From assembly GCA_010093995.1 (NCBI GenBank), contig ML992501.1, positions 764,227 through 828,226 of the forward strand: a stretch of DNA of 64,000 bases, read 5' to 3'. Positions within the stretch are counted from its first letter, which is position 1, and each line of letters starts with the position of its first letter. Shown piece by piece: positions 1-64,000 of the stretch. The notes under the pieces are model-generated. The model worked only from the letters and a program-made list of their open reading frames with translations. It did not search any database and was not told the DNA's origin. This DNA comes from Elsinoe ampelina (taxonomy: Eukaryota). The translations under genes and the position numbers were made by a program.

Positions 1-419
1 TCACCTCCTGGCAGTCATGTTCCCAGGGGCCAGCAATAGGACAGGGGGTACTAGACGAACTTGTGGAGCATTGCCAGGACTCACGATATCAGGGTTGGGT
101 TGGTACAGGAAGGTGGATAGATAGCTCGTGGCATGCAAGGAGTATTTGGTGCAGCTGTCACAGTGCAATGCATATGGGAAGAAAGGAAGCGAAGAATGCG
201 AAAGGGTATCACGTTTCTCCAGCAAAGATTGAAGGCATGGCAAACGGACGATGCAATAGGGCCGGCTGAGTATACTCTTCCGTACTGTATTTTATACCAC
301 ACGATTTCATGCTTTTTGGCCTCGGGCAGAGCAATGGTTTTCAACGCAGGGAGCTGGCTCCAGATGATGGATATGCGCGTTTTTGCTGGTGTAACTGTGT
401 TGACTTCCCGTCCCTAAAG

Positions 420-540
420 CACTGTCACCTTTCGATTTAACAGTACCACCTTTCGATTTCATACTACCAGCTTTCGGTTCAGTACTGCCAGCTCTCGGTT
501 CAGTACGACCAACTTTGGGTCTAGCATTACCACCTTCATT
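420..540. repeat. Degenerate 21-bp tandem repeat (~5.5 copies)
   Basis: Units cactgtcacctttcgatttaa / cagtaccacctttcgatttca / tactaccagctttcggttcag / tactgccagctctcggttcag / tacgaccaactttgggtctag read directly. Confidence 0.75.
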
Positions 541-641
541 TCCCCTTCCGCGATACTTACTTCTGTTCCTACCAGCTGTCACTCCTACCGTCTGCAGAGG
601 TAACTAACACTCTCCGCGGACTATAGCCCACAGCAAGCCAA

Positions 642-1983
642 ATGGCACCTAAGCGAACGGCAGCGTCCAGCAGTAAGCAAAACCTCCTTAGTCAAGATGC
701 TACTGACAGCTCTTGCAGATCATACAACAACAGCACCAGCCAGCAAGAGAGCTAGAGTGGACTCAGTCAATTACGGTGAGCTAGATGAAGACGACGAGCA
801 GCCCGATCCAGGACGTGAAGATAGCGAGTAATTGATCACCCTTATCCCAATCGACCATGCCGCCAATACTGACACGCTGACAGTAACAGAGCGACTCTGA
901 CCAGAGCTACTCGCAAGAAGGGTAAAGAAGCCACTCAACAACATCCATGGGCTGTCAAGATGCTCGATAAGATTGAGGAGGACAAGACGGAGATGCTCAG
1001 CACCATTGCTCAGATCGAGCAAAAGCGGTATGTCCTTGCTCCCGTTTCTTGTACTCTGCTGTTGTGGAACTACTCTCGATTTCATGAAGCCGAATCACTC
1101 GCGTGCTTGGGTGATCATATCCATATCTGCGCCCGTTGGCAATCCAGCACGATGCTAATGCATGTTTCCCAGCCTATCCACCCTCTCTGACCATCGCCGG
1201 TCCCTAGTCGACCTCGGAAAACATCTCACACCTATTTTTCCGCTACCTTGCACAAGCGGTCCAACAGCGAGGTCCTCCTCCGCCGAATCTGCCATCAATG
1301 AACAAACTCCTGTGGATCTTGATCCGACCAGCACCGCCCTCCTCACTAGCTGTACCTCACTTCTCAGTCTCTACAACTCTCTCAACACCTCGCTCGCATC
1401 TCTCGGAACCAACGCATTCATGCCAGGAACAGAAGTAGCAGCGCTACCTACACCTGCCTCCCTCGCCACCAGTCGAACCGACACCGAGAAACTGCTCCTT
1501 GCTGGGTTCAAAGTAGCAGCGAGGAGCATAGGGCGCAGCATAGATCCCCAGGTGAACATCTTCACCGATCCCAAGAGTACTGATGGCGAGGAGAATGGCG
1601 ATGTGAGAGGAGACAATACCGACAGTTCTAGCAGGAAAGACAGACAAGGTAGGACGAAAACACTGGTAGTCGACGGAAGGCTGGTCACCGTCCTCGACCA
1701 CGACACCGACAGTACAGGCAAGGAGAACAACCCTCCCGCTCCCTCTGCAGACAACGAGACTGGTAGAGCAAGGAACATCCGAGACGTGACAGCAGAAGAC
1801 GAGGCGAGGTGGACGGCGACTCTGCTCAGTCATGGACAAGCCGAAGGCGAGGACCAACCACCAGATGAGGACGAGAACGGCGAGGTCGTGGCGATGACGA
1901 CATGGCTCAGAGACGTGGAAAAGGGAGCGAAGAGGATGCTCAAGCATTGTACTCGCGAGATGGAGGAGGAGCAGGTCTTCTGA
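642..1983 (+). CDS. Hypothetical protein, 4 exons (642-672, 719-827, 884-1027, 1173-1983)
   Basis: ATG at 642 (MAPKRTAASS). Three GT..CTGAC/CTAAT..AG introns whose phases join one frame (..PASKRARVDSVNYGELDE..KMLDKIEEDKTEMLSTIAQIEQKRLSTLSDH..) into ORF 1162-1983. No recognisable domain. Confidence 0.7.
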
Positions 1984-2552
1984 TCGACTGCGTTGACTCG
2001 CGCAGGAGATGCTGGTGGGTATTCTTGAGGAGAGGTATGGCTGCTCATGGGAGCAGGGAGCTCAGCGGGGAGTCGGTCGCTTGTGCACGGCTTTGCTGGT
2101 AGGACGTCTGCACAGAGGCTCTGCTTTACAAGGAGGCGCTTACTGCGATATGGAGTGGAAATGGTATCCAGTGGTAGCTAGCTCAAGCATGACATGGTGG
2201 AAGTGGTCCTTGACAGACTCGTTGCTTCCTCGGCACACACTTACTCTTACGATACAAATGGCAACGACATAACCATACTTCATCGAGAGTGATTCGTTCA
2301 TTACCAAAAAGTCATGTCATGGGGTATCTCCTCTTCCCGTGTACATCTACCGTCCTACCGTCTCGACATCTCAGTCGTCTTCAGTAGGGTGTACAACCAC
2401 CAGCGCAGCCACTTGCCTCCGCTGCCACCATCCTCCACCCTCTCGTAAACCCATCGCCTTCGCCTCAGCGACAGCATACACCCTCTCCCCCACCCCTACC
2501 CCTTCCACCCCCCTCTTCCATCCTTCCTTTCCACCCTACACTTGCCCATCTC

Positions 2553-5500
2553 TCACTCAGCCCACTCCCCCCTCTCCCTCCTCTCCCACACCACCCCCTT
2601 CAACCTCACAAACTCGGCCAACGCAGCCCTATACCTCTCATTCGCGATCCCCCTCAACGCATTCCACCTCTCCTCCTCCCTCACCCGCTCCAACAACGCC
2701 GCGACATCGTGCTGACCCTTCTCCCTCCCGTCCAGCCCGGTCGGGCCTTTGCTCAGCACCGCCTCTTCCTGCTTGACCAGCTCTTGGCTCTTGGCGGTGA
2801 ATTGCACCGTGAGATTGTGGTGCGCCGTGATGTACACGTTGAAGCGAGCCGTGTAGTCGCGCCAGGATTGGATGGTGATTTTCTGGGGTGGGAGGGGCGC
2901 GACGGGGACGGCGGGGAGGGGGGCGCCGGACGGGGTGGTCTTGGGGGTGGAGGAAATGTCGGGGGTTTCGCCGAAGAGTTTGTTCGGGTGGATGTTGGAG
3001 CTTTTGCTGGGGAAGGGGATGGTGGAAGAGAGGGAGGAGAGGTCGTTGAGGCCTTGACCTGAGGGGGTGTTGAGGGTTGCCGATAGCGGTGTGAGGTCTG
3101 GGAGGTTGTTGGTTGGTATTGTTGGGTCCGTGGCGCTGCGGGCCGAGGAGCGGCGGCGTGCGTGGGCGGCAGCGCTGGCGGCGTCAGAGGTAGGTGCGGA
3201 GGGTGGAGGGGGCATGCCTTGGTGACTGCGACGCCATTTGGACGGCGCTACACTGTATGGCCGCGCGTTATTCTGTGACGTTGCCCCTTGACTTGCTGGT
3301 GGTACTGGGTCCACGTCCATCGCGTCCACACCTGATCCTGTACTGTGGTTCGAGCCATTCTCTCTCTCATTCTCACCCTCGTTGGCACTGTTTACGCTGG
3401 CAGGTCGAGGTCCCGTATTACCCTTCGTCCCACCACCGACGCTAGCACGGCGCACAGATGGTCCCCGAGACAGGCCAGCTTGTTGCGGCGCAAAGAATTG
3501 AGAATTTTGCCATTGGTCCGGGGAGAAAGTGTTTTCCCTATCTGGAGTACCCGTGGTCGGCACCTCACCGAAGAGCTGTGGATTAGGAGCCGAGGTTGGT
3601 GAGAGCGGCATGCGATGTGGATCGGTATTGAGCCTGGTATTGATATGCGTCCTCGATGGTCGCGCTGATAATGTCTCTCGTGGCCTCTTAGGCGGCGAAG
3701 ACCTTCTCGAAGCCGAAGGGGACACAGGGCCACCCCCAGGTATGCCTGCAAATGTCGGAGCTGTAGCCGTAGGTGAAAACGTGGTGTCGATATGCTCAGT
3801 GCTTCGACTTCTCGTTTCATCAGTCTTGTCAAAATCGAACTTCATGTTGAATCTATGTTCAATTGTGTCAGCAGAGGTCTTCAAAGGAATCGCGAATATG
3901 CTAGGTCTGGTGGCAAAATCATGGGGAACAAACTCTGGAGTCTTGTCGGTACGCAAAAGCTCCAAGTCCTGCTGGTACTCGGACTGCATCATCTGTGAAA
4001 ACGAGGATGGGATTTGTGATCGGGGCTTCTCTGGGCCCGTGGAGATATCGACCAGGACAGGATCCCCGGTACTGGCTCGCCTGTCGTTGCAAGTGCCTGG
4101 AGCAGATCTGCTCTTCGCCTTAGGAGAAGACCGCCGTGCAAACGAAGAAGGCATGGGCCAGTAGGTTGGCGGGATACTGTTATCTGGACGAACATTCCGA
4201 GCGGAGGGATGATTTATCCCGAAAAGCTCCTCAAAGGGAGTTCTGGAATGCTGGGATGCAGGGACTTCTGTGTCTGAATCTGATAAATGGAAAAAGGGCT
4301 CATACATGTTTCCGTTCGGGCCTTGTCCGCCTTGAGCGGAGGCGCTATTGTTTCTCGATGGCTGATGAGCTTGACTGCCGCGACGGCTCTGGAAGCCAGA
4401 GCGTGGAGTTCCGCCCGAGACACCATTCATGCGGATTGAGGGCGGCGTAGGGACCTTCTTTGGACGTCGACGTGTTCCGAATGCACCAGTGTCGTGCATG
4501 TCCGCATCGGATGACGCAGATGAAGCCGACTCGGTAGTATCGCTTGAATCGTCACCACCCACAGTAAAGCCACTCGGCTGGGACTTCCCATTGGTGTGCT
4601 TCACTGGGCTCGCACTGCGGTGTCTAGTGTGGAATGGTTGGGGACTCTGAGGACCGCGCTGTAATCGTGTCGCATCTCTAGTACTGTTCGACCTTCGCAA
4701 CTGTTCTGGATTGAGGTGTAGTTTCTCACCGCCACGGTGCTGATAGGTCGAGTGTCGGTGTTGAGGAGGCGGCGCTTGCGTACGATCTTCTGGCGAACCT
4801 TCTTGAGGTCGTGACCAGCCACTGCCGGGAGCTGTTGGTGCTTGCTGTTGGTGTTGCGGCTGATATCCCGCACCATAGACCCCTCCTGGCGTTGTGCCAG
4901 GCTTGTAGTGATTTGTGTATCCCGACGTACCACCACTGGTCGGACGTTCGTCGGATCCTGGAGTGCTAGGGTCGAAAGCGTTACGTTTCGGGGTTTTCGA
5001 CGCCGTGTTAGAGCGAGAAATTCCTGGCCTCTGTGGCCCACCGTCTGCTCTACTCTCATTGTAATGCGCCCATGCAGTCCTTGTTTCAGCCGTCATGTTT
5101 GGGGGCGCCTGGCGGTGTGTGAAGCCAGCTCGAATGTCTGCCTCCCTCTTAGGCAAATCAGGCCGCTGCGGCGGTGCTTGATTACCTCGTGGAGGTACTG
5201 GAGGAGGTGGATGTCGACGCTGTCCTTGATTCATGTCCGGTGGCGCCTGATTTGCAGGCTTCTGGGAAGACCTCCTGCCACCGCCCATTGCAGACCACGC
5301 ATCTTGGTATGATGCTCTCTTAGGATCAGCCTTTGCAGTCGGACTCGGCCCAGGAAAATTTGTGAATCGATCAGCACCGGTACGATTCCATCCAGTTGGA
5401 TCGGCCGTGCGACGAGGAGGTGGCGCAAAGTTTTGGCTCATGTTACTGTAAGGGTTTCCAGTTCTGCCAGCAGCAGCAGGTTTCGGAGCAGCGCCGGACA

Positions 5501-5787
5501 AGTTCGCCCGCCGCCGGCCTGTGTCATATGCGGCCTTGGTGGAGGGATCGCATAGTATCTCGTGTGCAGCGGATATAGCCTGGAATTTGGAATTGAACTC
5601 CTCCTCTTTGCCAGGGTTGCGGTCAGGGTGGTACTTGAGAGCTGCACTTTGTTAGAAGAGTTTGTCGTACCCTGATATACCTGCACATACCGAGCTTTCT
5701 GTACTGTTTCTTGATGTCCTCCACAGAGGCATCACTGCCTACCTCGAGAGCGGCATAATAGTTGACCTTGACGTCAGGCTTCACCAT
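2553..5787 (-). CDS. DnaJ (J-domain) protein with long disordered Pro/Ser-rich region and helical C-terminus
   Basis: Exon 1 MVKPDVKVNYYAALEVGSDASVEDIKKQYRKL, intron 5642-5690, then ALKYHPDRNPGKEEEFNSKFQAISAAHEILCDP (HPD motif), continuing into ORF 2553-5501. Probable further intron at 3853-4305. Confidence 0.9.
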
Positions 5788-6820
5788 GGTGAAGCAGACG
5801 AGGACGAACCAGTTGTATGGAGTTTGAGAATGACAGCTCCAGCCATGGGCATGCGCGAGAAGATCGGGTCAGATGCGAGAGGATTGCGAGCGTGGAAAGC
5901 GGACCTGGTTTCTGGCACAGTCTCGTTGAAGTGCAGGTCACTGCTTTGGAGAAAGGTAGCCGAGCAGTGCTGGTGAGGTTGGCCGCGGCTGTAGGGGACG
6001 GAAGGCGACTGGGTAGGCAGAGCCAATCCTGATCGGTCTTGGACTGCAAGTCGCCTGCGCAAATGGAGCGCCGGGACGAGCGAATGCGCAAGCGATAGGT
6101 CAGGCCGAGTGAGGACGTGATAGTATGATGCGGTCTAGGTCACGAGTAGCTGTGGATTAGCCGCTCCCAGGCCCACAGTTGAACAAAAGTTTGGCGGTGC
6201 CGCGAGGGGAAATCTGTGGCGCTCACAAGGCAAACACATCTGTGGCTGAATTGCACCGCCTGATGACCGCGTAATTGACGCCGTGACACCAAGACTCTGC
6301 ACACGCAGATTATGGAAAAAGGCATCATACCTTAGATCATTTGAACCTCTTATGCAAGGTATTGGTACCTGACCGACGTGGACGCTTGCTACTGGCTACA
6401 TCCTACCAATTAGTGACAAGCTGCATCCTGCATCGAATCATCCCTCCGCTGCTTTCAGCACACACGATGTGGATCCGCGGGGAGACTGCCCCAACCGTGA
6501 GCTGTTCATCGCCAAACCATACCGATATCGCTCAGATGTATAGGTACATCTGGTAGTTCTATTTCGACTGGGACGTCAAGTCCCTCCGTTGAAGTTAGCA
6601 CACAGCACGATGCGTCTGGCTGGTACCGCTAGATAAAGACTCCGTGTCTTGTCATGCTACTGCACATAGTGTTTCAACGCTTCGTCAAATTGCGAGCGCA
6701 GATAGAAATTCAGTCGACGATAGAAGATGGCCCGCGCTGCTCGGAAAATTCGGATGAGTCAGTCCTCAGATTCTACATACACGCGTCAGACCAGTGCATC
6801 GTCACGAACGAAGACACTGC

Positions 6821-7668
6821 TCACTTGGCCTTCATCTTCGCCAACCTCTTCCTGGTACCCTCGAGGATCTCTTCTTCGTTGTAGACCCAAGTCACACTCT
6901 CCTGCTGGCTCAATGCACCCGCCCATTTGCTGAAGTTGGGCAACTTCTTGAGCCCGTCACCCAGAGACTTTGGTAGGAATTCGTCGTTGCTGTACGTCTG
7001 GAAGCGGACAATGAATGGAGCAGTGAGAACCTGCAACTTGTGTCAGCACAGACACATCGACACATGAGCTAGTGGTATCATCTCACCTCAGCCATGGTCA
7101 GCTTGCTTGATCCCCCAAAGAATGGAGATGCGTCCTTGAGAAGCGGTTCTATCTCTTTCTCTACAAGGGCAAGAATCTCTTGACCGAGCTTCTCCTTTTC
7201 GCCCGGATCAGCCAGCATGGTAGGGTAGAGCTTGCCATTGATCTTGCTGAACCAAGTATCGACGAAGAAGTTCACTCGTGCTCGGAATAGCGCTCCCTTC
7301 CCATCCTCGGTGCTGGATGGAGGTGTGAGGTGAGAAGGATGGTTGTCGGCAAGAAATTGAGCGACAATTGCTGACTCGGGGATGATCTCGTCCTTGATAC
7401 TACCACCTGTGTACTTGATGGTAGGTACAAGACCTCTGGGGTTGATATCAAGATACCATTGCGGACGAGGCGTATCCAAGTCAATGGTCACTTCTTCAAA
7501 CGGCAAGTTCAATTCTTTGAGAGCAATTGATGCTCGGTGAGCCCATGGACAGCGACGATTGTTGTAATAGACAATCTTTGGCTGCGATCTGGTACATGGT
7601 TAGACGAGTACCGCCACGTTGGAGTACCTGAGCACTTACGAGCCGTTGGTAGCTACTGCAGCAGCCAT
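6821..7668 (-). CDS. Glutathione S-transferase (omega-like, CPWA active-site motif), 3 exons
   Basis: Spliced product MAAAVATNGSSQPKIVYYNNRRCPWAHRASIALKELNLPFEEV..INPRGLVPTI..ESAIVAQFL. Introns at 7589-7639 and 7031-7086. Confidence 0.9.
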
Positions 7669-8658
7669 GGCTCTGAAGTTTAGTAGAACTCTGGCTGACT
7701 TTCTGGAGAGGACTAGATGCTTGACCAGTTTGTATACGTCTGTCGTTCAATTGAGTTGTTCCGAGGCCGACGACCTCTCTTACAAATCGCCATTGCCCCT
7801 CCTCCACATCGGGGCAGAACATGATGACGCGATCGAGAAGATCATCCCGGAATTTGGCCGCTACCGGTATGGATCGGATGAATTTACCTTGAACGAACCA
7901 ACACACACCAAAAGCTGCAATTGATATTTGCAGACAATGTTTGCCTGTGTTTGGATCTAGATAGATCGTGGCCTTGTCAACGGGTCGCACGACTTCCCGC
8001 ACGGTTCAGGGAGAAAACTCGAGTCCGTTTTAGTACAGTCAACCTTGGATGAAGTGCGATAAGAGGCAAGTGAACGGCACAAGGCGGTCATTCATGAGAG
8101 ATGCCGTTGCTCAATGCCAGTATGTCGCCTGAAGTGGCACGAATGCATGTTGCGGAACAGTGAAGCTATATGAAGATAATCCAACATCCAAATGTGGCTC
8201 ATGAGGATCTGAAGGTTCAAGTGTCGCGTGACCTGTCCATCCATGGCTTTGGGCTCTGGATCGCCATACGCTTGTCTGATGGTGTGGCTGACGCCTTTCA
8301 CATGCAAATCTGGAGCTCTTGCTTGCGATCATGCTTGTTTGAAACAAGGCGACGTGTTGAAGCAAGATTTCACAAAATTTCGCGTGTTTGACGAGCTGGT
8401 AGAAAGTGACGTTTTTTGTGCCGCCCGTTGACACTCGACTGAGGTCACGGAAGTCGCGATTGTTCCTCTTCCAAGATTTTCGTGTCCACAGCTCTGCCGG
8501 TCCTTGCCTGTCACACCTTGCGATCCCAACTCACCCTCAATTACTCTTTTGACAATCCATTCTTGATCCTCTAGCACCTCCTTCAATACTTCTCGATTCC
8601 TCACGATCTTCCCATCGACAGTCACGCCCCAAAAGCTTGACACCGCCTTTCATTCAAG

Positions 8659-10071
8659 ATGTCCGACCCAACAGCTCAAGCGAGCTATCCGAACATCAAC
8701 CCAAGCGCCAACAACCTCAATGGCAACACTGTCAGCGGCGGCAACCTCAATGGTTCAGCCGCGGGCTTGAAGGATTCCATCATCAGCAGTAAGGTACGTA
8801 AATACGGTCTCCTACCAGGCAGCCACAGAGGCAGCAGCTTTCTACGGAGAAAACATGTCCACTTGGGAACCTCATAGCTGCCCGAATGCCCCATCACTGG
8901 AACCATCTATTCCTACCTTCCCTGAGTGCCCAAGCTAATTGTTTTGTTAGTATCTTTGACCACACAGTCCCGTCAATCCCTTATCATGACAGGTACCCAA
9001 TCAGCCTACGACTCTGTCGCCAACAGCAACACTGCGCAGAACATCTCTCAAGGACCAGTTGCTCAAAAAGCAAGGGAAGAGGCGAACAAGACCAGCAATG
9101 AGTTCGGCAACGTGGCTGCCTCCCGTCGCGTCCCAGACCAGAAGACTGCCACTGGCCAGCCTCTCACACACTACCATTCCATGTTCTACAACATCTTGAG
9201 CTGGGAGAACCCAAGAGTCACTGGAATTGCCTACGCTACCATTGTGACCTTCATCTTCTTCACCCGTTACGTTCCGATCCTCAAGTACTTCTTCAAGGCC
9301 AGCTATGTCATCCTTGGCAGTGAGTAGCACACTTCCTGAATGGTGGACTGGACTGACCACGTTAGTTATCGCTGCCGCTGAGATCGCTGGTAAGGTCATC
9401 TTCGAGAAGGGTCTCGCCTCCCAGATGCGCCCCCGCAAGTACTACACCATCCCAAGAGAGAGCTTGGAGGCCGCGCTTGAGGACGTAGAGCAGCTCATCA
9501 ACTTCTTCGTCATCGAGTTCCAGCGCATAGTATTCGCCGAGAATGTCTACGCTACCGTTTCCGTGAGTGACCCATACCTCAGCCTAAAGAATCTGGTTGC
9601 CGGTACTGACTCTACTAGGCTTTCTCCGCCGCGCTCATCTCCTACTTCTTGGTCAAGTTTGTCCCCAAGTGGGGCATTGCCTTGATCGGCACCTCGGTCG
9701 TCTTCTTCGTCCCTCTTGTCTACATCCAGAACCGCGAACTCATCGACGGCCACCTTAACAATGCTAGCACCATGATCAACCAGCAAGCGACTCAGGTCAG
9801 GGATCTCGCTGCGCAGCATACTGGCCGCGCCGGCGAGGTGGCCAAGAGCACTGTCAGCCAGTACACCGCACAAGTTCAGGATCTGATCGGCCAGGCCAAG
9901 AACAAGACCTCCGGCACCACCTCCGGCACCACCTCGACTCAGCCAACCGCAAGCCAGCCGATCTCGAACGGTGTGAAGAAGGAGGACTTCCCGACAGCCC
10001 CCAGGGCGGAGCCCATTACCAGCTCCGAGGTACCCTCCGACCCTATCCCTCAGTCCATCCCAGCTCAGTAG
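8659..10071 (+). CDS. RTN1: Reticulon-like ER-shaping protein (Rtn1/Cwl1 type), ~4 exons
   Basis: LSWENPRVTGIAY..LEDVEQLINFFVIEFQRIVFAEN..FFVPLVYIQNRELID reticulon-type hydrophobic hairpins across ORFs 8926-9327, 9305-9685 and 9649-10071. First intron boundaries are ambiguous (tandem donors at 8789/8794). Confidence 0.85.
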
Positions 10072-10716
10072 GTGGTCGAGCGGACAGGTCAAAGACCGAC
10101 ACGGAGTGAAGGTAGTTAGCTTCCGCCGCATGCCTGAGTATCTCCACGAACAGCACACTTCTGTTCTAGAATGATCAAGGACCTAATGTACCTTGGAGTA
10201 TGGATCGACGAAGATTTCATGAAGGCTTATGTCAACGCCGACCCAATCATAGCAATGACAAGGGTTGTCTTTGCAAGTCTCACGGGCATCTGTAGTATAG
10301 CGTGGTAGTACGTTTCAGAAAATGCACCTGGTGTAACCTATTCCTCCTTGACAGGAGAGAAGCATTATGCGTCCGGCGTGCTCGAAGCCGTTGATATGTC
10401 ACATGAAAGTGCCGACCGTTTTCGGGAGGTACTCGACCTGAGCATGTGGCTTCGCTGCCATGTCTCAGTTGTCCCATACTTGCCGCAGCGCTCGTCTTCC
10501 TTCACGATCGTTTTTGTGTGCTATTCTTTTCTTTCTTTCTTAGATGTTCAGTTGACTTCCTAGTTGAAAGACCCGAGCATTTGCATTGAAAACCTGGCGC
10601 ACAATCAATCGACCGTTTCCATACCTTGGGCTTGCAAAGTAAATAGCATACCGCTCGGTATCACAAACACGCGCCTCGATCTCTGATACGCAACTTCTAG
10701 ACAGTCATCAACCGCA

Positions 10717-11730
10717 ATGCTCAACCTTGCCCTAACAGAAGAAGTCATCCTCGCCCAACTCTCCTCACGACCGTCGCCTCCGGTCTCTCCTCCCATCGAC
10801 CTTTCCACCCCTGCACACCCACAGTCGCAGTCCACCTTCTTCCGCCTCCCAGCAGAGTTGCGCCGCGAGATCTACCGCGCAGCTGGCTTCGTTGACGCTC
10901 TCATACACGCGGACCTGCTGTACACTGCTCGGTCCCCTGGGAGCTCGGAGGATATCCAGACCAAGCTGGGGTGGGTTTTGAGGACGCAGACTTGTCTTTT
11001 TCCTGCCCAGCAGAGGAACGGAGAGGGAGGGAGGTGTAGGTGCATCGCTTTCTCCTCCGCCACGGGATGGAGGGTGAGTGATGATGTCCAGCGGGCGCCT
11101 TGTGGGATCGCAGGGTGGTTGGGGACGTGTAGACGGGCGTACGCCGAGACACGAGAGGAGTGGTTGCGGATGACCACGTGGAGCGTAGTGGCAAAGGGGT
11201 TAAATGTTTTCTTGCCTTTGGTGGTGTCTGTCGCGCGGGAGTGGGAGAAGGTTGAGGTGAGGTGTTATGGGAAGTGGAGGGGGGAGTTGTTTGGTGGTTT
11301 CGCGGGCGGTGGGACGAGGGGCGGGCAGAGGTCGTTGGTGAAGGATTTGATTGGTAGGAAGGGAGGATGGGAGGGGGTGAGGGAAGTGAGGTGTGTGATG
11401 CTGGGGGAGGGAGGGTATTATGATCTGCAGGTTGAGATGGTGAGGGAGCGTGGCACGGCGGAGTGGTTGAACTTGGGGTCCAGAATGGAGGCACATAGGG
11501 AGTGGGTGTTGTTGAAGGCTGGGCTGGGGGTGGTCGCTGATGCGAAGGTGAGAGCTGAGATTGTTGCCTCTCCGGGTTGGTTCGAGTTTCTCAAGATGGG
11601 GTTGCAGGAGGAGAATCGGGCTATGGGTGCTGAGGTAGCAGGAACGAAGAAGATTGCCACCGATGCTGCAGAGCTGTGGCTGAACGATGACGGGTCCATA
11701 GTGGTGGTCAAGGGTCGTGGACATGCCTGA
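10717..11730 (+). CDS. Hypothetical fungal protein with F-box-like N-terminal motif (QSQSTFFRLPAELRREIY)
   Basis: 337-aa intronless ORF. The motif is typical of a large ascomycete hypothetical-protein family. Confidence 0.7.
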   Translation: MLNLALTEEVILAQLSSRPSPPVSPPIDLSTPAHPQSQSTFFRLPAELRREIYRAAGFVDALIHADLLYTARSPGSSEDIQTKLGWVLRTQTCLFPAQQRNGEGGRCRCIAFSSATGWRVSDDVQRAPCGIAGWLGTCRRAYAETREEWLRMTTWSVVAKGLNVFLPLVVSVAREWEKVEVRCYGKWRGELFGGFAGGGTRGGQRSLVKDLIGRKGGWEGVREVRCVMLGEGGYYDLQVEMVRERGTAEWLNLGSRMEAHREWVLLKAGLGVVADAKVRAEIVASPGWFEFLKMGLQEENRAMGAEVAGTKKIATDAAELWLNDDGSIVVVKGRGHA

Positions 11731-12104
11731 GTTGGCAGTGACCAGAGAGACTATAGAATGAGGACTTCAAATGAGATGTGGCTTGACCATCACTTGCCTT
11801 ATCAAATACTGCAACTTCGTCATACGATTTCTCAGGCTGTACCTACTTAGCTGCAGTGCCGTGGAATTTTGGCATGAAGGCACAGCATACTTGAAACAGA
11901 ATGCCGGCGCAGACGTGCTGAGCTTCGACTCAGCCGCTTGTACCACCATACACCCAAGTGAACCACGCCGCACAGGTAAGAGTTGGAGCGTCTATATCAA
12001 CTCGTGTCGTCGCCCACCAAAGTAGCCATCAGTTTACAAGCTAAATCTATATTTTCACACTGCTCCAAATCTCTCCCATTGCCGCCACCACCTCCACCAC
12101 AAAG

Positions 12105-12542
12105 ATGCACCGCTTTCTACCCATCACCTTCTTCGCTATCGCGGCCTCCGCACAACTCACCGAAATACCCTCCGACGCCTTCGCCTCGGCGATAGTCGTC
12201 ATCGGAGGCGCCGTCCAAGCGGGCACCAACGGAACCACATCTTTAGCAACTTACACAACATCAAGCTCGCCGGCCGAAGACACGACCAAAGCTATCGACG
12301 CCATCATCGGCGGTGTCAGGGCCGGCAGTAACGCCACGGAGACTCCAGCAGAGATTACCGCCAGTCCGACGACCGTCTCGACTATTGTAACCACCTTGGC
12401 CACAACTTCAGCTGAGAGCTCGGCGGCGGCAAGTCAGACGGGGAATGCTCAGGGCATGATCAATGCTGCGCCAAGGAGTGGTCTGCAGGGAGCGGGACTG
12501 GCAGCGGCGCTGGCTATCGGGGCGTTTGCTTTTGCCGTTTGA
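12105..12542 (+). CDS. Small secreted Ser/Thr-rich putative GPI-anchored protein
   Basis: Signal peptide MHRFLPITFFAIAASAQ. Internal repeat IGGAVQAGTNGT / IIGGVRAGSNAT. C-terminal NAAPR..GLAAALAIGAFAFAV GPI-type tail. Confidence 0.8.
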   Translation: MHRFLPITFFAIAASAQLTEIPSDAFASAIVVIGGAVQAGTNGTTSLATYTTSSSPAEDTTKAIDAIIGGVRAGSNATETPAEITASPTTVSTIVTTLATTSAESSAAASQTGNAQGMINAAPRSGLQGAGLAAALAIGAFAFAV

Positions 12543-13765
12543 GGTTTGCCTCGAGATGGGTTGGCATGCAAGGGGTGTACGGCGCAGCTTGGTGGCGGAG
12601 CTTGGTGGTCGGAGCTGGGACTAAAGGTCTTCTGACTATGATGGGGTTCTGCAGATCCAAATTACCTGTTTATCTCAACCACGTTTGATCTTGAAATGGC
12701 CTGCATCAGGAGAAAACGCAGAACCACATCACATTGTGACCTGGTGCAGCACGTGAAGGCGGCACAGTGAAGTGAAGCTCGCCGGGAGCTGAAGTACACA
12801 TGCTTCCTCTTTCGGTTTAGCCTTCTCTTCAGCTGAGCGGCAAGTGGAGGCTATTTTTGAAGTCGGCGGCTCAGCAGAGCTCAACCCAAACTCTCGCCCA
12901 CTTCTTCTCTTCCACTCATCAGCCATCACTACTCCGCCCAACCGTTCATCTTCGGAATTGTCCTCGGCCCGGAGACCTGTCACGCGACGGAGACAGCTAG
13001 AGGCACAGTTGATCCTGCGTGACCTCATGTCTCTGTTCGCTGCAGTGGCGCTTTAGGTACGGCGGGGTTTGCTTCATCTTCGGCCCAGTATCGTATTACC
13101 AGACCGAACGAAAGATGTGGACCATGCATTCATTGCATATACGACGGAGATTCGTGTTCCTTCTTGCGTCCTTCGAGCATGTGCAGAGTTGTAAGGTCAT
13201 CAACATTTCTTTTTCTGCTCATTTCCACCGCATTTCCTTCGAGTCAGGACTGCTGTTTCAGATTTGACAAGGCTGCGGAGATGCTCACGATCCTCATATT
13301 TCTGCGGTACACAAGCAATCTAGCTTCTTGGCCCACCCGCAATCTCATTTCACGGCTTCAGCCTCTTCCTTCCTCTCTACGCTGCCCCAGAGGACCATGT
13401 CGCAGAGTGCGTTGGCCTCAGGTGCTACCGGATGGCGGACAAGATGTGAATCTGCCCTCGAGTGTCAAGTATTCTATTCATATTTTCCAATTGTCTATTC
13501 ACGCTTGCCGCGGTATTGTCTTGTATTGATTGTCAAGCGCCACATCAAGACCTTGGTGTCTGGTTAAGCGCTTAATGATTTGCAGCAATTAATCTATCCA
13601 TACTTTCAGCGTCATTGTTGCCCCAGCTGCTGCAATTTCCGCCTGCCTGGTCGATGTTTGTCTGGCCACTCATGACCTGACCCTCATTTGCCGATCTATA
13701 TCACAACCCCAGCCCGCCACTACGTTCCCTGCACCTTCCTCTTGGCCTCACGAGACATCACAGAT

Positions 13766-14536
13766 ATGCATCTTCTCACTGCATCGCTGCTCATCGCAGC
13801 TGGCGGCGCCCTCGCTCAGGCACCTCCTGCCACCGACGGAACGGACACTCTGGTGATCAATGGTGTCGCACCTGCTGGATCGGAGAGCGGTTTCCAGGCG
13901 TCATTCATCGACGTCCAGAATGGAGAGACCGGGTATGAGGCAAATTGTACCGGCACTGCCGACTACTGTGTCAATGGTTACTTTTTCATCGCAACATCAG
14001 AGGGCGGTTACACGCTCATTAGTGACGTGAACAGCGACCCCAACGATCTCAGTCAGAGGACCAGCACCTGCACTGTCGAAGGCGATGTGGGTACTTGCGA
14101 CGTCGAGATTCGTGACGACTCCGACAATGTTCTCTCCACCGGCGCGGAGACCAAGACTGGTGCCATCACTCTCACATTGGCGCCTGTGACATTCACATCA
14201 GGTGACGGATACGTCTCTACCACAGTCACTACCAGACCTCAGATCACATCGACCATCGAATCAACAGTCACTGTCCCCACCACTGTCCCATCATCCTCCG
14301 TGGCTGCTTCTTCAGGTGCGTACAGCTCCGAGCCCTGCAACAGCACCTCTACCATTCACATCCCTCGTCCGACCGGTGGTAACAATACAGCTCCCACGAT
14401 CGTCCGACCGAGCCTACCAGCCTACACCGGCGCAGCGAGCAGCTTCAGGATGGCCGGAGCCACAATCGACAGCGGAGTCTTGGTAACAATGGGAGGCGCG
14501 ATGATGGCGGTGGCAGCGTTGGCGTTTGCTTTGTAG
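13766..14536 (+). CDS. Putative GPI-anchored cell-wall protein
   Basis: ATG 13766 MHLLTASLLIAAGGALAQ, Cys-containing domain (ASFIDVQNGETGYEANC..C..C..C..APVTFTSG), S/T stalk, YTGAAS omega region and hydrophobic tail. Confidence 0.8.
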   Translation: MHLLTASLLIAAGGALAQAPPATDGTDTLVINGVAPAGSESGFQASFIDVQNGETGYEANCTGTADYCVNGYFFIATSEGGYTLISDVNSDPNDLSQRTSTCTVEGDVGTCDVEIRDDSDNVLSTGAETKTGAITLTLAPVTFTSGDGYVSTTVTTRPQITSTIESTVTVPTTVPSSSVAASSGAYSSEPCNSTSTIHIPRPTGGNNTAPTIVRPSLPAYTGAASSFRMAGATIDSGVLVTMGGAMMAVAALAFAL

Positions 14537-15400
14537 GCGACCGGACAAAAACCCTTTATCGATCTACTTCTATGTCTATATTACGGGGTCGACCAAACTT
14601 CTTTACCCTTGAGTCGCTCATCAGGTAGCGCTTCTCTTGATTACATTCTCACGGCATGCAAGAGACGACGGACGATCTGCAGGCAGCATCTATCATAATC
14701 CTTGCCAATCGAATTTTCTGCCGCAGGCCAATGCTTGTACCTATTCTGATCTTTTCATCCTCTCCTGACTGGCACAGAAGTATGTCACCTCTCCACTCGC
14801 GAAAGTGCGAGTCCTCTATAACACTATCTCACCTGAGTATCCACTTGCTACGCCTATGAATCCATTAACACATTATCTATAAGCTTCGAATCAGGATAAG
14901 AGATAGGTCTGGTAGTTATTAGCCACGCCTGTAACTACCAGATCTGTAAATCAACTTGTCTTGTCGTAACAGCTATCGCAACAAAAATCCGGTGTAACCA
15001 ATGTGCCTGACAAACCAGTACTGCGCCCCAGTTCGGGACCTGACAATGGCTTAATTTAGCGCGTCCATAGATGCGGCTTGCGAGGCGCTAGAGGAAATAC
15101 AACAACCGCAGCTCCCGCGCATGTGGATAAATATTTCAGGCACGCCGGCTTGTGCTTTTCGACAACCAAAACACGAAACACGACTGCGCCGTCAATCACG
15201 TTGGTCGCGGACTTGACCTCACCGACCCTTCCGTGAATGATTCCAACACCCTCAGCACACGACTAGGAAGCATACATATAAGACTGTGCCACTCGGAGAG
15301 CCTCACGAATACTTCACATCATACAACTTGGCCAAACACCTCACCTGACCACCTCACAACCTCACCTCATATCCACGACACCATCCTCACCTCTCCCAAA

Positions 15401-16312
15401 ATGCACACCATCATCCTTACCCTCTCCTCCCTCCTCCCCCTCATCCTCGCCCAAACTACCACCGACTTGCCCAGCCTGACCCGCTCCCTCCGCCCCAGCA
15501 CCACCCCGACCCCTCTCGCCCCCTCCTCCCCCGCCCGCGACGGCGCCACCACCACCTTCATCGGCATCTACGACGAAGGCGACCTCACTCTCTCCGCCAG
15601 CGTCTCCACCATCACCTCCGGCACAACTCGCTACTACATCCCTTCCTGCGACCCCTCCGCCACCGCGCAGTCGTGCGACCTCCCCGGTCCGCAGGCTACC
15701 CTCGATGCGTCGGGGGACACGTACCTCTACCAGGGCGAGATCCCGCTCAACGCCGAGGACGTACTGAATTATGCGACGCCGCTGATTGGGTACCTCGAAT
15801 GCTCTGTGATCAAGGGCCAGCCGGGGCAGAGGCTCCAGGACGTCACTTCTCTGGCGGACCCAGACGAGCAGAACATGTGGGAGAGCTTGGCGAGTCAGAA
15901 GGGAGCCATGGCGACGACCACGCGGACCGATGGGGTGCTTGGGGCGGCGTGCACGAACTACTGGGTTGATGGCAATGGGAGCACGATTGTTGGGCCGGTG
16001 ACCATGGTCGCGCCGGCGTTCGCGGCGGGAACGGTGGTGGCGACTGCTGGGGTGGAGAAGTTGCCTTTGAGTGGCGGCGAGACTACAGCGGCTGGGAATG
16101 GGACGTCAAGTGGAGGCGCGGTTTCGACTGGCGGTGCGGCGTCGAGTGGATCGAGCTCTTCTGGCTCGGCGAGCGGGACTGGTACGGCGGCGAGCGGGAG
16201 TCAAGGAGCAGCGGGCAGGATGCAAGTCATGGGCACTACCCAGGGGAAGGCTGTGATGATGCTCCTGAGTGGACTGGCGGGTGGTGTCGCTTTGCTAGCG
16301 ATCGCGCTGTAA
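15401..16312 (+). CDS. Putative GPI-anchored cell-wall protein
   Basis: ATG 15401 MHTIILTLSSLLPLILAQ, then ASVSTITSGTTRYYIPSC..C..C..C..VVATAGVEKL, S/G stalk, QGAAGR and hydrophobic tail. Confidence 0.8.
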   Translation: MHTIILTLSSLLPLILAQTTTDLPSLTRSLRPSTTPTPLAPSSPARDGATTTFIGIYDEGDLTLSASVSTITSGTTRYYIPSCDPSATAQSCDLPGPQATLDASGDTYLYQGEIPLNAEDVLNYATPLIGYLECSVIKGQPGQRLQDVTSLADPDEQNMWESLASQKGAMATTTRTDGVLGAACTNYWVDGNGSTIVGPVTMVAPAFAAGTVVATAGVEKLPLSGGETTAAGNGTSSGGAVSTGGAASSGSSSSGSASGTGTAASGSQGAAGRMQVMGTTQGKAVMMLLSGLAGGVALLAIAL

Positions 16313-17155
16313 AGAAGTGATGCACGGTAGTCACGACAGCAGGTCGAGGAACTAGTATGCCCAGATGACTTGAGCGTCAGACAGGAGGCACCTCATGGTA
16401 CTCTGTCAGACATGATGGCAATGAAAGCACACTGCGTGATGCAGGTGATCTTGCCCTTCCATAGCCGAGGTTATCAATGCCCACCTTCCATTCGAGATCC
16501 AGGGGCCGCCGACCGTGTTAGCTTTTTTTCCATGTCATCTTGGCGAAAGCAAAGACATGAAAGAAAAGTGACTCTTCAGGCAAGAAACCAAAAATCAAGC
16601 GTCATCTCCGAAGCAAAGGAGTCAGAACGCCCCACCCGTTTCTGTCTCTTCCTTTTCACAGGGCTGAGCTGAGCTCGAGCACCCACCAATTTCGACCGAA
16701 CCAGTCACTTCCTACCACCACAATTCCTCCAGCTCAGGCCTGACCGAACCATGTCTCTTCGCTTCCTGACTAGCGCAGGTCCAGGCTCCCTAGCCCAGCC
16801 TCCGCCCTTGAAGGAAATTGAGCTGGCGGTGGAAAATCTGGCACCGCTGACTGCGCCGTACGAGTCAGCACCGTTCGGGTTGGAGGAGGCAAGGAGGCGT
16901 TCTATGGTTCCTGTCGCTAAGCCTGCTCGTACCGGACTCTGCAAGGGGAATTGGGTAGGCGAAGCTATTATTGTCGGTGCTTGACAGGATGAGTTTGAGA
17001 CTTGCCGGACCGGTGAGTATAGAAGGAGGACTCTGCTATAAGAGTCTCTGAAGACCGGGTTTGTGTCTCATATTTCCTATTCATCGCCCGTCAAAGAAGC
17101 AGAGGTGCACGAAACCCCCTCACCCCGTGCATCAGTCACACATCGAGCATCAATT

Positions 17156-17845
17156 ATGAAGATCCCTTACGCGACCATCCTCTTTGCGCTCGGCACAGTA
17201 GTCGAAGCCAAGAAGAAGAAAAAGTCCAAGCCCAAGATCGGAGGAAGCAATGACGACTCCACCACTACCACGACCTCATACGGACCAACCACCGCCACCA
17301 CCAACGGTAACCCGCTCATCACCCTCTATGGCTTCGGCAACAAGACCCGAGAAGCCTACTCCGCCTCCGTTGTCCGAGCCGACCCCACCGGTGCCTTCAT
17401 GCCAGGGACCACACTAGCAGTATCATGCCCGACCACACAACGTCTCTGCCCCGGCGGCACCATGAACATCACGCAATCCCAATCCTCAATCATGATCCAA
17501 GCGACGGCCTCGACAACAGGCGTCTCTGTTTCCTATGACTATAAATGCATGAGGATAGGCACACTCCTGGCATCGTGTAGGGAGACACGAGTCGTCGCCG
17601 CGGCGAACGGGACGAGGACTTTCTCGACAAACTCCCTATTCGACCAGGCTACGCTCGGCGGAGTGCCGTATGCTTTGGTGGAGATCACTGCGGGTCGGGA
17701 GAAGCTGCCTTCGGGCACTGCTGATCAGGACACGCTGGACAGTGGCGCCGGTAGGATCTCGCACACGGGAAATAGCTTGGATGGGATGTGGTTGTTCATG
17801 ACAGTCGGGATTGGTATGGTAGCTGCTCTTGCGTTCTTATTATGA
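17156..17845 (+). CDS. Putative GPI-anchored cell-wall protein with poly-Lys after signal peptide
   Basis: ATG 17156 MKIPYATILFALGTVVEA|KKKKKSKPK, then YSASVVRADPTG..TTLAVSC..C..C..C..VEITAGREKL, SGAGR and hydrophobic tail. Confidence 0.8.
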   Translation: MKIPYATILFALGTVVEAKKKKKSKPKIGGSNDDSTTTTTSYGPTTATTNGNPLITLYGFGNKTREAYSASVVRADPTGAFMPGTTLAVSCPTTQRLCPGGTMNITQSQSSIMIQATASTTGVSVSYDYKCMRIGTLLASCRETRVVAAANGTRTFSTNSLFDQATLGGVPYALVEITAGREKLPSGTADQDTLDSGAGRISHTGNSLDGMWLFMTVGIGMVAALAFLL

Positions 17846-18835
17846 GCAACTAACGAGACGCGGGATGACGGGATGACCTGGTGGTGTTTTGATTAGCGAG
17901 TGATACCATATAATGCAGTTTCGAATGATCCTACTACACTAAAATGCATGTCCCCTACGACCAGCGACACATCTGGATCCCGGGGGGTGCTCAGTACTCA
18001 GCACATCGTCGAAGCCTGTAGGGGATTACATGGACAGCAACATCCCTGTACGAGGAGCCTCGCAGAACGTTAGTACCACAGTCCTGAAGAGTTTTCTCTC
18101 ATATTTGTAATACCTCCTCCCGGATATGGATGGAAAGCTACAACAATATTCCTGCTACAGTGTGCAGCGCCCTTGCGATCATGACATGATCAACTGTCAT
18201 CTGCAGATCTTCCGCTAAACTCATTGCACCTCACTCGCTGCCCAGCGCCTTGCACGCATGTCTCAGAATTCATACAAACATGACTCCAGCAGGCAAAATA
18301 CACCGTGCTTTGCTTAGCGAGTCAAGCAAATCTCCGAGCACATCACGATGTCCTCGGGCCGACCAATCAAAGGCCCAAAATGTCCATGCGTAGCTTCCAA
18401 AATCAGGCAGACAGGCGACCCACGCATCCCACAATAGTTAGGTCGTATCTTTTTTAGGACCTGCCAGAATATGTTCGGTTTTTTATGACTGCATTTTTGC
18501 ACGAGACACATGGTGTAGTACCGCGCCGCGAAGGCATTCGATGGTCGTGCGTTTTGCCTAGTTTTCACCTTCTCGTGTTCCGTTCTGTGAAGGTCAATAA
18601 TGCAAACTCTCGCTACCAGCATCCTGGCCGCAATGGCATTGTTCGCTATGTCGCGTCGCGCCGCACCGGTCAACGAAAGATGACCCCTGCAGGATGGCAC
18701 GCCGGATACGCCTCTCGTGATGTTTGCTGACAGGTATAAGACCAAGGTAAGGACTTCCTCTCCAGCTCGTATCTCGCAGCTATATCATCCCACCGCCACC
18801 TCCTGTCCCATCAGAAACTCAACTCACCCGTCATC

Positions 18836-19585
18836 ATGCGTTCCTTCACCCTCATCCCCTTGCTTGCTATTGGCGGCGCTCTCGCCCAATCTTCCACCAC
18901 CACGACCGAAGACTCCTTCCTCTCAAGCATCACCTCCAGCCTCGCCTCCGCCGCCACTGGCCTCTTCGACGACTCCACCACTTCCTCCTCCTCCACCACC
19001 CGCTCCCGCACCTCCCTCTTCTCCGGCACAAACGCCACCACAACCTCCAACCCCGCCAACCCCACCCTCTCCATCTACGGCCTCAACAACCTCGCCAACA
19101 CCTACGCCGCCTCGGTCGTGCAAGCCAACGTAGCGGCCACGACCTACGACGTCATCTGCTCGCGCGGCAACTTCCTCTGCCCATCCGGCATCGCGTTCCA
19201 AATGACACAAGCGCCGACCTCGCTGCAACTGCGCAATACAGCCACCACTCTCGGCGTTACCATTACCGAGAGTTATTCCTGCAAGATCGAGGGGACGACG
19301 AGTGCGAGCTGCATTTATAGCGTCAAGGGCCAGGGCAAAGGGGCGAGCACGTCTACGTCGCTTGAGACTACCTACAGTCAGAGCTTGTTGCCGTATGCGA
19401 CTGTTGTGGTGACCGCCGGGCAGGAGAAGTTGGCTGCTGCGAGCACGGTGCCGGCGCCCGAGGGGAGTGCGTCGGGGAGTCAAGGGGCTGGGGCGAGGGG
19501 AGTGCAGACGCCGGGGGTTGCTGGTGTGGGAGGGTTGTTGATGGTGGCGATGGGACTGGTGGGTGTTTTGGCGGTTGTGTTGTAG
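18836..19585 (+). CDS. Putative GPI-anchored cell-wall protein
   Basis: MRSFTLIPLLAIGGALAQ, then YAASVVQANVAATTYDVIC..C..C..C..VVVTAGQEKL, QGAGAR and hydrophobic tail. Confidence 0.82.
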   Translation: MRSFTLIPLLAIGGALAQSSTTTTEDSFLSSITSSLASAATGLFDDSTTSSSSTTRSRTSLFSGTNATTTSNPANPTLSIYGLNNLANTYAASVVQANVAATTYDVICSRGNFLCPSGIAFQMTQAPTSLQLRNTATTLGVTITESYSCKIEGTTSASCIYSVKGQGKGASTSTSLETTYSQSLLPYATVVVTAGQEKLAAASTVPAPEGSASGSQGAGARGVQTPGVAGVGGLLMVAMGLVGVLAVVL

Positions 19586-20301
19586 AGATGGAGAGGTGGT
19601 CTGAGTCTATGAGAGAAGACGGAGTGCATGATAGTTGAGCGTGTAATGAGTCCTGTTTATCCAACATCCAGAGCGGCCTGTGCGCTGAGACTGTTGCATT
19701 CGTGTCTGCGTATCTGTCGGATTTGCGACTCCTCTTCCTGGTTGACCACGCCTCCGTCGACGACCCAGAATTCCACGCCTGGACGAAGACCATTTGCGAT
19801 GGCTCCAAATCTTGGAGGACGCCGTGGTTCATCGTAGATATGCTGGGCACCCCTTTCGCCCAGCTCGAGCAATTTACAAACCTCGCTTTCAACTACCAGA
19901 ATGCATCGTTGTTGGGTCCAGCTCCAACGTGACATGCGCGGCGCAGGGCATTTCAGAGCGGACGTGAATGCACCGTCCGAGCAGCGATGTACATTGGATG
20001 CTAGTACGCTTCTATCCCTATAGGTTAAGAGGACATACGAAATTGTCCAAGATGTGAGGTGGAGGTGTTGATAGAGGCACAGGAGGTGGTCGTGGTATCG
20101 GGTGCCGTCCCGATTGGGCGTCATCATGACCGCCGCAACTTCTCATCGGCTATTGGAGGACAACAGGCCCTTCCTTCTTGCAAACACATTTGTGTACTAC
20201 AACCCCACCTCGTGCGACCATCCTTTTAGGAGCAAACAGGATCCAGAAGATGCATGACCGAGTTTAGACAGGGGAAAGACAAGCGGGCTTGATCATCAGC
20301 C

Positions 20302-22047
20302 ATGGCATCGACCATATCAATACCAGAAACACATCTACAACGAGAGCCGAGGATTCTGGTCGCCTCGACAGGACTGATTGATCAGAAAGTGGTGACCGGT
20401 CTGCTCCCACGACTAGCTGCTATACCAGACTGCTCGCTCAGAGCCATACTCGACCAAGGCTTCCGTGGGCAGGAGTTCCTCGACGCGTCTAAGAGCTGCT
20501 TGACGATATCAAATACCACAAAGACAAATTCAAAGACCGGTCAAGATGTTATCGATATTGAAGGGGAGGCTGCGGACCTGTGCCAGTGGGCCGACATCTT
20601 GCTTCTAGCACCCATCGACGCCAACAATCTGGCCAAGATGCTTCACGGCGAGACGGACAACCTACTCCTCGAAATTATCCGCAGTTGGAATGTGTCAAAG
20701 AAGATCATAATGGTTCCCGGCATGTCCGGTCACATGTGGGAGAATCCCATGACGAAGAAGCAACTCACCAAGATTCGTCGGAAGTGGAACTTTGTCCAAG
20801 TCCTTCAGCCAGTGCTGTGGTCATTCGAAAGAGAAAGAAAAGTGGTCACATCATGGACGGGCTTTACGGAGGCGATCGAGATGATACGCAACCAGATCGA
20901 TCTAATGAACATTGGACATGGTGTTGTCTGCTCTCCCACACAAGGGGCCAAGTTTCATCGGCGCAATAGCAGTGCACATCTCTCCGCCTCCAACCACAAG
21001 CTGCCACCAGAGCTCTGGACTATGATTCTCGACTTTACAAATGACTGGGAGCTTGCTCAAAGGTTACGGATATACTCGAACCTTCCGGTGCCCTCGGAAT
21101 GGTCCAAGCACACATCGCCTGCTGGGCCCGAAACGTACACCGAGAAGCTTGAATGGCTATTACTCACAGCTTCGACTACTCGAGTCAAAGAGTTTCTTGA
21201 GTCGGATCCCTCTAGCCTACCACGCTGTCTTACTAGACTGGCAACCAAGATGATCATGCGATTCTCACCAACATCGCTCCTTTCCCTTCTAGAGACGGAC
21301 CACGAGGAATTGTTTTGGGCAACTTTCGGCAATACCTTTCTACCAGACAAGGCGAGCTCGGTCTTTGGAAGGGTCGACATCTTACAGTGGTGGCACACAA
21401 GTCCTTCATTCCTGACCAAGAAGTACACGACCGAAGCACTCGACGGGGCTTCCAAACAAGGTTATCTAAACGTCCTAGAATGGTGGCAGCGTAGCGGCCT
21501 GCAACTTCTCTACACCGAACAAGCAATGGAGCAAGCCAGCAGTCAAGGCCACGTTGCTGTTCTCGAGTGGTGGAAGAGTGTGGCAAGCCAGTTGTCGCGA
21601 GCAGTCGACAGCGAAGGAGATGGCAATGTTTTGCAGCTCCTAAAGCCTGGCAAGAGTATCTCTTTCGCAGCACAGACTGGTCATGCAGACGTGGTCCGCT
21701 GGTGGGTCGAGTCTGGTATTCAATTCAGTCATGAGGAAGCCGTACCAAAGATGGCAAGCACGTACGGTCATGTGGATGTTCTCCAGGTCTGGCACGAAGC
21801 AAAGGACAGCAAGATGATCTTCGACAACCAGGTCTTGGTAGGCGCTACCAAGATGGGGCATGTAGATGTGCTGGAGTGGTGGAAGAAGAGCGGATTGAGA
21901 GTCGAGTATAAGACCTGTGATGTCGAGGAAGCTTTGGAGGATGGCATTGAGGGCAAGAAGGGAGAGGAGGTCAGGAGATGGTGGGCAAGAAATGGTCTCA
22001 ATCTTGGTGTTGGCACAAGCGAGTGGATGAGGAGCAAGGTGCTTTGA
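20302..22047 (+). CDS. HAL3/PPC-decarboxylase-like flavoprotein domain fused to ankyrin-like repeats
   Basis: N-terminal WADILLLAPIDANNLAKMLHGETDNLLLEIIRSW..VPGMSGHMWENP matches the HFCD flavoprotein pattern. C-terminal half has ~6 A-x3-G(H/Y/R)-x2-V-L-x-WW-type repeats. Confidence 0.85.
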   Translation: MASTISIPETHLQREPRILVASTGLIDQKVVTGLLPRLAAIPDCSLRAILDQGFRGQEFLDASKSCLTISNTTKTNSKTGQDVIDIEGEAADLCQWADILLLAPIDANNLAKMLHGETDNLLLEIIRSWNVSKKIIMVPGMSGHMWENPMTKKQLTKIRRKWNFVQVLQPVLWSFERERKVVTSWTGFTEAIEMIRNQIDLMNIGHGVVCSPTQGAKFHRRNSSAHLSASNHKLPPELWTMILDFTNDWELAQRLRIYSNLPVPSEWSKHTSPAGPETYTEKLEWLLLTASTTRVKEFLESDPSSLPRCLTRLATKMIMRFSPTSLLSLLETDHEELFWATFGNTFLPDKASSVFGRVDILQWWHTSPSFLTKKYTTEALDGASKQGYLNVLEWWQRSGLQLLYTEQAMEQASSQGHVAVLEWWKSVASQLSRAVDSEGDGNVLQLLKPGKSISFAAQTGHADVVRWWVESGIQFSHEEAVPKMASTYGHVDVLQVWHEAKDSKMIFDNQVLVGATKMGHVDVLEWWKKSGLRVEYKTCDVEEALEDGIEGKKGEEVRRWWARNGLNLGVGTSEWMRSKVL

Positions 22048-22320
22048 TAGGAGTTCTGGGCTTAGGGGCAGTGATCATTACGATAAGGAACGATACCCAT
22101 GCATCAATCCAGTAGATAAGGCGTTAGTATGAACTTATTCAACAAACATTTATGCTACTCTCATGTGCGCAGGTTGATCGGCGGATGCTTGCGAATTATG
22201 TACGTCTTAAGACACTACATGAACCTTCGCATTTACTCTTCCCCTCCTCCGCACAATTGATATAATAACTTTCGAATCGCAAGGTACCGCGAACGAGATA
22301 AAGTCCTTGTGAGACTCATC

Positions 22321-22844
22321 ATGGCTTCGATTGATAATTCCACACCGCCTGATGAGGCTCTACCCGATGAGCCCGCTGACATGCCTTCCACAATGGCCGC
22401 ATCCGTCGTGCTCGACCATTTACCACGAGATGCCCACGCCGCCTTGGAGCACGCTGGCGAGCTACCGAACCCAAAGAGTGAATCCATCAAACTTGTCCCG
22501 CACTATTCGCAGACGGATATTGACCATCTTCAGTTACCGTTCGCTTATCGCCACTCCCCGCCACACCAGCTCTGCGGCAACCACGGTTCAAGATCTCAAG
22601 CACCCAGCGGTTCGAGGCTGTCGTCCGCTTCTTACGACGAAAGCTACAACTGAAAGACCACGAGAGTGTCTTTTGCTATGTCAATAGCTGTTTTGCACCT
22701 GGTCTGGACGAAGGGGTGGGCAACCTATGGAGGGTAGGTACTGGGAGCATTGGTAGTGTGTTCATGCTCTGATACGCTATCTAGTGCTTCAAGGTCGGCG
22801 ACGAGCTGGTAGTCAGCTATAGCGTCACTCAGGCTTTTGGATGA
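22321..22844 (+). CDS. ATG12: Ubiquitin-like autophagy protein Atg12, 3 exons
   Basis: Spliced: ..[98 protein letters not shown], ending in the conjugating Gly. Confidence 0.93.
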
Positions 22845-22999
22845 GAGTGCTCATCTGTATTGGCGCTCTATCCCATGTCCAATTTGGAATCTCTGTGGTG
22901 ATACATTGCCTGGCCCTCCATGGCATCATCTCTTGGCTATCTGTACCTATCAACTCAACGTCGGCAAGTCCCTTTGGACAGCCTGGTGGGTTTCAGGTA

Positions 23000-24061
23000 T
23001 CATAATTCGCCCTTCTCGCCAACCTGCTGGTCCCTCTCGTCCAAGGCCTTCTCGATAGCTCTCAACTCCTCCTCTCTGATCGGATAAGTGTGCTCCTTCG
23101 CAGGATACGTCCGACTCTTCACCTCATCGATATACTCCTTCGTCGCCCTCGTCATCTCCCCCCAAACATCACCATACTTCTTCACAAACCTCGGCAAAAA
23201 CCTCCCCGGCGGGAAATTCCCACCCATATCAACCTGTACCAACACCTGGCCCGAACACCCCGCTCCCGCCCCAATCCCAATAGTCGGTACCCTCAACCTC
23301 CTCGTCACCATCTCCGCCACCTCCGCCGGCACCGCCTCCAACACCATCCCAAACGCGCCCGCCTCCTGCACAGCCAACGCATCCTCCAACAACTTCACCG
23401 CGCCCGCCACCGTCTTCCCCTGCACCCTGAACCCGCCCAACGCATTCTGCCTCTGCGGCGTCAACCCCACATGACCCAACACACTTATCCCGGCCCCGGT
23501 AATCCTCTGGATCTGCTCCTTCACCTCCACCCCGCCCTCCAGTTTCACCCCCATCATCCCCCCCTCCTTCACCAACCTTATCGCAGACTCCAAAGCCTGC
23601 GCACCAGACACCTCGTAGCTCCCCATCGGCAGGTCCCCGACCGTGAAACAACCCCCCGCGCCACGCGCCACGCTCTTGCAGTGCAGGATCATGTCGTCGA
23701 GGGTGAGCGAGACGGTGTCGTCGAGTCCCATGGCGACCATGGCGAGCGAGTCCCCGACAAGGAGCACCTCGATGCCGGAGGTGGAGGCGACGTAGGCGGA
23801 GGGGAAGTCGTGGGCTGTGAGCACGGTGATGGGCTCGGAGCGGCGGTAGAGGGTGAGCAGGTGGGGGAGGGTGATGGGTTTGAGGCGGGAGGGGGTGGTG
23901 GGGGAGAGGGGGGAGTGGGAGGAGGGGCGGCGCTGGGGGGGAGGGTTGAGGTTGGGTTGGACCAGGGCGGGAGGGAGGAGCGTGGAGGCGGGGAGGGGTG
24001 GGCGGAGAGGAGAGGGGCGGAGGGAGCGGAGAGGGCGGAGGAGGGTCGTGGGGAGGGACAT
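23000..24061 (-). CDS. ECM31: 3-methyl-2-oxobutanoate (ketopantoate) hydroxymethyltransferase, mitochondrial-type presequence
   Basis: LTAHDFPSA, LLVGDSLAMV, GDLPMGSY, VKLEGG, GHVGLTPQ, PTIGIGAG..SGQVLV PanB motifs. Arg/Leu/Pro-rich N-terminus. Confidence 0.96.
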   Translation of the reverse strand: MSLPTTLLRPLRSLRPSPLRPPLPASTLLPPALVQPNLNPPPQRRPSSHSPLSPTTPSRLKPITLPHLLTLYRRSEPITVLTAHDFPSAYVASTSGIEVLLVGDSLAMVAMGLDDTVSLTLDDMILHCKSVARGAGGCFTVGDLPMGSYEVSGAQALESAIRLVKEGGMMGVKLEGGVEVKEQIQRITGAGISVLGHVGLTPQRQNALGGFRVQGKTVAGAVKLLEDALAVQEAGAFGMVLEAVPAEVAEMVTRRLRVPTIGIGAGAGCSGQVLVQVDMGGNFPPGRFLPRFVKKYGDVWGEMTRATKEYIDEVKSRTYPAKEHTYPIREEELRAIEKALDERDQQVGEKGEL

Positions 24062-24253
24062 GTTGGTGGTGGCGGCCTCGTTCGTTGTAGTCTAGTAGCC
24101 GCTGTAGCAGAAGTCTGGTGCGGAATGTGTGGTATATCCCGCTCTTACAACTCAGCTCCTCAAACTCAATCCCAAATATTGTATATGCCCTCTCTTTCCC
24201 CCTTCCCAAATCCCTTCAGAGCAAAAGACTACACTCTCGGACGACCGGATGTC

Positions 24254-24306
24254 TGACTCACTGCCTCCCCATGGCATTGAGTGTCATGCGCGTCAGGTGT
24301 GACTCA
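24254..24306. promoter_or_regulatory. Two TGACTCA (Gcn4/CpcA/AP-1-type) sites upstream of ECM31
   Basis: Exact TGACTCA at 24254-24260 and 24300-24306, about 190-245 bp upstream of the ECM31 start codon. Confidence 0.5.
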
Positions 24307-24419
24307 GTTACGCCCTGGGAGAGCGCGGATAGGTATGGTTTCCCGGGGAAGGATTAGTGAGCCTCGTAAGATTTTCTGACGCGCTGCCCCGGAGCTTGAG
24401 CTTTGGATGGGACTGTGAT

Positions 24420-24560
24420 TGTTGTAACTGGCAAATCGGATCGAGAGACGTGTGTTTCATTCAGTGAGTTACAATAACCGATTATCTACTATGTGTGTGC
24501 TGACTCATTAGTACCAGTTCTTTAGTACCAGAGAAGCTGTACTAGTCCTCTATTACAACA
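24420..24560 (-). repeat. Copia 3' LTR (141 bp)
   Basis: Direct repeat of 38398-38538 with 8 differences, all transitions. Confidence 0.95.
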
Positions 24561-24929
24561 CTCCCCCTCTAGTATAGGTTGTTAAAGCTAAAGAACTGCC
24601 TGTTACATATAAGTAAAGTAATTAGGTTATTACTTTATCTTATTATAATTACTTATAATTATTAGTGTTAGCTAATTATTAGTAAGGGTTTACTATTAGT
24701 CTAGCTTATAGTTGTTAATAACAATAGTAACTATTAACAATAGCTAGGCAGCTATTGTTCTATTGTTCTATATAAATAAACTAGCTTATAAATCTTAACA
24801 AGGGAGATATAAGTATCTAGCTAGCTCCTTTATAGTTTCTCCTTTCTTTATTATACTTTATAGTAGTAGCCTGTCCTTTTATACTCTACTTTTACCCTCT
24901 TACTATACTATATCGATAATACTTACATT

Positions 24930-25957
24930 ATAAGCGCTATAGTATAGCAATAGCTAGGCATTAGTAGTATTACTACTAGTACTAGTGCTCTAGGTAGTCT
25001 ACTAGGTAGTAGAGGTAGTAGTAAGAAGAAGAATTCTTTATTAAGGTTACCTAGTACTTCTAATATTAACTATAACACTGCTATAAGATTAATTACTCGT
25101 CTTAATACTCTTAGTAAGTAGCTATAAAGTATTAATAGCACAAGCTAATATTAATAGCCTAATTAACTTAGACTTTAACTTAGTAGTTAGTAGATATAAT
25201 TTAGAATACTCTTCTTAGGCTTAGGATAATTAGTTATTATAACTATACTAACTTATATCCTATCTAGAGGTCTATAGCAGTCTAGGCCTTTAGTACCTAT
25301 AGTGTATACCTAGTAGTTACTAATTCTATTCTAGTTAAGGATCTAACTAAGTAAGTTAACCTTACTAGATCTACTAACTACTCTACTACTTTAATAGCTT
25401 CTAGTGCTACTAGTAGAGTAGTCTACTATAGTACTAATCGCTATACTAAGTGTTAGAGATCTAACTCTAGTAATAATTAGAGTAAGAGTAGAAGTAGTAA
25501 GTTTAGTAAGTATATTACTTTACCTAGTTAGCTTAATAAGGCCTACACTTACTATACTTATAGTAACTAATATACTAGATGTTCCTTAGCTAATTACACT
25601 TTAACTCTAAGACCTGTTAGCTCTCCTAAGCCTATAAGGACCTCGAGTAGCTTAAGAGTTATTACCTAGCCTATTCTATATAGCCTAATATACCTACTAA
25701 TAGAGCTCCTAAGGTCTACCTCCTTTAGTAGTACTTTACCTTAGAGATTCTTACTAAGGGCCTATATGCTAGAGGCATTATTAGATATAGTTAACACTTT
25801 AATAACTTATACTAACTCTTACTACTTTATTATAGTCCCTATAAACTTTATAGATCCTACTAACCTAACTACTACTAAGGTTTATAACTTAGCTACTATA
25901 GTAATAAACTATATAGTAGAGCTTATAAGGATTATAGCTACTAGCTACCCTAGTTAG
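24930..25957 (+). pseudogene. RIP-mutated, intron-containing accessory gene antisense within the Copia (CxxC..CxxC protein)
   Basis: Lies between the end of pol (~26320) and the 3' LTR. Intron-like GTAAGT..GCTAAT..TAG at 25114-25157, with further CTAA(C/T)..TAG acceptors at 25267, 25578 and 25835. One exon contains tat-agt-gta-tac (CxxC after reverting G>A) and tat-act-aag-tgt. The last exon coincides with the 3' part of ORF 25766-25957. Exact exon joins not fully resolved. Confidence 0.55.
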
Positions 25958-28336
25958 CTTTCTCCTATTTATGCCTTTATACTAGGCCTAGTACTAATAA
26001 GGTATAGTAGGTCTAGATCTAATACTTCTATAAGGTCTACTAGTAGTAATAAGGGGAGAAGTTCTCCTTCTATAAGGAAGTAATTTAAGGTAGAGAATAG
26101 GTAGAAGTTATTAAAGATAATAATAGTATTAAGTAGTAGATATAGCTTAGGTATAAGTAGCTAGTAATAAGGTTATAATAGCTTTTCCTTTTTCTCTTTT
26201 TAGTTATAAAGTAATTTACTTTAACCTTTAGATAAATAAGATAGCTTAATAAGTAGTAGTAGCATAAATAATATACTTAAAATAACAATACATATAAAAT
26301 CTAAATAAGTATATAGTATAGATATACACTAAGTAATTAGCCTTTACTAATTAATTAAGAATCTTATTAGGAGACTTAGGCTTTATAAGTATATTAGCTA
26401 ATTACTAAGTTATATTAATATACTTAAGCTTAATTACTCTAAGTTTATACTACTCTCTATAGTAGTAATTCCTTAAATTAATATACTTAGATCTCTTTAA
26501 ATTAGTATAATCTCTTATAAGTTTAATAGCTAATTTATTATTAATAAAGACTATAGTTAGACTAAGGTAGATATTAGTAAGTAGTCTAAGTTTAATAATA
26601 AGATTTCTTAACTAGTTAATCTCCCTATAGGTCTTAGTAAGGGTAAGGTATTTAGCCTTAGTACTTAATAATACAATAATCTTCTATAGCCTTAACTTCT
26701 AGATAACTAGTGTACTAAGTATATAGATAATAGTACTAGATATAGATCTTATAGTTAATCTATCTCTAGTAAAGTCTAAGTTAGAGTAGGCCTTAATTAT
26801 ATTAACTAATAGTCTACTAGTCTTCTTAAAAGTTAAACCCTTTATAAGAGTCTTATTAATATATCTCTAGATTTGTTTAGCTATAACTATATAGGATATA
26901 GTTAGATTCTAAAGGAATCTAGCTAGGTAGTTAGTAGTATAGCTAATATTAGGCCTTATATTATTAGCTAGATACTATAGTTTACTAATAATTCTATTAA
27001 ATATCTTATAGTATTAAGCATTAACTTAGCTATTAGTTAGTTTATAGAGTTAATTAATAAAATACTTTATAGTTCTTACTTAGTAAAGATTATAACCTTT
27101 AAGCTTTTCCTTTAAGTAGTGTAATTACTTAATCTTAATTATGTCCTTAGTTCTATAAAGTTAAATACTAAGGAATAAGTTTAAGTTTATAACCTTTATT
27201 AGAAACTTAAGGTAGAGGTCTTTAACTAGCTTATTAGTATACTTCTACTTAGTAGCAATAATCCTAAAGTTATTAATATATATAAGAACTATATAGTACT
27301 TATTAATAAAGAGGTAAGTATTACTATAGGACTTAATAAACCTAAGTAATAGAAGTGCTTTAACTATAGAATTATACTAGAGGGCTATAGCTTACTTAAG
27401 CCTATATAGGCCCTTTATAAGAATAATAAGCTTATTCTACTTATTAGGAATTAGTATACCTTCTAGATAGGAGATGTAGTTTTTAATATTAATATCTAGT
27501 CTAAGGAATATAGTAATAGTATCTACTATTATAATAACCTAGTTATAGTAGAGAGTATATACTAGAATTACTCTTCTAGTTTTAGCTTTTAGTATTAGTA
27601 TAAAGGTTCTAACAAAGTTAATACCTTACCTTTAGGTAAAGCCTCTTATAGTCTAGCGAGCCTTATATCTTTTAACTTTACTATTAGTAAGTCTCTTAGT
27701 CTTAAAGACCTATTTGTCTATTATTAGCTTAATACCTCTTAGTGCTTATAATTTCTTAATAATTAGAAAGGTTTTAGAGTTAGTTAGAGCCTTCTACTCT
27801 ACCTCTATTATAGCTTACTAGTAATAACCTTTAGGAGAGAATAGTATATCTCTTACTATTTGTAGGTCTAGCTTAAAATTAACAGCTATAGATCCAATAA
27901 TCTTACTATTATTAAGTTTCTTATAATTAATCTAGCGATATATTCTAAGGGACCTTCTAATAGTTTCTTATAGTAAGAGAGATCTCTTCCTTTTACTAGT
28001 TAGAGGTTATATATTAAATAGTATAATAAGGAAGTTAATATCCTTATTCTATATATATATTAGTAGTTAATTAACATTAACTATAGGATTAAAAGTAAAG
28101 TATAGTTTACTAATAACTTTAGGTAGTAGTATTATAAGGTCTTTACTTTTATAGTTAGTATTATTAGGTTACTTAGTAGGTTACTCCCTCTATTTATAAA
28201 TAGGTTAGAGATCTATTTAGGAGCGCTAATATTAAGGATGCTCCCTCTGTTCTTTAATAGGGGTAGGTAATTGTTTAGGGGTTATAGAGTAGTTAGGGGT
28301 TAGCTATTTAGCCTAAGTAGTTTATAGGTTCTTATA

Positions 28337-28534
28337 TGTAAGAACTAACGTAGTAAGTATACTACGCTAGCTTACCCCGGAGATACTATTCTCTATAGAA
28401 GAATAAAGCACTCCTCGCCTATAGAATAGATAGAGTAGAGATTAGTCTTACGACAATCGAGGGTATACTAGTGTAATACCTATTCTACTCCGGTGTACTT
28501 GTCTTTCTAGCTCTAATATCCTATCTTTGTTATA
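28337..28534 (+). repeat. Gypsy-1 5' LTR (198 bp)
   Basis: Direct repeat of 35432-35629, differing by transitions. Confidence 0.93.
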
Positions 28535-31500
28535 ATTCTAATCTCTCTTATATCCTATTAGATAGAGCTATATAGATAAGATAGTACCCCGTACTTAGCG
28601 CTAGTAAAACGACTAACTACTACTAGAGTAGTACTAGTATAGATAACTCTCTAATAGCTTAGCTATTAGCGAGACATTTACTAAATTAGCTATAACTCTA
28701 GAGATAACTCCTATTAAAGATCGCTAGGCTAGGGAAGGCCTAGCGCTAAGACTACACTACGCTAATATAGCTCCTATAGGAAGTATAGCCGACACAGGAA
28801 ATAATACTATATACAAAGCACTTCTTACTTATATCGCTTAGCTCAAGAATACACTTAATAGTTACTCTCTAGTTATAGCACCAGTACTACGTAGTTGTTT
28901 TAACAACATATAACTCAACAACATCTACCTAATAAACCTACAAATCGTAAGAGAGTATATACTAAACTTATACTACCCCGAGACCTTAGAGTCTACTATT
29001 ATAGTAAGAGTTAAGGAATTTATACACACGTATAATAACGTCTTTAAGATAGCGCCAAACATCTACTATAAAGAAGTTACTTAGTACTATATAGCTACTA
29101 GCTACTTAAAAGGTTAGCTTAGCTACAATTAGGACTTATATACTAAGAGCGCTAGTATTATACCCTTATAGAGCCTAATATAGTTCTAGCTTTAGGACTA
29201 AGCCTAGAGTTCTAAAAACTATAGTAATAGCTACGTAGTAAAGTTCTTTACGTCGTACTAGTATAGAGAATAGTTAATTACTAATTTCTATATGTTCCTT
29301 AATAGTTATAAGTTCTATATTAAGATAGCGCTACTCCTAAATAACGCCTGCTATATATAGCTTATTACCTATACTACGCCGGAGCTATACTTAAAAGCAC
29401 TCTATTAGAGGAACCTACCCCTAATTAAGGTAGAACTCCTAGTACATCTATCCTGTTTAGAGTAGAACCTACTAGGCTACTTCGACCCTATATAGAGGCA
29501 GTATAAGTGTAACACTAAAGAGAAGACTAATACTTTTACTAAAAGGCCTCGCTATAACGAAGACTATAAGGGCTAAAAGGACTAGTAGAGTAGCGCTAAC
29601 GCTACCTCTATAGCCCCTTAACCTAGCGCTACTTACCCTTATAACATCTATAAGAGCCTAGACTATTAGGCGCTAAACTATCTCTAGAAGGACTCTTTAA
29701 AACGGATAGTGTCCTTACGTTTACTAATCCTAAGTAGCTCTAGCATAATATAGAATATATACTAAATTTGCGCTAATATTATAGTTAACCTACCTAAAGG
29801 CCCTATCGAAGAAGTAGCTCTAATAGATAGTAGCGCTAATAGTAACTTTATTAGCTAGTATTTTACTATACGCTATTATATTACTATTAACCCCCTAGTA
29901 GTATACTAAGTACGTAGCTTAGATAAATATAAATTAACTACCTATAGATATACTAAGTTAGCCTTAGCTATTAAGAATAGTAAAGGAATAATATAGGCGT
30001 TACGCTAGTAGTTTAAAAGCGTTAATATAACTAGTTATAATCTTATATTAGGCCTACTATAGCTATTGTCCTATAACTCTAAGATTTAGTAGAGCGCTAG
30101 TACGTAGAGGCATTATACTAGCGCTATATAGGTGTTAATTCTAGATGTACTCTTCTTCTCCTAGGAGCTAAATTAGCCTAACGCTTAGCTCTACTAAGTA
30201 TATATATGCCGGGACGAACTTAGCGCTCTAACTCTACTATACTAGCTTAATAACTACGTAGATGTTTTTAATAAGAGCGTAGTAACAGCGCTACTAGGTA
30301 ACAATTTTACTTACTCTATCGATATTAAAGAGAGAGAATAGCTACTCTAGGGACCTATCTACTCCCTTAGTAAGAAGAAGCTTTAAGTACTTCGAGAGTA
30401 TATAGATAATAGCTTAGTAACGAGTTAACTCTAGCATAGTACTAGCTCTATAGAGTCTTCTATTCTATTCGTTCCTAAGAAGAATAGTTCGCTATATCTA
30501 TATATTAACTATTATAGGCTAAATAATGTTACTATTAAGAACTATTACTTCTTACCTCTAATTACTAAGATACTTAATTACATCGAGGGCATATACTTAT
30601 TTAGTAAGCTAGACCTTATAGATACCTACTATAGAGTACATATCTAGCGTAGTAATAAATAGAAGATAGCGTTCCGCTATTGCTATAGCTACTTCGAATA
30701 TACTATTATACCTTTTAGCCTTACTAATGCCCTAGCTACGTTCTAGGCTTATATATATTAGTACTTAAGTAGCTTAGTAGACTACTACTATATTATGTAC
30801 CTAAATAACATTCTAATCTACGCTAGCGACAAGCAAAAGTATCGCTAGGCTATTAGAAGCGTACTAGACCACCTATATAAGAATAGCCTCTATACAAAAC
30901 TAAAGAAGTATATCTTTAAGGCAATATAGGTAGCATTTCTAAGCTATATCGTTAGTAGCAATAGCGTTACGATAGAGTAGCCCTAGGTGTAAGCTATTAC
31001 TAACTAGCCTACTTCTACTAGCCTAAAGGAGTTATAAACCTTTCTTGAATTTACTAATTTCTACTATTAATTTATTAAGAGCTTCTCCTATATAGCGCTA
31101 CTACTAACTATACTTATACGAGAGTTAGTCTAAGAGAAGTAAGTAGGCCTATTTCTATAGAGTAATAACGTAGCGTAGGCCTTTAATAGGCTTAAAGCTA
31201 CCTTTACGTAAGTGCCTATACTACGCTACTTTTTAGTAAGTAAGCCTCTCTAGCTCGAGACTAACGCTTTAGATTTTATACTCTCTAGAGTAATCTCCTA
31301 GTAAAACAAAGGCGATACCCCTACGTAATACTAGTACTCTATAGCGTTCTAGTCCCGGAAGCTATAAGGTATAGAACTAAACTATACTACCTACGATAAA
31401 GAGCTTCTTACTATTATAGAAGTAGCACGGTACTAGCGCTAGTACCTACTTAGCGCCGCTACCCCGATTAAAGTCCTCTTTAACTATAATAACCTTAGGT

Positions 31501-33901
31501 ATTTCCTAACTACTAAGAAGCTTTTATAGCGCTAGGCCTACTATGCCGAGGTACTAGCGTAGTTCGATATTGTTATCTAGTACTATAGTAGAAAGACTAA
31601 CCTAGCTAATAGCCTATTATATAGGCCTAACTACTATAAGTATAAAGAAGGTACATAGAAAGAGCGCTATATATTAGTTCCTCTCTTAGAGTAAGTATTA
31701 TAAATACGAAGTAAAGGAGTTACACCTATATCTATTATAGACAAGAAACCTAAGGCTAGTAAGGCCTAGGAAGATAGTAATAAAGCTAGTATAGCTTATA
31801 TGTCTTAAACTACTCCCTAACGTAACGCGCTTATACAATTCTAGTATGCCTCTAGAATAGCGCCTATAAGTTTACCTATTACCTTAGGAGTGCTATAGCT
31901 ATACTAAGAAGAGTTAGAGCCTCTAGAGTAAGAAGAGTAGTACCTAGAGAGTACTTATATAAACCTTTCTCTAAGCCTAACTAGTAATATCGAATTAAGA
32001 CAATATATGCCTACTCTAGTATTCTAGAACGTGCCGCTACTTGCCTAGGAAATAATAGAGAGCTAAGAGTATAAAGACGGCGTAATACCTATATAACTCC
32101 GGGACACCTCTAGTAGAAAGCCTACTATAATTTTAGACTAGAGTCGGCAGATTACGCGCCTCTATACTATATAAGTACTAGTAGATAAGACTATATACAC
32201 CTCTTCTACTTCTATGTTACTCTAGGACCTTGTCTATATAGTATAGTAAAGGGACGCTTTTACTTATAGTAAGAAATAGAAACTTCTAAAAGAGAGAACC
32301 TCGACTAGTAATAGTACTACCCCTAAGTAAAGCCTGTCTAGTAATAGCTTACTCCGGAACGGAAATAGAGTATATATTCTAGAAGAAACTACCTTAAGAG
32401 TAGAGCTTATATAGCACAATTATAATAACTCCTTAGAGAGTTACTTTAGCTATATAAAGACCTATCTTAATATAAGAAGGAAGTACTAGTAGCTAGGTAT
32501 ATCTATCGCTACGAAAGTGTATATCGAGCGCTACGATAGCTACTAAAGGTATAAGGTAATGTAGTATAAGCCTTATAGCCTCCTATAACTCTTGCTAATT
32601 CCGCCTATACTCGAGGCCTTATAACACTAGTTACTTAATTTTATTACTAGCTTACCCCTAGTAGAGCTCTAGCCTAGCGTCGTTATAGATGCAATTATTA
32701 TATATATCTATTACTTGTCTAAGTTTAGTATCTATACGCTAATGTTAACTAAGCTTAATACTAGAGACTTTACTAATCTATTTAAAACAGATATTATAAT
32801 ATAGTTCGGAACGCTAAAGACACTAGTCTTAGATAGAGAATCTATCTTTATAAGCAAGTTCTAGAGTGCGCTATACTAGCGCTAGAAGGCATAACATAAG
32901 CTTAGTACTAGTTTCTATCTATAGATAGATAGCTAAACTAAAAGGCAAAACTAGACGCTAGAGTAGTACCTATATTACTTTGTCGACTATTACTAGACGG
33001 ACTAGCTATACTAGGTTAAGTAGGTACAATTTATGTATAATAATACGTATTAAGCGTTACTATACGCTACGCTAGTATAGTTCTTATTTACGTAGGAGAT
33101 ACGCCTACCTAATAACATCGAGGCGCTAGCGCTACCTAGCTACGCGCTAGTATATAACTTATTAGTTAATAACTAAGTATAATCTATTACCGAAACGCGT
33201 ACAGAGCTTACTTAATACCTACGTAAAGCATAGAAAGACTAAGCGCTAGCCTATAATAGAGATTAATAAGTAAAAGTCTTCTATAATAGCAACGAGATTA
33301 TACTTAGCACTAAGAACCTTCGTAGCGCTAGACCTAGCTATAAGCTATTAGCTAAGTATATTAGCCTATTTACAATTATATAACGAATTAGTACGTAGGT
33401 ATATAAGCTACGCTTACTAGACAAAATAAAGCTAATCTATAACGTCTTTAACGTCGCGCTACTAGAGCTATATAAGCGTAGTAAGGGCATATACCTACTA
33501 CTCCTAGAGGTAGAAGGGCAGGAAGAATATATTATTAAATATATTCTTAGTAAGGGCTATACTAGCACCTCGAAGGCGCTATACTACCTAGTAAAGTAGT
33601 AGAGTTACTCTATAGAAGAAAGTATATAGAAGCTAGTAAAAAACCTTATAAACGCTAAGGAATTACTATATAAATACGAGGTAGCTTAGCGTAAGTATAG
33701 CGCTAGCTAAACACTCTAGACACACTTAGGATTAATAAGTTAAAGGCACAAATCTTAAAGTAAAGAGTACCTAGGTATAGCGCTAGGTTAACTCGAGGTA
33801 TTATTAGCTTATATAGTAAAAACGCTAGCGTAGCAAAAACTATAGAATTATACTAAAGCAAAGGGGGTATAGTATAGGCGTAGTGCCCTAGCCTCCCTAC
33901 C

Positions 33902-34772
33902 TTAACTATCTATATTATCTACCTTAGTCTTATCCTTATTATTCTCCTTAACACTATTAATATACCTAGTTAGCGCCCTTATAGCGTTGTTAATTACCTA
34001 CGTAGTAGCGGCTTACTTGTTCTTAGTAACTACCTATAAGAAAGTTAGTATAGCTTAGGCGTTATAGAGGCGCACTTCTAGACTTATATAACTAGCTAAA
34101 GCCTTAAGTATAAAGCTAGTATTACTAATTATACCTAGGCGTAGCGCCTTTACTAGCTACTTAGTATCGCCTTTAGAGGTAGAGAGCGTAGCGATAGTAC
34201 TATTATAGCGTAAAGAAGTTATACTATTACTATTACTTTTATTAACTACTTTACTCTTGCCCTTAGCGTTAGACTTACTCTATGTATATTTAGCGCTAGC
34301 CTTCTCGTATATATAGTTAGTATAGATAGTAATTCGGCGCTTTAGAAGAATAATATTCTTCTTAGAAGTAGTAGCATCGTTATAGATTAGTATATATATA
34401 GTAAAGTATTTGTCCTAGAGCTTCTTAGTAGTAACTTAATCCTTAGAGTCGAGCTTAGTAGGCTACTAAGGTTAGTATAAAGTAGGTGTAGTATAGGTAT
34501 AGAGTATACCTAGTAGTAGTGTTTATTACTATAACTATAACAATTATAGTAGGTAGCCTTAGCCTTAGTAATCTAGTAGAGAGAATTCTTAATAGAGAGT
34601 ATACTATCTTCGAGCTAGAGGTGCTTATCGATAGTAATAGCGTAGTGTAAGTATAGTATAGAATACTAGTCCTAGTTAGTAAAATCGCTCTTATAGGGGC
34701 TATAAAAGGTTAGCGCTAGCGTAGCGTAAGTACTATATATAATACTTACTCTTTAGGAACTTTAGGAGCTAT
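33902..34772 (-). pseudogene. RIP-mutated 4-exon antisense accessory gene in Gypsy-1 (~239 aa, Cys-cluster protein with acidic tail)
   Basis: Exons 34772-34750, 34699-34510, 34462-34088 and 34033-33902 total 720 nt with compatible phases (2,0,0). The three introns have GTAAGT / GTATAC / ATAAGT(<GTAAGT) donors, CTAAC branch points and TAG acceptors. All internal stops are TAG/TAA, revertible to CAG/TGG/CAA. Confidence 0.75.
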
Positions 34773-34912
34773 AGTTATTAAAGTACGTAAGTGTATAGAA
34801 GGTAAGCTAGTATAGAGCTAAGATAATAAAAAGGAAAAAAAAATTACTACGTAGGTACTATACTAGGTTAGTAAATAAATAACTAAATAGATAAGCCCGA
34901 TAGCTAAATCTA

Positions 34913-34954
34913 TAGTAGCGTAGGCTTAGTATATATACTAAGCCTACGCTACTA
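34913..34954. repeat. Perfect 42-bp palindrome
   Basis: tagtagcgtaggcttagtatatatactaagcctacgctacta equals its own reverse complement. Confidence 0.9.
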
Positions 34955-35431
34955 GCCTAAGGGCTAGTAAGGCCTAGTCTATACTATATAGTACCTAAAA
35001 TAGATTACTAGTATAGTATTAGACTTATATAAGTATAGAGCTAGCGTTAAGTAGGATACTTACGCGAAGAAAGTATTATAAAGGAGAAAAGAAGAAGAGA
35101 AGGAAAAGAGAAAAATATATATCTAGCTCTAAGCTAAGCCTAATCCGGAGAATAATAAGTAGTAGTATATAATAATAGGTAGATCCTTATATATAAAGAT
35201 AATAATATAAGAGCGCTATATTTTATATATAAAGAATTATACTATTATTACTATATCTAGTATACGAAGAATAGTATAGACTACTATAGGCGCGCTATAC
35301 GCGCGAAGAGTATACTATACCTAAGAGGCGCTAGCGAGACACTCTTTTCTAGTTTTCTCCTATACTAGGTTTTTTAAGTTTTATTAAGGCTTATAGGCGC
35401 GAGGGCGTGCCCCTTAAAGAGGAGAAATAAT

Positions 35432-35629
35432 TATAAGAACCGACGTAGTAAGTATACTATACTAGCTTACCCTAGAGATACTATTCTCTATAGAAGAATA
35501 AAGTACTTCTTACCTATAGAATAGATAGAGTAGAGATTAGTCTTACGACAATCGAGAGTATACTAGTATAACACCTGTTCTACTCTAGTATACTTGTCTT
35601 TCTAGCTCTAATATTCTACCTTTGTTATA
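35432..35629 (+). repeat. Gypsy-1 3' LTR (198 bp)
   Basis: Direct repeat of 28337-28534, followed by TSD TTATA. Confidence 0.93.
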
Positions 35630-38397
35630 TTATAACTAAAGAGTAGTTAATTGCCTTAGTAATAATTACTACTAAATGTCTACTTCCCCTAAAGCTATAA
35701 AGCCTTAGGTTGTTATACCTATAGGATATATAGTTATTAGATAGGTAGTATTACTTAATCTTTATAGACTATACCTTTATTAAAGGTAATATAAGGTAAT
35801 ATTAGAATCTTTCTCTTCTAGGCTTATTAAGTATAGTACTAATAGAGCATCTAGATAAGGTAGTTAGTTTTAGAGTTAGGCTATATTCTAATATGCTATC
35901 TAAGTAATGCTCTAGCTTAGAACTTATATAATTTAGAAATATATTAGTTATAGACATAGGCTCTATAGCTAAAGCGTCTAATATAAGTTAATAAGACTAG
36001 TCTATTATTATTAAGAAGATCTTTCTTTAGTTCTTATATAGGGATCTTCTTAGTTTTCGTATAAGTAATTCTATTACTAATATAGATTATAAACTCTACT
36101 AATAAGTACTAGAGTTTAAGGGGTGCTCTATAGTTAATAAAGATATATCTTATTCTAAGAATAATAGCTTTATTAGTAGCCTTAGACTCTCTATTTTAAT
36201 ATTAAGTATTAGGTGTAGAGATATTCTATCTCTAACTATTAAGTTAAATAGCTATTACTAGCTTATAGTTCTTAAATTTACTACCTCTATTAGAGATAAA
36301 GATAAATAATAGCTTATTATAGGCTATATAGTTCTTAGTGTAAATAGCCTTAATAGCTGCTAAGGTATTACTCTTTAGGAGAAGAATAGTAATAAACTTA
36401 TACTTACTTTTACTATATATTATAAAGAGAAGATACTTATAGCCTTTACTTAACTATAGCTTAATAGGACTAATAAGGTCTAGATAAAGCTTATCTAGTA
36501 AGTATTTTAGTAAATCCCTTAGCTCTCTTAATACTACTCTTTATACTTTTAATATAGTATATAGTTTATAGTAGCTAAGATCTAATATTTAAAGTTCTTC
36601 TAATCTAATAGCTTAACTTTTAGTAAGGGAGAGAATAGTGTTACTAATATAGCCTAACCTCTAGTACTATCTTTCTAATATTAGCTTTTAAGTAGTTATA
36701 ATAGCTAGATTTACTCTTATAGCCTATAGCTTCTATAGTTTTAGCCTTATAGGTAATTTCTTATAGTTCTAAGGCTTATAGACTTTAAAGTTCTTAAGCT
36801 ATTTAACTCTTTTAAAGTGTTTAATAAGGCTAACTTCCTTTCTATCCTTTATTAAGGATTTACTAACTATAAAGATACTAAGTTCCTCTTTATTCTAAAG
36901 ATTAAATATAAGAGTATTTAGTAATAATAGTAAGTATATATAATTATAAAGCTTAATAATTAACTTCTTACCTTTACTATTAGTTAGAGTAAGCCTAACT
37001 ATACTAACCTCTATATTAAGTAGTTTCTTTATACTAATAGCTTATTTAAATTTAAGAATACCTTTATATTCTTTAATTATTAAGAACTATAATCTGTCTT
37101 TAATAAAGTGCCTTAATATACTAGAGTTATAGATTACTCTATTTTAACTATATATTAATAATAATAATAATAATATAGATATAGCTACCTTAGTATAAAT
37201 TAATCTAATTATATTAATATTACTATTAGAGTACTTATCTAATTCTCCTACCTTAGTAGGTTCTCTAGATTCTTTAATAGTAGCTTAACTTTTAACTTTC
37301 TTAGTCCTTAACTTACTACCTCTACCTTTAGCTTTAGTGCCTTTATTATTTAACCTACCTTTGTTATTCCTCTTATTTTAATTCTTTAGTACTTTCTTAG
37401 AGTGCTACTTAAAATAATCTATATTAGAGTAGATATAATAAGTATACTAAGTATATTAATCCTTAATATAACTAGCTACTCTATAGATAGAGTTTAGATT
37501 AGTTCTTCTATTATATAGAGGCTTTTATATTCTAAAAGAGCCTATTATCTCTTTAAGACTCTTCTTATAGTTAAGGCTAGATCTCTAGCTCCTTAACTAT
37601 TTAGTAGTCTCTATTTCTATAATAAACATAGTCTTAATATAATATAGAGGGAGCTTAAACTTATCTAGTTTAGTACTAATAGTGCTTACTCTTTACTCTA
37701 TAGTAATAGTATATTAATAATAGTACTTTATAAAATCTTTATAGTACCTTTAGGTGTTATAACTTGTTATAACTACCTTATTAAGGTTATAGATAGCTAT
37801 ATATAGCTTATATAAAACAACAGGTTTAAATATAGCTTTAATAGTGTCTAGAAGTTCCTTTAAAGTCTTCTAAGTTATACTATAGTAAGGTCTAATAGAT
37901 TTATAAATCCTTATTATAATAATACTATAAGTAATTCTATTATTCTTATACTAGGTCTTATTTCTAACTTTATAGATTGTCTTAGTGCCTTTACTAGTAT
38001 TAGGGGCTAGTTCCTTAGGCTTTATAACTACTAGTATCTAGTTAATACTATAGATTATATATCTAAGTATATCCTTTTTAAGGAGGGCTACCTTAAGGGT
38101 TAATCTCTAAGTATTATAGTTGCTTTCTCTCTTAAGAATCTAAGTCTTAAGCATTTTTGCTAATCTAGACATAATAATAGTAATTAGCTAAAGGCCTATT
38201 AATTTAATTAATGTAATTAGCTTATTTAAGCTATTTAAGCTATTTAATTAAAGGGTTAATATAGGCTACTACAAGTGTTTGTCTTAATATAGCTAGTCTA
38301 GAATTTAGTGTAGGCAGCTTGTTAATCCTTTTTAATAATGACATACTTAATTTACTATAGCTTTAAGTGCTTTTAAAGAAGCGCCGGGCTTATAACC

Positions 38398-38538
38398 TGT
38401 TATAACTAGCAAATTGGATCGAGAGACGTGTGTTTCATTCAGTAAGTTACAATAACCGATTATCTACTGTGTGTGTGCTGACTCATCAGTACCAGTTCTT
38501 CAGTACCAGAGAAGCTGTACCAGTCCTCTATTACAACA
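38398..38538 (-). repeat. Copia 5' LTR (141 bp)
   Basis: Direct repeat of 24420-24560, followed by TSD GTGAT. Confidence 0.95.
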
Positions 38539-38755
38539 GTGATTCCCGCGGGCCGAAAAAAAGGGTCTGCGAAATGGAGGGGCCGAGGTCGACCGGTGGT
38601 CGAGATGCGAGGGTGCGCAGATGGGTCGGGCGGGTAGCGGCGGCTTTGGACATGGCATGTGAAGATGGGAGGAATGAGTGACTGCATAATCAAAGTATGT
38701 ACTGCTACTGCTGCCTTACCACGTATCCAATCTCGTCGCCATCCAAGCATCCTCG

Positions 38756-41700
38756 CTACCTGAGTGGACTCTTCCCCAGTCCGCCTGCCAGACCGACAAC
38801 CCTCTTCCCGGGCGTCCCTGGCGCGCTTGCCACCACCTGCGCCGGCGTCCCACTCCGCTCTTCCTCCCCCCTCTTCTGTTCTGCCTTCCATTGTGACGGG
38901 GCTTTGAATCCAACATCTCTCCCTCCGATCCAAATGTCATCGATAGTGGGCTCGACAATGCCCCTTTCATCAAGCTCCTTCCATTTCTCCCACAGTTTCA
39001 AGGCGGTCCTGGCATCTTCGACTGAGTCGTGGCCGTGTTCGCCTTCCTGAACCTCTTCGCGCAACAGGTACCATGCGAGAAAGCGCAGACTAAGCTTTCG
39101 TTGAGAGCGTACGCCGAGGGAGAAGAGCTCGATGGTGTCAATGACTTGCGCCTTCGGAACGTGAATGTTGATGGTGCGAAAGTCTTTGGCCAGACCGTGA
39201 CCAACGAAGACAACACCGAGATTCAAGAGCAGCCAAAGCTTTTTGTAGGCTGCTTTGAGCGAGACAAGATTGTGCTTGCTCACGCTGCGATCGAGGTCTC
39301 CAGGGGAGATGCCGGAGTAGGCTGTTAGATAGTCGACAACTGGTTCGTTGATGGCTATGTAGTCGTCAATGAATGGTAAACCGGTATCGCTGCCGGCACC
39401 TCGAAGCACAGAGACACGAGCAAGTCCGAGACGTGGCGGACGGATCGTTTCGCGTGTGCCGTCTGCCTTGAGGTCGATCTCCGCTTTTGAGAGTGCCACA
39501 AACTCAGCGTCGATCGCCATGGGCTGCATCGGCAACGGTGTCTCGACAGCGGGAGCCAATGGCCTCAGCTGATCCGTCGGAGGACTCTTGTGTGGACCTC
39601 GAGGCAAGTGATACAGCAATGTCGGGTCCAACGACGCCTTCCAGCTATCATCAATAACCTTGCTGGCGGACTTGACCTGGTATGCAAGTACAGACGGAAG
39701 CTTCCACGTCGCATCGAAGTGCAGCGCATCAGATGGCGAAATTTGTCGGACAAGGAAATCGTTGAAAAGATGCCAGGAATCGATGTCCTTAGGATTCCGA
39801 CAAGAAGGGGACACGTTGATACAGGAAACCAAGTGACTAGACTGGTTCTCCCCAGCGTGAATGTCGGCTACAAATCCAATGAGTTCATAGACCGTGATAT
39901 TATACACTCCTCTCTGAATGTGCAATCGAAGATCTTGTCCTTCGTAGATGTAGACCTGTCGATCACCATTGATGATGACGCCAATCTCTTGTGGCAGCCA
40001 GTTCGGAGAGGCCCAAAGCTGTCGTTGGTCGAGAGTATGAATGGCTGCATTGATCATCATGACCTTTGGTAATGCCTGAATCGACTTCTTGGTATTGAGC
40101 TGCTGGTATCGTTTGCATCGATCGCACCAGCCGCGACTTGATTCCTGCCGTTCGATACTGGCTTTGAGGATGTGAGAGAAAGTGTGCCTAAGCTGACGAG
40201 GATGATGCTTCGGCGACTTTGGTGGGTACACAAGATCATGGACGATCGTGTCACCAGGCTTGAGCATCTCGTTGCCGCAATGACCGCATCTGATGGCCAT
40301 GACAGCTGCCGTAGTAAGGGCATGCTCCAGTGCAAGAGGATAACCAGGGATTCTCTTATAGCTTTCCGAGAAGGCTCGTAGAAAGTACCTGTTCGCTGCC
40401 TGTATCATGACTGTCAGCGGATTGTTGTGGGCGTGATCTTCAAGCAGGCCAAGCGTAGCTGTTTCCGGCAGGCTGCTGTACACTTTTAAAAAGTTGCTGG
40501 CTTGACAGTTCATACCTCCGGCCTTCTCAAGCATGTCGGTCAAGAAGCCCATCTCGCACAGCAAGCAGGGTTCATATAGACATGATGTAGCCGTGTGGTG
40601 GAGAACAAAATTTCGCATGACTGGAATGAATCGTAGAAGCTGCAGAAGAGGGTTTGCGTAAGAATTGCTGATGTGTGTTTCCAAGCCGGAGTACTTGGTT
40701 TTGTTGAAGTATCTGGAAGTGTCGTCAGCGATACCAGTGTGGTATGATTGAATGAAACATACTCAAAATCAAAGTCGTCGACACCAAATTTACTATACTT
40801 GATCTCGACATTCTTGTAGATGACCGGTACATCACGCCTAGAGTTGCTCTCGAGATTCATGCCGGCAAGGAATTCCAGAGCGTCGCTTATTCGCCTTTCG
40901 CCATTATGTCGCACACCTTCTTCTTTGGCATCTCTTGCTTTCTCGCTCAAGAATTTGGGAGCCGCTAATGTGTCTTGCGCTCTCTGTACGGCACGAGTGT
41001 CCTCAACTTGGTATCGTCGAGTCTTCTGTGGCCATGGCGCATAGCCACCCATATCGGCCCGCTTCAGGGAAGCCACAATCTTGGGGTCAATCTTTGCAGG
41101 CGGTGCGCCAACTTCGTGAACAAGATGTGATGGCCAGGCGGAGAAGAGAGTGTCGCGGTAGTAAGGCATGCCAACCAAGTTCAGAGGGCTGTCATGGTCA
41201 GTACAGATGTCAGGATAGAGCACAGGGACTCACATCTCGGGCGACCAGTCGATCGGAGGTACAGGCTGGGCAGAATCCGCAAAGGCCGTTGGGTTGCTGT
41301 ATTCTGTGAATTGGACCTTGTTCGGTGAACCCCAGAGGTGTATGGCACATTGTGCATCTGCTATTGCAATAGCCTCTCCGGAAGGTGCAAGATCGAGAGT
41401 CAGTAGATGTGTATCATAGAGATTTGCATGCTTGACTTTTGCATTGTCGGGATTCATGATGTCGATGGCGTACATGAGTCCAGTCTGAGAAGCGACGATA
41501 CAGGTCGTTGACATTCGGGGGTGCATTCGTACAAAAGCTGCGCCAGGCGGGAATGGTACAGGTGGTAGAGGTGTCATGTTTTTGAGGTCAAAGACATTGG
41601 CGAGATGATCTAGCATGAAGCCGTGCTGCTGGCGCGGCGACCAACCACAAGTGACCAAGATCTCGGACCGTACGTCCATGTCATTGATCCATCCAGAGTG

Positions 41701-42474
41701 GGCTTTCCAGGCACGGACAATCTTGAAGGTATTCGGATCCAAGATGTGGACATTTCCGTCAGCCCCGGCAGCACAAATGTGTTGGCCGCCTCGTCTCATC
41801 AGAGTGTAAGCACCCTCGGCTGGCAGCTAAATCTGCTCAGCACCGAGTCGGCAGTCAATCTATGGTTACTCACAGTCTCGAGGATGGCCCCCTTGTCGAC
41901 GTCAATCCGAAACATCTGTGCCTGGCATCCAGCTACAATGATCTCGCCCGTTCCCTTGGTCGTGAAACTCATGCAGCGCAGATCAGTCATGTCGGGCTCG
42001 CTGAAGCGTGATCAGCTCATTAGATTACGGCGTATAGGTCTCGGACGTACCTTAAATGCCATTGAGCAACACCCTTTCGTGAGGAAAGATGGACACTCTT
42101 CGACGACACCGACAGAATACCTTTGTCGCAGACCAGAAATTGCTTGACCGGGCCCTCAGAGGACGGGTGACCTCGATAGGAGGTGTATTTCTGCAACTCA
42201 TTGCTGTAGAACGAAGTGACTCGGCCCTTGGGACCTTGTTAGCTTTTGTTCATCATAGCATCGGCAAAGACGTACATATTCGTTGCCGGTCCACAACAGC
42301 TCTTGGGTGTTGTCGAATACCAAAGCGCTGACGGGTGTATGCAATGCGTTTGGGCCTGGAGGCGGCAGCAAGATCCTCGCGACCTGTCGCGATCAGCATC
42401 GACATCTTCTGTTGACTGTGCTATGAGTTGATTCCCATCGACACAGTTCTTACCTCATCCCAATCAGCTTCCAT
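38756..42474 (-). CDS. PAN2: PAN2-PAN3 deadenylase catalytic subunit Pan2 (WD40 - inactive UCH - DEDD exonuclease), multi-exon
   Basis: Starts MEADWDE|intron. WD40 region (AHSGWINDMDV..VTCGWS), IKYSKFGVDDFDF, GLETHISNSYANPLLQ, and AIDAEFV..FVGHGLAKDFRTINI..HDSVEDARTAL. Confidence 0.95.
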
Positions 42475-42830
42475 AGTACAGTGTCAGCGGTGTCCGCATG
42501 GCTCGCATCAGGATTCGGAATCAGTCGTGTCAACCAAACGCAAAGAGACGGAGGTCCTCAAGGTCATGATGAAAATTATCGCATTGTCCAGGCCGAGATA
42601 TGAATATAGTACAAGAATGTGCTGGACTCGAGTACAAAGAGATGTCGCGACCCGAGAAGAGCGACAGCCAGACTGTTGAGGTGAGACAGAACAGGACGTG
42701 GGGAAGCCAGAAGCCAGAAGCTGACTTGACAAAGTTGACATCACACAACCATGTTGCAAAGTACAAATTGGAAAGAATTCATCGCATCATTCGTGATGCA
42801 TTTGGGTATCATGACTTGTCACAGATTAGA

Positions 42831-44620
42831 CTAGACTGCTCTGCTGCGCGTTCTGCGCATGCCAACTCCGCCGACCTCACTGGCGCCCATCTCGCTCCCA
42901 CCTAAACTCGTCTGTCTGGACATGGGTATGCCAGCACCGAAAGCAGCGGCGAATCCGGAGTACCCGGCAGCTGCGGCTGCGGCAGGACCAGCTGTACCAT
43001 CTCTGATACCATTGGGGATACTTGCCGGATCTGCAAACCCAATTGCTGCGGGTCTGTTCACGCCCTCCTTGATCATAGCTGGCCCAATGTCTGTCAACGG
43101 AATCCTGAAGGGCTGGGAAGTCATCGGCTCTCTACATGCCTGCTCGAGGAACATGTTTCGCGCTTCGCTGACATTAATGTCTTTCTGATCCGTCGCCACA
43201 TCCTCTCCTGCTGGTCGCGCCACGTATCCTGCTGGAACTGTTTCTGTATCCTCTCCATTGATGATAGCCAGGTCCATCATAATGTCGCGAGAGGTGGCGC
43301 CAGGTGGGGTGGGCGCTCCCTTGTCAGTCTTAGTGATAGGGATCATTACCGGTAAGAACGGATTGACCACGGGCTCGGTAGTGGCGATGGCAGCTGCAGC
43401 ATCCGACAGGAAGGACAGAGGATTGGCTCGCGTTGCACCTCTAGTGGCATAATTAGAGACCTGTCTTTCCATTCCAACCGCCTCTGGCTGCGAGGCTGAC
43501 GGAGGAGAAGCCGGCCGCTCGACTGGTTCTGTGGACATCACGCCTTCCATAGCATCTGCCGGACCCTCCACACTTGATGTCGCCGGCTTGCCGTTCGTCT
43601 GCGTTGTGGCCGAATTCTGCTCCTGACTCGGCGTCTGCTGCTGGTTGAAGAAGTGATGCGTCGCAAATTGAGCCACACTCGTCGCATGCGCCAATTCCTT
43701 CTCGGTGAAGATGCTCTCGATTGAATATGCAGGAGCTTCTTGCTGAGTTCGCAGTGCTTTGGCCTTGTGTTCTTGATACGGAGAGTATGCTCCGCTACCG
43801 TCTTGTGTGCCTGGCCTGTAGCCGGGGATTGGCGAATCATTGCCGTCTTCTTCGCCTGCCTTTCTCTTGCGTCCACGCTCAGCCTCCTCATCACCCAGCC
43901 TGTGCCTCGTGTGCCTTGTCTTACGATTGCTGTGTTGTCCTCCTGGACTGGCTGGCGCATTCATTGTGTAGTGGCTCGGGTGCAATAATAGGGAATTGCT
44001 GTCAGCGATGTCAAGCTGTTCCTTCTCCCTCATCAGTCGATCTCGCTTTTTGGTGACGGTATTGATCAGGCGCTGTCGGATGGTCGACGAGAGCTCGACG
44101 TGCTCCCTTTGAGCAACTTGAATTTTGTATGCGTTGGTTCGTTCGAGCTCGGCATTGGCATTATCATATTGGTTCTTGAAAAATATTAGCGCTTCAGAAA
44201 CGGCGTTGAATGGTTTCTGCTGACCTTGAGCAAGGTGAGATTTGCGTCTCGAGTTTCTTGCGCCTTGTTGATCTCCTGGCAATACTCGAAATACCTCTTC
44301 CCGGCGAGCGCAACAAAGTCTTCTTTTGCAGGCTTTCCACCGGGGATGCTACCACCAGTCAAAGCCTCGATGAGCTCTTCAATGTGCTGTGGGCTGTCGT
44401 CAAGTGGTGTGTTCTCATAAGGGTCGGCGCGTAAGATCAAGGTCATGTCCACCTGTATCGCCTGAAGCTGTGCTCGGTAATGCTGCGTCTGGTCTTTGCT
44501 GAAAGTTTGTATCATGTCGCCGAGCTTCTCCACAATGTTCTTCCTACGCTTCTCTCGTTTGCTCATTTGCGTGGCTGGTGGTGACGGCGACCTAGCCATT
44601 GGGGAGCTGGGTCGGACCAT
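42831..44620 (-). CDS. SDS3: Sds3-like subunit of the Rpd3L histone deacetylase complex, 2 exons
   Basis: SKREKRRKNIVEKL..HYRAQLQAIQVDMTLILRADPY, a GTCAGC..CTAAT..AAG intron joining ORFs 44186-44698 and 42831-44282, and coiled coil KKRDRLMREKEQLDIADS. Confidence 0.8.
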
Positions 44621-45853
44621 AGCTGCGACCAGATCTGATTGCAGGGTCTGTATCGATCGATTGCTATGGAGACATGTATCCGAGCTACTCCAACGCACTC
44701 GTAAGTGGTGCTCGAGGTGAGTGTAGTGGTGCAGAAAGTGATGCTGTTGACGAAGCGCGCCGGTACGTGAAGGATGCTGGAATAAGAGTGTATTTTCAGC
44801 TGGCGCGACCGGACCAACTACTCAGGTAGGGAGCTGGCTTCTCAGGCTATGATTAGCTGACGGCCTTTGTCTGGTTTACCAAAGGAAAAATGTGCGCAAT
44901 CGTCACAAGATCTGGTAGGATGGAGCTTGCGGAGATGTTGCGGCTCAAGTTCGGCATCTTCGGGTGATCATTCCGACGTCTTGGCTTGGCACTCGGTCCA
45001 CAAAACGACGTGTCACCGAAAAAGCTGGAACAGAGCTCCGTCTGACAAAGGGCAGCTCCATCAAGAAGCTTTCTTGTCTTCATCTCGCCAAACTTGGTGT
45101 GCTTCTCTGATATGAAGGCTGGGATTTCAGGCCCTCGCTCCACTTACTCTTCGACGTTGTTTTCTTGTTGCAAGGTGTCGAGCATAAGCAGCAAACACTT
45201 CTCACCTACCAGATCCTCAGCAGGAGTGTCTATGCTGGATATGTCAGAGAGACAGGCAGCTCTGGTCTCGACAGTGTCTCGTTTGACACAAGGTGTGACC
45301 CCAACTACATCTAATTTACCCCTCCGGAGCATTTATGGAGATGCGGGCGAGTTTATATGAATCTGCCTACCAAATTTCCATTTTGCGTTAGCCACGGACA
45401 ATCTGTCTGGGGTTTTCTACACATGATGCCCGCAGTGATCGACAACCGGCCGCCTTCCGTCATGACACGCGGGACCCTGACGCGCCAGGTACGCCCATTT
45501 TCATTGCTTGTCTGCTTGCTTGCCGCCGCCGAACTGGTCGTGATCTGTCTAGCGATACTCTTGGTAAGCGGGGATATGCTCGACCTACAATTTCTCCGCC
45601 CAATAGACACTGGTATTCTCCCTTCCGGACTCTATTCGGACTCGTGGGTCTCTGTCAAAGCAGGGCCATTAGCCTAATCTATTGTGAGCGATGCAGGGTC
45701 AAATTTTTTGAGCATGATCAGATGGAGAAGGTCTTGATGTCGAATGGACTCTTTGAGATGCTAGGTCGGGACCTATAAGACAGCACGGGACGTATTTCCA
45801 TTTTCTGTACCTTTTCTGCACACCTCTGTCTTTCATCTTTTTGCGGCGCCAAA

Positions 45854-48361
45854 ATGGTCAGACCCCATCTTGCTATTGCCGCCCTTGCGGCCTCAGTGGC
45901 GGGCCAAAATGGCACAAACTCGACCTTCCCCTACAAGAACCCCAATCTGCCAGTAGAGGAGAGAATCAGTGATCTCCTCGGCCGTATGACGATTCAGGAG
46001 AAGACAGCTCAGCTCCTTCAAGGCGATGTACGAAACTGGATCAACGAGTCGACTGGAGCAATCAACCAGACCGGTCTCGAGGACAGCATGACCAACAAGG
46101 CTGGCAGCTTCTACGTTGGCATCGCGGTCACTTGGGACGTCCTTCTCAAGGGCATTGAGACCGGCCAACGTTACCTGATGGAGGAGACGAGATTGGGTAT
46201 CCCGGCATTCGTGCAAACCGAAGCCATTCACGGCTTCCTGGTATCGAACGCGACAATCTTCAACAGCCCGATCGCCTTCGCTTGTGCGTTCAACCGGAAC
46301 TTGACGAGGCGTATGGCGGAGGTCATTGGTATCGAGGCTGCTGCTATGGGTACCAACCAGATGTTCGCCCCCGTGGTCGATCTTGCCCGTGAGCTTAGGT
46401 TCGGTAGAGTAGAGGAAACATACGGAGAGGGTCCGTGATCGTTCACAATGCTTGAAGACCTAGTCTGACATCACTAGATGAGTACCTTGCTGGAGAAATG
46501 GGCTACAACTACGTTGTCGGCTTGCAGAGCCAGAACGTCAGCGCCATGGTCAAGCACTTTGCTGGTCAGTACCATCGACATTTCAGCTTCATAACCCTGA
46601 TGTGAGCAGGCTTTTCCAACCCCGAACAGGGTATCAATACCGCGCCTGTGCATGGTGGAGAGCGTGAACTTCGCACAACCTGGCTTCCTTCCTTCAAGAG
46701 AGCCATCATCGACGGTGGAGCCTACTCGATCATGAGCGCCTACCACAGCTATGACGGCATTCCATCCCCAGCCGATCACCATATGCTCACCGAGATTCTC
46801 CGTGAAGAGTGGGGATACAAATATTTCGTCATGTCCGACGCCGGTGGCACCGATCGACTCTTCAACAACTTCCGCACCTGCGCGGTGCAGGATGCAAAGT
46901 GCGTGACCCAACAATGTCTCACAGCCGGCAACGACGTCGAGATGGGCGGCGGCAGCTTTAATTTCCGTGTCATCCCCGAGATGGTTGAAAGTGGCGCCCT
47001 CGACATCGCTGTTGTCGACGAGGCCGTCTCCCGCTTCCTCCGGGCCAAATTCGAACTCGGCCTGTTCGAAAACCCCTTGACTATGCTCGAGGGCGACCTG
47101 AAGAACAAAACCATCAACACGCAAGAATTCAAGGACCTCGCACGCGAACTTGACCGCGAGTCTATTGTTCTCATGCAGAACCCCAGCAAGACCCTACCCC
47201 TCAGCAAGTCCAGCAAGGTTGCTGTCGTCGGTCCCTTTGCGTCAGGCTTCATGAACTATGGCGACTACGTCGTCTACCAGAGCCAGTACCGCGGCATCGA
47301 GTACCTTCAGGGCATCCAGGAGGCTGTCGACGACGCCAGCCAGGTAACCTACGCCAAAGGCTGCGACAGGTGGAGTACCGACGAATCCGGCTTCCAAGAA
47401 GCCCTCGATGTGTCCAACGCAGCCGACGTCACCGTGCTCATCGTCGGCACTTGGTCCCGCGACCAGAACGAGCTCTGGCAAGGTCTCAATGCCACCACCG
47501 GCGAACACGTCGATGTCGTAAGTTAAACTCCCTAGTCACCTTTCTCCCTTTATCTCCACTTGTTCCCCCCGTCTTGGACTCTCTGAACCACCACTAATTC
47601 CCCTCTAGGCAGATCTCAACCTCGTCGGCGCCCAACGCAATCTCGCTCTCCAACTCGCCGCCACGGGCAAACCCCTCGTCATCGTCTCCTCCAGCGGAAA
47701 GCCAATTACTGAGGTTTGGATTTCGAATTCTTCCGCCAGTTTCATTCAACATTTCTATCCTGGCGAACAAGGCGGGCACGCCCTCGCCGACATCCTCTTC
47801 GGCGACCACTCGCCCTCCGGCAAACTCTCGGTATCATTCCCGCGCGACGTGGGCACCCTGCCCATCTACTACGACTACCTCAACAGCGCGAGGAGCGTGG
47901 ATGCCGGCGGGGTGAACGCCGACGGGAGCCTGAACTTTGGCCACCAGTACGTGCTTAACTCTCCGCTGGCTTGGTTCCCCTTCGGGCATGGGTTGAGTTA
48001 CACCGAGTGGGAGTACAGCAACGTCACGCTTTCTTCCACGACGGTGGGAGCGAGGGATAAAGTGACTGCCACTGTGACGGTGCGTAACACAGGGGATAGG
48101 GATGGTATGGAGGTTGTGCAGGTTTATATCAAGGATGTGGTGAGTAGTGTTGTGGTGCCGAACATGAAGCTGAGGGGGTTTGAGAAGGTGTTGATTCCTG
48201 CTGGGGAGAGTAGGGATGTGAGTGTCGAGTTGGATGTTTATGAGAGTTGTGGGTTGTGGGATCGGAAGTTGCAGTATGTGGTTGAGCCGGGTGAGTTTCA
48301 GGTGTTGGTGGGGACGTCGAGTGCGGATATTAGGGCGAGGGGGAGCTTTACTGTTGCTTAG
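45854..48361 (+). CDS. Secreted GH3 beta-glucosidase/xylosidase with Fn3-like C-terminus, 4 exons
   Basis: Signal peptide, RLGIPAFVQTEAIHG, APVVDLARELRFGRVEETYGED, KHFAG, IMSAYHSYDG, FVMSDAG nucleophile region, FPFGHGLSYT, EVVQVYIKD..LRGFEKV. Confidence 0.95.
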
Positions 48362-49849
48362 ATGGTAGGGGAAACGATTAGGACTGAATGGATGCCTGTG
48401 ATATTTGACGGCATGAATTACTACCACAATCTGCATCCTTCGCTACTGTGACATGTGGCTACCTAAATAACGGTAGGGACGAGTAAGAACTATCGTTTGC
48501 GTGCAGGTTGTCGTTCACTCGATCATCTTGGCACTTGTGTTTTTGTTGTTAAGCAACGAAGCTTCGATATCCGTAGGAAGAAATCGGCCCTTTGAGCGGT
48601 GGTCTTGCCTTGTCGGCCGATACATACCAGTGGGAGCAGAATCTCCGAGGGTTGACTGGAATGTGTTCAAACAGAGAAGAGCGTGGGTGAAATGAAAGCG
48701 TGGGGGACGTTTGGCAAAGTCAGTGCCTAATGCACGCTCCGACGTGTTCATGTTCGACGACAGTACAGCACAGTACGATAGACAATTTAGAATAGCGATG
48801 GCGATACAATAACGGCAACAGGTGAGAGACTGATTGGCCAGTCTCAAAAAAGACGAGACGAGGACCGATCTCTGGTTGGACGCCTTGTTGTGCTGACATG
48901 CATGCACAATGATGATGCGTGTGGCCCCTGGGCAGTGACACTTGCCGGCCGGCCGGCTTGCTCAATACTGTGTCGTTCATCGAGAACAAGGGGCTACGAA
49001 GGATGGGTGCGACGAGGTGATCAGAGAGGGTGTTGTATTGACCACGCACGCTGCCATTATGGTGGGGTATGGTCCGCTGAGATGGGGGCGACCAGGATCA
49101 TCACCTGTTGTGCAGTGAAAGATGAGATCTGTCTGCACGATAAAATGCCGGAACGATGGGTAAGGGGATAGGAGAATGACCTCGTGACTCACTGACCTCA
49201 GCTGGAATGAACAAACAGATGATCGAATCGTATGCAACATGAGTCGGACCTGCATGAAGAGTGAGCAAAGGGAACACATCCAAGCCTCCACCGAGTCCAC
49301 CGAAAGCAACAAAAGCACAGCCAGAAAAAACACCGCCAGTGCTTTTTCCCCCGTTTGCATCCCAAAGGAGCCAGCGGTGGCCGCGGACGGGAGCCCGGGA
49401 CCAATGGACCTCTCACTGGGCCTAGGTTTTTGGTGGTTGGCTGCCCCCACAAGGCTGCAGCAGTGCCTAGCAATGCCTGGCAATGCCTCTCCCGTTTCAC
49501 ACTAACCTCCAGCTGTGCCTACTTTCCTTCCCTTCTTTTCTCTCGTTACTGTACCATACAAACAGAGGCATGAGCCACATCCGTCTTGACTCACTGCCTG
49601 CACAAGGTCATGCCGTCGTGGCTCGAGCGCCCGTCTGACGTCCGTTGTGCATCCCTGTCGGTCTCCCTTGTTGCCTAGTGTCATGAGAGTCCTCCAAAAG
49701 GCAGAAAAGCATATCTGTCAGGCAAGTCTAACTTATATCCCTTGCCTTTGCTACGTTTCATATCTAGCCTCTTCATTCCACCAAGGCTTGTCTTCTCCTT
49801 CAACATCATCTATCTTCAACCAAGGTTCCCGTCATCATTCATCCCTATC

Positions 49850-50611
49850 ATGACAGTCCAACACCCTACCATGGTACGCCGATCCATCAACACCATGCCA
49901 CCTTCTCCACCCTCATCGACCTCACCAAAGGAGGTCAGGTTCGCCGCAGCAGACGTCTCCATCCCAACTGGAATGCGCATCTTGAATCCACAGGAAAAGG
50001 CCTCTGTCACGCACTTCGAGGGTCACGCTGCCACCTGCCGTCATTGCCAGGATGCCTATCACCGCTTCAAAGCCGGCAAGATCATGTGCGCTCACGGTGC
50101 TGCCCTCATCAGCGATGTGAACAACCACATTGTCCGCTATCATAGTGAGATCTTCTCACGACGAGATCCAACAGTCCGCATCTCAATGCCTACCGAGTTC
50201 AAACACATCGACGACGCCCTCAAGCTCATCGAGAAGAAAGGTCCACGCGCACCATTCGGCCTTGACGACAAGAAGATCAAGAAGGAAGCCGAAGGACGGA
50301 GTCACCACAGCAGCAGCAAGAAGGACAAGCACAAGCGAGTAGACTCTCACGGCTCCGCCAGCTACACCCAGGATCAGTACGCTGCCGCTCAAGCCTTTTA
50401 CCCTTCGTCACCATTCAGCGTCCGGAACATGTCCCCCTCCTCTTCCCGCACATCCAGCACAGAATCTCGGCGACCAAGATCTTTCGAATTGGACCAGGCT
50501 TACGGTCAACGGTCGGAATCTGTCGCCGCTACTATTGGCACAAGGGCACCAGCCTACGACACCAAGGACTTCAAACCATCATTATCCAGACACAAAAGCC
50601 ATCGCAGGTGA
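49850..50611 (+). CDS. Hypothetical protein with H-x3-CxxC..C motif and Ser/Arg-rich tail
   Basis: ATG 49850 within ORF 49742-50611. FEGHAATCRHCQDAY..MCAHG motif and coding-like codon usage. Confidence 0.7.
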   Translation: MTVQHPTMVRRSINTMPPSPPSSTSPKEVRFAAADVSIPTGMRILNPQEKASVTHFEGHAATCRHCQDAYHRFKAGKIMCAHGAALISDVNNHIVRYHSEIFSRRDPTVRISMPTEFKHIDDALKLIEKKGPRAPFGLDDKKIKKEAEGRSHHSSSKKDKHKRVDSHGSASYTQDQYAAAQAFYPSSPFSVRNMSPSSSRTSSTESRRPRSFELDQAYGQRSESVAATIGTRAPAYDTKDFKPSLSRHKSHRR

Positions 50612-51133
50612 TGGACACAGTCAGCCATCGTCGTAGATGCTCGGGATAGAGAACGATTCATTACGCCGTTTATTACGATTATTGGGATTGGATATTTGCA
50701 CTTTACGATACCTGCTCTCCTCTTCATACAGCATGAATCGAGGATCGAGCTTTCTGTTTATGCGTTTCTTTGGCATCGGACCAGACAATTGAGATACCCT
50801 TCGCTCCATAGAGCAGAATGTACAACCAGCCTTTTGGCAATACCACCTACTCCTCTTTGCCTGAATTCTCCTTCATGACTAGTCTCAACAATTATTACGT
50901 TGCAGGAGTCATCAGCATGCACGCAAACGTCACCCCGCCAGGCACTGTGCACCTCCAAGCCGCGAATGCACATGTCAATGCGAGAAATGCCCCTCGTTCG
51001 CCAATCATGGCGTGAAACTGGAATGCCTGAATTCCTGCCTTATTACGACTGCATATGCGGGCGGTAGAGCAAGGTTCACCTAGACGACGACGGACACGAG
51101 ATGGCGCTCGTCACTGATCGACGCCAACCTGAA

Positions 51134-51588
51134 ATGGCAAAGGGTGAGTGTTCAAGCCACAAGCTGTGGCTTTGGACAAGCGAAAGATTGGAAAGGATGA
51201 GAGGCTGTGCGGGGGGCCTCGCTCAGCCCTCTCTTCGAATTCACCTTTGTCTGCTTATGGATCAACCAACATCATGCAGTATCAAACGGGATCGATTCCA
51301 TACGATCCTATCGAGATCGATAGTGATAGGGACTTCTCGATAATACTATTCGCGAAGAACTCGACGTTTGACCTTTCCAAGCACTCCCTGGATCCAACCA
51401 CGATGAAAGAGGATCTGCAGCGTGCTCAAACTAGTAGGAAGGTACTGATGGCCCATGGACGACGCTTCCATACAAGCTTGCAGAGAACCATGCTCAATGA
51501 GACAATCTATCTTCACCCAGATGGCCACTTTACAGACGAGAGTTACCATCCTTCTTCGCCAGACAATGTATTCGTTCTCTGGAAATGA
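51134..51588 (+). CDS. Possible small hypothetical protein
   Basis: ATG followed by a GTGAGT donor, and an open frame ..GSIPYDPIEIDSD..IYLHPDGHF..VLWK*. Splicing not resolved. Confidence 0.3.
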
Positions 51589-52403
51589 CTACCACAATTC
51601 GACCCGCCATAAGGTATGCCTTCTCTATACCCATGAGATGAAAGTATGAATGGTCGTCTCCAAGTGCCGAAACATCAAGCTGGTGGCACCGCGAGGATTA
51701 CATGGACGACATTGAGCTGTGTAGCCACCTACCGATTACCTGTCATGGCATCAGTCTAGAGATTGCCGCTGCAAACCGCATATCATCATGCTCGAAAGAT
51801 AAAGGGTAGGCAATGTTGCATGCATGTATTAGAGTCGTCCGCTCCAAGACGGTACCGTATCAAATCGACCAGTGGCCCCTGTGATCAATCCGACACCACT
51901 CATTGAGTAACAATCTTCCAGGGCCTTCATCTGACCAATCGTCTTTACTCATCGAGTTCTGACAGAGTAACGATGAGGGCGGAACTCGTGTCTTAGACCC
52001 GGATCCCCAGGGACTCCCCCTCCACACCCCAGACGCCAGAGCCAATACCTTCTCCCGACAAACAACGACCCCGGACCGCCCACATGGAGAGCGCATGCTT
52101 GAAGCGAACAAGCTTCGGCGACAGAAGCTTGTCTGGACGTGCACACGGGAAAATGCTCCACTAATTCCTCAAACCACCAGTATGGTTGGTTCAGAACGCG
52201 GAGATCTGCATACAACGCCGTGATATCCGGGCTTCAGCAGACAGCGTCGTCATCTTTATGCAGCTGCACGGTAGATTCTGCAATTTGCCCGGCAGCAAAG
52301 GAAACACGAAACGAACACCCTCTTCTACCCCAGAATCCCCGCCTCCAATGCATATCGCATCTTCCCTCCTTCCCAGCAGGTGCAACACCCCACCAACCTC
52401 ACC

Positions 52404-53986
52404 ATGGCGACAACCACCAAACCCCCGTCCCCTCCCTCCTCCACCGTCTCCCACCTCGAACACCAACCCCCCGAACACTCCTCCGTCCCAACCGCCCACC
52501 TCTCCGAATCCCACAAACAATACCTCCTCGCCCGCCACGGCACCCTCACCCTCCACCCCCTCCCCACCGCCCACGACTCGGACCCCTACAACTTCCCCCA
52601 CTGGCAAAAAACCACCAACCTCCTCCTCGTCGCCTTCCACGCCATGACCGCCACCTTCACCGCCTCGGCCATCCAAAGCGCCTACCCCGCCATCGCCGCG
52701 GACCTGGCCATCTCCCTGCAAAAAACCACCTACCTCACGTCCCTCCAGATCGCCATCCTCGGCGGGGCGCCCTTGTTCTGGCGCCCGCTCTCGCAGCGCT
52801 ACGGACGCCGCCCCGTCTTCCTGCTCAGTCTGATCTGCAGTCTGGTGGGCAACGTCGGGTGCGCGGTGTCGAGGACTTTCGCGACGCAGGCACTGTGTCG
52901 GGCCATCGTGGCGTGGTTCATCAGTCCCGCTGCCGGGATCGGGAGTGCGGTTGTGCAGGAGACGTTTTTCGAGAGGGAGAGGGCGAGGTATATGGGCTGG
53001 TGGACGTTGATGGTCACGTTGGGGGTGCCGATTGCGCCGTTTTTGTTTGGGTTTGTGGCGCAGAGGGTCGAGTATAGGTGGATTTATTGGATTTTGGCGA
53101 TTGTGAGTAGAGAAGAGAAGGTGATGAGGGATGGTACTGACTGGAGTAGATGAATGGTGTGCAGTTTGTGTTGTACTTCTTCTTGGGGCCCGAGACGAGG
53201 TATGTCCGGACTGGAGTGGAGCATTCCACTTCGGATCTGAAGGCAAAGTACTGGGAGTTCAAGCGGTTGGATCCGACACCGATGCGACTGAAGGACTTCT
53301 ACTCTCCGCTTGTGCTAGCGGCTCGACCGGTAGTGTTGATCCCTGCTGCAGCGTACAGCATGGTCTTTCTGCTTGCTGGAGTCCTCCCAACAGTCGAGGT
53401 CGCACAGCTTTTTGCGGAAAAATTCGAGTTCGATGCCCAGCAGCTCGGACTCCAGTATCTCGGCTTCATCATCGGTGGCGTGATTGGAGAACAACTAGCT
53501 GGCCCACTCAGCGATTGGTGGATGCGGCGAGGCGTAAAAGATGGTAAGGTGAGGCCCGGAAACGAGCACAGGCTCTGGCTTGCATATCCAGGATTCGCAC
53601 TCGCCGTGGTAGGTATAACAGTCTTCCTGGTACAGACTGATCGACTTCCTCCACTGCATTACAACGTCACACCAATTGTAGGTGCAGCCATCGCAGCCGC
53701 TGGTAATCAGATCGTCACAACCATCTTGGTGACCTACGCCGTGGACTGCTATCCGCAAGAAGCAGGAAGCGTGGGTGTCTTCGTCACCTTCGTGAGGCAG
53801 ATCTGGGGCTTCTTGGGCCCGTTCTACTTCCCACAAATGTTTGCCAATGTTGGACTGCGAGGATCCGCCGGCATATGTGCAACTTTGATCATTGGGGCAG
53901 CGATTCTACCAACGGCAGTGCTACAGCTGAGCGGAAGGAAGTGGAGAAGAACCAGAGACGCCAGAGGACTGGATGAGAAAGACTGA
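52404..53986 (+). CDS. MFS transporter (DHA1 drug:H+ antiporter-like), 2 exons
   Basis: YLLARHGTLTLHPLPTAHDSDPYNFP, LSQRYGRRPVFL, ETFFERERARYMGWW, PETRY and ~12 hydrophobic segments. Intron 53103-53149. Confidence 0.92.
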
Positions 53987-54003
53987 TCATTGGATCGAAA
54001 GTC

Positions 54004-56341
54004 TTAGCCGGGCGCAGGTCCAAAGCTGTTGTCCCAGGAGAAGTCCTGCTGTGGGAAATTGAACAGCGTTGGATCTTGAGCCTCGCCCGTGTTGAGCAGG
54101 GTATCCCAAGCGCTCTGCAAACTGTCAGCAAGGATCAAGATGGCCAGCAGCGATAGCTCTCACCCAGTCTATAGTTGCAGTCACATCGTTCATCGGGGTG
54201 TCAAAAATATCGTCAAAGGAGACATTGTCAAATCCTGCATGTGCTCCATCACCACCAGATTGTATCGAGGAGGTTTGGAAAGCAGGTCCGACAGTCGTGG
54301 TACTCATTTGTGTAGGCACTTGATGTGCATCACGTGGAGAGTCGCTGCCCATCATGGCAGGTACAGTCCGTTTGAGCTTGCTTCCACTCCGACGACTGCC
54401 AGGGTGTTCTGTCTGAGATCTGGATTGCTCAAGTAGGTGCGATAATGCTTTTGCGGCTCGCCGAGCTTTCATTGGTGCTCGTTCCCAATTGCTTCAGATT
54501 TCTGTCGATTTCTCCAGGGCATCCATCATAGATTTTCGCTCTTCCTGAATGCTCGATTCTGGTCCATCCGACTCTGCCCTGTGCTTGCTATGAGAGAGCT
54601 CAACCCCAACGACAATACCCCCCAAGATGAAGCAGTCCATACAATCCCGTATTTGCTGGTAATGGATGGATTCGAGTTGTCCGCCCTCCCAGATAGCCTC
54701 ACCAAGGACGAGATGGATGTTGACGATCTCAAGTGCGGCTCCGAGACATAGCTTTCTTTCAAGATGATCTGTCGTGCCAAGATGGCGTCGGAAAAGGACG
54801 CAAATGTTTTCAGACGGAACAATTCCACCTTGATTCGCTCCATGATCAATTGTGTATCACCGAATGATTGATCAAGTGACTTCATGCGAAATATGCTTGG
54901 CGTATCCTCATGGATTCTTGTGAGTTGAGCATTTAGCTTATGAGCTATGGCAGGGTCCGGTCGGTCAGAAGAGTTGGATAGTGATACAGCCTCTGCGAAT
55001 ATAAGTATCATGTGGCCCATGATAATGCTGGATGCGATGAAGGTCTTCTCCGACGCCGGCCGCGGTGGTGGGAGATGCTCAGATTGTGTAGAAAAGTCCG
55101 AGTCTTCCAGGTTGAGTGGCATGGCCGTGTTTGCTTGTAGCGCCCGGATGACACTAACGAGTCCGATCTGATAGCTGAAGATGATATCCAAGTGGCAGAT
55201 GGCTAACCAGATCCTTCGCCGAATCTCTGCCACGAAAGGTGTTACATCAGAGCGGCCACCAGCATCGCGAAACATTCCCATCCTCGTTGCGAGACGAGTG
55301 ACAAGTCCAAGCTGTAACCATAACTTGAGCTGATCGGCATCACTCTTAGTCTGGCCGTACCTGATCAACAATATGAGAGCTTCTAGGAGGTAAAATTTTG
55401 GCCGGGCATAGTCAGCAAGGATGACAGCATGCGTAGCCATCTCGTGGAAGGTCTCTCCAGGGTGGGGCTCCGATGACTCGGGAGGTGATTTACGTGAATA
55501 CTGATCGCCTAGCGCGAGGATGTCGAAGAGGACGGCGAGCCAAACTGGAGAGGCTGCTGTGGGATTCTCCCAGAAGGCAGTGTACTACGACCATTAGTCT
55601 CGTTAGTGGGTACTGCGCAACTGCCCACTTGCCTGCTGCTGGAAAGTCGGAACATGCACAATATCTCGCAAACGATAAGCGCGGTTCAGAGTAGATGTTC
55701 AATGAACTTACACCTGTACGTGTCACAGGACATGAAGAATGCTGCAATCAGCTTGTCACAAGTTTCGCTGGAACATAGGCGAGCAAATCATCCACGGTGT
55801 ATGCACTGGGCCCAGGGAAAAACAGATCAGGTGTCCCTCGGCTTCCACTAGAGGTGGTAGGCTGGGTCAAAACTCCAGGGAGGGTGGAGGAAACCACATC
55901 GGGGTCGTCGTCAAGATGAGTCTTGATCTCGGCAATTTCGTTGACAAGGCTCTCCCAGTGAGCTGGACCGACGAAAGCAGTCTCACTGTCTGTAATCTTC
56001 AGGCGGCCCTGCGAACCCGTGGGAGGTTGAGAAGAAGTATCGCTAGACTGGTCTGCAGTGGACGGAGTTGCAGCTTCGGCAGCCTTGTCAACTCTGGTCG
56101 TGATGCCTCCGAGATCTTTTACCATCTGCTCAAGACTATCCAGTCGCCTTCGCATGGCCTGCGATTGCGACTTGTAGGCCAAGGATTCTTGCATTGAGCT
56201 CGAGTAGACGCATTGAGGCTCGCGAGACCTTCGTACACATTCCCGACACGGTAGCGCCCGGTCGCATCGTAATTTGCCAGTCCTGCATGGTTTGCAGCTT
56301 TTCTGCGGACGCTGGCGGCGTTTAATTTCATTTTGACTCAT
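54004..56341 (-). pseudogene. Zn(II)2Cys6 fungal transcription factor, apparently disrupted
   Basis: SCKPCRTGKLRCDRALPCRECVRRSREPQC zinc cluster and Fungal_trans region (RMGMFRD..EIRRRIWLAICHLD). Needs frame changes near 55770 and 54805 and read-through of a TGA at 54494-54496. Confidence 0.8.
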
Positions 56342-56367
56342 GGCACATGTGTGAAGGACAAAGGAAG

Positions 56368-58072
56368 TGTTGACTTGTGTGGGGGAGGAAAAAAGGATTA
56401 ATTACTGCCTAAACCACCAAAATGAGGTAGATTATAACTACATAAATACTTAACCTGGTATACTAAAAGATAGCTAAATCAAAAGAACTTCTTAATAGTA
56501 GCAGATTAAGACAATAATTATCTAATTTAATTATAGATTAGTAAAATAGTAAGATAGTGTTTAGTTTAACCTTGGGATAAACTAAATCAGGGTCTTCTTA
56601 GCGCTCTAGCTTATACCTCGGTTAATATACCCCTTTACTAAGTAGCTATAACTCTATAATAGCTAGTTAGTAGACTACTAACTCGAGGGATAGCTATTAT
56701 AAGAAGGCCTTATACCTCCTAGGTAGTAATAATTTAGTAAATCCATTAGCTAAGATATCTACTAATAGTGTCTATATAACTAAGATAGGACTAGATAGAT
56801 CTCTAGCTTAATTAATCTCTTGTTTTAGCTAATAATAATAAATATTAATATAGTAAAGATATATATTTAGCTTCTTAATTAAAGTAGTAATAAGACTAAT
56901 AGTTTACTAATTATTATACTAAATACTAACATGTTTAAGGGGATAGATAAAGGCTATTAGCCTCCTCTACTACATAGCTTACTTAGTAGTCTCTATAAGA
57001 GTAAGTAGCTTAGCCTCTATAGTTAATATTATAACTATTAATTACTTTATAGCCTTCTAGTTAATTAATCCTTAAAACATCTTAAAGAGATAGCCTTAAA
57101 AGCTCTTCCTTATTAGGTAGCTACTAAAGCTAGTATCTAATAAAGCTTAAAAGATTAGTAGTAGTATTAAGCTATTAAAGGTAAGAGCTAAATTCTTAGT
57201 TTTATAGAAATATTAGATTACTCTATTTACTATCCTCTAGTAAGTTAGTAATAGATTTATTAGATGCTCTAACAATCTAGAAGTAGTAAAGGCTATATTA
57301 GGCCTTATAATAACTACTACAAAGTTAATAGATTCAACCTTTTACTAATATAAGTAGATCTCCTATAGTAATACTTAGCCTTTATAAGGTTTAAGTATCT
57401 TAATTAGTAGTAGTATTAACACTAGCCTTATTAGTTCTATAATAAACTTACTATATATCTATTATATATACTAGGCTTAGCTAAGCTAGAGTCTCTTTAT
57501 TAGTCTATCCCTTATAACTTAGATAGCTAGAAACTAGCTTAGATCTTTAAGCACCTTTATCTTATATTTAGTATAGAGAGCTATAATAATAGTATTAGCT
57601 TTCTCCTTATACTTCTTAAGATATATAATAGTAATATTATCTATAAAGAAGAAGATTATTACTTTAGGTATTATCTAGAGGTATAGAGCCTTAGAGGCTT
57701 AAGTAAATCTAATACTCTTTAGAGTAGTAGTAAATTTAGTATACTAGAGAGCTAGGGCTTACTTTAGGCTATATAGTGCCTTATTAAGCAATAAAATTGC
57801 CTCTAATAGAGTAATACTAGGATAGTCCTTTATAAGATTCTCTACTACTAGCTTAAATCTAGTAGGGATAGTATAGTAGGTAGTCTTATTAATAGAACTA
57901 TTAATATAAGTATTAATAACATCTATCTAAATAGCCTTTATATCTTTATAAGTAAGTAATACTATAAGCATTCTAAAGATCTTAGCTACTAGAGTTACTA
58001 TATAAGTCTTAGATTCTATTAATTAAAGATTACTTCTTATATAGACTTTTACTTTATACTTTATAACCTTTC
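56368..58072 (-). mobile_element. Second Ty1/Copia element (3' part: RT, RNase H, probable 3' LTR), RIP-inactivated
   Basis: Minus-strand degenerate K.K..VRGDLQ (~58030), IIFFFVDD-like (~57645) and ADGFTK (~56745). Reversed purine tract cccctt at ~56630. Left boundary uncertain (tgttgac 56368 .. gttaata 56627 would be the LTR). Confidence 0.8.
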
Positions 58073-58535
58073 TATTACGAACTAGTAGGACAGCTAGAAC
58101 GTAGGGACGTTAGGACCAATTAAGCTACTAAGATTATTACGTGACCTAGCCCGACATTTACTTAGTTCTCTATCTTCTCTAGTAGCTCTACCTCTAAAAC
58201 TATAGAGCGCATAGGTTACTAGTAGACGTGTACTCTGTATTACTCCTAACTCTTACTATAGAGTATATAGAGCACACAGAGAACGTAATAGAGAATATAT
58301 ATATATAGGAACAGTTCTTACCTTATGTAAGTACTATAGTTAACCTTGTCTAGATAGTAAACACTAGTATTACTAAGGCTAGCCTTTGTAATACTATCTA
58401 ATTGTACTTTATTATCTATAAGATATACCTTCTCTAACTCTTACCTTAGTGCTATACTACTATAGAAGTAGAACTCTCTTATTCTTAGCTTAGCTTAGAC
58501 TACTAGTGTAGACTATATTTAGATAGTTCGTAACA
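58073..58535 (+). repeat. Gypsy-2 5' LTR (~463 bp)
   Basis: Terminal inverted repeats tattacgaact (<tgttacgaact) and agttcgtaaca. The partner LTR lies outside the window. Confidence 0.75.
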
Positions 58536-61500
58536 TTTTAACTACTCTTACTATAGCATAGTACATTACAAGGTTAATAAGTAACTCTTGCTCTAAGTTA
58601 CTATTAGCATCTTCGATCGCTAGTAAGCTAGAAAAGCTTACTATTAATAACATGTCTACTACTAGTTTAACCTCGGGTAAGTATAGAAGGTCTTTTAGTA
58701 TAGAGGAAGGACAGAGTAAGCCTAAGTTAGAAGTAGAACTCTTTTATAGGGACCGCGCCTACTTAAGGCGCTTCCTTGTTTAACTTAAAGCCTTTTTTGC
58801 TCTAGAGAGGAATAAGTACGCTAACAACGCAGTAAAGGTCCTCTATGCTAGGATACACCTTAAAGGCGCTACCTTCGGGTAGTTCGAGCCTTATATAAGT
58901 AGCTACCTAGATAGATAACTAGGCCTAGATATAAAGGCTATCTTTAAGAGCTTTAGTATCTTCTAGGCAAAGATTAAGTAAGTCTTTAATATATCTAACA
59001 AGGAACGTATCGCTATAATAAAGATCTAACAATTATAACAACGTAGGTCTATAGCCTAGTACTATTCCTAGTTCTAACAACTCGTAATGTACCTAGACTA
59101 GAACAATAGTACTAAACACTTAGTATTCTATTAAGGACTAAGTAACTTAGTTAAAGACTAAATAATACTTAAGCTGCCTAATAGCCTTTAGGAACTAGTA
59201 GACACTATAATTACTATTAATAACAGACTTTACAAACGACATATAGAACGTTATAGAGAATATAAGGTAAATACTAGATATACGTATTCCTCCCGAAACT
59301 ATAGAGACCCTATAGAACTTAATACTATACGTAAAGGCTGCCCCTTATAAGTATAAGGCTATAGCTATAGAGGAAAGTTCCTTAGTAGAAAAGAGAGAGA
59401 GAAGTACAGACGAGATAATCTATATTTTAAGTATAAAAGACCTAGGCATCGGGCTAGAGACTACTAATAAGGGGCGCTAGCTAATAGATTATATATAATA
59501 GTTACTAGGCTAGTAGAGAAAAAGGCTAACACTACTAAAAAAGACCTAACGACCTTTAGCGTAGGTAAGGAAATATAGAAGGGGTCTATAACAACTTAAG
59601 AGGTAATAGAATCCTCTCTAGATGTTATACTTAATATCTCTACGACTAATAGCGAATAACAAAGTTAATACGTAATACTATTATAGATAGTATATTATAA
59701 TAACTCTTATTATATTTACTTATTAGACAAGTAGGGATCTAGTTAGTTCCTATATAAGCTATCTAAGCGTAGGCAACTAACAAAATAGCTAGACTAGGGG
59801 CTTAACCTAGAAAGGCACTCTATAATTAGTAGTAACATTAACTAACCTTAGAAGGTAGTTAGTAACAATTACTAATATATAATTATTAAGATAAAGTATT
59901 AAGACACGAGTGCTATATAACAATATAGTAGCCTTACCTTTAGCCCTTATAGCGAACTACAAGGAAAGGTATATTATATGTTGCTCTAGAAATATACAAA
60001 TTTAGATTATAAATAGTACTATACTATCTACTTATACGATGTACTTAGAGAAGACGCTATTAGTCTTAAATACACTATAGACTTCTCGGTAATCGAGATA
60101 GGTAGTACTATTCCCTATAGCTAAGTAAGAGAATATACTTAGTATAGCCTTACTAATTATAACTACGCTAGAGGTAGTAGCAATAAAGAGGAATATAACA
60201 AAGAATACACTAAACAACTATAATATAATAACATAGATAAGGACTTATCTAACAATAATAACGACGTACTACTATTAGGCGAATAACTTAAAGTATACCT
60301 TATAGGGATATAGAGGAATTATATAATAATATACACCTACTACTAGAATAGGATATAATAAGACAAATCTATATAACTTGTTTTTGTCTTTAATACTAAC
60401 GCCTAGCTATACCCGGAAGGAATAGTTATACCTATATAGGTGTATAACACTACTTAGTGTAACTAGTAGAGAATTATTAGACTTTATAGCTACTAAGGGA
60501 CTTAGGCGCTAGAAGTTTACCTTACTATATTAAATAGCGACAAAACACAACTTGTCTAATAGATATAGTACTAATAGTAGATACGTGTAGGAAGGGATTA
60601 GCTACTTATCTAAGGAGCTACAATGACAAAAAACTAGCTAGTTGTTACCTAATAAGGTAAGACAATAATACTAGCTAAAGCCTTAATATAATAAAGATCT
60701 ACATGTTAAATTACTTTATACTAGAAGTCTAGATATAAGAAAACAAGGTAAGAGCAATAATAGATTTAGGAGCTAACTATAGCTACGTCTCTATAATAAT
60801 TACTAATTAGCTTAAACCTTATTAACATTAGAAGGAGTTACCTTACCTACTTACTATAGCGGATAAAACCTTTATAGGGAAGAATAGAAAAGTTACTTAG
60901 AAACTACGAAACGTTATAATCTAAATCGAAATATATACGGAAAAACAATTAATTGATATAGTTAATATATAGTACAATATAGTACTTAGTATAGACTAGC
61001 TATAATAACATAACCTAGACGTAGACTAGATTAAAGAAACACTCGAATTTTCTAAGTGTAATTATAGAATATAGAGAGTATAATTAGCTCCGCGGATACT
61101 AACTATAAGGACAGTATAAGTACGACTAATAGTTAGAGCTATTACTAGCGTAAGTAATTAAGCACTTCCGCTAGAATATAAAGACTTTAAGGACTTATTT
61201 AAAGAAAGAGAAGGTATCGTAGCCTTACTCTAATATAAACTATAGAATTACGAAATACCTTTTAAAGAGAGTAAATCCCTAATATACTATTAAGGTCTTA
61301 TACTACTATCGAAACAAGAGAAGAATATCCTTAAGAACTATATCGATAAGTACTTACTTAAAGGATTTATACAACTATTAAAATTACCTATTACACACGA
61401 AGTGCTTTTTACACCAAAAAAGGATAGAACATTATAAATATATATTAATTACTAGAAACTTAATACACTTACTAGGAAGAATTACTATTCCCTACTAAGG

Positions 61501-64000
61501 ATTAACAAACTTTAAGACTAACTACTTAGAGCTAAATAGTTTACTGTAGTTAATATTAGAGACGTCTATTATTAAGTATAAATAAAGGAGAGTAAGGAGT
61601 AGAAGACGGCTTTTAGGATATAATAGAGTCTATATAAGTACCTCGTTATGCCCTTTAGGTTAACTAATACTCCTATAACCTTCTAAGAGTTAATTAATAA
61701 CACTCTATAAGAATACCTTAACAATTTTATCTTAGTATATTTAGATAATATTATTATCTTCTTAAAGACGTATAATAAACATATAGGACATGTTTATAAA
61801 GTGCTATAGAAACTAAAAGAAAAAGACCTACTAGTAAAACTCTCTAAGTATAAGTTCTATAAATACAAGATATAATTTCTAGACTATATTATATCTACTA
61901 ATAGTATTAGACCTAATCTAAAGAAGATCGAGTTAGTAAACGACTAGCTAGAACCTATAATAGTTAAGGAGGTTTAAGCGCTACTAGAGTTCTTTAACTA
62001 CTACTATAAGTTTATTAAGGGATTCTCTAAGGTAGCTACGCTAATATCTAACCTTACGAAAAGGGAAACTAGCTTTGTCTTTAACGAGAGATATAGGTAG
62101 GCCTTTAAGGAGCTAAAGCTTAGACTTATAATAGTACCTGTCTTAGTACTCTTCGACCTAGACTAATAAGCACTACTAGAAACAGATACTTTAGACTTTG
62201 TAATAGAAGTGTGTCTAGCGTAGAGGGACGCGGAAGAATAACGCTACCTAATTATATATTACTTACAAAAAATGACCGGACCTAAACTTAACTACGACAT
62301 ATATAATAAGGAATTACTTACGATTATAGAAGTATTCCGCAAGTAGAGAGTATACCTAGAAGAAATAACCTTACCTATATAAGTCTATATAGACTATAAG
62401 AACCTACTATATTAGATAATAACTAAAGTTCTTAATAGACAACAGGTCCGATAGTTAGAAACACTTATAAGCTATAACTTCTAGATCTACTATATTAAGG
62501 GATTAGAGAATAGCGGAGTAGATGCTCTTAGCCGCTAGCTAGATTACTTAAAAAACATAACAATAATAGAGGCCTCTATACTAAAGTAGTAGGATAGCGC
62601 TCTAGTCTATAAGTACCTAAAGGTAAAGTAGTTATATAGCCTTACCTAGGAGCTTACGTAAGAACAGAAGAAAGAAGTTATTTAAATACACTATAATAAC
62701 CTAATAGCGGGACATAGTAGGATCGATAAGACTATTAAACTTATTATATAAAACTACCTCTAGAAAGAACTCCGAAACGATATTAAGACGTATATTACTG
62801 CCTACGATATATGCTATAAGTCTAAGCACTCTCGACATAGACTATATAGCCTACTATAACCCTTACTACTACCGGACAAACTATAGTAATTAGTTATAAT
62901 AGACTTTATAGGACCTCTACTGCTATTAGAAGAACCTCTTATAGGTGTAAAGTATAATAGTATTCTAGTTCTAGTAGATAGGTTTACGAAGTATTACTAC
63001 TTTATACTATATAAGATAATAGTAACTACTAAGGATATAGCCTTTACCTTCCTCTAAATAATTGTTTTATAACATAGAGTACTACGAGACTTAATAACTA
63101 ATAGGGATAAGCTATTTACGTTACAATTCTAGTAATTATTTATAGACCTACTAGGAGTTAAATATAAGCTATTAACCTCCTTTTACCTATAAACGGATAG
63201 ACAAACTAAACGGGCAAATTAAGTACTAGAGTAGTATCTATAATGCTATCTAAACTATAAGTAAGACTTATAGGCGACGCTATTACCGCTTACGGAGCTC
63301 GCTATTAACAATAGAAAGTTAGTAAATAGAATTTTACTATTCTACGTAAACTATAGGATATATCTAGATCTACACTATAACATACTTAGAATTAAGCTAG
63401 TATCTAAGGATACTAACACACTAGTAGCTAACATTAAGAAACTACACGACTAGCTATACTATAATATAGCATTTATATTACAAAGAATAGTAGAGTTTAC
63501 TAACCAGAAGAGAATTACAGGACTAATTCTATAGGAGAGAGAGAAAGTTTACCTCCTTAGTAAAAACATTAAAACGAAACAACCAAGTAAGAAACTTAAC
63601 TATACTAAACTAGGACCCTTTAAGATCCTAGAAAAGAAAAACAAGAACGTATATAAACTAGAACTACTAAGATATATAAGGATTTATCTAGTCTTTTATA
63701 TATTACTACTAGAGAAAGTACTATAGAATACTATACCTAGACTTATTAAACTAGATAAAGAAACATAGGAGCTACGGTATAAGATAGAAAGAGTTTTACG
63801 TTATAAACTTATAAAAGGAAAACGCTACTATCTTATCTACTAGAAAGGACATTAGTATAGTAAGGCAATATAGGAACTAGAGGAACACTTTACCTTATAA
63901 GTAATCCTAGAGTATTAAACTAAAAACCTATCCTAAGTAAACTAACTAGGTAGACCTAACGCTACTAATACTAAACAAAAATAAGAACGCCTAAGGAAGA
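58073..64000 (+). mobile_element. Second Ty3/Gypsy chromovirus-type element inserted into Copia-2, runs off the window
   Basis: 5' LTR, gag with CCHC knuckle (cta-tat-ttt-aag-tat..cat..gac-tac ~59420), protease AMIDSGA-like (~60753), RT YLDDII-like (~61738), RNase H, integrase and chromodomain (~63780-63900). Confidence 0.9.

Follow-up and report, generated by a model that had tools for sequence, protein, structure and literature searches.

In the 64,000-nt stretch of Elsinoe ampelina DNA that we analysed (assembly GCA_010093995.1, contig ML992501.1, positions 764,227 to 828,226; hereafter the window), a Ty3/Gypsy chromovirus lies within a Ty1/Copia element, and 0.85-1.0 kb next to pol in the 3' region of each looks like a former ORF of the opposite strand (supported; STATISTICALLY). 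We consider it probable that each element formerly held an accessory gene of the aORF-3R type, and that the Gypsy element struck the Copia element before RIP destroyed both.

A Gypsy element nested in a Copia element, both saturated by RIP

The outer element, a minus-strand Ty1/Copia element at 24420-38538 with the target duplication GTGAT, is split by a plus-strand Ty3/Gypsy chromovirus at 28337-35629 with the target duplication TTATA (Table 1). The outer LTRs are 141 nt long and 94% alike; the inner ones, paired at 28339-28534 and 35434-35629, are 196 nt long and 90% alike. LTR pairs, duplications and purine tracts confirm the nesting, and the Pfam reverse transcriptase types agree with the original reading of one Copia and one Gypsy element.

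Table 1. Features of the nested block, in window coordinates
Feature	Position	Strand	Remarks
Copia target-site duplication GTGAT	24415..24419 (left copy); 38539-38543 (right copy)		
Copia 3' LTR (TGTTG...CAACA)	24420..24560	-	141 nt; weakly RIPped
Copia polypurine tract AGAGGGGGAG (minus-strand reading)	24561..24570	-	abuts LTR
Copia gap, frameless leader	24571..25228		9-17.6% stops in all six frames
Copia-antisense ORF remnant (putative)	25229..26080	+	284 codons, 10 stops, single frame
Copia RT-RNase H remnant	26300..28331	-	RVT_2 at 27736-27077; pol end near 26300 estimated
Gypsy left target duplication TTATA	28332-28336		
Gypsy 5' LTR	28337..28534	+	
Gypsy gag-pol remnant	28535..33720	+	Pfam domains and homologue alignments
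Gypsy-antisense coding remnant (putative)	33880..34900	-	two frames, switch near 34440
Perfect 42-nt palindrome	34913..34954		border of Gypsy antisense remnant and frameless leader
Gypsy gap, frameless leader	34901..35415		8.2-10.5% stops in all frames; no periodicity
Gypsy polypurine tract AAAGAGGAGAAATAAT	35416..35431	+	
Gypsy 3' LTR	35432..35629	+	followed by target duplication TTATA, 35630-35634
Copia 5' half (gag-protease-integrase expected from its position)	35635..38397	-	
Copia 5' LTR	38398..38538	-	

We classified the elements by a Pfam search on six-frame reads in which stops were read as X. On the plus strand of the Gypsy element, RVT_1 (~30474-30948), RNase H (~31176-31566) and the integrase SH3 domain SH3_Tf2-1 (~33300-33474) follow each other in that order between ~30474 and ~33474, with a chromodomain-like tail to ~33700. 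The RVT_1 match (E 7.3e-6, 26.3 bits) falls below the curated cut-off of 29.6, and RT_RNaseH_2 and SH3_Tf2-1 were matched at E 1.1e-14 and 6.3e-9, respectively. A protein search with the Gypsy pol returned 56 homologues (best E 3.9e-137). Pfam reported no Chromo domain for the Gypsy read itself; PF00385 is present in nine of the ten best homologues, whose alignments extend to query residue ~1225-1234 of 1239. The order of reverse transcriptase, RNase H and integrase on one strand, together with the LTRs, the 5-bp duplication and the polypurine tract, is that of a Ty3/Gypsy element. The Copia element carries RVT_2 (PF07727) on its minus strand at E 1.8e-16, scoring 60.9 bits where the cut-off is 31.6. 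Its other half, 35635-38397, yielded no integrase or gag family in Pfam at E up to 1, and a low-stop minus frame was seen there; by frame and stop analysis, the Copia coding frame fits one ORF that continues across the Gypsy insertion.

RIP is usually called at a TpA/ApT ratio above 0.89 and a (CpA+TpG)/(ApC+GpT) ratio below 1.03. Inside the elements these indices are 1.8-2.3 and 0.10-0.24, and in the flanks 0.47-0.63 and 1.23-1.37. Both elements are RIP-saturated and without an intact gene, the longest ORF entirely within the block being 84 aa. RNA contigs from four runs of two studies cover the flanking genes with introns removed; they are absent from ~24.6-37.8 kb, a lack of cover that says nothing about expression.

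As originally predicted, ~1.7 kb separates pol from the purine tract in both elements. This gap spans ~33720-35415 in the Gypsy element and ~26300-24571 in the Copia element, the Copia pol end being an estimate from the end of the RVT_2 profile and collinearity with Copia-2, another Copia element of the window. The prediction that Copia-2 lacks such an extension also held, since its RVT_2 match (57983-57444, minus strand) and an AT-rich block ending near 56400 leave no space for a 1.7-kb gap.

Antisense coding footprints beside pol

The putative former ORFs were recognised from three-base periodicity, from an unusually low share of stops in a single frame and from a codon model, all applied to one copy of each element within the window. 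In the Copia gap, 3.5% of the codons in the plus frame of the remnant are stops, and the other five frames of the same stretch have 9.5-22.6%; four known RIPped coding frames have 5.1-8.5%. In the Gypsy gap the minus frame has 9 stops in 186 codons (4.8%) at 33880-34440 and, after a change of frame, 7 in 152 (4.6%) at 34441-34900. None of 270 true coding-frame windows is as open as the Copia remnant, and at most 1.1% of non-coding-frame windows are as open as either remnant, fractions that are optimistic because the remnant boundaries were picked after viewing the frame scan.

As for the strand, stops are rarer in the coding frame than in its codon-aligned opposite for all four known coding regions, and the same rule applied to the gaps favours the antisense strand. 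The codon model, derived from pol genes and perhaps in part sensitive to base skew, was correct on strand for 66 of 70 held-out windows and on frame for just 36 of the 70. It chose the minus strand in all seven windows of the Gypsy gap (33850-34899) and the plus strand at 25312-25911 in the Copia gap.

Could the gaps instead be long non-coding 3' regions, whose frame signals are a by-product of RIPped base composition or of chance? Stop density discriminates weakly, as some other frames (7.4-8.7%) overlap the coding ones, and at 33880-34440 two plus frames are almost as open (5.4% and 6.5%) as the minus frame. Moreover, neither gap yielded a homologue or a domain, and in relatives of the Gypsy element the distance from pol to the LTR varies from 57 nt to ~1.9 kb. 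Periodicity, however, points the other way: the Copia gap gives chi2 values of 38.6-50.7, its remnant having the strongest signal of the whole block (50.7, p 3e-9), and the Gypsy gap gives 15-18, whereas true LTR and UTR windows (2.5-7.5) show none. Nor does any of 1350 non-coding-frame windows match the openness of the Copia remnant. Finally, the ~0.5-0.65 kb that follows each remnant toward the purine tract is flat in every frame, so that the signal is local and not general to RIPped DNA. We therefore regard purely non-coding gaps as decidedly unlikely and former antisense ORFs as the better reading.

The original prediction had placed a convergent, multi-intron gene in each gap. A coding footprint does occupy the same place in both elements, but no open gene does: across the gaps, each antisense frame of ~610 codons is interrupted by 50-99 stops and encodes 3-7 Cys. 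The introns found no support: the Copia remnant lies in a single frame, and the Gypsy remnant shifts frame near 34440, where an intron or an indel may be responsible.

The two remnants compared

The predicted genes were also to encode CxxC..C..CxxC proteins built alike, as a mobile module shared or convergently captured by the two superfamilies. This motif is literally absent; the Gypsy gap has a lone CxxC (33722) and the Copia gap has none, and the motif can be reached in the window only by guessing Tyr back to former Cys. When C or Y was accepted at each Cys position, the open Copia frame gave one six-Cys match with two real Cys (25442-25582), one of only four such matches in 42,870 codons. 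In all, 65 relaxed matches occur in these 42,870 codons, a rate at which a frame of 284 codons would show one roughly one time in three. A narrow scan for the relaxed motif gave 0-3 starts per frame, with no enrichment in the antisense frames.

Alignment of the remnants to each other gave z -1.2 to 0.3, where RIPped pol controls gave 72.7 and 17.9. At the DNA level the gaps share just short AT-rich matches (20-54 nt, E 8e-4 or worse). Neither gap contains a Pfam family at E up to 1, and a protein search with the Copia remnant (X at stops) found 613 word-sharing candidates, none at E 0.01 or better. A single homologous, spliced Cys-protein module common to both elements thus appears highly improbable, even though the layout is identical in the two, the relaxed Copia match is uncommon, and the six-Cys motif is genuine in antisense ORFs of chromovirus relatives (see below). 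The lack of remnant similarity, the near absence of literal CxxC, the chance level of the relaxed match and a Copia remnant that requires no intron all speak against it. The two remnants are analogous in position; the comparison does not support homology.

Antisense ORFs in intact relatives of the Gypsy element

Intact Gypsy relatives from metagenomes have antisense ORFs between pol and the 3' LTR position, yet the window remnants could not be linked to them. Several of these ORFs, lacking any Pfam match, contain the motif C-x2-C..C..C-x2-C-x5/6-C: the L006/P0061 family (~100 aa), L010/P0057 (355 aa), and ORFs of L012, L026 and L001, which resemble the window remnants in being antisense and downstream of pol. 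A six-frame reading of 645,874 nt yielded six strict six-Cys matches, four of them antisense. Another four loci (L015, L034, L038 and L062) have one antisense family in common, at 42-89% identity. L010, a 7070-nt element with a 181-nt LTR and a 1748-nt gap, resembles the window Gypsy in these lengths. Between its pol and a true 3' LTR it keeps a degraded antisense frame, of which there are intact homologues 355 and 346 aa long.

In sequence, RIP-tolerant alignment of the gaps to the relatives' antisense proteins gave z -2.0 to 2.7 (control, 23.9), and neither gap was matched at E up to 10 by a profile of the six-Cys core. When the Cys ORFs of the relatives were compared by tblastn with the window and the remaining loci, nothing scored E below 0.05, and the 80 loci included no Copia relative at E 1e-6.

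In several of the relatives' proteins the order of the six Cys is that of the Gal4-type Zn(2)-Cys(6) domain (PF00172), whose canonical spacing is C-x2-C-x6-C-x5..12-C-x2-C-x6..8-C. The first Cys loop of the relatives is 8-16 residues long, compared with 6 in Zn(2)-Cys(6), and PF00172 matches none of their antisense proteins at E up to 10. A PDB sequence search with the L026 ORF hit nothing but designed coiled coils, the best at E 0.016. AlphaFold2, given a nine-row alignment, modelled this ORF at mean pLDDT 60.9, with the Cys region below 50 and only a helix at 111-155 confident. In some of the relatives' antisense proteins a coiled coil and an acidic tail come after the six-Cys motif. In the ESM Atlas, the clusters nearest to P0057 are unnamed Ascomycota proteins (0.86-0.89), which we treat as leads only.

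These relatives also bear on whether the window remnants are unrelated sequences that landed reversed in the 3' region, either a mobile-element fragment or a captured host gene. The locus is, after all, a nest of insertions, and the remnants are related neither to each other nor to the relatives' antisense proteins. However, the gaps contain no further LTR pair or repeat family, and no transposase, reverse transcriptase or other Pfam domain, though the same reading detects the RIPped pol easily; furthermore, position, orientation and size are alike in both elements and in L010. Chance landings therefore strike us as quite unlikely, and accessory ORFs belonging to the elements remain our preferred explanation.

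Relation to aORF-3R elements and a proposed history

Extra ORFs that lie antisense between pol and the 3' LTR form a described class, aORF-3R, whose plant members, as given in PMC7264820, include Grande gene23, RIRE2, Retand ORF4 and PvRetro13 ORF2; Grande gene23 has its own promoter upstream of the ORF and encodes a nuclear protein. A fungal case is brtn, an additional antisense gene of the Botrytis Gypsy element Boty, as cited in PMC8365987, PMC7264820 and PMC4227169. Elements marked 'add. ORF' also appear in Novikova et al. (2010, PMC2864245). The suggestion that the window holds an undescribed system is therefore not supported (PMC7264820, PMC8365987): the antisense layout is already known from plant aORF-3R elements and Boty, and the window remnants would add to a known class.

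Both remnants, at 25229-26080 and 33880-34900, lie between the end of pol and the polypurine tract and 3' LTR, as in that class, and their orientation opposite to gag-pol is a statistical reading (stop fractions, aligned frames, codon model). The window elements share with the plant ones a putative extra antisense ORF, its place in the pol-3' LTR interval and an unusually long 3' internal region, a likeness of layout drawn from descriptions. The plant ORFs, in contrast, are intact and conserved from copy to copy, and their hosts are all Ty3/Gypsy elements, whereas the window has RIP-degraded footprints, in a fungus, with one host a Copia element. Boty, likewise compared by description, is like the window Gypsy a Gypsy element of a fungus, and its extra antisense gene parallels the putative remnant. 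The original study of brtn is reportedly that of Zhao et al. (2011, Virology 417:248).

In the history that we propose, a plus-strand Ty3/Gypsy chromovirus would have inserted into a minus-strand Ty1/Copia element, and RIP would afterwards have ruined both. Each accessory ORF would have run opposite to gag-pol, converging on pol, with its upstream leader against the polypurine tract. By analogy with the intact relatives and the plant literature, the gene may have been transcribed from its own promoter within the 0.5-0.65 kb leader, and its product may have been a small zinc-binding or nucleic-acid-binding regulator of the element's own transcription or replication; the antisense RNA could, in addition, base-pair with genomic RNA at its 3' end. 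Neither element in the window retains a working function, and in E. ampelina the locus is dead DNA without activity.

A bolder proposal is that fungal LTR elements of both superfamilies carry fast-evolving antisense six-Cys regulators, Zn2Cys6-like and unrecorded by Pfam, that would be element-encoded DNA-binding factors expressed from an internal promoter beside the polypurine tract; both remnants, including that of the Copia element, would be members decayed by RIP. We hold this to be unlikely as a whole. In the literature surveyed (subscription papers and supplements lay outside its scope), no six-Cys or zinc-cluster antisense protein is described for fungal LTR elements, and the antisense six-Cys ORFs of the intact fungal chromoviruses have database homologues and no family name. 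Were they element-encoded zinc-cluster regulators, they would open a route to studying the self-regulation of expression in fungal retrotransposons. If the Copia remnant is genuine, the aORF-3R layout would not be confined to elements of the Gypsy type, to which the examples in PMC7264820 belong. For dead copies more generally, coding footprints outlast saturating RIP, and periodicity combined with frame-specific stop fractions can expose accessory genes.

A palindrome at the edge of the Gypsy remnant

A hairpin had been predicted upstream of the gene start in both elements. It stood for the Gypsy element, whose perfect 42-nt palindrome was equalled in none of 100 dinucleotide shuffles (maximum 30); chance does not account for it. 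The Copia counterpart, an imperfect inverted repeat at 24897-24953 with 25-nt arms of 80% complementarity, was rejected as a special feature, as it is at background level and similar inverted repeats occur in every RIPped control region. Such hairpins are not a feature shared by the relatives: among seven loci checked, L012 alone has one upstream of the antisense ORF, and it is short (15 nt, 87%). L038 has a perfect 20-nt repeat within the gene region. The Gypsy leader also contains a purine-rich run near 35060-35110.

A Gypsy element nested in a Copia element, both degraded by RIP

Within 24.4-38.5 kb, G+C content is 23-44%, compared with 50-64% on both sides, and there is no stop-to-stop frame of 100 codons, the longest wholly internal frame having 84. 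Both RIP indices are extreme within the two elements: TpA/ApT is 1.8-2.3 inside them versus 0.47-0.63 in the flanks, and (CpA+TpG)/(ApC+GpT) is 0.10-0.24 versus 1.23-1.37. Two pairs of direct repeats, the strands of the Pfam matches and the clean junctions (see the table) establish a minus-strand Copia split by a plus-strand Gypsy, and the shift in the Copia coding frame across the insertion is exactly that predicted from the insertion length. Beyond RVT_1, RNase H, SH3 and RVT_2, Pfam found no match at E up to 1 on six frames with X at stops.

Features of the nested elements and their surroundings (window coordinates)
Feature	Position	Strand	Details
Copia LTRs (outer direct repeats)	24420-24560 / 38398-38538		141 nt, 94%
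Gypsy LTRs (inner direct repeats)	28339-28534 / 35434-35629		196 nt, 90%
RVT_1, two RNase H models, integrase SH3 domain	about 30474-33474	plus	Pfam, six frames with X at stops
RVT_2	27736-27077	minus	Pfam, six frames with X at stops
Copia junctions		minus	TGTTG...CAACA ends; target duplication GTGAT; purine tract AGAGGGGGAG abutting LTR
Gypsy junctions		plus	target duplication TTATA; purine tract AAAGAGGAGAAATAAT ahead of 3' LTR
Putative Copia remnant frame	25229-26080	plus	stops 3.5% (10/284); other five frames 9.5-22.6%
Putative Gypsy remnant, first frame	33880-34440	minus	stops 4.8% (9/186); two plus frames almost as open
Putative Gypsy remnant, second frame	34441-34900	minus	stops 4.6% (7/152)
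Second chromovirus	gag about 58.9 kb; RVT_1 61504-61890; integrase SH3 to 63720	plus	
Ordinary host gene with Zn(2)-Cys(6) cluster	56189-56299	minus	PF00172, E 1.5e-4, 22.2 bits against cut-off 21

Antisense coding footprints between pol and the 3' LTR

As originally predicted, both elements carry a long 3' extension that a second Copia (Copia-2) lacks. The gap between pol and the purine tract spans about 1.7 kb in Gypsy (pol end near 33720, purine tract from 35416) and about 1.7 kb in Copia (purine tract 24561-24570; pol end near 26300, estimated from the end of the RVT_2 profile and collinearity with Copia-2). In Copia-2, with its RVT_2 match at 57983-57444 (minus), the AT-rich block ends near 56400, thus leaving no room for a 1.7-kb gap. 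A further purine-rich stretch of about 50 nt (35060-35110), distinct from the polypurine tract itself, precedes the Gypsy 3' LTR by about 320 nt.

Read literally, the gaps hold no intact antisense gene with the predicted CxxC..C..CxxC: for every 610 codons or so, their antisense frames contain 50-99 stops, they have 3-7 cysteines, and the single CxxC lies in the Gypsy gap, the Copia gap having none. RIP leaves a statistical footprint of former coding sequence, which we gauged by three-base periodicity, stop fraction by frame and a codon model. Periodicity (chi2) was 2.5-7.5 in LTR/UTR windows and 7.6-43.3 in known pol windows; it reached 15-18 in the Gypsy gap and 38.6-50.7, the block maximum (p 3e-9), in the Copia gap. 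In four known coding stretches, stops made up 5.1-8.5% of the true frame and 7.4-23.5% of the others. When equal-length windows were slid across known regions, none of 1350 non-coding-frame windows was as open as the Copia remnant and about 1% matched the openness of each Gypsy piece, the remnant boundaries having been fixed after viewing the frame scan. Distal parts of the gaps were flat across frames (stops 8.2-10.5% in 34901-35415 and 9-17.6% in 24562-25228). The coding frame had fewer stops than its codon-aligned opposite in all four known regions, and the same rule points to the antisense side in the gaps. Finally, a codon model trained on RIPped pol genes, which in held-out windows called the strand correctly in 66/70 and the frame in only 36/70, chose the minus strand in 7/7 windows of the Gypsy gap (33850-34899) and the plus strand in the Copia gap (25312-25911), a strand call that may in part reflect base skew.

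On our reading, about 0.85-1.0 kb of each gap once coded on the strand opposite to the host element, and a non-coding leader fills the space from this putative coding stretch up to the purine tract. As two footprints degraded by RIP, the architecture is real. Multi-intron genes, as had been proposed, find no support: the Copia remnant fits without any intron, and the frame switch near 34440 in the Gypsy remnant may reflect either an intron or an indel.

Rather than an undescribed system, this architecture falls within a known kind. PMC7264820 gives the name aORF-3R to additional ORFs that lie in antisense between pol and the 3' LTR, the position of both footprints, a class there given no assigned function, with Grande, RIRE2, Retand and PvRetro13 as examples and Boty in fungi; the Grande ORF has its own promoter and a nuclear protein product, and regulatory and dsRNA roles are proposed. 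The additional antisense gene of Boty, brtn, is cited in PMC8365987 and PMC4227169, and a figure legend in PMC2864245 marks fungal Gypsy elements with an 'additional ORF with unknown function'.

Antisense ORFs in related chromoviruses

As a sensitivity control, the RIPped Gypsy pol with X at stops retrieved 56 proteins (best E 3.9e-137), nearly all best matches containing a chromodomain. Metagenome contigs yielded 80 loci to a profile built on nine pol matches; their identity to the Gypsy pol of the window is about 28-35%, and in 40 of them pol is followed by at least 1 kb. Between the end of pol and the 3' LTR lie anywhere between 57 nt and about 1.9 kb; some apparent repeats in these loci probably stem from assembly overlap where contigs end. 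Several of the long gaps carry antisense ORFs. One family, charged, with a coiled coil and in at least two pieces, is common to loci L015, L034, L038 and L062 (42-89% identity). Locus L010, a 7070-nt element with a true LTR pair and a 1748-nt gap, has an antisense frame of about 355 codons with 5 stops, to which two intact homologues, 355 and 346 aa long, are 79-81% identical.

A homologue of the L010 ORF (L010:13640-14707, minus), P0057, is a hypothetical protein from a metagenome bin of Deltaproteobacteria according to one source's label; it is an antisense ORF of a fungal-type chromovirus, its nearest Atlas clusters being Ascomycota, and the bin probably contains a stray eukaryotic contig.

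The predicted cysteine motif is real in such putative antisense genes of relatives, which share a core of C-x2-C, a third Cys, then C-x2-C-x5/6-C-x-x-V. A strict six-Cys scan of 645,874 nt in six frames gave six matches, four antisense (L001, L006, L012 and L026) and two low-complexity; three of the four lie at most 2.5 kb downstream of pol, the position of L001 within its element being unsettled. The L006 ORF falls in a family of proteins about 100 aa long (P0060-P0062), two members of which have Cys-to-Tyr changes, and L026 has a weak link (E 0.003) to the coiled-coil family. Pfam gave no family match, Zn_clus included, to the relatives' antisense proteins.

In the window itself the motif is unsupported. 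The six-Cys core profile had no match in either gap at E up to 10. At 25442-25582 the open Copia frame has a single match to the relaxed [C/Y] form, two of its positions being real Cys, which is compatible with the motif but no proof of it; such matches numbered 65 in 42,870 codons, 4 of them with at least two real Cys. We scored each codon by its possible pre-RIP forms, rebuilding no sequence. This RIP-tolerant alignment gave z of -2.0 to 2.7 for all pairs of gaps and relatives' antisense proteins, versus 23.9 for the pol control. The Copia and Gypsy remnants compared directly gave z of -1.2 to 0.3, whereas pairs of RIPped pol reached 72.7 and 17.9. By sequence, the putative remnants are tied neither to the relatives' antisense proteins nor to each other, and one module shared by both elements finds no support.

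A perfect palindrome at the Gypsy remnant

A hairpin had been predicted upstream of the start in both elements. In Gypsy, a perfect 42-nt palindrome (34913-34954) stands at the head of the remnant, exactly where the antisense footprint ends, whereas the longest perfect palindrome in each of 100 dinucleotide shuffles was 14-30 nt. It survived RIP at saturation; having neither CpA nor TpG, it would stay perfect under symmetric RIP. The Copia repeat (24897-24953; 25-nt arms, 80% complementarity, 7-nt loop) resembles the repeats of 70-89% that all RIPped control stretches contain. Among seven relatives with antisense ORFs, one has a repeat, a short one, at the matching place; the hairpin is therefore no shared part of the layout. 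In L038, an inverted repeat with perfect 20-nt arms around a 5-nt loop (L038:7010-7054) lies between the two pieces of the antisense ORF.

Surroundings of the nest

A second nest occupies 56400-64000, where the Copia-2 remnant, about 40% like the outer Copia, adjoins a second plus-strand chromovirus whose pol runs out at the window's edge, its 3' gap lying beyond. The Zn(2)-Cys(6) host gene directly adjoins the AT-rich block.

By the look of their translations, we tentatively take the minus-strand flanking genes at 23000-24091 and 38756-40762 to be ketopantoate hydroxymethyltransferase-like and a PAN2-like nuclease gene, respectively. Flanking-gene introns at 22478-22533 and 40713-40762 are spliced out in contigs of four runs (borders GT..AG on the plus strand, CT..AC denoting the minus strand). 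RIP has barely touched the Copia LTRs (indices 1.4-1.6 and 0.81-0.88). In RNA-like contigs from this organism, the Copia LTR is joined to other flanks (loose ends 24420, 24560 and 38538/9), and there are therefore further copies or solo LTRs elsewhere, transcribed through.

Follow-up and report, generated by a model that had tools for sequence, protein, structure and literature searches.

[quoted passage not shown] The robust core of this gene is a single continuous frame of about 292 codons (25205-26083). Its probable start is near 24930, in a short exon rich in Ser, Thr and Gln that would be linked to the core by an intron with the donor GTAAGT at 25114. In this genome the gene is dead. A relic antisense protein-coding gene in the pol-3′ LTR spacer had been proposed in the initial annotation, and codon periodicity, stop depletion and strand asymmetry now bear it out; overall, the observations of that annotation are partly confirmed and its interpretation is partly supported.

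The host Copia element and its 3′ spacer

The host is a complete Ty1/Copia retrotransposon on the minus strand, mutated by RIP. Its LTRs, delineated as a direct repeat and by alignment, are 141 nt long, have TG..CA ends and are 94% identical; the 3′ LTR (TGTTGTAAC...ATTACAACA) occupies positions 24420-24560 and the 5′ LTR positions 38398-38538, both on the minus strand. The 5-bp target-site duplication GTGAT can be read directly on the left (24415-24419) and on the right (38539-38543). A polypurine tract (PPT; 24561-24570, minus strand, reverse complement AGAGGGGGAG), likewise read directly, adjoins the 3′ LTR, completing the set of features expected of an LTR element. The position of the PPT defines the minus orientation of the element, which agrees with the minus-strand match of the reverse transcriptase domain RVT_2 (27076-27736; Pfam PF07727, E = 3.4e-17), which spans residues 201-420 in the frame that begins at 28336. 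RVT_2 is followed by RNase H and, at the end of pol, by an ADxxTK-type motif, as in Ty1/Copia elements. This last motif, in the form of a RIP-altered ADxxTKP (named as in section 10 of PMC5445492), is 'LANILIKP' at 26378-26401 on the minus strand, and was located with BLASTP alignments to two homologues. Since these Copia homologues continue 16 and 41 residues beyond it, pol is expected to end at about 26250-26350, in line with the end near 26320 given in the initial annotation. The spacer from there to the PPT and 3′ LTR measures about 1.7-1.8 kb, which likewise agrees with the annotated distance of ~1.75 kb.

RIP has left its mark on the conserved motifs of the element, as the reverse transcriptase has Y-I-N-N (from YxDD) and the RNase H region R-P-N-I (from RPDI). 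It is far weaker in the 3′ LTR than in the Copia interior. The 5′ part of the interior (leader, gag, protease and integrase; 35630-38397, minus strand), assigned by stop counts, is heavily RIPed, and its frame -0 is stop-poor, with 12-18 stops per 270 codons vs 14-41 in the antisense frame. Pfam yielded no match in this part, which means that the sensitivity of Pfam searches after RIP is small. The sequence following the 5′ LTR matches neither CHSeq1 nor the FunCo1 primer-binding site given in section 10 of PMC5445492, and the host is therefore not a fungal GalEa element. The Copia element is interrupted by a nested Ty3/Gypsy element on the plus strand (28339-35629), recognized by its directly repeated LTRs (28339-28534 and 35434-35629) and encoding RVT_1, RT_RNaseH and SH3_Tf2-1, which share the plus frame that starts at 28536.

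Coding signals in the spacer

The spacer is itself heavily RIPed, with a TpA/ApT ratio of 2.31 vs 0.49-0.64 in the flanks and a (CpA+TpG)/(ApC+GpT) ratio of 0.17 vs 1.22-1.36. All stop codons in the six frames of 24600-28336, comprising the spacer and the adjacent pol segment, are TAA or TAG, and none is TGA. Because RIP makes only transitions, the purine/pyrimidine (R/Y) pattern of a sequence outlasts it. In the spacer, this pattern has a 3-base periodicity over 25169-26218 (p = 2.6e-6 to 2.5e-3) and, in another phase, over 24719-25168 (p = 0.003), with codon-like periodicity at 24930-25110 and 25230-26080. A finer map assigns 24950-25070 to phase +0, and both 25250-25550 and 25820-25910 to phase +2; a dip at 25640-25790 counts against the open reading frame. 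The survival of R/Y codon periodicity indicates that the spacer is not plain non-coding DNA.

Stop maps, shuffles and R/Y periodicity together delimit the core of the relic ORF, which lies between the PPT and the end of pol in plus frame +2 and comprises 292 codons followed by a TAA at 26081. The initial annotation had ended the gene at 25957, too early, as the frame continues open for a further 41 codons up to this TAA. Only 10 internal stops, all TAA or TAG, occur in the 292 codons. The best 270-codon window of the spacer contains 9 stops vs 22.8 ± 2.5 (minimum 14) in dinucleotide-preserving shuffles, and this depletion was reached in none of 500 shuffles; by the same measure, the real pol has no fewer than 13 stops. 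The depletion is also strand-specific: against the 10 stops of the plus frame, the minus frame in the same register has 26-27. As a control for strand, we used 31 overlapping windows from Copia's own sense frames, in which stops were fewer in the sense than in the antisense frame in 29 cases, equal in number in one, and higher by one in the last; no sense frame had fewer than 12 stops. The reading of the relic ORF on the strand opposite to gag-pol is thus supported as a statistical call, not as a proof. An R/Y codon-class likelihood trained on pol favoured neither strand (-0.73 over 353 codons).

Upstream of the core, the candidate first exon (24930-25113, plus strand, frame +0) was delineated by its RNY score, which is 0.28-0.40 in phase +0 at 24950-25070, and by stop counts, with 2 stops in its 61 codons vs 8 in the same-register minus frame. 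It is Ser/Thr/Gln-rich and begins with ATA, which could be a RIP-mutated ATG. The low-complexity character of a first exon starting at 24930, proposed initially, is evident at 24950-25030, where a 3-base rhythm and two tandem-repeat (TRF) rows (24965-24986 and 25004-25021) are found. Further upstream, a pyrimidine (CT)-rich tract (24830-24905, plus strand; read directly) without coding-like periodicity precedes the gene. CT-rich tracts mark fungal promoters, and this one might be a core-promoter region. None of the runs listed as containing the stretch is recorded as RNA. Two presumed RNA runs (X4 and X7) match only the LTR at 24420-24560 and one depth-2 piece at 24735-24858, which is neutral with respect to expression.

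The donor, branch, acceptor and codon runs listed in the initial annotation are all present in the sequence. Its supposedly clean intron is a 44-nt candidate on the plus strand (25114-25157), bounded by GTAAGT (25114-25119) and a TAG ending at 25157 and containing GCTAAT (25144-25149). Its length, with a remainder of 2 on division by three, turns frame +0 into +2, exactly as the two coding-like segments need. However, any intron from this donor with the same remainder has the same effect: acceptors at 25190, 25193, 25277 and 25280 all fit as well, and with the acceptor at 25157 the next 15 codons carry 5 stops. In terms of sequence signals and phase, the donor is therefore plausible, whereas the acceptor is ambiguous. 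In addition, frame +1 is open through the proposed intron (25094-25216), so that two small indels could stand in for it. GTAAGT occurs 0.7-2.3 times per kb per strand in RIPed DNA vs 0-0.2 in the GC flanks, hence single splice-like signals mean little; full intron-like triples number 10 per about 39 kb of strand in other RIPed DNA. The three further introns of the initial annotation must be discarded. They correspond to three of the plus strand's four full intron-like triples; all three fall within the continuous frame 25205-26083 and measure 47, 82 and 73 nt, none a multiple of 3. Combining them in pairs (47+73 or 47+82 nt), whose sums are multiples of 3, would shift the middle exon into frame +1, with 8-11 stops per 30 codons.

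We also considered the proposal that the product had a CxxC..C..CxxC motif after de-RIPing, akin to Zn2Cys6 domains. The two codon runs tat-agt-gta-tac (25298-25309) and tat-act-aag-tgt (25442-25453) do share one plus frame (coordinate modulo 3 = 2), and such Y/C-x-x-Y/C patterns could once have been CxxC. Yet they sit 45 codons apart, whereas Zn2Cys6 domains have six cysteines within about 30 residues, and only two Cys codons survive. The relic ORF contains 6 [Y/C]xx[Y/C] motifs vs 2.9 ± 1.5 expected, a count reached in 64 of 1000 shuffles; other frames of RIPed DNA have 0-3.0 per 100 aa. With a motif count at chance and no Pfam match at E ≤ 10, the reading as a zinc-binding domain is not supported.

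Homology, family spread and alternative readings

A phmmer search against 1.84 billion representatives, including Elsinoe proteomes, found no homologue of the relic ORF; its sole match, a repeat protein, was dismissed because only one 40-residue piece matched in each repeat. Pfam gave no matches at E ≤ 10 for the relic ORF, exon 1 and the pol tail, and a Pfam search with nine frames returned RVT_2 only. The best PDB match, an acyl carrier protein with E = 0.064, was dismissed, nothing scoring below that value. Smith-Waterman comparison of the relic ORF with seven Copia polyproteins detected no similarity (z = -1.2 to 0.8), and neither did comparison with the six frames of the 3′ region of the nested Gypsy; the latter result agrees with the lack of obvious similarity to the Gypsy gene noted in the initial annotation. 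As a positive control, Copia's own integrase region was compared with the same seven polyproteins and was barely detectable (z = 3.0 at best). Given that Pfam misses this region too, a missing homologue of the relic ORF weighs little. Metagenome scans with a 27-nt LTR word gave no match, and those with the relic ORF as protein gave 242 pattern matches, none of them confirmed.

The module is well represented among other contigs. In run X1, from the same organism, 5259 contig pieces with a similarity of at least 80% span every one of the 30 bins between 24300 and 28400, and contigs from a second organism (X3) account for 24839-25079, 25260-25817 and 25840-26437, of which the last bridges the ends of the ORF and of pol; in both runs, summed contig depth does not equal copy number. 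All copies encountered are RIPed. Contig cover of the module is as full as that of pol. A single X1 contig joins about 24598/24614 to 26077, so that its gap coincides almost exactly with the module as far as the stop at 26081. The best reading of these data, bearing in mind that contig depth is not a copy count, is that the module belongs to a repeat family and is no private insertion of a single copy. Within the 64-kb window, blastn for sister copies returned only compositional matches of 57-67%, and no common 30-mer was found in R/Y space. No terminal inverted or direct repeats were found at the module ends, where an apparent 20-nt flanking repeat failed on alignment. A search for a nested transposable element as the source of the module thus produced neither end repeats nor similarity to transposon proteins, at a sensitivity that is low after RIP.

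Several alternatives to an additional antisense gene of the element may be weighed against these results. A piece of another gene or transposable element could have inserted in reverse orientation into the 3′ untranslated region of an ancestral Copia copy and been amplified along with the family, without any role for the element. The contig without about 24615-26076 indicates that forms with and without the module exist, and the composition of the relic ORF (Ser 15.8%, Thr 11.3%, Lys 3.8%) is unlike that of pol (Ser 4.6%, Lys 11.5%); moreover, searches with RIPed sequence are too insensitive to exclude a degraded transposase or gag. Nevertheless, the module shows neither end repeats nor similarity to the Copia polyproteins, the Gypsy 3′ region or the protein representatives searched, and it is covered as fully as pol and is present in a second organism as well. 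The short form, a single low-depth contig, looks more like a deletion derivative. We therefore regard a passenger fragment as rather unlikely.

The remaining alternatives differ in where the periodicity would come from. The view that the spacer is a non-coding 3′ region, whose frame, splice signals and Cys-like codons are by-products of RIP and low complexity in AT-rich DNA, gains from the fact that GTAAGT, CTAAY, TAG, TAT and TAC are all inflated by RIP, from the rhythmic low-complexity stretch in exon 1 and from the empty homologue search. It is nonetheless already disfavoured and very unlikely, as no dinucleotide-preserving shuffle matched the stop depletion, RIP is unable to create a periodicity in purine/pyrimidine class, and the short arrays reported by TRF number only 9, none longer than 42 nt, with just two of them in the core 25205-26083. 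Alternatively, the periodicity might stem from a minus frame, corresponding either to pol extended at its C-terminus or to a third, env-like ORF of the kind found in plant Sireviruses. Indeed, RNY is its own reverse complement, so the periodicity suits minus frame -1, which is the frame of pol, equally well, and the codon-class likelihood does not discriminate between the strands. However, the excess of stops in frame -1 over frame +2 is unlike every true-sense control window, the periodicity collapses at 25919-26518, between pol and the relic ORF, and the Copia homologues stop 16-41 residues past the ADxxTKP motif, all of which makes a sense-strand ORF highly improbable.

If the spacer indeed holds a relic antisense gene, transcription of this gene in the live family would have run counter to the genomic RNA, driven by a promoter of its own within the stretch of about 370 nt that separates the PPT from 24930. 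In a retroelement, an intron would survive in antisense only, because the sense-strand genomic RNA cannot splice it out. The product would have been a protein rich in Ser, Thr and Arg, whose C-terminal half was hydrophobic and whose tail was rich in Arg and Ser. By analogy, it most likely served the element itself in an accessory or regulatory role, and the antisense transcript may in addition have dampened the element.

Relation to known additional genes

The closest fungal parallel is brtn, reportedly described by Zhao and colleagues in 2011 as an additional antisense gene of Boty/BcGypsy1 in Botrytis cinerea and Sclerotinia. According to PMC7264820, antisense aORFs between pol and the 3′ LTR, including that of Boty, have been described, and the brtn ORF of BcGypsy1 is mentioned in 10.1101/2021.04.13.439636. 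Boty shares with the present case a fungal LTR retrotransposon as host and an extra gene of uncharacterized function between pol and the 3′ LTR, opposite to gag-pol. However, Boty belongs to Ty3/Gypsy and the host element here to Ty1/Copia, the copy here is RIP-dead with a candidate intron, and the likeness to brtn is one of layout only, as the ORF search found no sequence similarity to anything. PMC7264820 also lists plant genes of the antisense aORF-3R type, namely gene23 of maize Grande and those of rice RIRE2/Wallabi/Gran3, Silene Retand and Phaseolus PvRetro13, which are identical to the relic ORF in position and orientation. They are stated there to occur in most family copies and to lack clear database matches; only for Grande are own transcription and nuclear localisation reported, and an own promoter upstream of the aORF has been shown for Grande as well. 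Their hosts are plants, whereas the relic ORF resides in a fungus and is known here from DNA alone.

Plant Ty1/Copia Sireviruses, which have env-like third ORFs on the sense strand, are similar in that a Copia-superfamily element has coding sequence between pol and the 3′ LTR, but in the element studied here the sense frame is stop-rich. In the his3AI and neoAI cassettes, a backward gene passes through the RNA intermediate with an intron that reads in the gene's own direction still in place, as the sense genomic RNA cannot splice it. These cassettes are engineered, and for the Copia element they argue only that antisense orientation plus an intron is self-consistent. Sense aORFs are discussed as well in PMC7264820. 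Antisense extra genes of LTR retrotransposons are known mainly from plant Gypsy elements, Boty being the one fungal Gypsy case encountered in the literature consulted. In the literature searched we found no description of an antisense extra gene in a fungal Copia, and PMC5445492 has no occurrence of the word 'antisense'. A Copia case in a Dothideomycete would widen the phenomenon, with a direct biological payoff that is modest until an intact relative is found, given a dead copy and an orphan protein. The method may outweigh this single case in importance: R/Y periodicity and stop asymmetry reveal the frame and strand of RIPed genes invisible to similarity searches, and a genome-wide scan for both might bring to light cargo genes concealed in repeat blocks affected by RIP.

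It is conceivable, though unlikely, that LTR retrotransposons of this fungal lineage regularly carry intron-bearing antisense genes, each acquired independently, and that these encode an undescribed class of accessory proteins. Were this true, such proteins might regulate the element or counter host silencing, and RIP would have hidden them from annotation. The 3′ region of the nested Gypsy, a 1.7-kb spacer from pol to LTR, also contains an antisense open stretch, which makes the common layout of the two genes, put forward in the initial annotation, plausible. This stretch and the Copia gene, mutually dissimilar, form the basis of the lineage-wide reading.

Setting and anatomy of the host Copia

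Along the window, GC-normal blocks (about 50−60% GC) alternate with AT-rich blocks (23−36% GC), which by base composition lie at about 24570−38400 and 56000−64000. Judged against the usual thresholds, the indices of the AT block are those of DNA altered by repeat-induced point mutation (RIP), with TpA/ApT at 1.8−2.7 and (CpA+TpG)/(ApC+GpT) at 0.11−0.18, versus 0.49−0.64 and 1.22−1.36 in the flanks. A 982-aa ORF flanking the block is 93% identical to a J-domain protein of Elsinoe batatas, the next matches being from other Elsinoe species, which identifies the host as an Elsinoe-like Dothideomycete. RIP changes are C-to-T and G-to-A only, and the purine/pyrimidine class of every base therefore outlives them. 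The second RIPed block (56000−64000) consists of other repeats; no purine/pyrimidine 30-mer is common to it and the Copia interior, so it lacks a copy of the host Copia family.

The host element is a complete Ty1/Copia on the minus strand, as follows from its LTRs (24420−24560 and 38398−38538; a 141-nt direct repeat, 94% identical, with TGT...ACA ends), the GTGAT duplication on both outer sides of them (24415−24419 and 38539−38543), the minus-strand polypurine tract (PPT) adjoining the left repeat, which reads AGAGGGGGAG, and a minus-strand RVT_2 domain (about 27736−27076, E = 3.4e−17), the sole Pfam match among nine read-through frames. A Ty3/Gypsy on the plus strand is inserted into it; this second element has LTRs at 28339−28534 and 35434−35629 and RVT_1, RT_RNaseH and SH3_Tf2-1 domains. 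In a word-seeded search (8000 candidates scored), the read-through pol frame aligned with seven Copia polyproteins at 20−25% identity. Two of these alignments reach query residue 653−657, the motif LANILIKP, which reads as a RIP-altered form of the ADxxTKP motif named in section 10 of PMC5445492. Since the motif ends at nt 26378 and the two polyproteins stop 16 and 41 residues past it, pol ends at about 26250−26350, and the initial annotation was correct in placing this end near 26320, with the LTR about 1.75 kb further on.

The Copia LTRs are far less RIP-mutated than the interior (GC 0.41−0.42 versus 0.25−0.32), a difference that would follow from very short repeats escaping RIP. Two putative RNA runs (X4 and X7) have contigs that match the LTRs only and carry unrelated flanks, which suggests LTR copies elsewhere in or near transcribed regions. 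Position 24465 is T in both LTRs of the present copy versus A in nearly all other family contigs, from these runs and from a DNA run of the same organism (X1); being a transversion, the difference is not due to RIP, and it marks the present copy or its subfamily. Neither of two sites quoted in passages of PMC5445492, the hairpin site of fungal GalEa and the primer-binding site of FunCo1, matches the sequence following the 5′ LTR (38370−38397, minus strand, GGTTATAAGCCCGGCGCTTC...).

A probable relic coding frame antisense to gag-pol

Statistics that RIP could not have produced support a relic antisense gene in the Copia 3′ spacer. Counted by codon phase in windows of 450 nt, the purine fraction is non-uniform over 25169−26218 (p = 2.6e−6 to 2.5e−3); this periodicity fades at 25919−26518 and returns in pol, and a second signal in another phase is found at 24719−25168 (p = 0.003). 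The score for the purine-any-pyrimidine (RNY) codon pattern (120-nt) indicates phase +0 at 24950−25070 and phase +2 at 25250−25550 and 25820−25910, with a dip at 25640−25790. Stop codons are scarce in the plus frame (mod 3 = 2), with 1, 1, 2, 1, 1, 1, 0, 1 and 1 in the nine 30-codon bins of 25289−26098, where the off-frames have up to 11 per bin. The lowest-stop 270-codon window of the spacer contains 9 stops versus 22.8 ± 2.5 in dinucleotide-preserving shuffles (minimum 14; 0 of 500 as low as observed), the best such window of genuine pol having 13. All 12 stops of the plus frame over 25262−26110 are TAA or TAG, the kinds that RIP makes from CAA, CAG and TGG, and TGA is absent in any frame from the segments counted within 24600−28336 (spacer and adjacent pol). 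Low complexity does colour 24950−25030; it does not explain the core, because Tandem Repeats Finder reported only nine short arrays, each of at most 42 nt and two of them within the core.

Taken by itself, the periodicity would fit minus frame −1, the frame of pol, as well, because RNY is its own reverse complement, and a codon-class likelihood trained on pol (−0.73) did not separate the strands. Stop counts are informative here: RIP-made TTA and CTA (from Leu, Ser and Pro codons) are stops on the opposite strand, so stops should be fewer in a genuine sense frame than in its mirror, the same-register frame of the other strand. In 31 overlapping 270-codon control windows from the two sense frames of the Copia itself, sense frames had 12−21 stops versus 14−41 in the mirror, with fewer in 29 windows, a tie in one and one stop more in the remaining one. 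The spacer has 10 stops in the plus frame versus 26−27 in the minus frame. Together with the controls, this asymmetry argues that the plus strand is coding, antisense to gag-pol, and upholds the earlier proposal of a gene opposite to gag-pol.

Between the ends of pol and of the antisense ORF, minus frame −2 has 63 stop-free codons (26090−26276), including K-K-R-K-R-K. This stretch, whose frame differs from that of pol and whose periodicity is weak, may be a pol tail displaced by a frameshift or a chance occurrence.

Gene model and predicted product

The core of the relic ORF spans 25205−26083 on the plus strand (frame +2; 292 codons, then TAA at 26081). Its previously proposed end at 25957 is merely one in-frame TAG, beyond which 41 further codons are open. 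A candidate first exon at 24930−25113 (plus strand, frame +0) has an RNY signal and 61 codons with 2 stops versus 8 in the mirror; its first codon is ATA, which RIP could have made from ATG. For the frame to change from +0 to +2, the intervening length must be 2 mod 3, exactly as it is in the 44-nt candidate intron GTAAGT...GCTAAT...TAG (25114−25157, plus strand). Elsewhere in the RIPed DNA, full triples of this kind are rare (10 over some 39 kb of strand), so the chance occurrence of one in the right phase is moderately unlikely, a post-hoc estimate for the transition zone of ~120 nt being 0.01−0.09. Five stops occur in the first 15 codons after the 25157 acceptor; with other acceptors of fitting phase, at 25190, 25193, 25277 and 25280, most of these stops disappear. 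Alternatively, two indels could account for the frame change, since frame +1 is open right across 25094−25216. The candidate intron has the signals and the right phase; its acceptor is ambiguous. Three further intron-like triples on the plus strand, 25351−25397 (47 nt), 25497−25578 (82 nt) and 25506−25578 (73 nt), all lie within one continuous frame, which speaks against the multi-intron model of the initial annotation; their pairwise removal puts the middle piece into the stop-rich frame +1, and they were rejected.

The reading of the product as a Zn2Cys6 or CxxC..CxxC protein is unsupported as well. The 292 codons contain six [Y/C]xx[Y/C] motifs versus 2.9 ± 1.5 in composition-preserving shuffles, 64 of 1000 of which reach six, and other frames of RIPed DNA have 0−3.0 per 100 residues. 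A distance of 45 codons separates the two Cys-like patterns originally quoted, Cys codons remain at only two places, each in Y-T-K/R-C, and a Pfam search at E ≤ 10 gave no match. In its surviving composition the product has 15.8% Ser, 11.3% Thr and 7.5% Arg, with a C-terminal half that is hydrophobic and a tail rich in Arg and Ser. This indicates a basic and partly disordered protein only weakly, because RIP itself replaces Asp by Asn and Glu by Lys.

The predicted protein appears to be without recognisable relatives. Searches of PDB, Pfam, a metagenome scan, the seven Copia polyproteins and the nested Gypsy 3′ region returned nothing. Among 1.84 billion representatives, a phmmer search with the read-through frame (353 residues) produced one match (E = 3.6e−5), rejected as spurious: a 1446-aa protein of Ig-like repeats in which one 40-residue piece was matched per repeat. 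These negatives weigh little, since the gag-integrase part of the Copia is also invisible to Pfam and, as positive control, reached z = 3.0 at best.

Family distribution and relation to known antisense ORFs

The module is likely present in most family copies. X1 contigs of at least 80% likeness (5259 pieces) cover 30 of 30 bins of 24300−28400, with depth in spacer bins equal to that in pol bins, summed contig depth not being copy number, and 190 of the 207 listed differences are RIP-type transitions. Pieces from a run of a second organism (X3) match 24839−25079, 25260−25817 and 25840−26437, the last bridging the ends of the ORF and of pol. In one X1 contig, 24598 and 26077 are linked by 17 letters resembling less-mutated 24598−24614, so that this copy would lack about 24615−26076, the module up to the ORF stop. 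Another join, from 24858 to 26102, is short on one side and possibly spurious. Terminal repeats were not found at the module ends.

In principle, a gene bearing a spliceosomal intron can persist in a retroelement only if it is backwards, as the genomic RNA then cannot splice the intron out; antisense orientation and a probable intron are self-consistent with this. The promoter would sit between the PPT and 24930, a stretch of ~370 nt that includes a CT-rich tract (24830−24905).

Passages of the review PMC7264820 describe, for Grande, RIRE2, Retand and PvRetro13, additional ORFs (aORFs) that lie antisense in the interval from pol to the 3′ LTR, and a non-plant case, brtn of Boty in Botrytis and Sclerotinia. 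According to the same passages, most copies carry such aORFs, which are without database matches or known function, and that of Grande is transcribed from its own promoter and has a nuclear product. The Copia relic resembles them in position and strand, and probably in family-wide presence; it is an instance of this known kind, dead in the present genome. In the literature searched, no fungal Copia is described as having a gene of this type. The text of PMC5445492, a survey of ascomycete Copia whose supplementary tables could list longer elements, does not use the word 'antisense' and ascribes 'a large single ORF' to fungal GalEa. An accessory or regulatory role serving the element is tentatively the foremost candidate function, at less than even confidence; alternatively, the ORF is a functionless passenger, or the antisense RNA itself has the role.

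The nested Gypsy also has about 1.7−1.9 kb between SH3_Tf2-1, its last pol domain (ending at about 33474), and its 3′ LTR (35434). No similarity was found between this spacer (33480−35433) and the Copia ORF. Purine/pyrimidine periodicity is strong at 33780−34529 (p to 3.9e−9), with 18 versus 17 stops by strand, and the minus (antisense) strand has a stop-poor frame at 34460−34913, with 5 stops versus 27 in the mirror.

Follow-up and report, generated by a model that had tools for sequence, protein, structure and literature searches.

A Ty3/Gypsy retrotransposon in the genome of Elsinoe ampelina has an antisense coding block in the spacer that separates pol from its 3' LTR, and we give a probability of about 0.65 to the reading that the element is a dead, RIPed copy of a chromovirus-type element carrying an intron-bearing gene with a Cys-rich block, whose product would have been a DNA-binding regulator. 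Within the window, that is, the whole 64,000-nucleotide stretch of DNA that was analysed, the element occupies positions 28337–35629 and sits nested inside a RIPed Copia element. It is a Ty3/Gypsy retrotransposon wrecked by RIP and complete with LTRs, TSD, polypurine tract, and pol domains. Its parts outside the accessory gene are as follows:

28332–28336, unstranded: 5' copy of the TSD, TTATA (letters read; the identical 5 bases stand at 35630–35634)
28337–28534, plus strand: 5' LTR, 198 bp, starting with TG (direct repeat 90% identical to 35434–35629; alignment, ends read)
28600–29699, plus strand: gag-like region, RIPed (codon-model signal on the plus strand, 0/500 shuffles; no Pfam match)
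29700–33700, plus strand: pol, with RT, RNase H, integrase SH3, and a chromodomain-like end in a single frame with 112 stops (Pfam; tblastn with chromovirus proteins)
34773–35415, minus strand: non-coding stretch upstream of the accessory gene, putative promoter (no periodicity, chi2 2.4; no codon signal)
35416–35431, plus strand: polypurine tract AAAGAGGAGAAATAAT, adjoining the 3' LTR (letters read)
35432–35629, plus strand: 3' LTR, 198 bp, starting with TA (from TG; repeat, alignment, ends read)
35630–35634, unstranded: 3' copy of the TSD, TTATA (letters read)

The initial annotation had assigned the element to Gypsy, an identity upheld by the LTR pair, the TSD, the polypurine tract, and the Pfam matches to RT, RNase H, and integrase. 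Both LTR copies end in ..TTATA. The Pfam models RT_RNaseH_2 (1.6e-15), RT_RNaseH (7.9e-15), and SH3_Tf2-1 (1.2e-9) matched in pol, and RVT_1 (1.9e-6) reached 28.2 bits, slightly below its cut-off of 29.6. RT, RNase H, and integrase follow one another in this order on one strand, and the closest protein was P0004 (E 5.5e-137). The chromodomain model PF00385 gave no match in the RIPed read-through, whereas the nearest proteins of pol do carry PF00385; the C-terminal part of P0017 (residues 1233–1366) aligned by tblastn to 33279–33680. The RIP signature is present in the accessory block as well, with 0.217 TA and 0.015 CA+TG per nt, and the differences among copies comprised 153 C>T, 137 G>A, 119 T>C, and 110 A>G, with 8 transversion places. 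Presence of the segment in related copies, a check that had been proposed for the accessory gene, is suggested by the DNA run X1, in which 3604 contig pieces at least 80% alike covered 30/30 bins of 28600–35430, the accessory block included; contig depth in this run does not equal copy number, and the run is possibly the source of the assembly itself. The sole indels among these pieces fall at 33891–33896, immediately beyond the stop of the accessory gene. The putative promoter stretch contains a perfect palindrome of 42 bp at 34913–34954 and, at about 35075–35115, a CT-rich tract with TATAA. The only Rfam match, to a miRNA model and below threshold, fell on the palindrome. Three runs presumed to contain RNA left the accessory block uncovered, with one partial 36-base piece at 35074–35109, and are uninformative on expression either way.

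The spacer between pol, which ends at about 33700, and the 3' LTR is 1.7 kb long, and the coding-like block lies inside it at about 33885–34710. Read on the minus strand, the gene model (33902–34772) consists of the following parts:

34750–34772, minus strand: proposed exon 1, ATA (possibly from ATG) followed by APKVPK (read from the sequence only; below the length for any statistic)
34700–34749, minus strand: proposed intron 1, 50 nt, GTAAGT..GCTAAC..TATAG (same basis)
34510–34699, minus strand: exon 2, 63 codons, Tyr/Cys/His-rich, with a putative Cys cluster (chi2 30.3, 0/500 shuffles; RIP-aware match to the relative L009)
34466–34509, minus strand: intron 2, 44 nt, phase 0, GTATAC..TACTAAC..TTAG (phase switch in the periodicity; matches intron 1 of L009)
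34076–34465, minus strand: exon 3, 130 codons (chi2 43.4, 0/500 shuffles; 0.184 per codon under the host simulated-RIP model; strand bits +10.9 to +20.9)
34034–34075, minus strand: proposed intron 3, 42 nt, in frame, GTGCGC..TACTAAC..TATAG (same basis as intron 1; the frame does not require its removal)
33902–34033, minus strand: exon 4, 43 codons plus TAA, with a K/N/D-rich end (chi2 36.0, 0/500 shuffles; top of the six frames in all codon models)

The initial annotation had described a 240-codon frame with a C-x2-C-x20-C-x7-C-x2-C-x7-C cluster after reversion of RIP-type changes. A multi-exon frame can indeed be read, at 244 codons, and it is not open: exons 2–4 contain 12 in-frame stops (10 TAG, 2 TAA) over 236 codons, and reading through proposed intron 3 meets 2 in-frame stops. 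All 12 stops are RIP-reversible, yet nearly every stop in the surrounding DNA is equally so. The window copy of the gene is dead, and its protein can no longer be made. The arrangement of the cluster is as described, with one surviving TGT, and two of its loops differ by one residue: Y16-x2-Y19-x21-Y41-x8-Y50-x2-C53-x7-Y61, where each Tyr is taken as a former Cys. TAY, TGY, and CAY make up 15/63 codons of exon 2, compared with about 10% in pol.

The accessory block is coding-like and antisense to gag-pol, which confirms the observation made in the initial annotation. The chi2 values for period 3 in exons 2, 3, and 4 listed above compare with 6.5–7.2 +/- 4.1–4.6 in dinucleotide shuffles (0/500 for each), and the flanks reached 2.4 (34780–35430) and 3.8 (33700–33900). 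With a single exon as its training set, a phase HMM recovered the remaining exons, with phase 0 at 34710–34503 and phase 1 from 34502 or 34461 to 33885, and this phase switch near 34500 coincides with the proposed 44-nt intron. Under a codon model built from host ORFs with simulated RIP, the minus strand scored 0.198 per codon, compared with 0.031 +/- 0.021 for shuffles (0/500); exons 2 and 4 scored 0.098 and 0.275, and the true frame of pol averaged 0.05. As a control, the same model recovered the true pol frame in 17/19 and 15/15 windows. Three kinds of codon model ranked the annotated minus-strand frames first, and a codon model trained only on a second Gypsy element was non-significant in the same shuffle test (60/300 and 215/300). 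Strand bits (true minus mirror) summed over the block were +12.3, +27.5, +38.3, and +31.5, each of the four models favoring the minus strand. As controls, 236-codon windows of pol A (19 windows), pol B (15), and gag (3) were scored under the host model and one cross-trained model each, and all had positive bits. Stop density was useless as a coding test in this DNA; even for pol, the true frame (7.6–9%) could not be told from the other frames (about 10–11%) by it.

The accessory genes of two intact metagenomic chromoviruses, L009 and L008, are likewise antisense; their introns are short and canonical, and their Cys-rich first coding exon ends in C-x-E directly before GT. The L009 gene encodes 266 aa and has three introns of 44, 47, and 51 nt (donors GTAGGT, GTATGT, and GTACGT; branches ACTGAC, ACTGAC, and ACTAAT), and in its protein the part encoded by the Cys exon, ending ..TYYKCESCTGATNCLE at the splice boundary, is followed by a basic segment, and the C-terminal end is acidic. 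The L008 gene is similar, its Cys exon ending ..CDRCMRTKSGSCVE directly before the donor GTGAGC and its protein ending DDDEA. Judged by their sequences, the two would represent a class that we define here as spliced antisense Cys-exon genes of chromoviruses. Intron 2 of the window gene and intron 1 of L009 are equal in phase and length and lie within one codon of each other, after the last Cys; L018 and L008 likewise have a GT donor at the matching point after the Cys block. The L009 gene lacks an intron at the N-terminus, in contrast to the window gene with its proposed intron 1. The spacers of 3/39 loci contained, in antisense orientation, the signature C-x2-C-x4-8-C-x1-2 immediately followed by GT, which occurred 0 times in sense orientation and 0 times across 161 kb of pol. 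Exon 2 of the window gene carries this signature if Tyr is read as former Cys, as C53-x2-Y56-x4/5-Y61/Y62 followed by TAG and the phase-0 donor GTATAC.

The Cys-rich exon proposed in the initial annotation gained support from a RIP-aware comparison with the Cys exon of L009, which scored 39.7 vs 23.9 +/- 3.9 and was equalled by 0/400 shuffles and 1/700 decoy windows; L009 was chosen partly by eye from its motif, and its ORF was already among the scored targets beforehand. The score of exon 2 against the Cys exon of L008 was reached by 11/400 shuffles. Comparisons with the head of L018 (86/400 shuffles) and the head of L038a were non-significant, as were those of the window gene with the whole spliced L009 protein (25/150 shuffles) and those of the C-terminal parts (134/150). 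RIP-aware alignments to whole antisense ORFs were non-significant against shuffled targets (L038a, 13/60; L033a, 7/60; L053a, 19/60), and the best z in a RIP-aware scan of the antisense ORFs of relatives was 2.3 among the ORFs scored. The acidic tail that had been predicted has counterparts in the acidic ends of L009 and L008; the end of the window gene itself is K/N/D-rich.

Searches with the RIPed reading found no homologue in Pfam, the PDB sequences, or 1.84 billion representative proteins. None of the six X-read frames of the spacer matched Pfam, Zn_clus (PF00172) was absent from the six frames of the window and, at E up to 10, from the ORFs of L038, L027, L033, L008, L009, and L018, and the PDB sequence searches gave nothing below E 0.3. 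A tblastn search with six spacer frames against 76 related loci gave nothing below E 2.5, an HMM built from the L038 family did not match the window, and a word search with P0002 gave no match. P0001 had a single match among the 1.84 billion representatives (E 1e-4), to a repeat protein aligned eight times over 36–42 residues, which was judged to be due to chance.

Other relatives carry unspliced antisense ORFs that resemble Zn2Cys6 proteins and are under purifying selection. The dN/dS estimation among relatives that the initial annotation had suggested gave 0.045–0.069 within the L038 family and 0.137 in L033/L040. The spacing rule of the Zn2Cys6 binuclear cluster is C-x2-C-x6-C-x5-12-C-x2-C-x6-8-C, and the six invariant Cys residues of the L038 family, C-x2-C-x6-C-x8/9-C-x2-C-x6-C, conform to it. 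A structure model of this family was searched with Foldseek, and 17/20 of the matches listed name Zn2Cys6 DNA-binding domains, with structures of PPR1, Gal4, Put3, Hap1, Leu3, and Pho7 among the matches; the family profile searched against PDB sequences had eS27 as its best match (E 0.14). The single-sequence structure model of the L009 Cys exon had a pLDDT of 42.8 and was unusable. In exon 2 of the window gene, only the second half follows the rule (Y41-x8-Y50-x2-C53-x7-Y61); the first pair, Y16-x2-Y19, stands 21 residues before Y41, and three surviving His codons occupy sites where the canonical spacing requires Cys. The window gene, L009, and L008 have longer loops than Gal4-type factors, e.g., C-x2-C-x14-C-x22-C-x2-C-x5-C, and are therefore not Zn2Cys6 members by the spacing rule. 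The antisense proteins borne by the elements are also small (170–270 aa) and are not known to have the large middle homology region of cellular Gal4-type factors. Those antisense proteins that were looked up turned up solely in assemblies of metagenomes and sequencing runs, either without a name or labelled 'hypothetical protein'. Within the library searched, no paper brought Zn2Cys6, LTR retrotransposons, and antisense orientation together. In several related chromoviruses the spacer, at 0–134 nt, is too short to hold an accessory gene.

Among the other explanations of the block, we consider it unlikely that a piece of a host gene was transduced in antisense into the ancestor of the family and travelled as dead cargo without a role, the frame change being a host intron or a frameshift. 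The periodicity and the score under the host model are both host-gene-like and lie much above those of pol (chi2 43 vs a pol median of 7–13). Host windows with simulated RIP reach a chi2 of 19 at the median and 48 at the 95th percentile; their in-frame scores average 0.05. Transduction is also named, in a passage of PMC11963269, as one possible origin of the regions between pol and the 3' LTR in plants. This explanation has to contend with the failure to match any host protein in the searches above, the outcome of a check that the initial annotation had proposed for an ordinary host gene. Relatives from unrelated samples share the layout and the place of the gene, with purifying selection where pairs permit testing, and the Cys exon resembles an element-borne gene, that of L009.

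Somewhat more improbable is a real antisense gene without splicing, in which the phase change near 34500 would reflect a frameshift in the master copy, or two ORFs, and the introns would be chance motifs in TA-rich DNA. In the RIPed DNA of the window, 344/906 random centres (38%) had GT, branch, and AG of the required length class, so that splice motifs by themselves prove nothing, and the donors GTATAC (intron 2) and GTGCGC (intron 3) are non-consensus. Introns 1 and 3 remain proposals that frame continuity does not demand, and of the three spliced introns initially annotated it is intron 2 that is supported by the phase switch and by a counterpart in L009; at least one frame change occurs at a proposed intron site. 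Against an unspliced gene, other copies have no indel near 34500, and the Cys block of L009 is followed, at the corresponding point, by a canonical intron of 44 nt in phase 0; donors are present there in L008 and L018 as well. It is very improbable that there is no gene at all and that the block is non-coding in spite of its periodicity or a product of chance. Other RIPed stretches, e.g., 24920–25130 and 25340–25610 in the Copia spacer, do have period-3 peaks that the codon models fail to support, but here the phase HMM and three codon models agree with the periodicity and with the domain of a relative on frames and borders, and no tandem array accounts for the block. A coding block on the plus strand, as a third sense ORF behind pol, env-like or other, has the slimmest chance. 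In its favor, R-N-Y periodicity is strand-symmetric and the mirror plus frame of exon 2 taken alone scores 0.123–0.164 vs 0.098–0.099 for the minus frame; against it, the summed bits favor the minus strand in four of four models with a control sign that is never wrong at the same length, the plus reading is of low complexity and rich in Leu, Ser, and Ile, and the conserved, spliced reading in L008 and L009 is antisense.

The reading that we prefer, an antisense, intron-bearing Cys-block gene in a chromovirus-type element, posits an accessory gene of about 240–250 codons. Its first coding block would have been rich in Cys and followed by one or more short introns, among them one of 44 nt in phase 0, and then by a longer hydrophilic, probably helical part with a tail that would have been acidic before RIP. 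The introns are oriented away from the genomic RNA and would thus have been kept through reverse transcription. The gene may have been expressed from a separate antisense transcript that was spliced and that began within the interval of about 650 bp separating the gene from the 3' LTR. The Cys block of the protein is predicted to bind zinc, and with a layout like that of Gal4 (a metal-Cys DNA-binding head, then a helical middle part, then an acidic tail) the protein would have been a nuclear regulator that binds DNA sequence-specifically, most likely to activate the promoter of the element itself. The passenger gene probably regulates the element, and the interpretation put forward in the initial annotation is, as a whole, partly supported. 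A broader proposal is tentative, and we regard it as doubtful: fungal chromoviruses may widely carry antisense transcription factors of their own, with a small Cys6 zinc cluster, a helical middle, and an acidic tail, under purifying selection and in some cases with introns that only the antisense orientation can preserve. Such proteins would be transactivators or copy-number controllers, and one such class would unite the window gene with L009, L008, L018, and the L038 and L033 families, whose genes are unspliced, as divergent members.

The HBZ gene of the complex retrovirus HTLV-1 is an antisense-encoded, spliced transcription-factor gene. HBZ and the window gene have in common a reverse-transcribing element and an antisense, intron-bearing gene near the 3' end, with a nuclear regulator as the product, predicted in the case of the window gene; HBZ differs in belonging to an animal retrovirus, in being a bZIP protein, and in its transcription from the 3' LTR, and no sequence relation is claimed. 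The antisense genes of HTLV are mentioned in a passage of PMC11963269. In plants, antisense aORFs placed downstream of pol and ahead of the 3' LTR are described in passages of PMC7264820 and PMC11963269 for Grande, RIRE2, Retand (with a TRP28 domain), and PvRetro13. According to these passages, they resemble the window gene in place and orientation, are present in most copies of a family, and have predicted DNA binding, with a regulatory role proposed; an own promoter of the Grande aORF is reported in the title of a reference given there. The plant aORFs belong to non-chromovirus lineages and have unrelated domains, whereas the window gene is interrupted by short fungal-type introns; the word 'intron' appears in neither PMC7264820 nor PMC11963269. 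The fungal precedent is brtn of Boty, an antisense extra gene from Zhao et al. 2011 (Virology 417:248), as cited in passages of PMC7264820, PMC8365987, PMC4227169, and PMC5987419. By these descriptions, brtn, like the window gene, lies antisense between pol and the 3' LTR of a fungal Ty3/Gypsy chromodomain element and is of unknown function; the host of Boty belongs to the Leotiomycetes and that of the window to the Dothideomycetes, and the likeness is one of description. The window block shares with brtn and the plant aORF-3R both its location, from pol to the 3' LTR, and its orientation opposite to gag-pol. The initial annotation had cited the plant antisense ORFs and missed brtn, which was already in print, so the finding is less novel than it had been rated. 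An antisense gene in a fungal Gypsy element was already known; what is added here is a variant with one or more introns and a Cys-rich exon, which is real, and a putative function as a DNA-binding regulator.

LTR retrotransposons are customarily viewed as gag-pol machines. If the proposed explanation is true for a branch of the fungal chromoviruses, these elements would control their own or host gene expression much as complex retroviruses do, through a regulatory layer so far undescribed for fungal retrotransposons. Intron-bearing antisense cargo would then be a recognisable signature that is currently overlooked by gene finders and repeat annotators, and the antisense proteins of the relatives would become a testable family. 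As this case shows, a gene can also be recognised in fully RIPed DNA by combining periodicity with RIP-aware models, in regions of plant-pathogen genomes that are normally dismissed.

The window consists of GC-rich blocks (50–64% GC) alternating with AT-rich blocks, at approximately 24.5–38.5 kb and 56–64 kb, whose composition is that left by repeat-induced point mutation (RIP), with TpA at 0.18–0.22 per base and CpA+TpG at 0.005–0.04. A Ty3/Gypsy element is enclosed by a RIPed Ty1/Copia element whose coding sequence runs along the minus strand (RVT_2 in Pfam, E = 3.4e-17), and a second, different RIPed Ty3/Gypsy pol, 35% identical over 1137 aa to protein P0008, provided independent data for training and for controls. 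The main features, in window coordinates, are:

24420–24560 and 38398–38538: LTR-like direct repeats of the Copia element, 141 bp, 94% alike, at the AT-block borders
28332–28336 and 35630–35634: TTATA flanking both ends of the Gypsy element
28337–28534: 5′ LTR of the Gypsy element, 198 bp, starting TG and ending ..GTTATA
35432–35629: 3′ LTR of the Gypsy element, 198 bp, starting TA and ending ..GTTATA
directly adjoining the 3′ LTR: purine run AAAGAGGAGAAATAAT
60745–63978, plus strand: second Ty3/Gypsy pol, in one frame, running off the window end
38759–40762, minus strand: host ORF at the AT-block edge, the C-terminal two thirds of a PAN2 deadenylase subunit (99% identity to the Elsinoe ampelina PAN2 protein, pointing to this species or one very close to it)

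The LTRs of the Gypsy element form a direct repeat of 90% identity, and its pol occupies one plus-strand frame from 29700 to ~33700. Translated through stops, with X at each stop, this frame matched Pfam RT_RNaseH_2, RT_RNaseH, and SH3_Tf2-1, with RVT_1 marginally below the Pfam cut-off, and chromodomain-bearing Ty3/Gypsy polyproteins (best P0004, E = 5.5e-137). Contigs of one DNA run, possibly the source run of the assembly itself, were then aligned to 28600–35430. This alignment resulted in 3604 contig pieces, 80–100% alike, with cover in 30 of 30 bins, contig depth not being equal to copy number; some pieces fall inside the proposed gene (e.g., 34479–34622 and 34643–34867). Differences among copies were almost all transitions (C>T at 153 places, G>A at 137, T>C at 119, and A>G at 110), transversions being found at 8 places, and the sole indels were three single-base insertions at 33891–33896, in 2–3 contigs each, just past the proposed stop. 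Our reading is that the Gypsy element belongs to a family of many copies, each RIPed separately, in which the 1.7-kb spacer from pol to the 3′ LTR is constant.

The initial annotation had placed in this spacer a four-exon minus-strand gene at 33902–34772 with a 240-codon frame, correct splice signals, and a Cys-rich exon 2 (34699–34510). The coordinates and motifs of this model match the sequence, its length being 244 codons, and the frame proved not to be open, as it contains 12 stops. Stop density in the RIPed DNA of the window is 7.6–9% in the true pol frame and ~10–11% in other frames, so that openness of a frame is only weakly informative. The splice motifs fared no better as evidence: of 906 centres chosen at random within the RIPed DNA of the window, 344 have a GT..branch..AG of the length class required. 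On its original grounds, the case for the gene is no better than chance. Exon 2 stands out in codon content: among its 63 codons are 11 TAY, one TGY, and three CAY (24%), the corresponding share being 6.9% in exon 3, 2.3% in exon 4, and ~10% in the pol frames. All codons for Cys (one) and His (three) that survive lie in the proposed frame, and a Cys/His-rich head is therefore likely, its exact Cys pattern being putative. Searches with the RIPed reading gave no match in Pfam, a word-indexed protein collection, or PDB sequences, and only one chance-like match among 1.84 billion representative proteins.

Coding potential was evaluated by methods independent of open frames. The period-3 chi-square was 30.3 for exon 2, 43.4 for exon 3, and 36.0 for exon 4, values reached by 0 of 500 dinucleotide-preserving shuffles for each exon (6.5–7.2 ± 4.1–4.6); the rest of the spacer gave 2.4 and 3.8, and pol window medians were 6.8–13. 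A periodicity scan of all AT blocks placed the proposed gene block among the strongest peaks. No tandem array explains this periodicity. In the proposed frames, codon position 1 is purine-rich (A 0.38–0.60) and position 3 T-rich (0.44–0.48), as would be expected of RIP acting on codons that start with G and on codons that end in C. The phase shifts between ~34530 and 34470, and a phase HMM trained on any single exon recovered the others, with phase 0 at 34710–34503 and phase 1 from 34502/34461 to 33885, borders that lie approximately 20 bases or less from the proposed exon 2 start, intron 2 (34509–34466), and stop.

Codon models were applied to the same block. Those trained on the two pol genes (cross-validated, windows of 130 codons) ranked the true pol frame best of six in 15/19 and 15/15 windows and ranked the proposed frame first among those of the minus strand for each of the three exons. 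Shuffle tests were significant with the pooled model (0/300 and 4/300) and not significant with the model trained solely on the other element (60/300 and 215/300). A host-derived model, built solely from 21 host ORFs passed through simulated RIP, recovered the true pol frame in 17/19 and 15/15 windows and scored exons 2, 3, and 4 at 0.098, 0.184, and 0.275 per codon, with pol at 0.05; its best minus-strand window reached 0.198, versus 0.031 ± 0.021 for shuffles (0/500), and 34780–35430 was null. Because periodicity is strand-symmetric, a score of true frame minus mirror frame was calibrated. At 236 codons, this score was positive in all controls (19 and 15 windows of pol A and pol B, the pol genes of the two RIPed Gypsy elements, and three of gag), both with the host model and with one cross-trained model per control gene, and the proposed gene gave +12.3, +27.5, +38.3, and +31.5 bits, all favouring the minus strand; exon 2 alone was neutral to slightly negative. 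The full element carries an antisense coding-like block, and we put the probability that this block is a real ancestral antisense gene at roughly 0.8. Separately, the post-pol stretch of the Copia element has strong 3-base periodicity at 24920–25130 and 25340–25610 (chi-square 36–48, 150-nt windows) and a Ser/Thr/Gly-rich plus-strand reading antisense to Copia pol. No frame there was backed by codon models, and the stretch could represent either another antisense cargo or just triplet-like low complexity.

Relatives were retrieved with an alignment of twelve of the best pol matches, which resulted in 76 metagenomic chromovirus loci (L-numbers), all at ~30% identity to the RIPed pol; a tblastn search of these loci with the spacer gave no match. 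Among the 39 loci that include the end of pol plus 400 or more bases after it, an antisense ORF of at least 100 aa follows pol in 23 and a sense ORF of that size in 18, an uncontrolled count that is little proof alone. Four antisense ORF families recur across loci:

L038:4586–5119, L034:1311–1829, L027:5608–6126, and L053:5377–5952, minus strand: unspliced ORFs directly after pol, 173–192 aa
L033:3819–4400, minus strand: Cys-rich head, basic stretch, and long acidic tail
L040:7209–7670, minus strand: ORF of the L033 family without the head
L044, L045, and L047, antisense after pol: ORF family, L044-type Glu/Arg/Lys-rich and coiled-coil-like
L036 and L067, antisense after pol: ORF family, the L036 ORF being split by ~680 bases in L067

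Where pairs permit testing, these antisense genes are under purifying selection, with dN/dS of 0.045–0.069 among L038, L034, and L027 and 0.137 for L033/L040. In the L038 family, which includes L053 (28% identity), six Cys residues are invariant, with the canonical Zn2Cys6 spacing C-x2-C-x6-C-x8/9-C-x2-C-x6-C; after them come a long helix and an acidic stretch, and the proteins share a conserved terminal ..GSS. The family did not match Pfam Zn_clus, and its profile found nothing among PDB sequences. Its structural model is of low confidence (pLDDT 59); 17 of the 20 Foldseek matches listed are Zn2Cys6 DNA-binding domains (PPR1, Pho7, Put3, Gal4, Hap1, Leu3, and AlcR), with a best E of 0.15, probabilities up to 0.96, and none at E 0.001 among the matches listed. 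By exact look-up, seven antisense proteins fall in clusters whose members all come from assemblies of metagenomes or runs and are either unnamed or called "hypothetical protein," and three others are absent from the same collection. The related chromoviruses L004, L007, L025, L043, and L048 have pol-to-LTR spacers of just 0–371 bases, and antisense cargo is thus optional within the group.

Two loci, L009 and L008 (9th and 3rd of the 76 in pol similarity to the window), carry antisense genes that, judging from their splice signals, are plainly spliced. The L009 gene (6844 to 5902, minus strand) has three predicted introns of 44, 47, and 51 nt, with donors GTAGGT, GTATGT, and GTACGT, branch sites ACTGAC, ACTGAC, and ACTAAT, and a terminal AG in each; once joined, the exons form an open frame of 266 codons, in which a Cys exon with the ending ..GGETYYKCESCTGATNCLE is followed by a basic stretch, then by helical parts, and lastly by an acidic end. 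In L008, the Cys exon ends ..SPCDRCMRTKSGSCVE|GTGAGC, a second intron follows, and the protein ends ..DTDPTPDDDEA. The signature C-x2-C-x4-8-C-x1-2 followed by a phase-0 donor was found on the antisense spacer strand of 3 of the 39 loci (L008, L009, and L018) and nowhere on the spacer sense strand or in 161 kb of pol. Exon 2 of the window ends ..KATYYNCYSYSNKHYY(TAG)|GTATAC, and the frame change in the block coincides with an intron place in an intact relative: intron 2 of the window and the first L009 intron are both phase 0 and 44 nt, at positions no more than one codon apart.

Scoring was made RIP-aware by allowing each TpA to represent CpA, TpG, or TpA. Under this scoring, the window gene and the L009 protein align best locally between exon 2 codons 15–62 and residues 45–96, with Y16 and Y19 on the first C-x2-C and TYYNCYSY on TYYKCESC. 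The score of exon 2 against the L009 Cys exon was 39.7, versus 23.9 ± 3.9 for shuffled targets (0/400), and was reached by 1 of 700 RIPed-DNA decoys and by 0 of 44 equally Tyr/Cys/His-rich ones. Matches to L008 (11/400 shuffles) and the L033 head (18/400) were weaker, and those to L018 and the L038 head, as well as whole-protein and C-terminal comparisons with relatives, were not significant. Allowing for five targets and a motif first noticed by eye, the L009 similarity offers moderate evidence of common descent, and the architecture shared with L009 and L008 argues strongly that the proposed model describes a real type of gene. The gene probably contains at least one true intron.

Introns opposite to the genomic RNA strand are not spliced from that RNA and therefore survive reverse transcription. 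The antisense gene would have its own promoter in 34773–35415, a region with no coding signal that contains two candidate elements:

~35075–35115, minus strand: CT-rich tract followed by TATAA; on the plus strand, purine run AAAGAAGA repeated 4.4 times
34913–34954: perfect palindrome of 42 bp, its two 21-base arms directly adjoining, located upstream of the proposed start codon at a distance of ~140 bases

The tract could serve the antisense gene as a core-promoter feature, or the element as a second polypurine tract. The palindrome is a possible regulatory site; its perfection is not odd in itself, because saturating RIP preserves palindrome symmetry, and it gave only a sub-threshold miRNA match in Rfam (27.7 bits, versus a gathering threshold of 94). 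Fungal activators typically have acidic tails and metal-Cys heads. The encoded protein would bind zinc, enter the nucleus, bind DNA, and act on transcription of its own element; zinc binding by the Cys head is somewhat favoured, and assignment as a DNA-binding transcription regulator is tentative.

This kind of gene is already known: several papers describe brtn (Zhao et al. 2011), an extra gene that fungal Boty elements carry in antisense after pol and before the 3′ LTR (as cited in PMC7264820, PMC8365987, PMC4227169, PMC5987419), and antisense genes at that place in several plant lineages (PMC7264820, PMC11963269). According to the citing papers, brtn shares both place and orientation with the gene in the window. 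For fungal antisense cargo, the literature searched, which covered brtn through the papers that cite it, gave no account of introns, of a Cys6 zinc-cluster-like head, or of selection, and no paper in it combined Zn2Cys6, LTR retrotransposon, and antisense. Relative to known antisense cargo, the introns, the Cys6 zinc-cluster-like head, and the selection are possibly new, and the original brtn paper and a supplementary figure of PMC8365987 may bear on all three. The copy of the gene in the window is dead, and its live counterparts come from environmental DNA.
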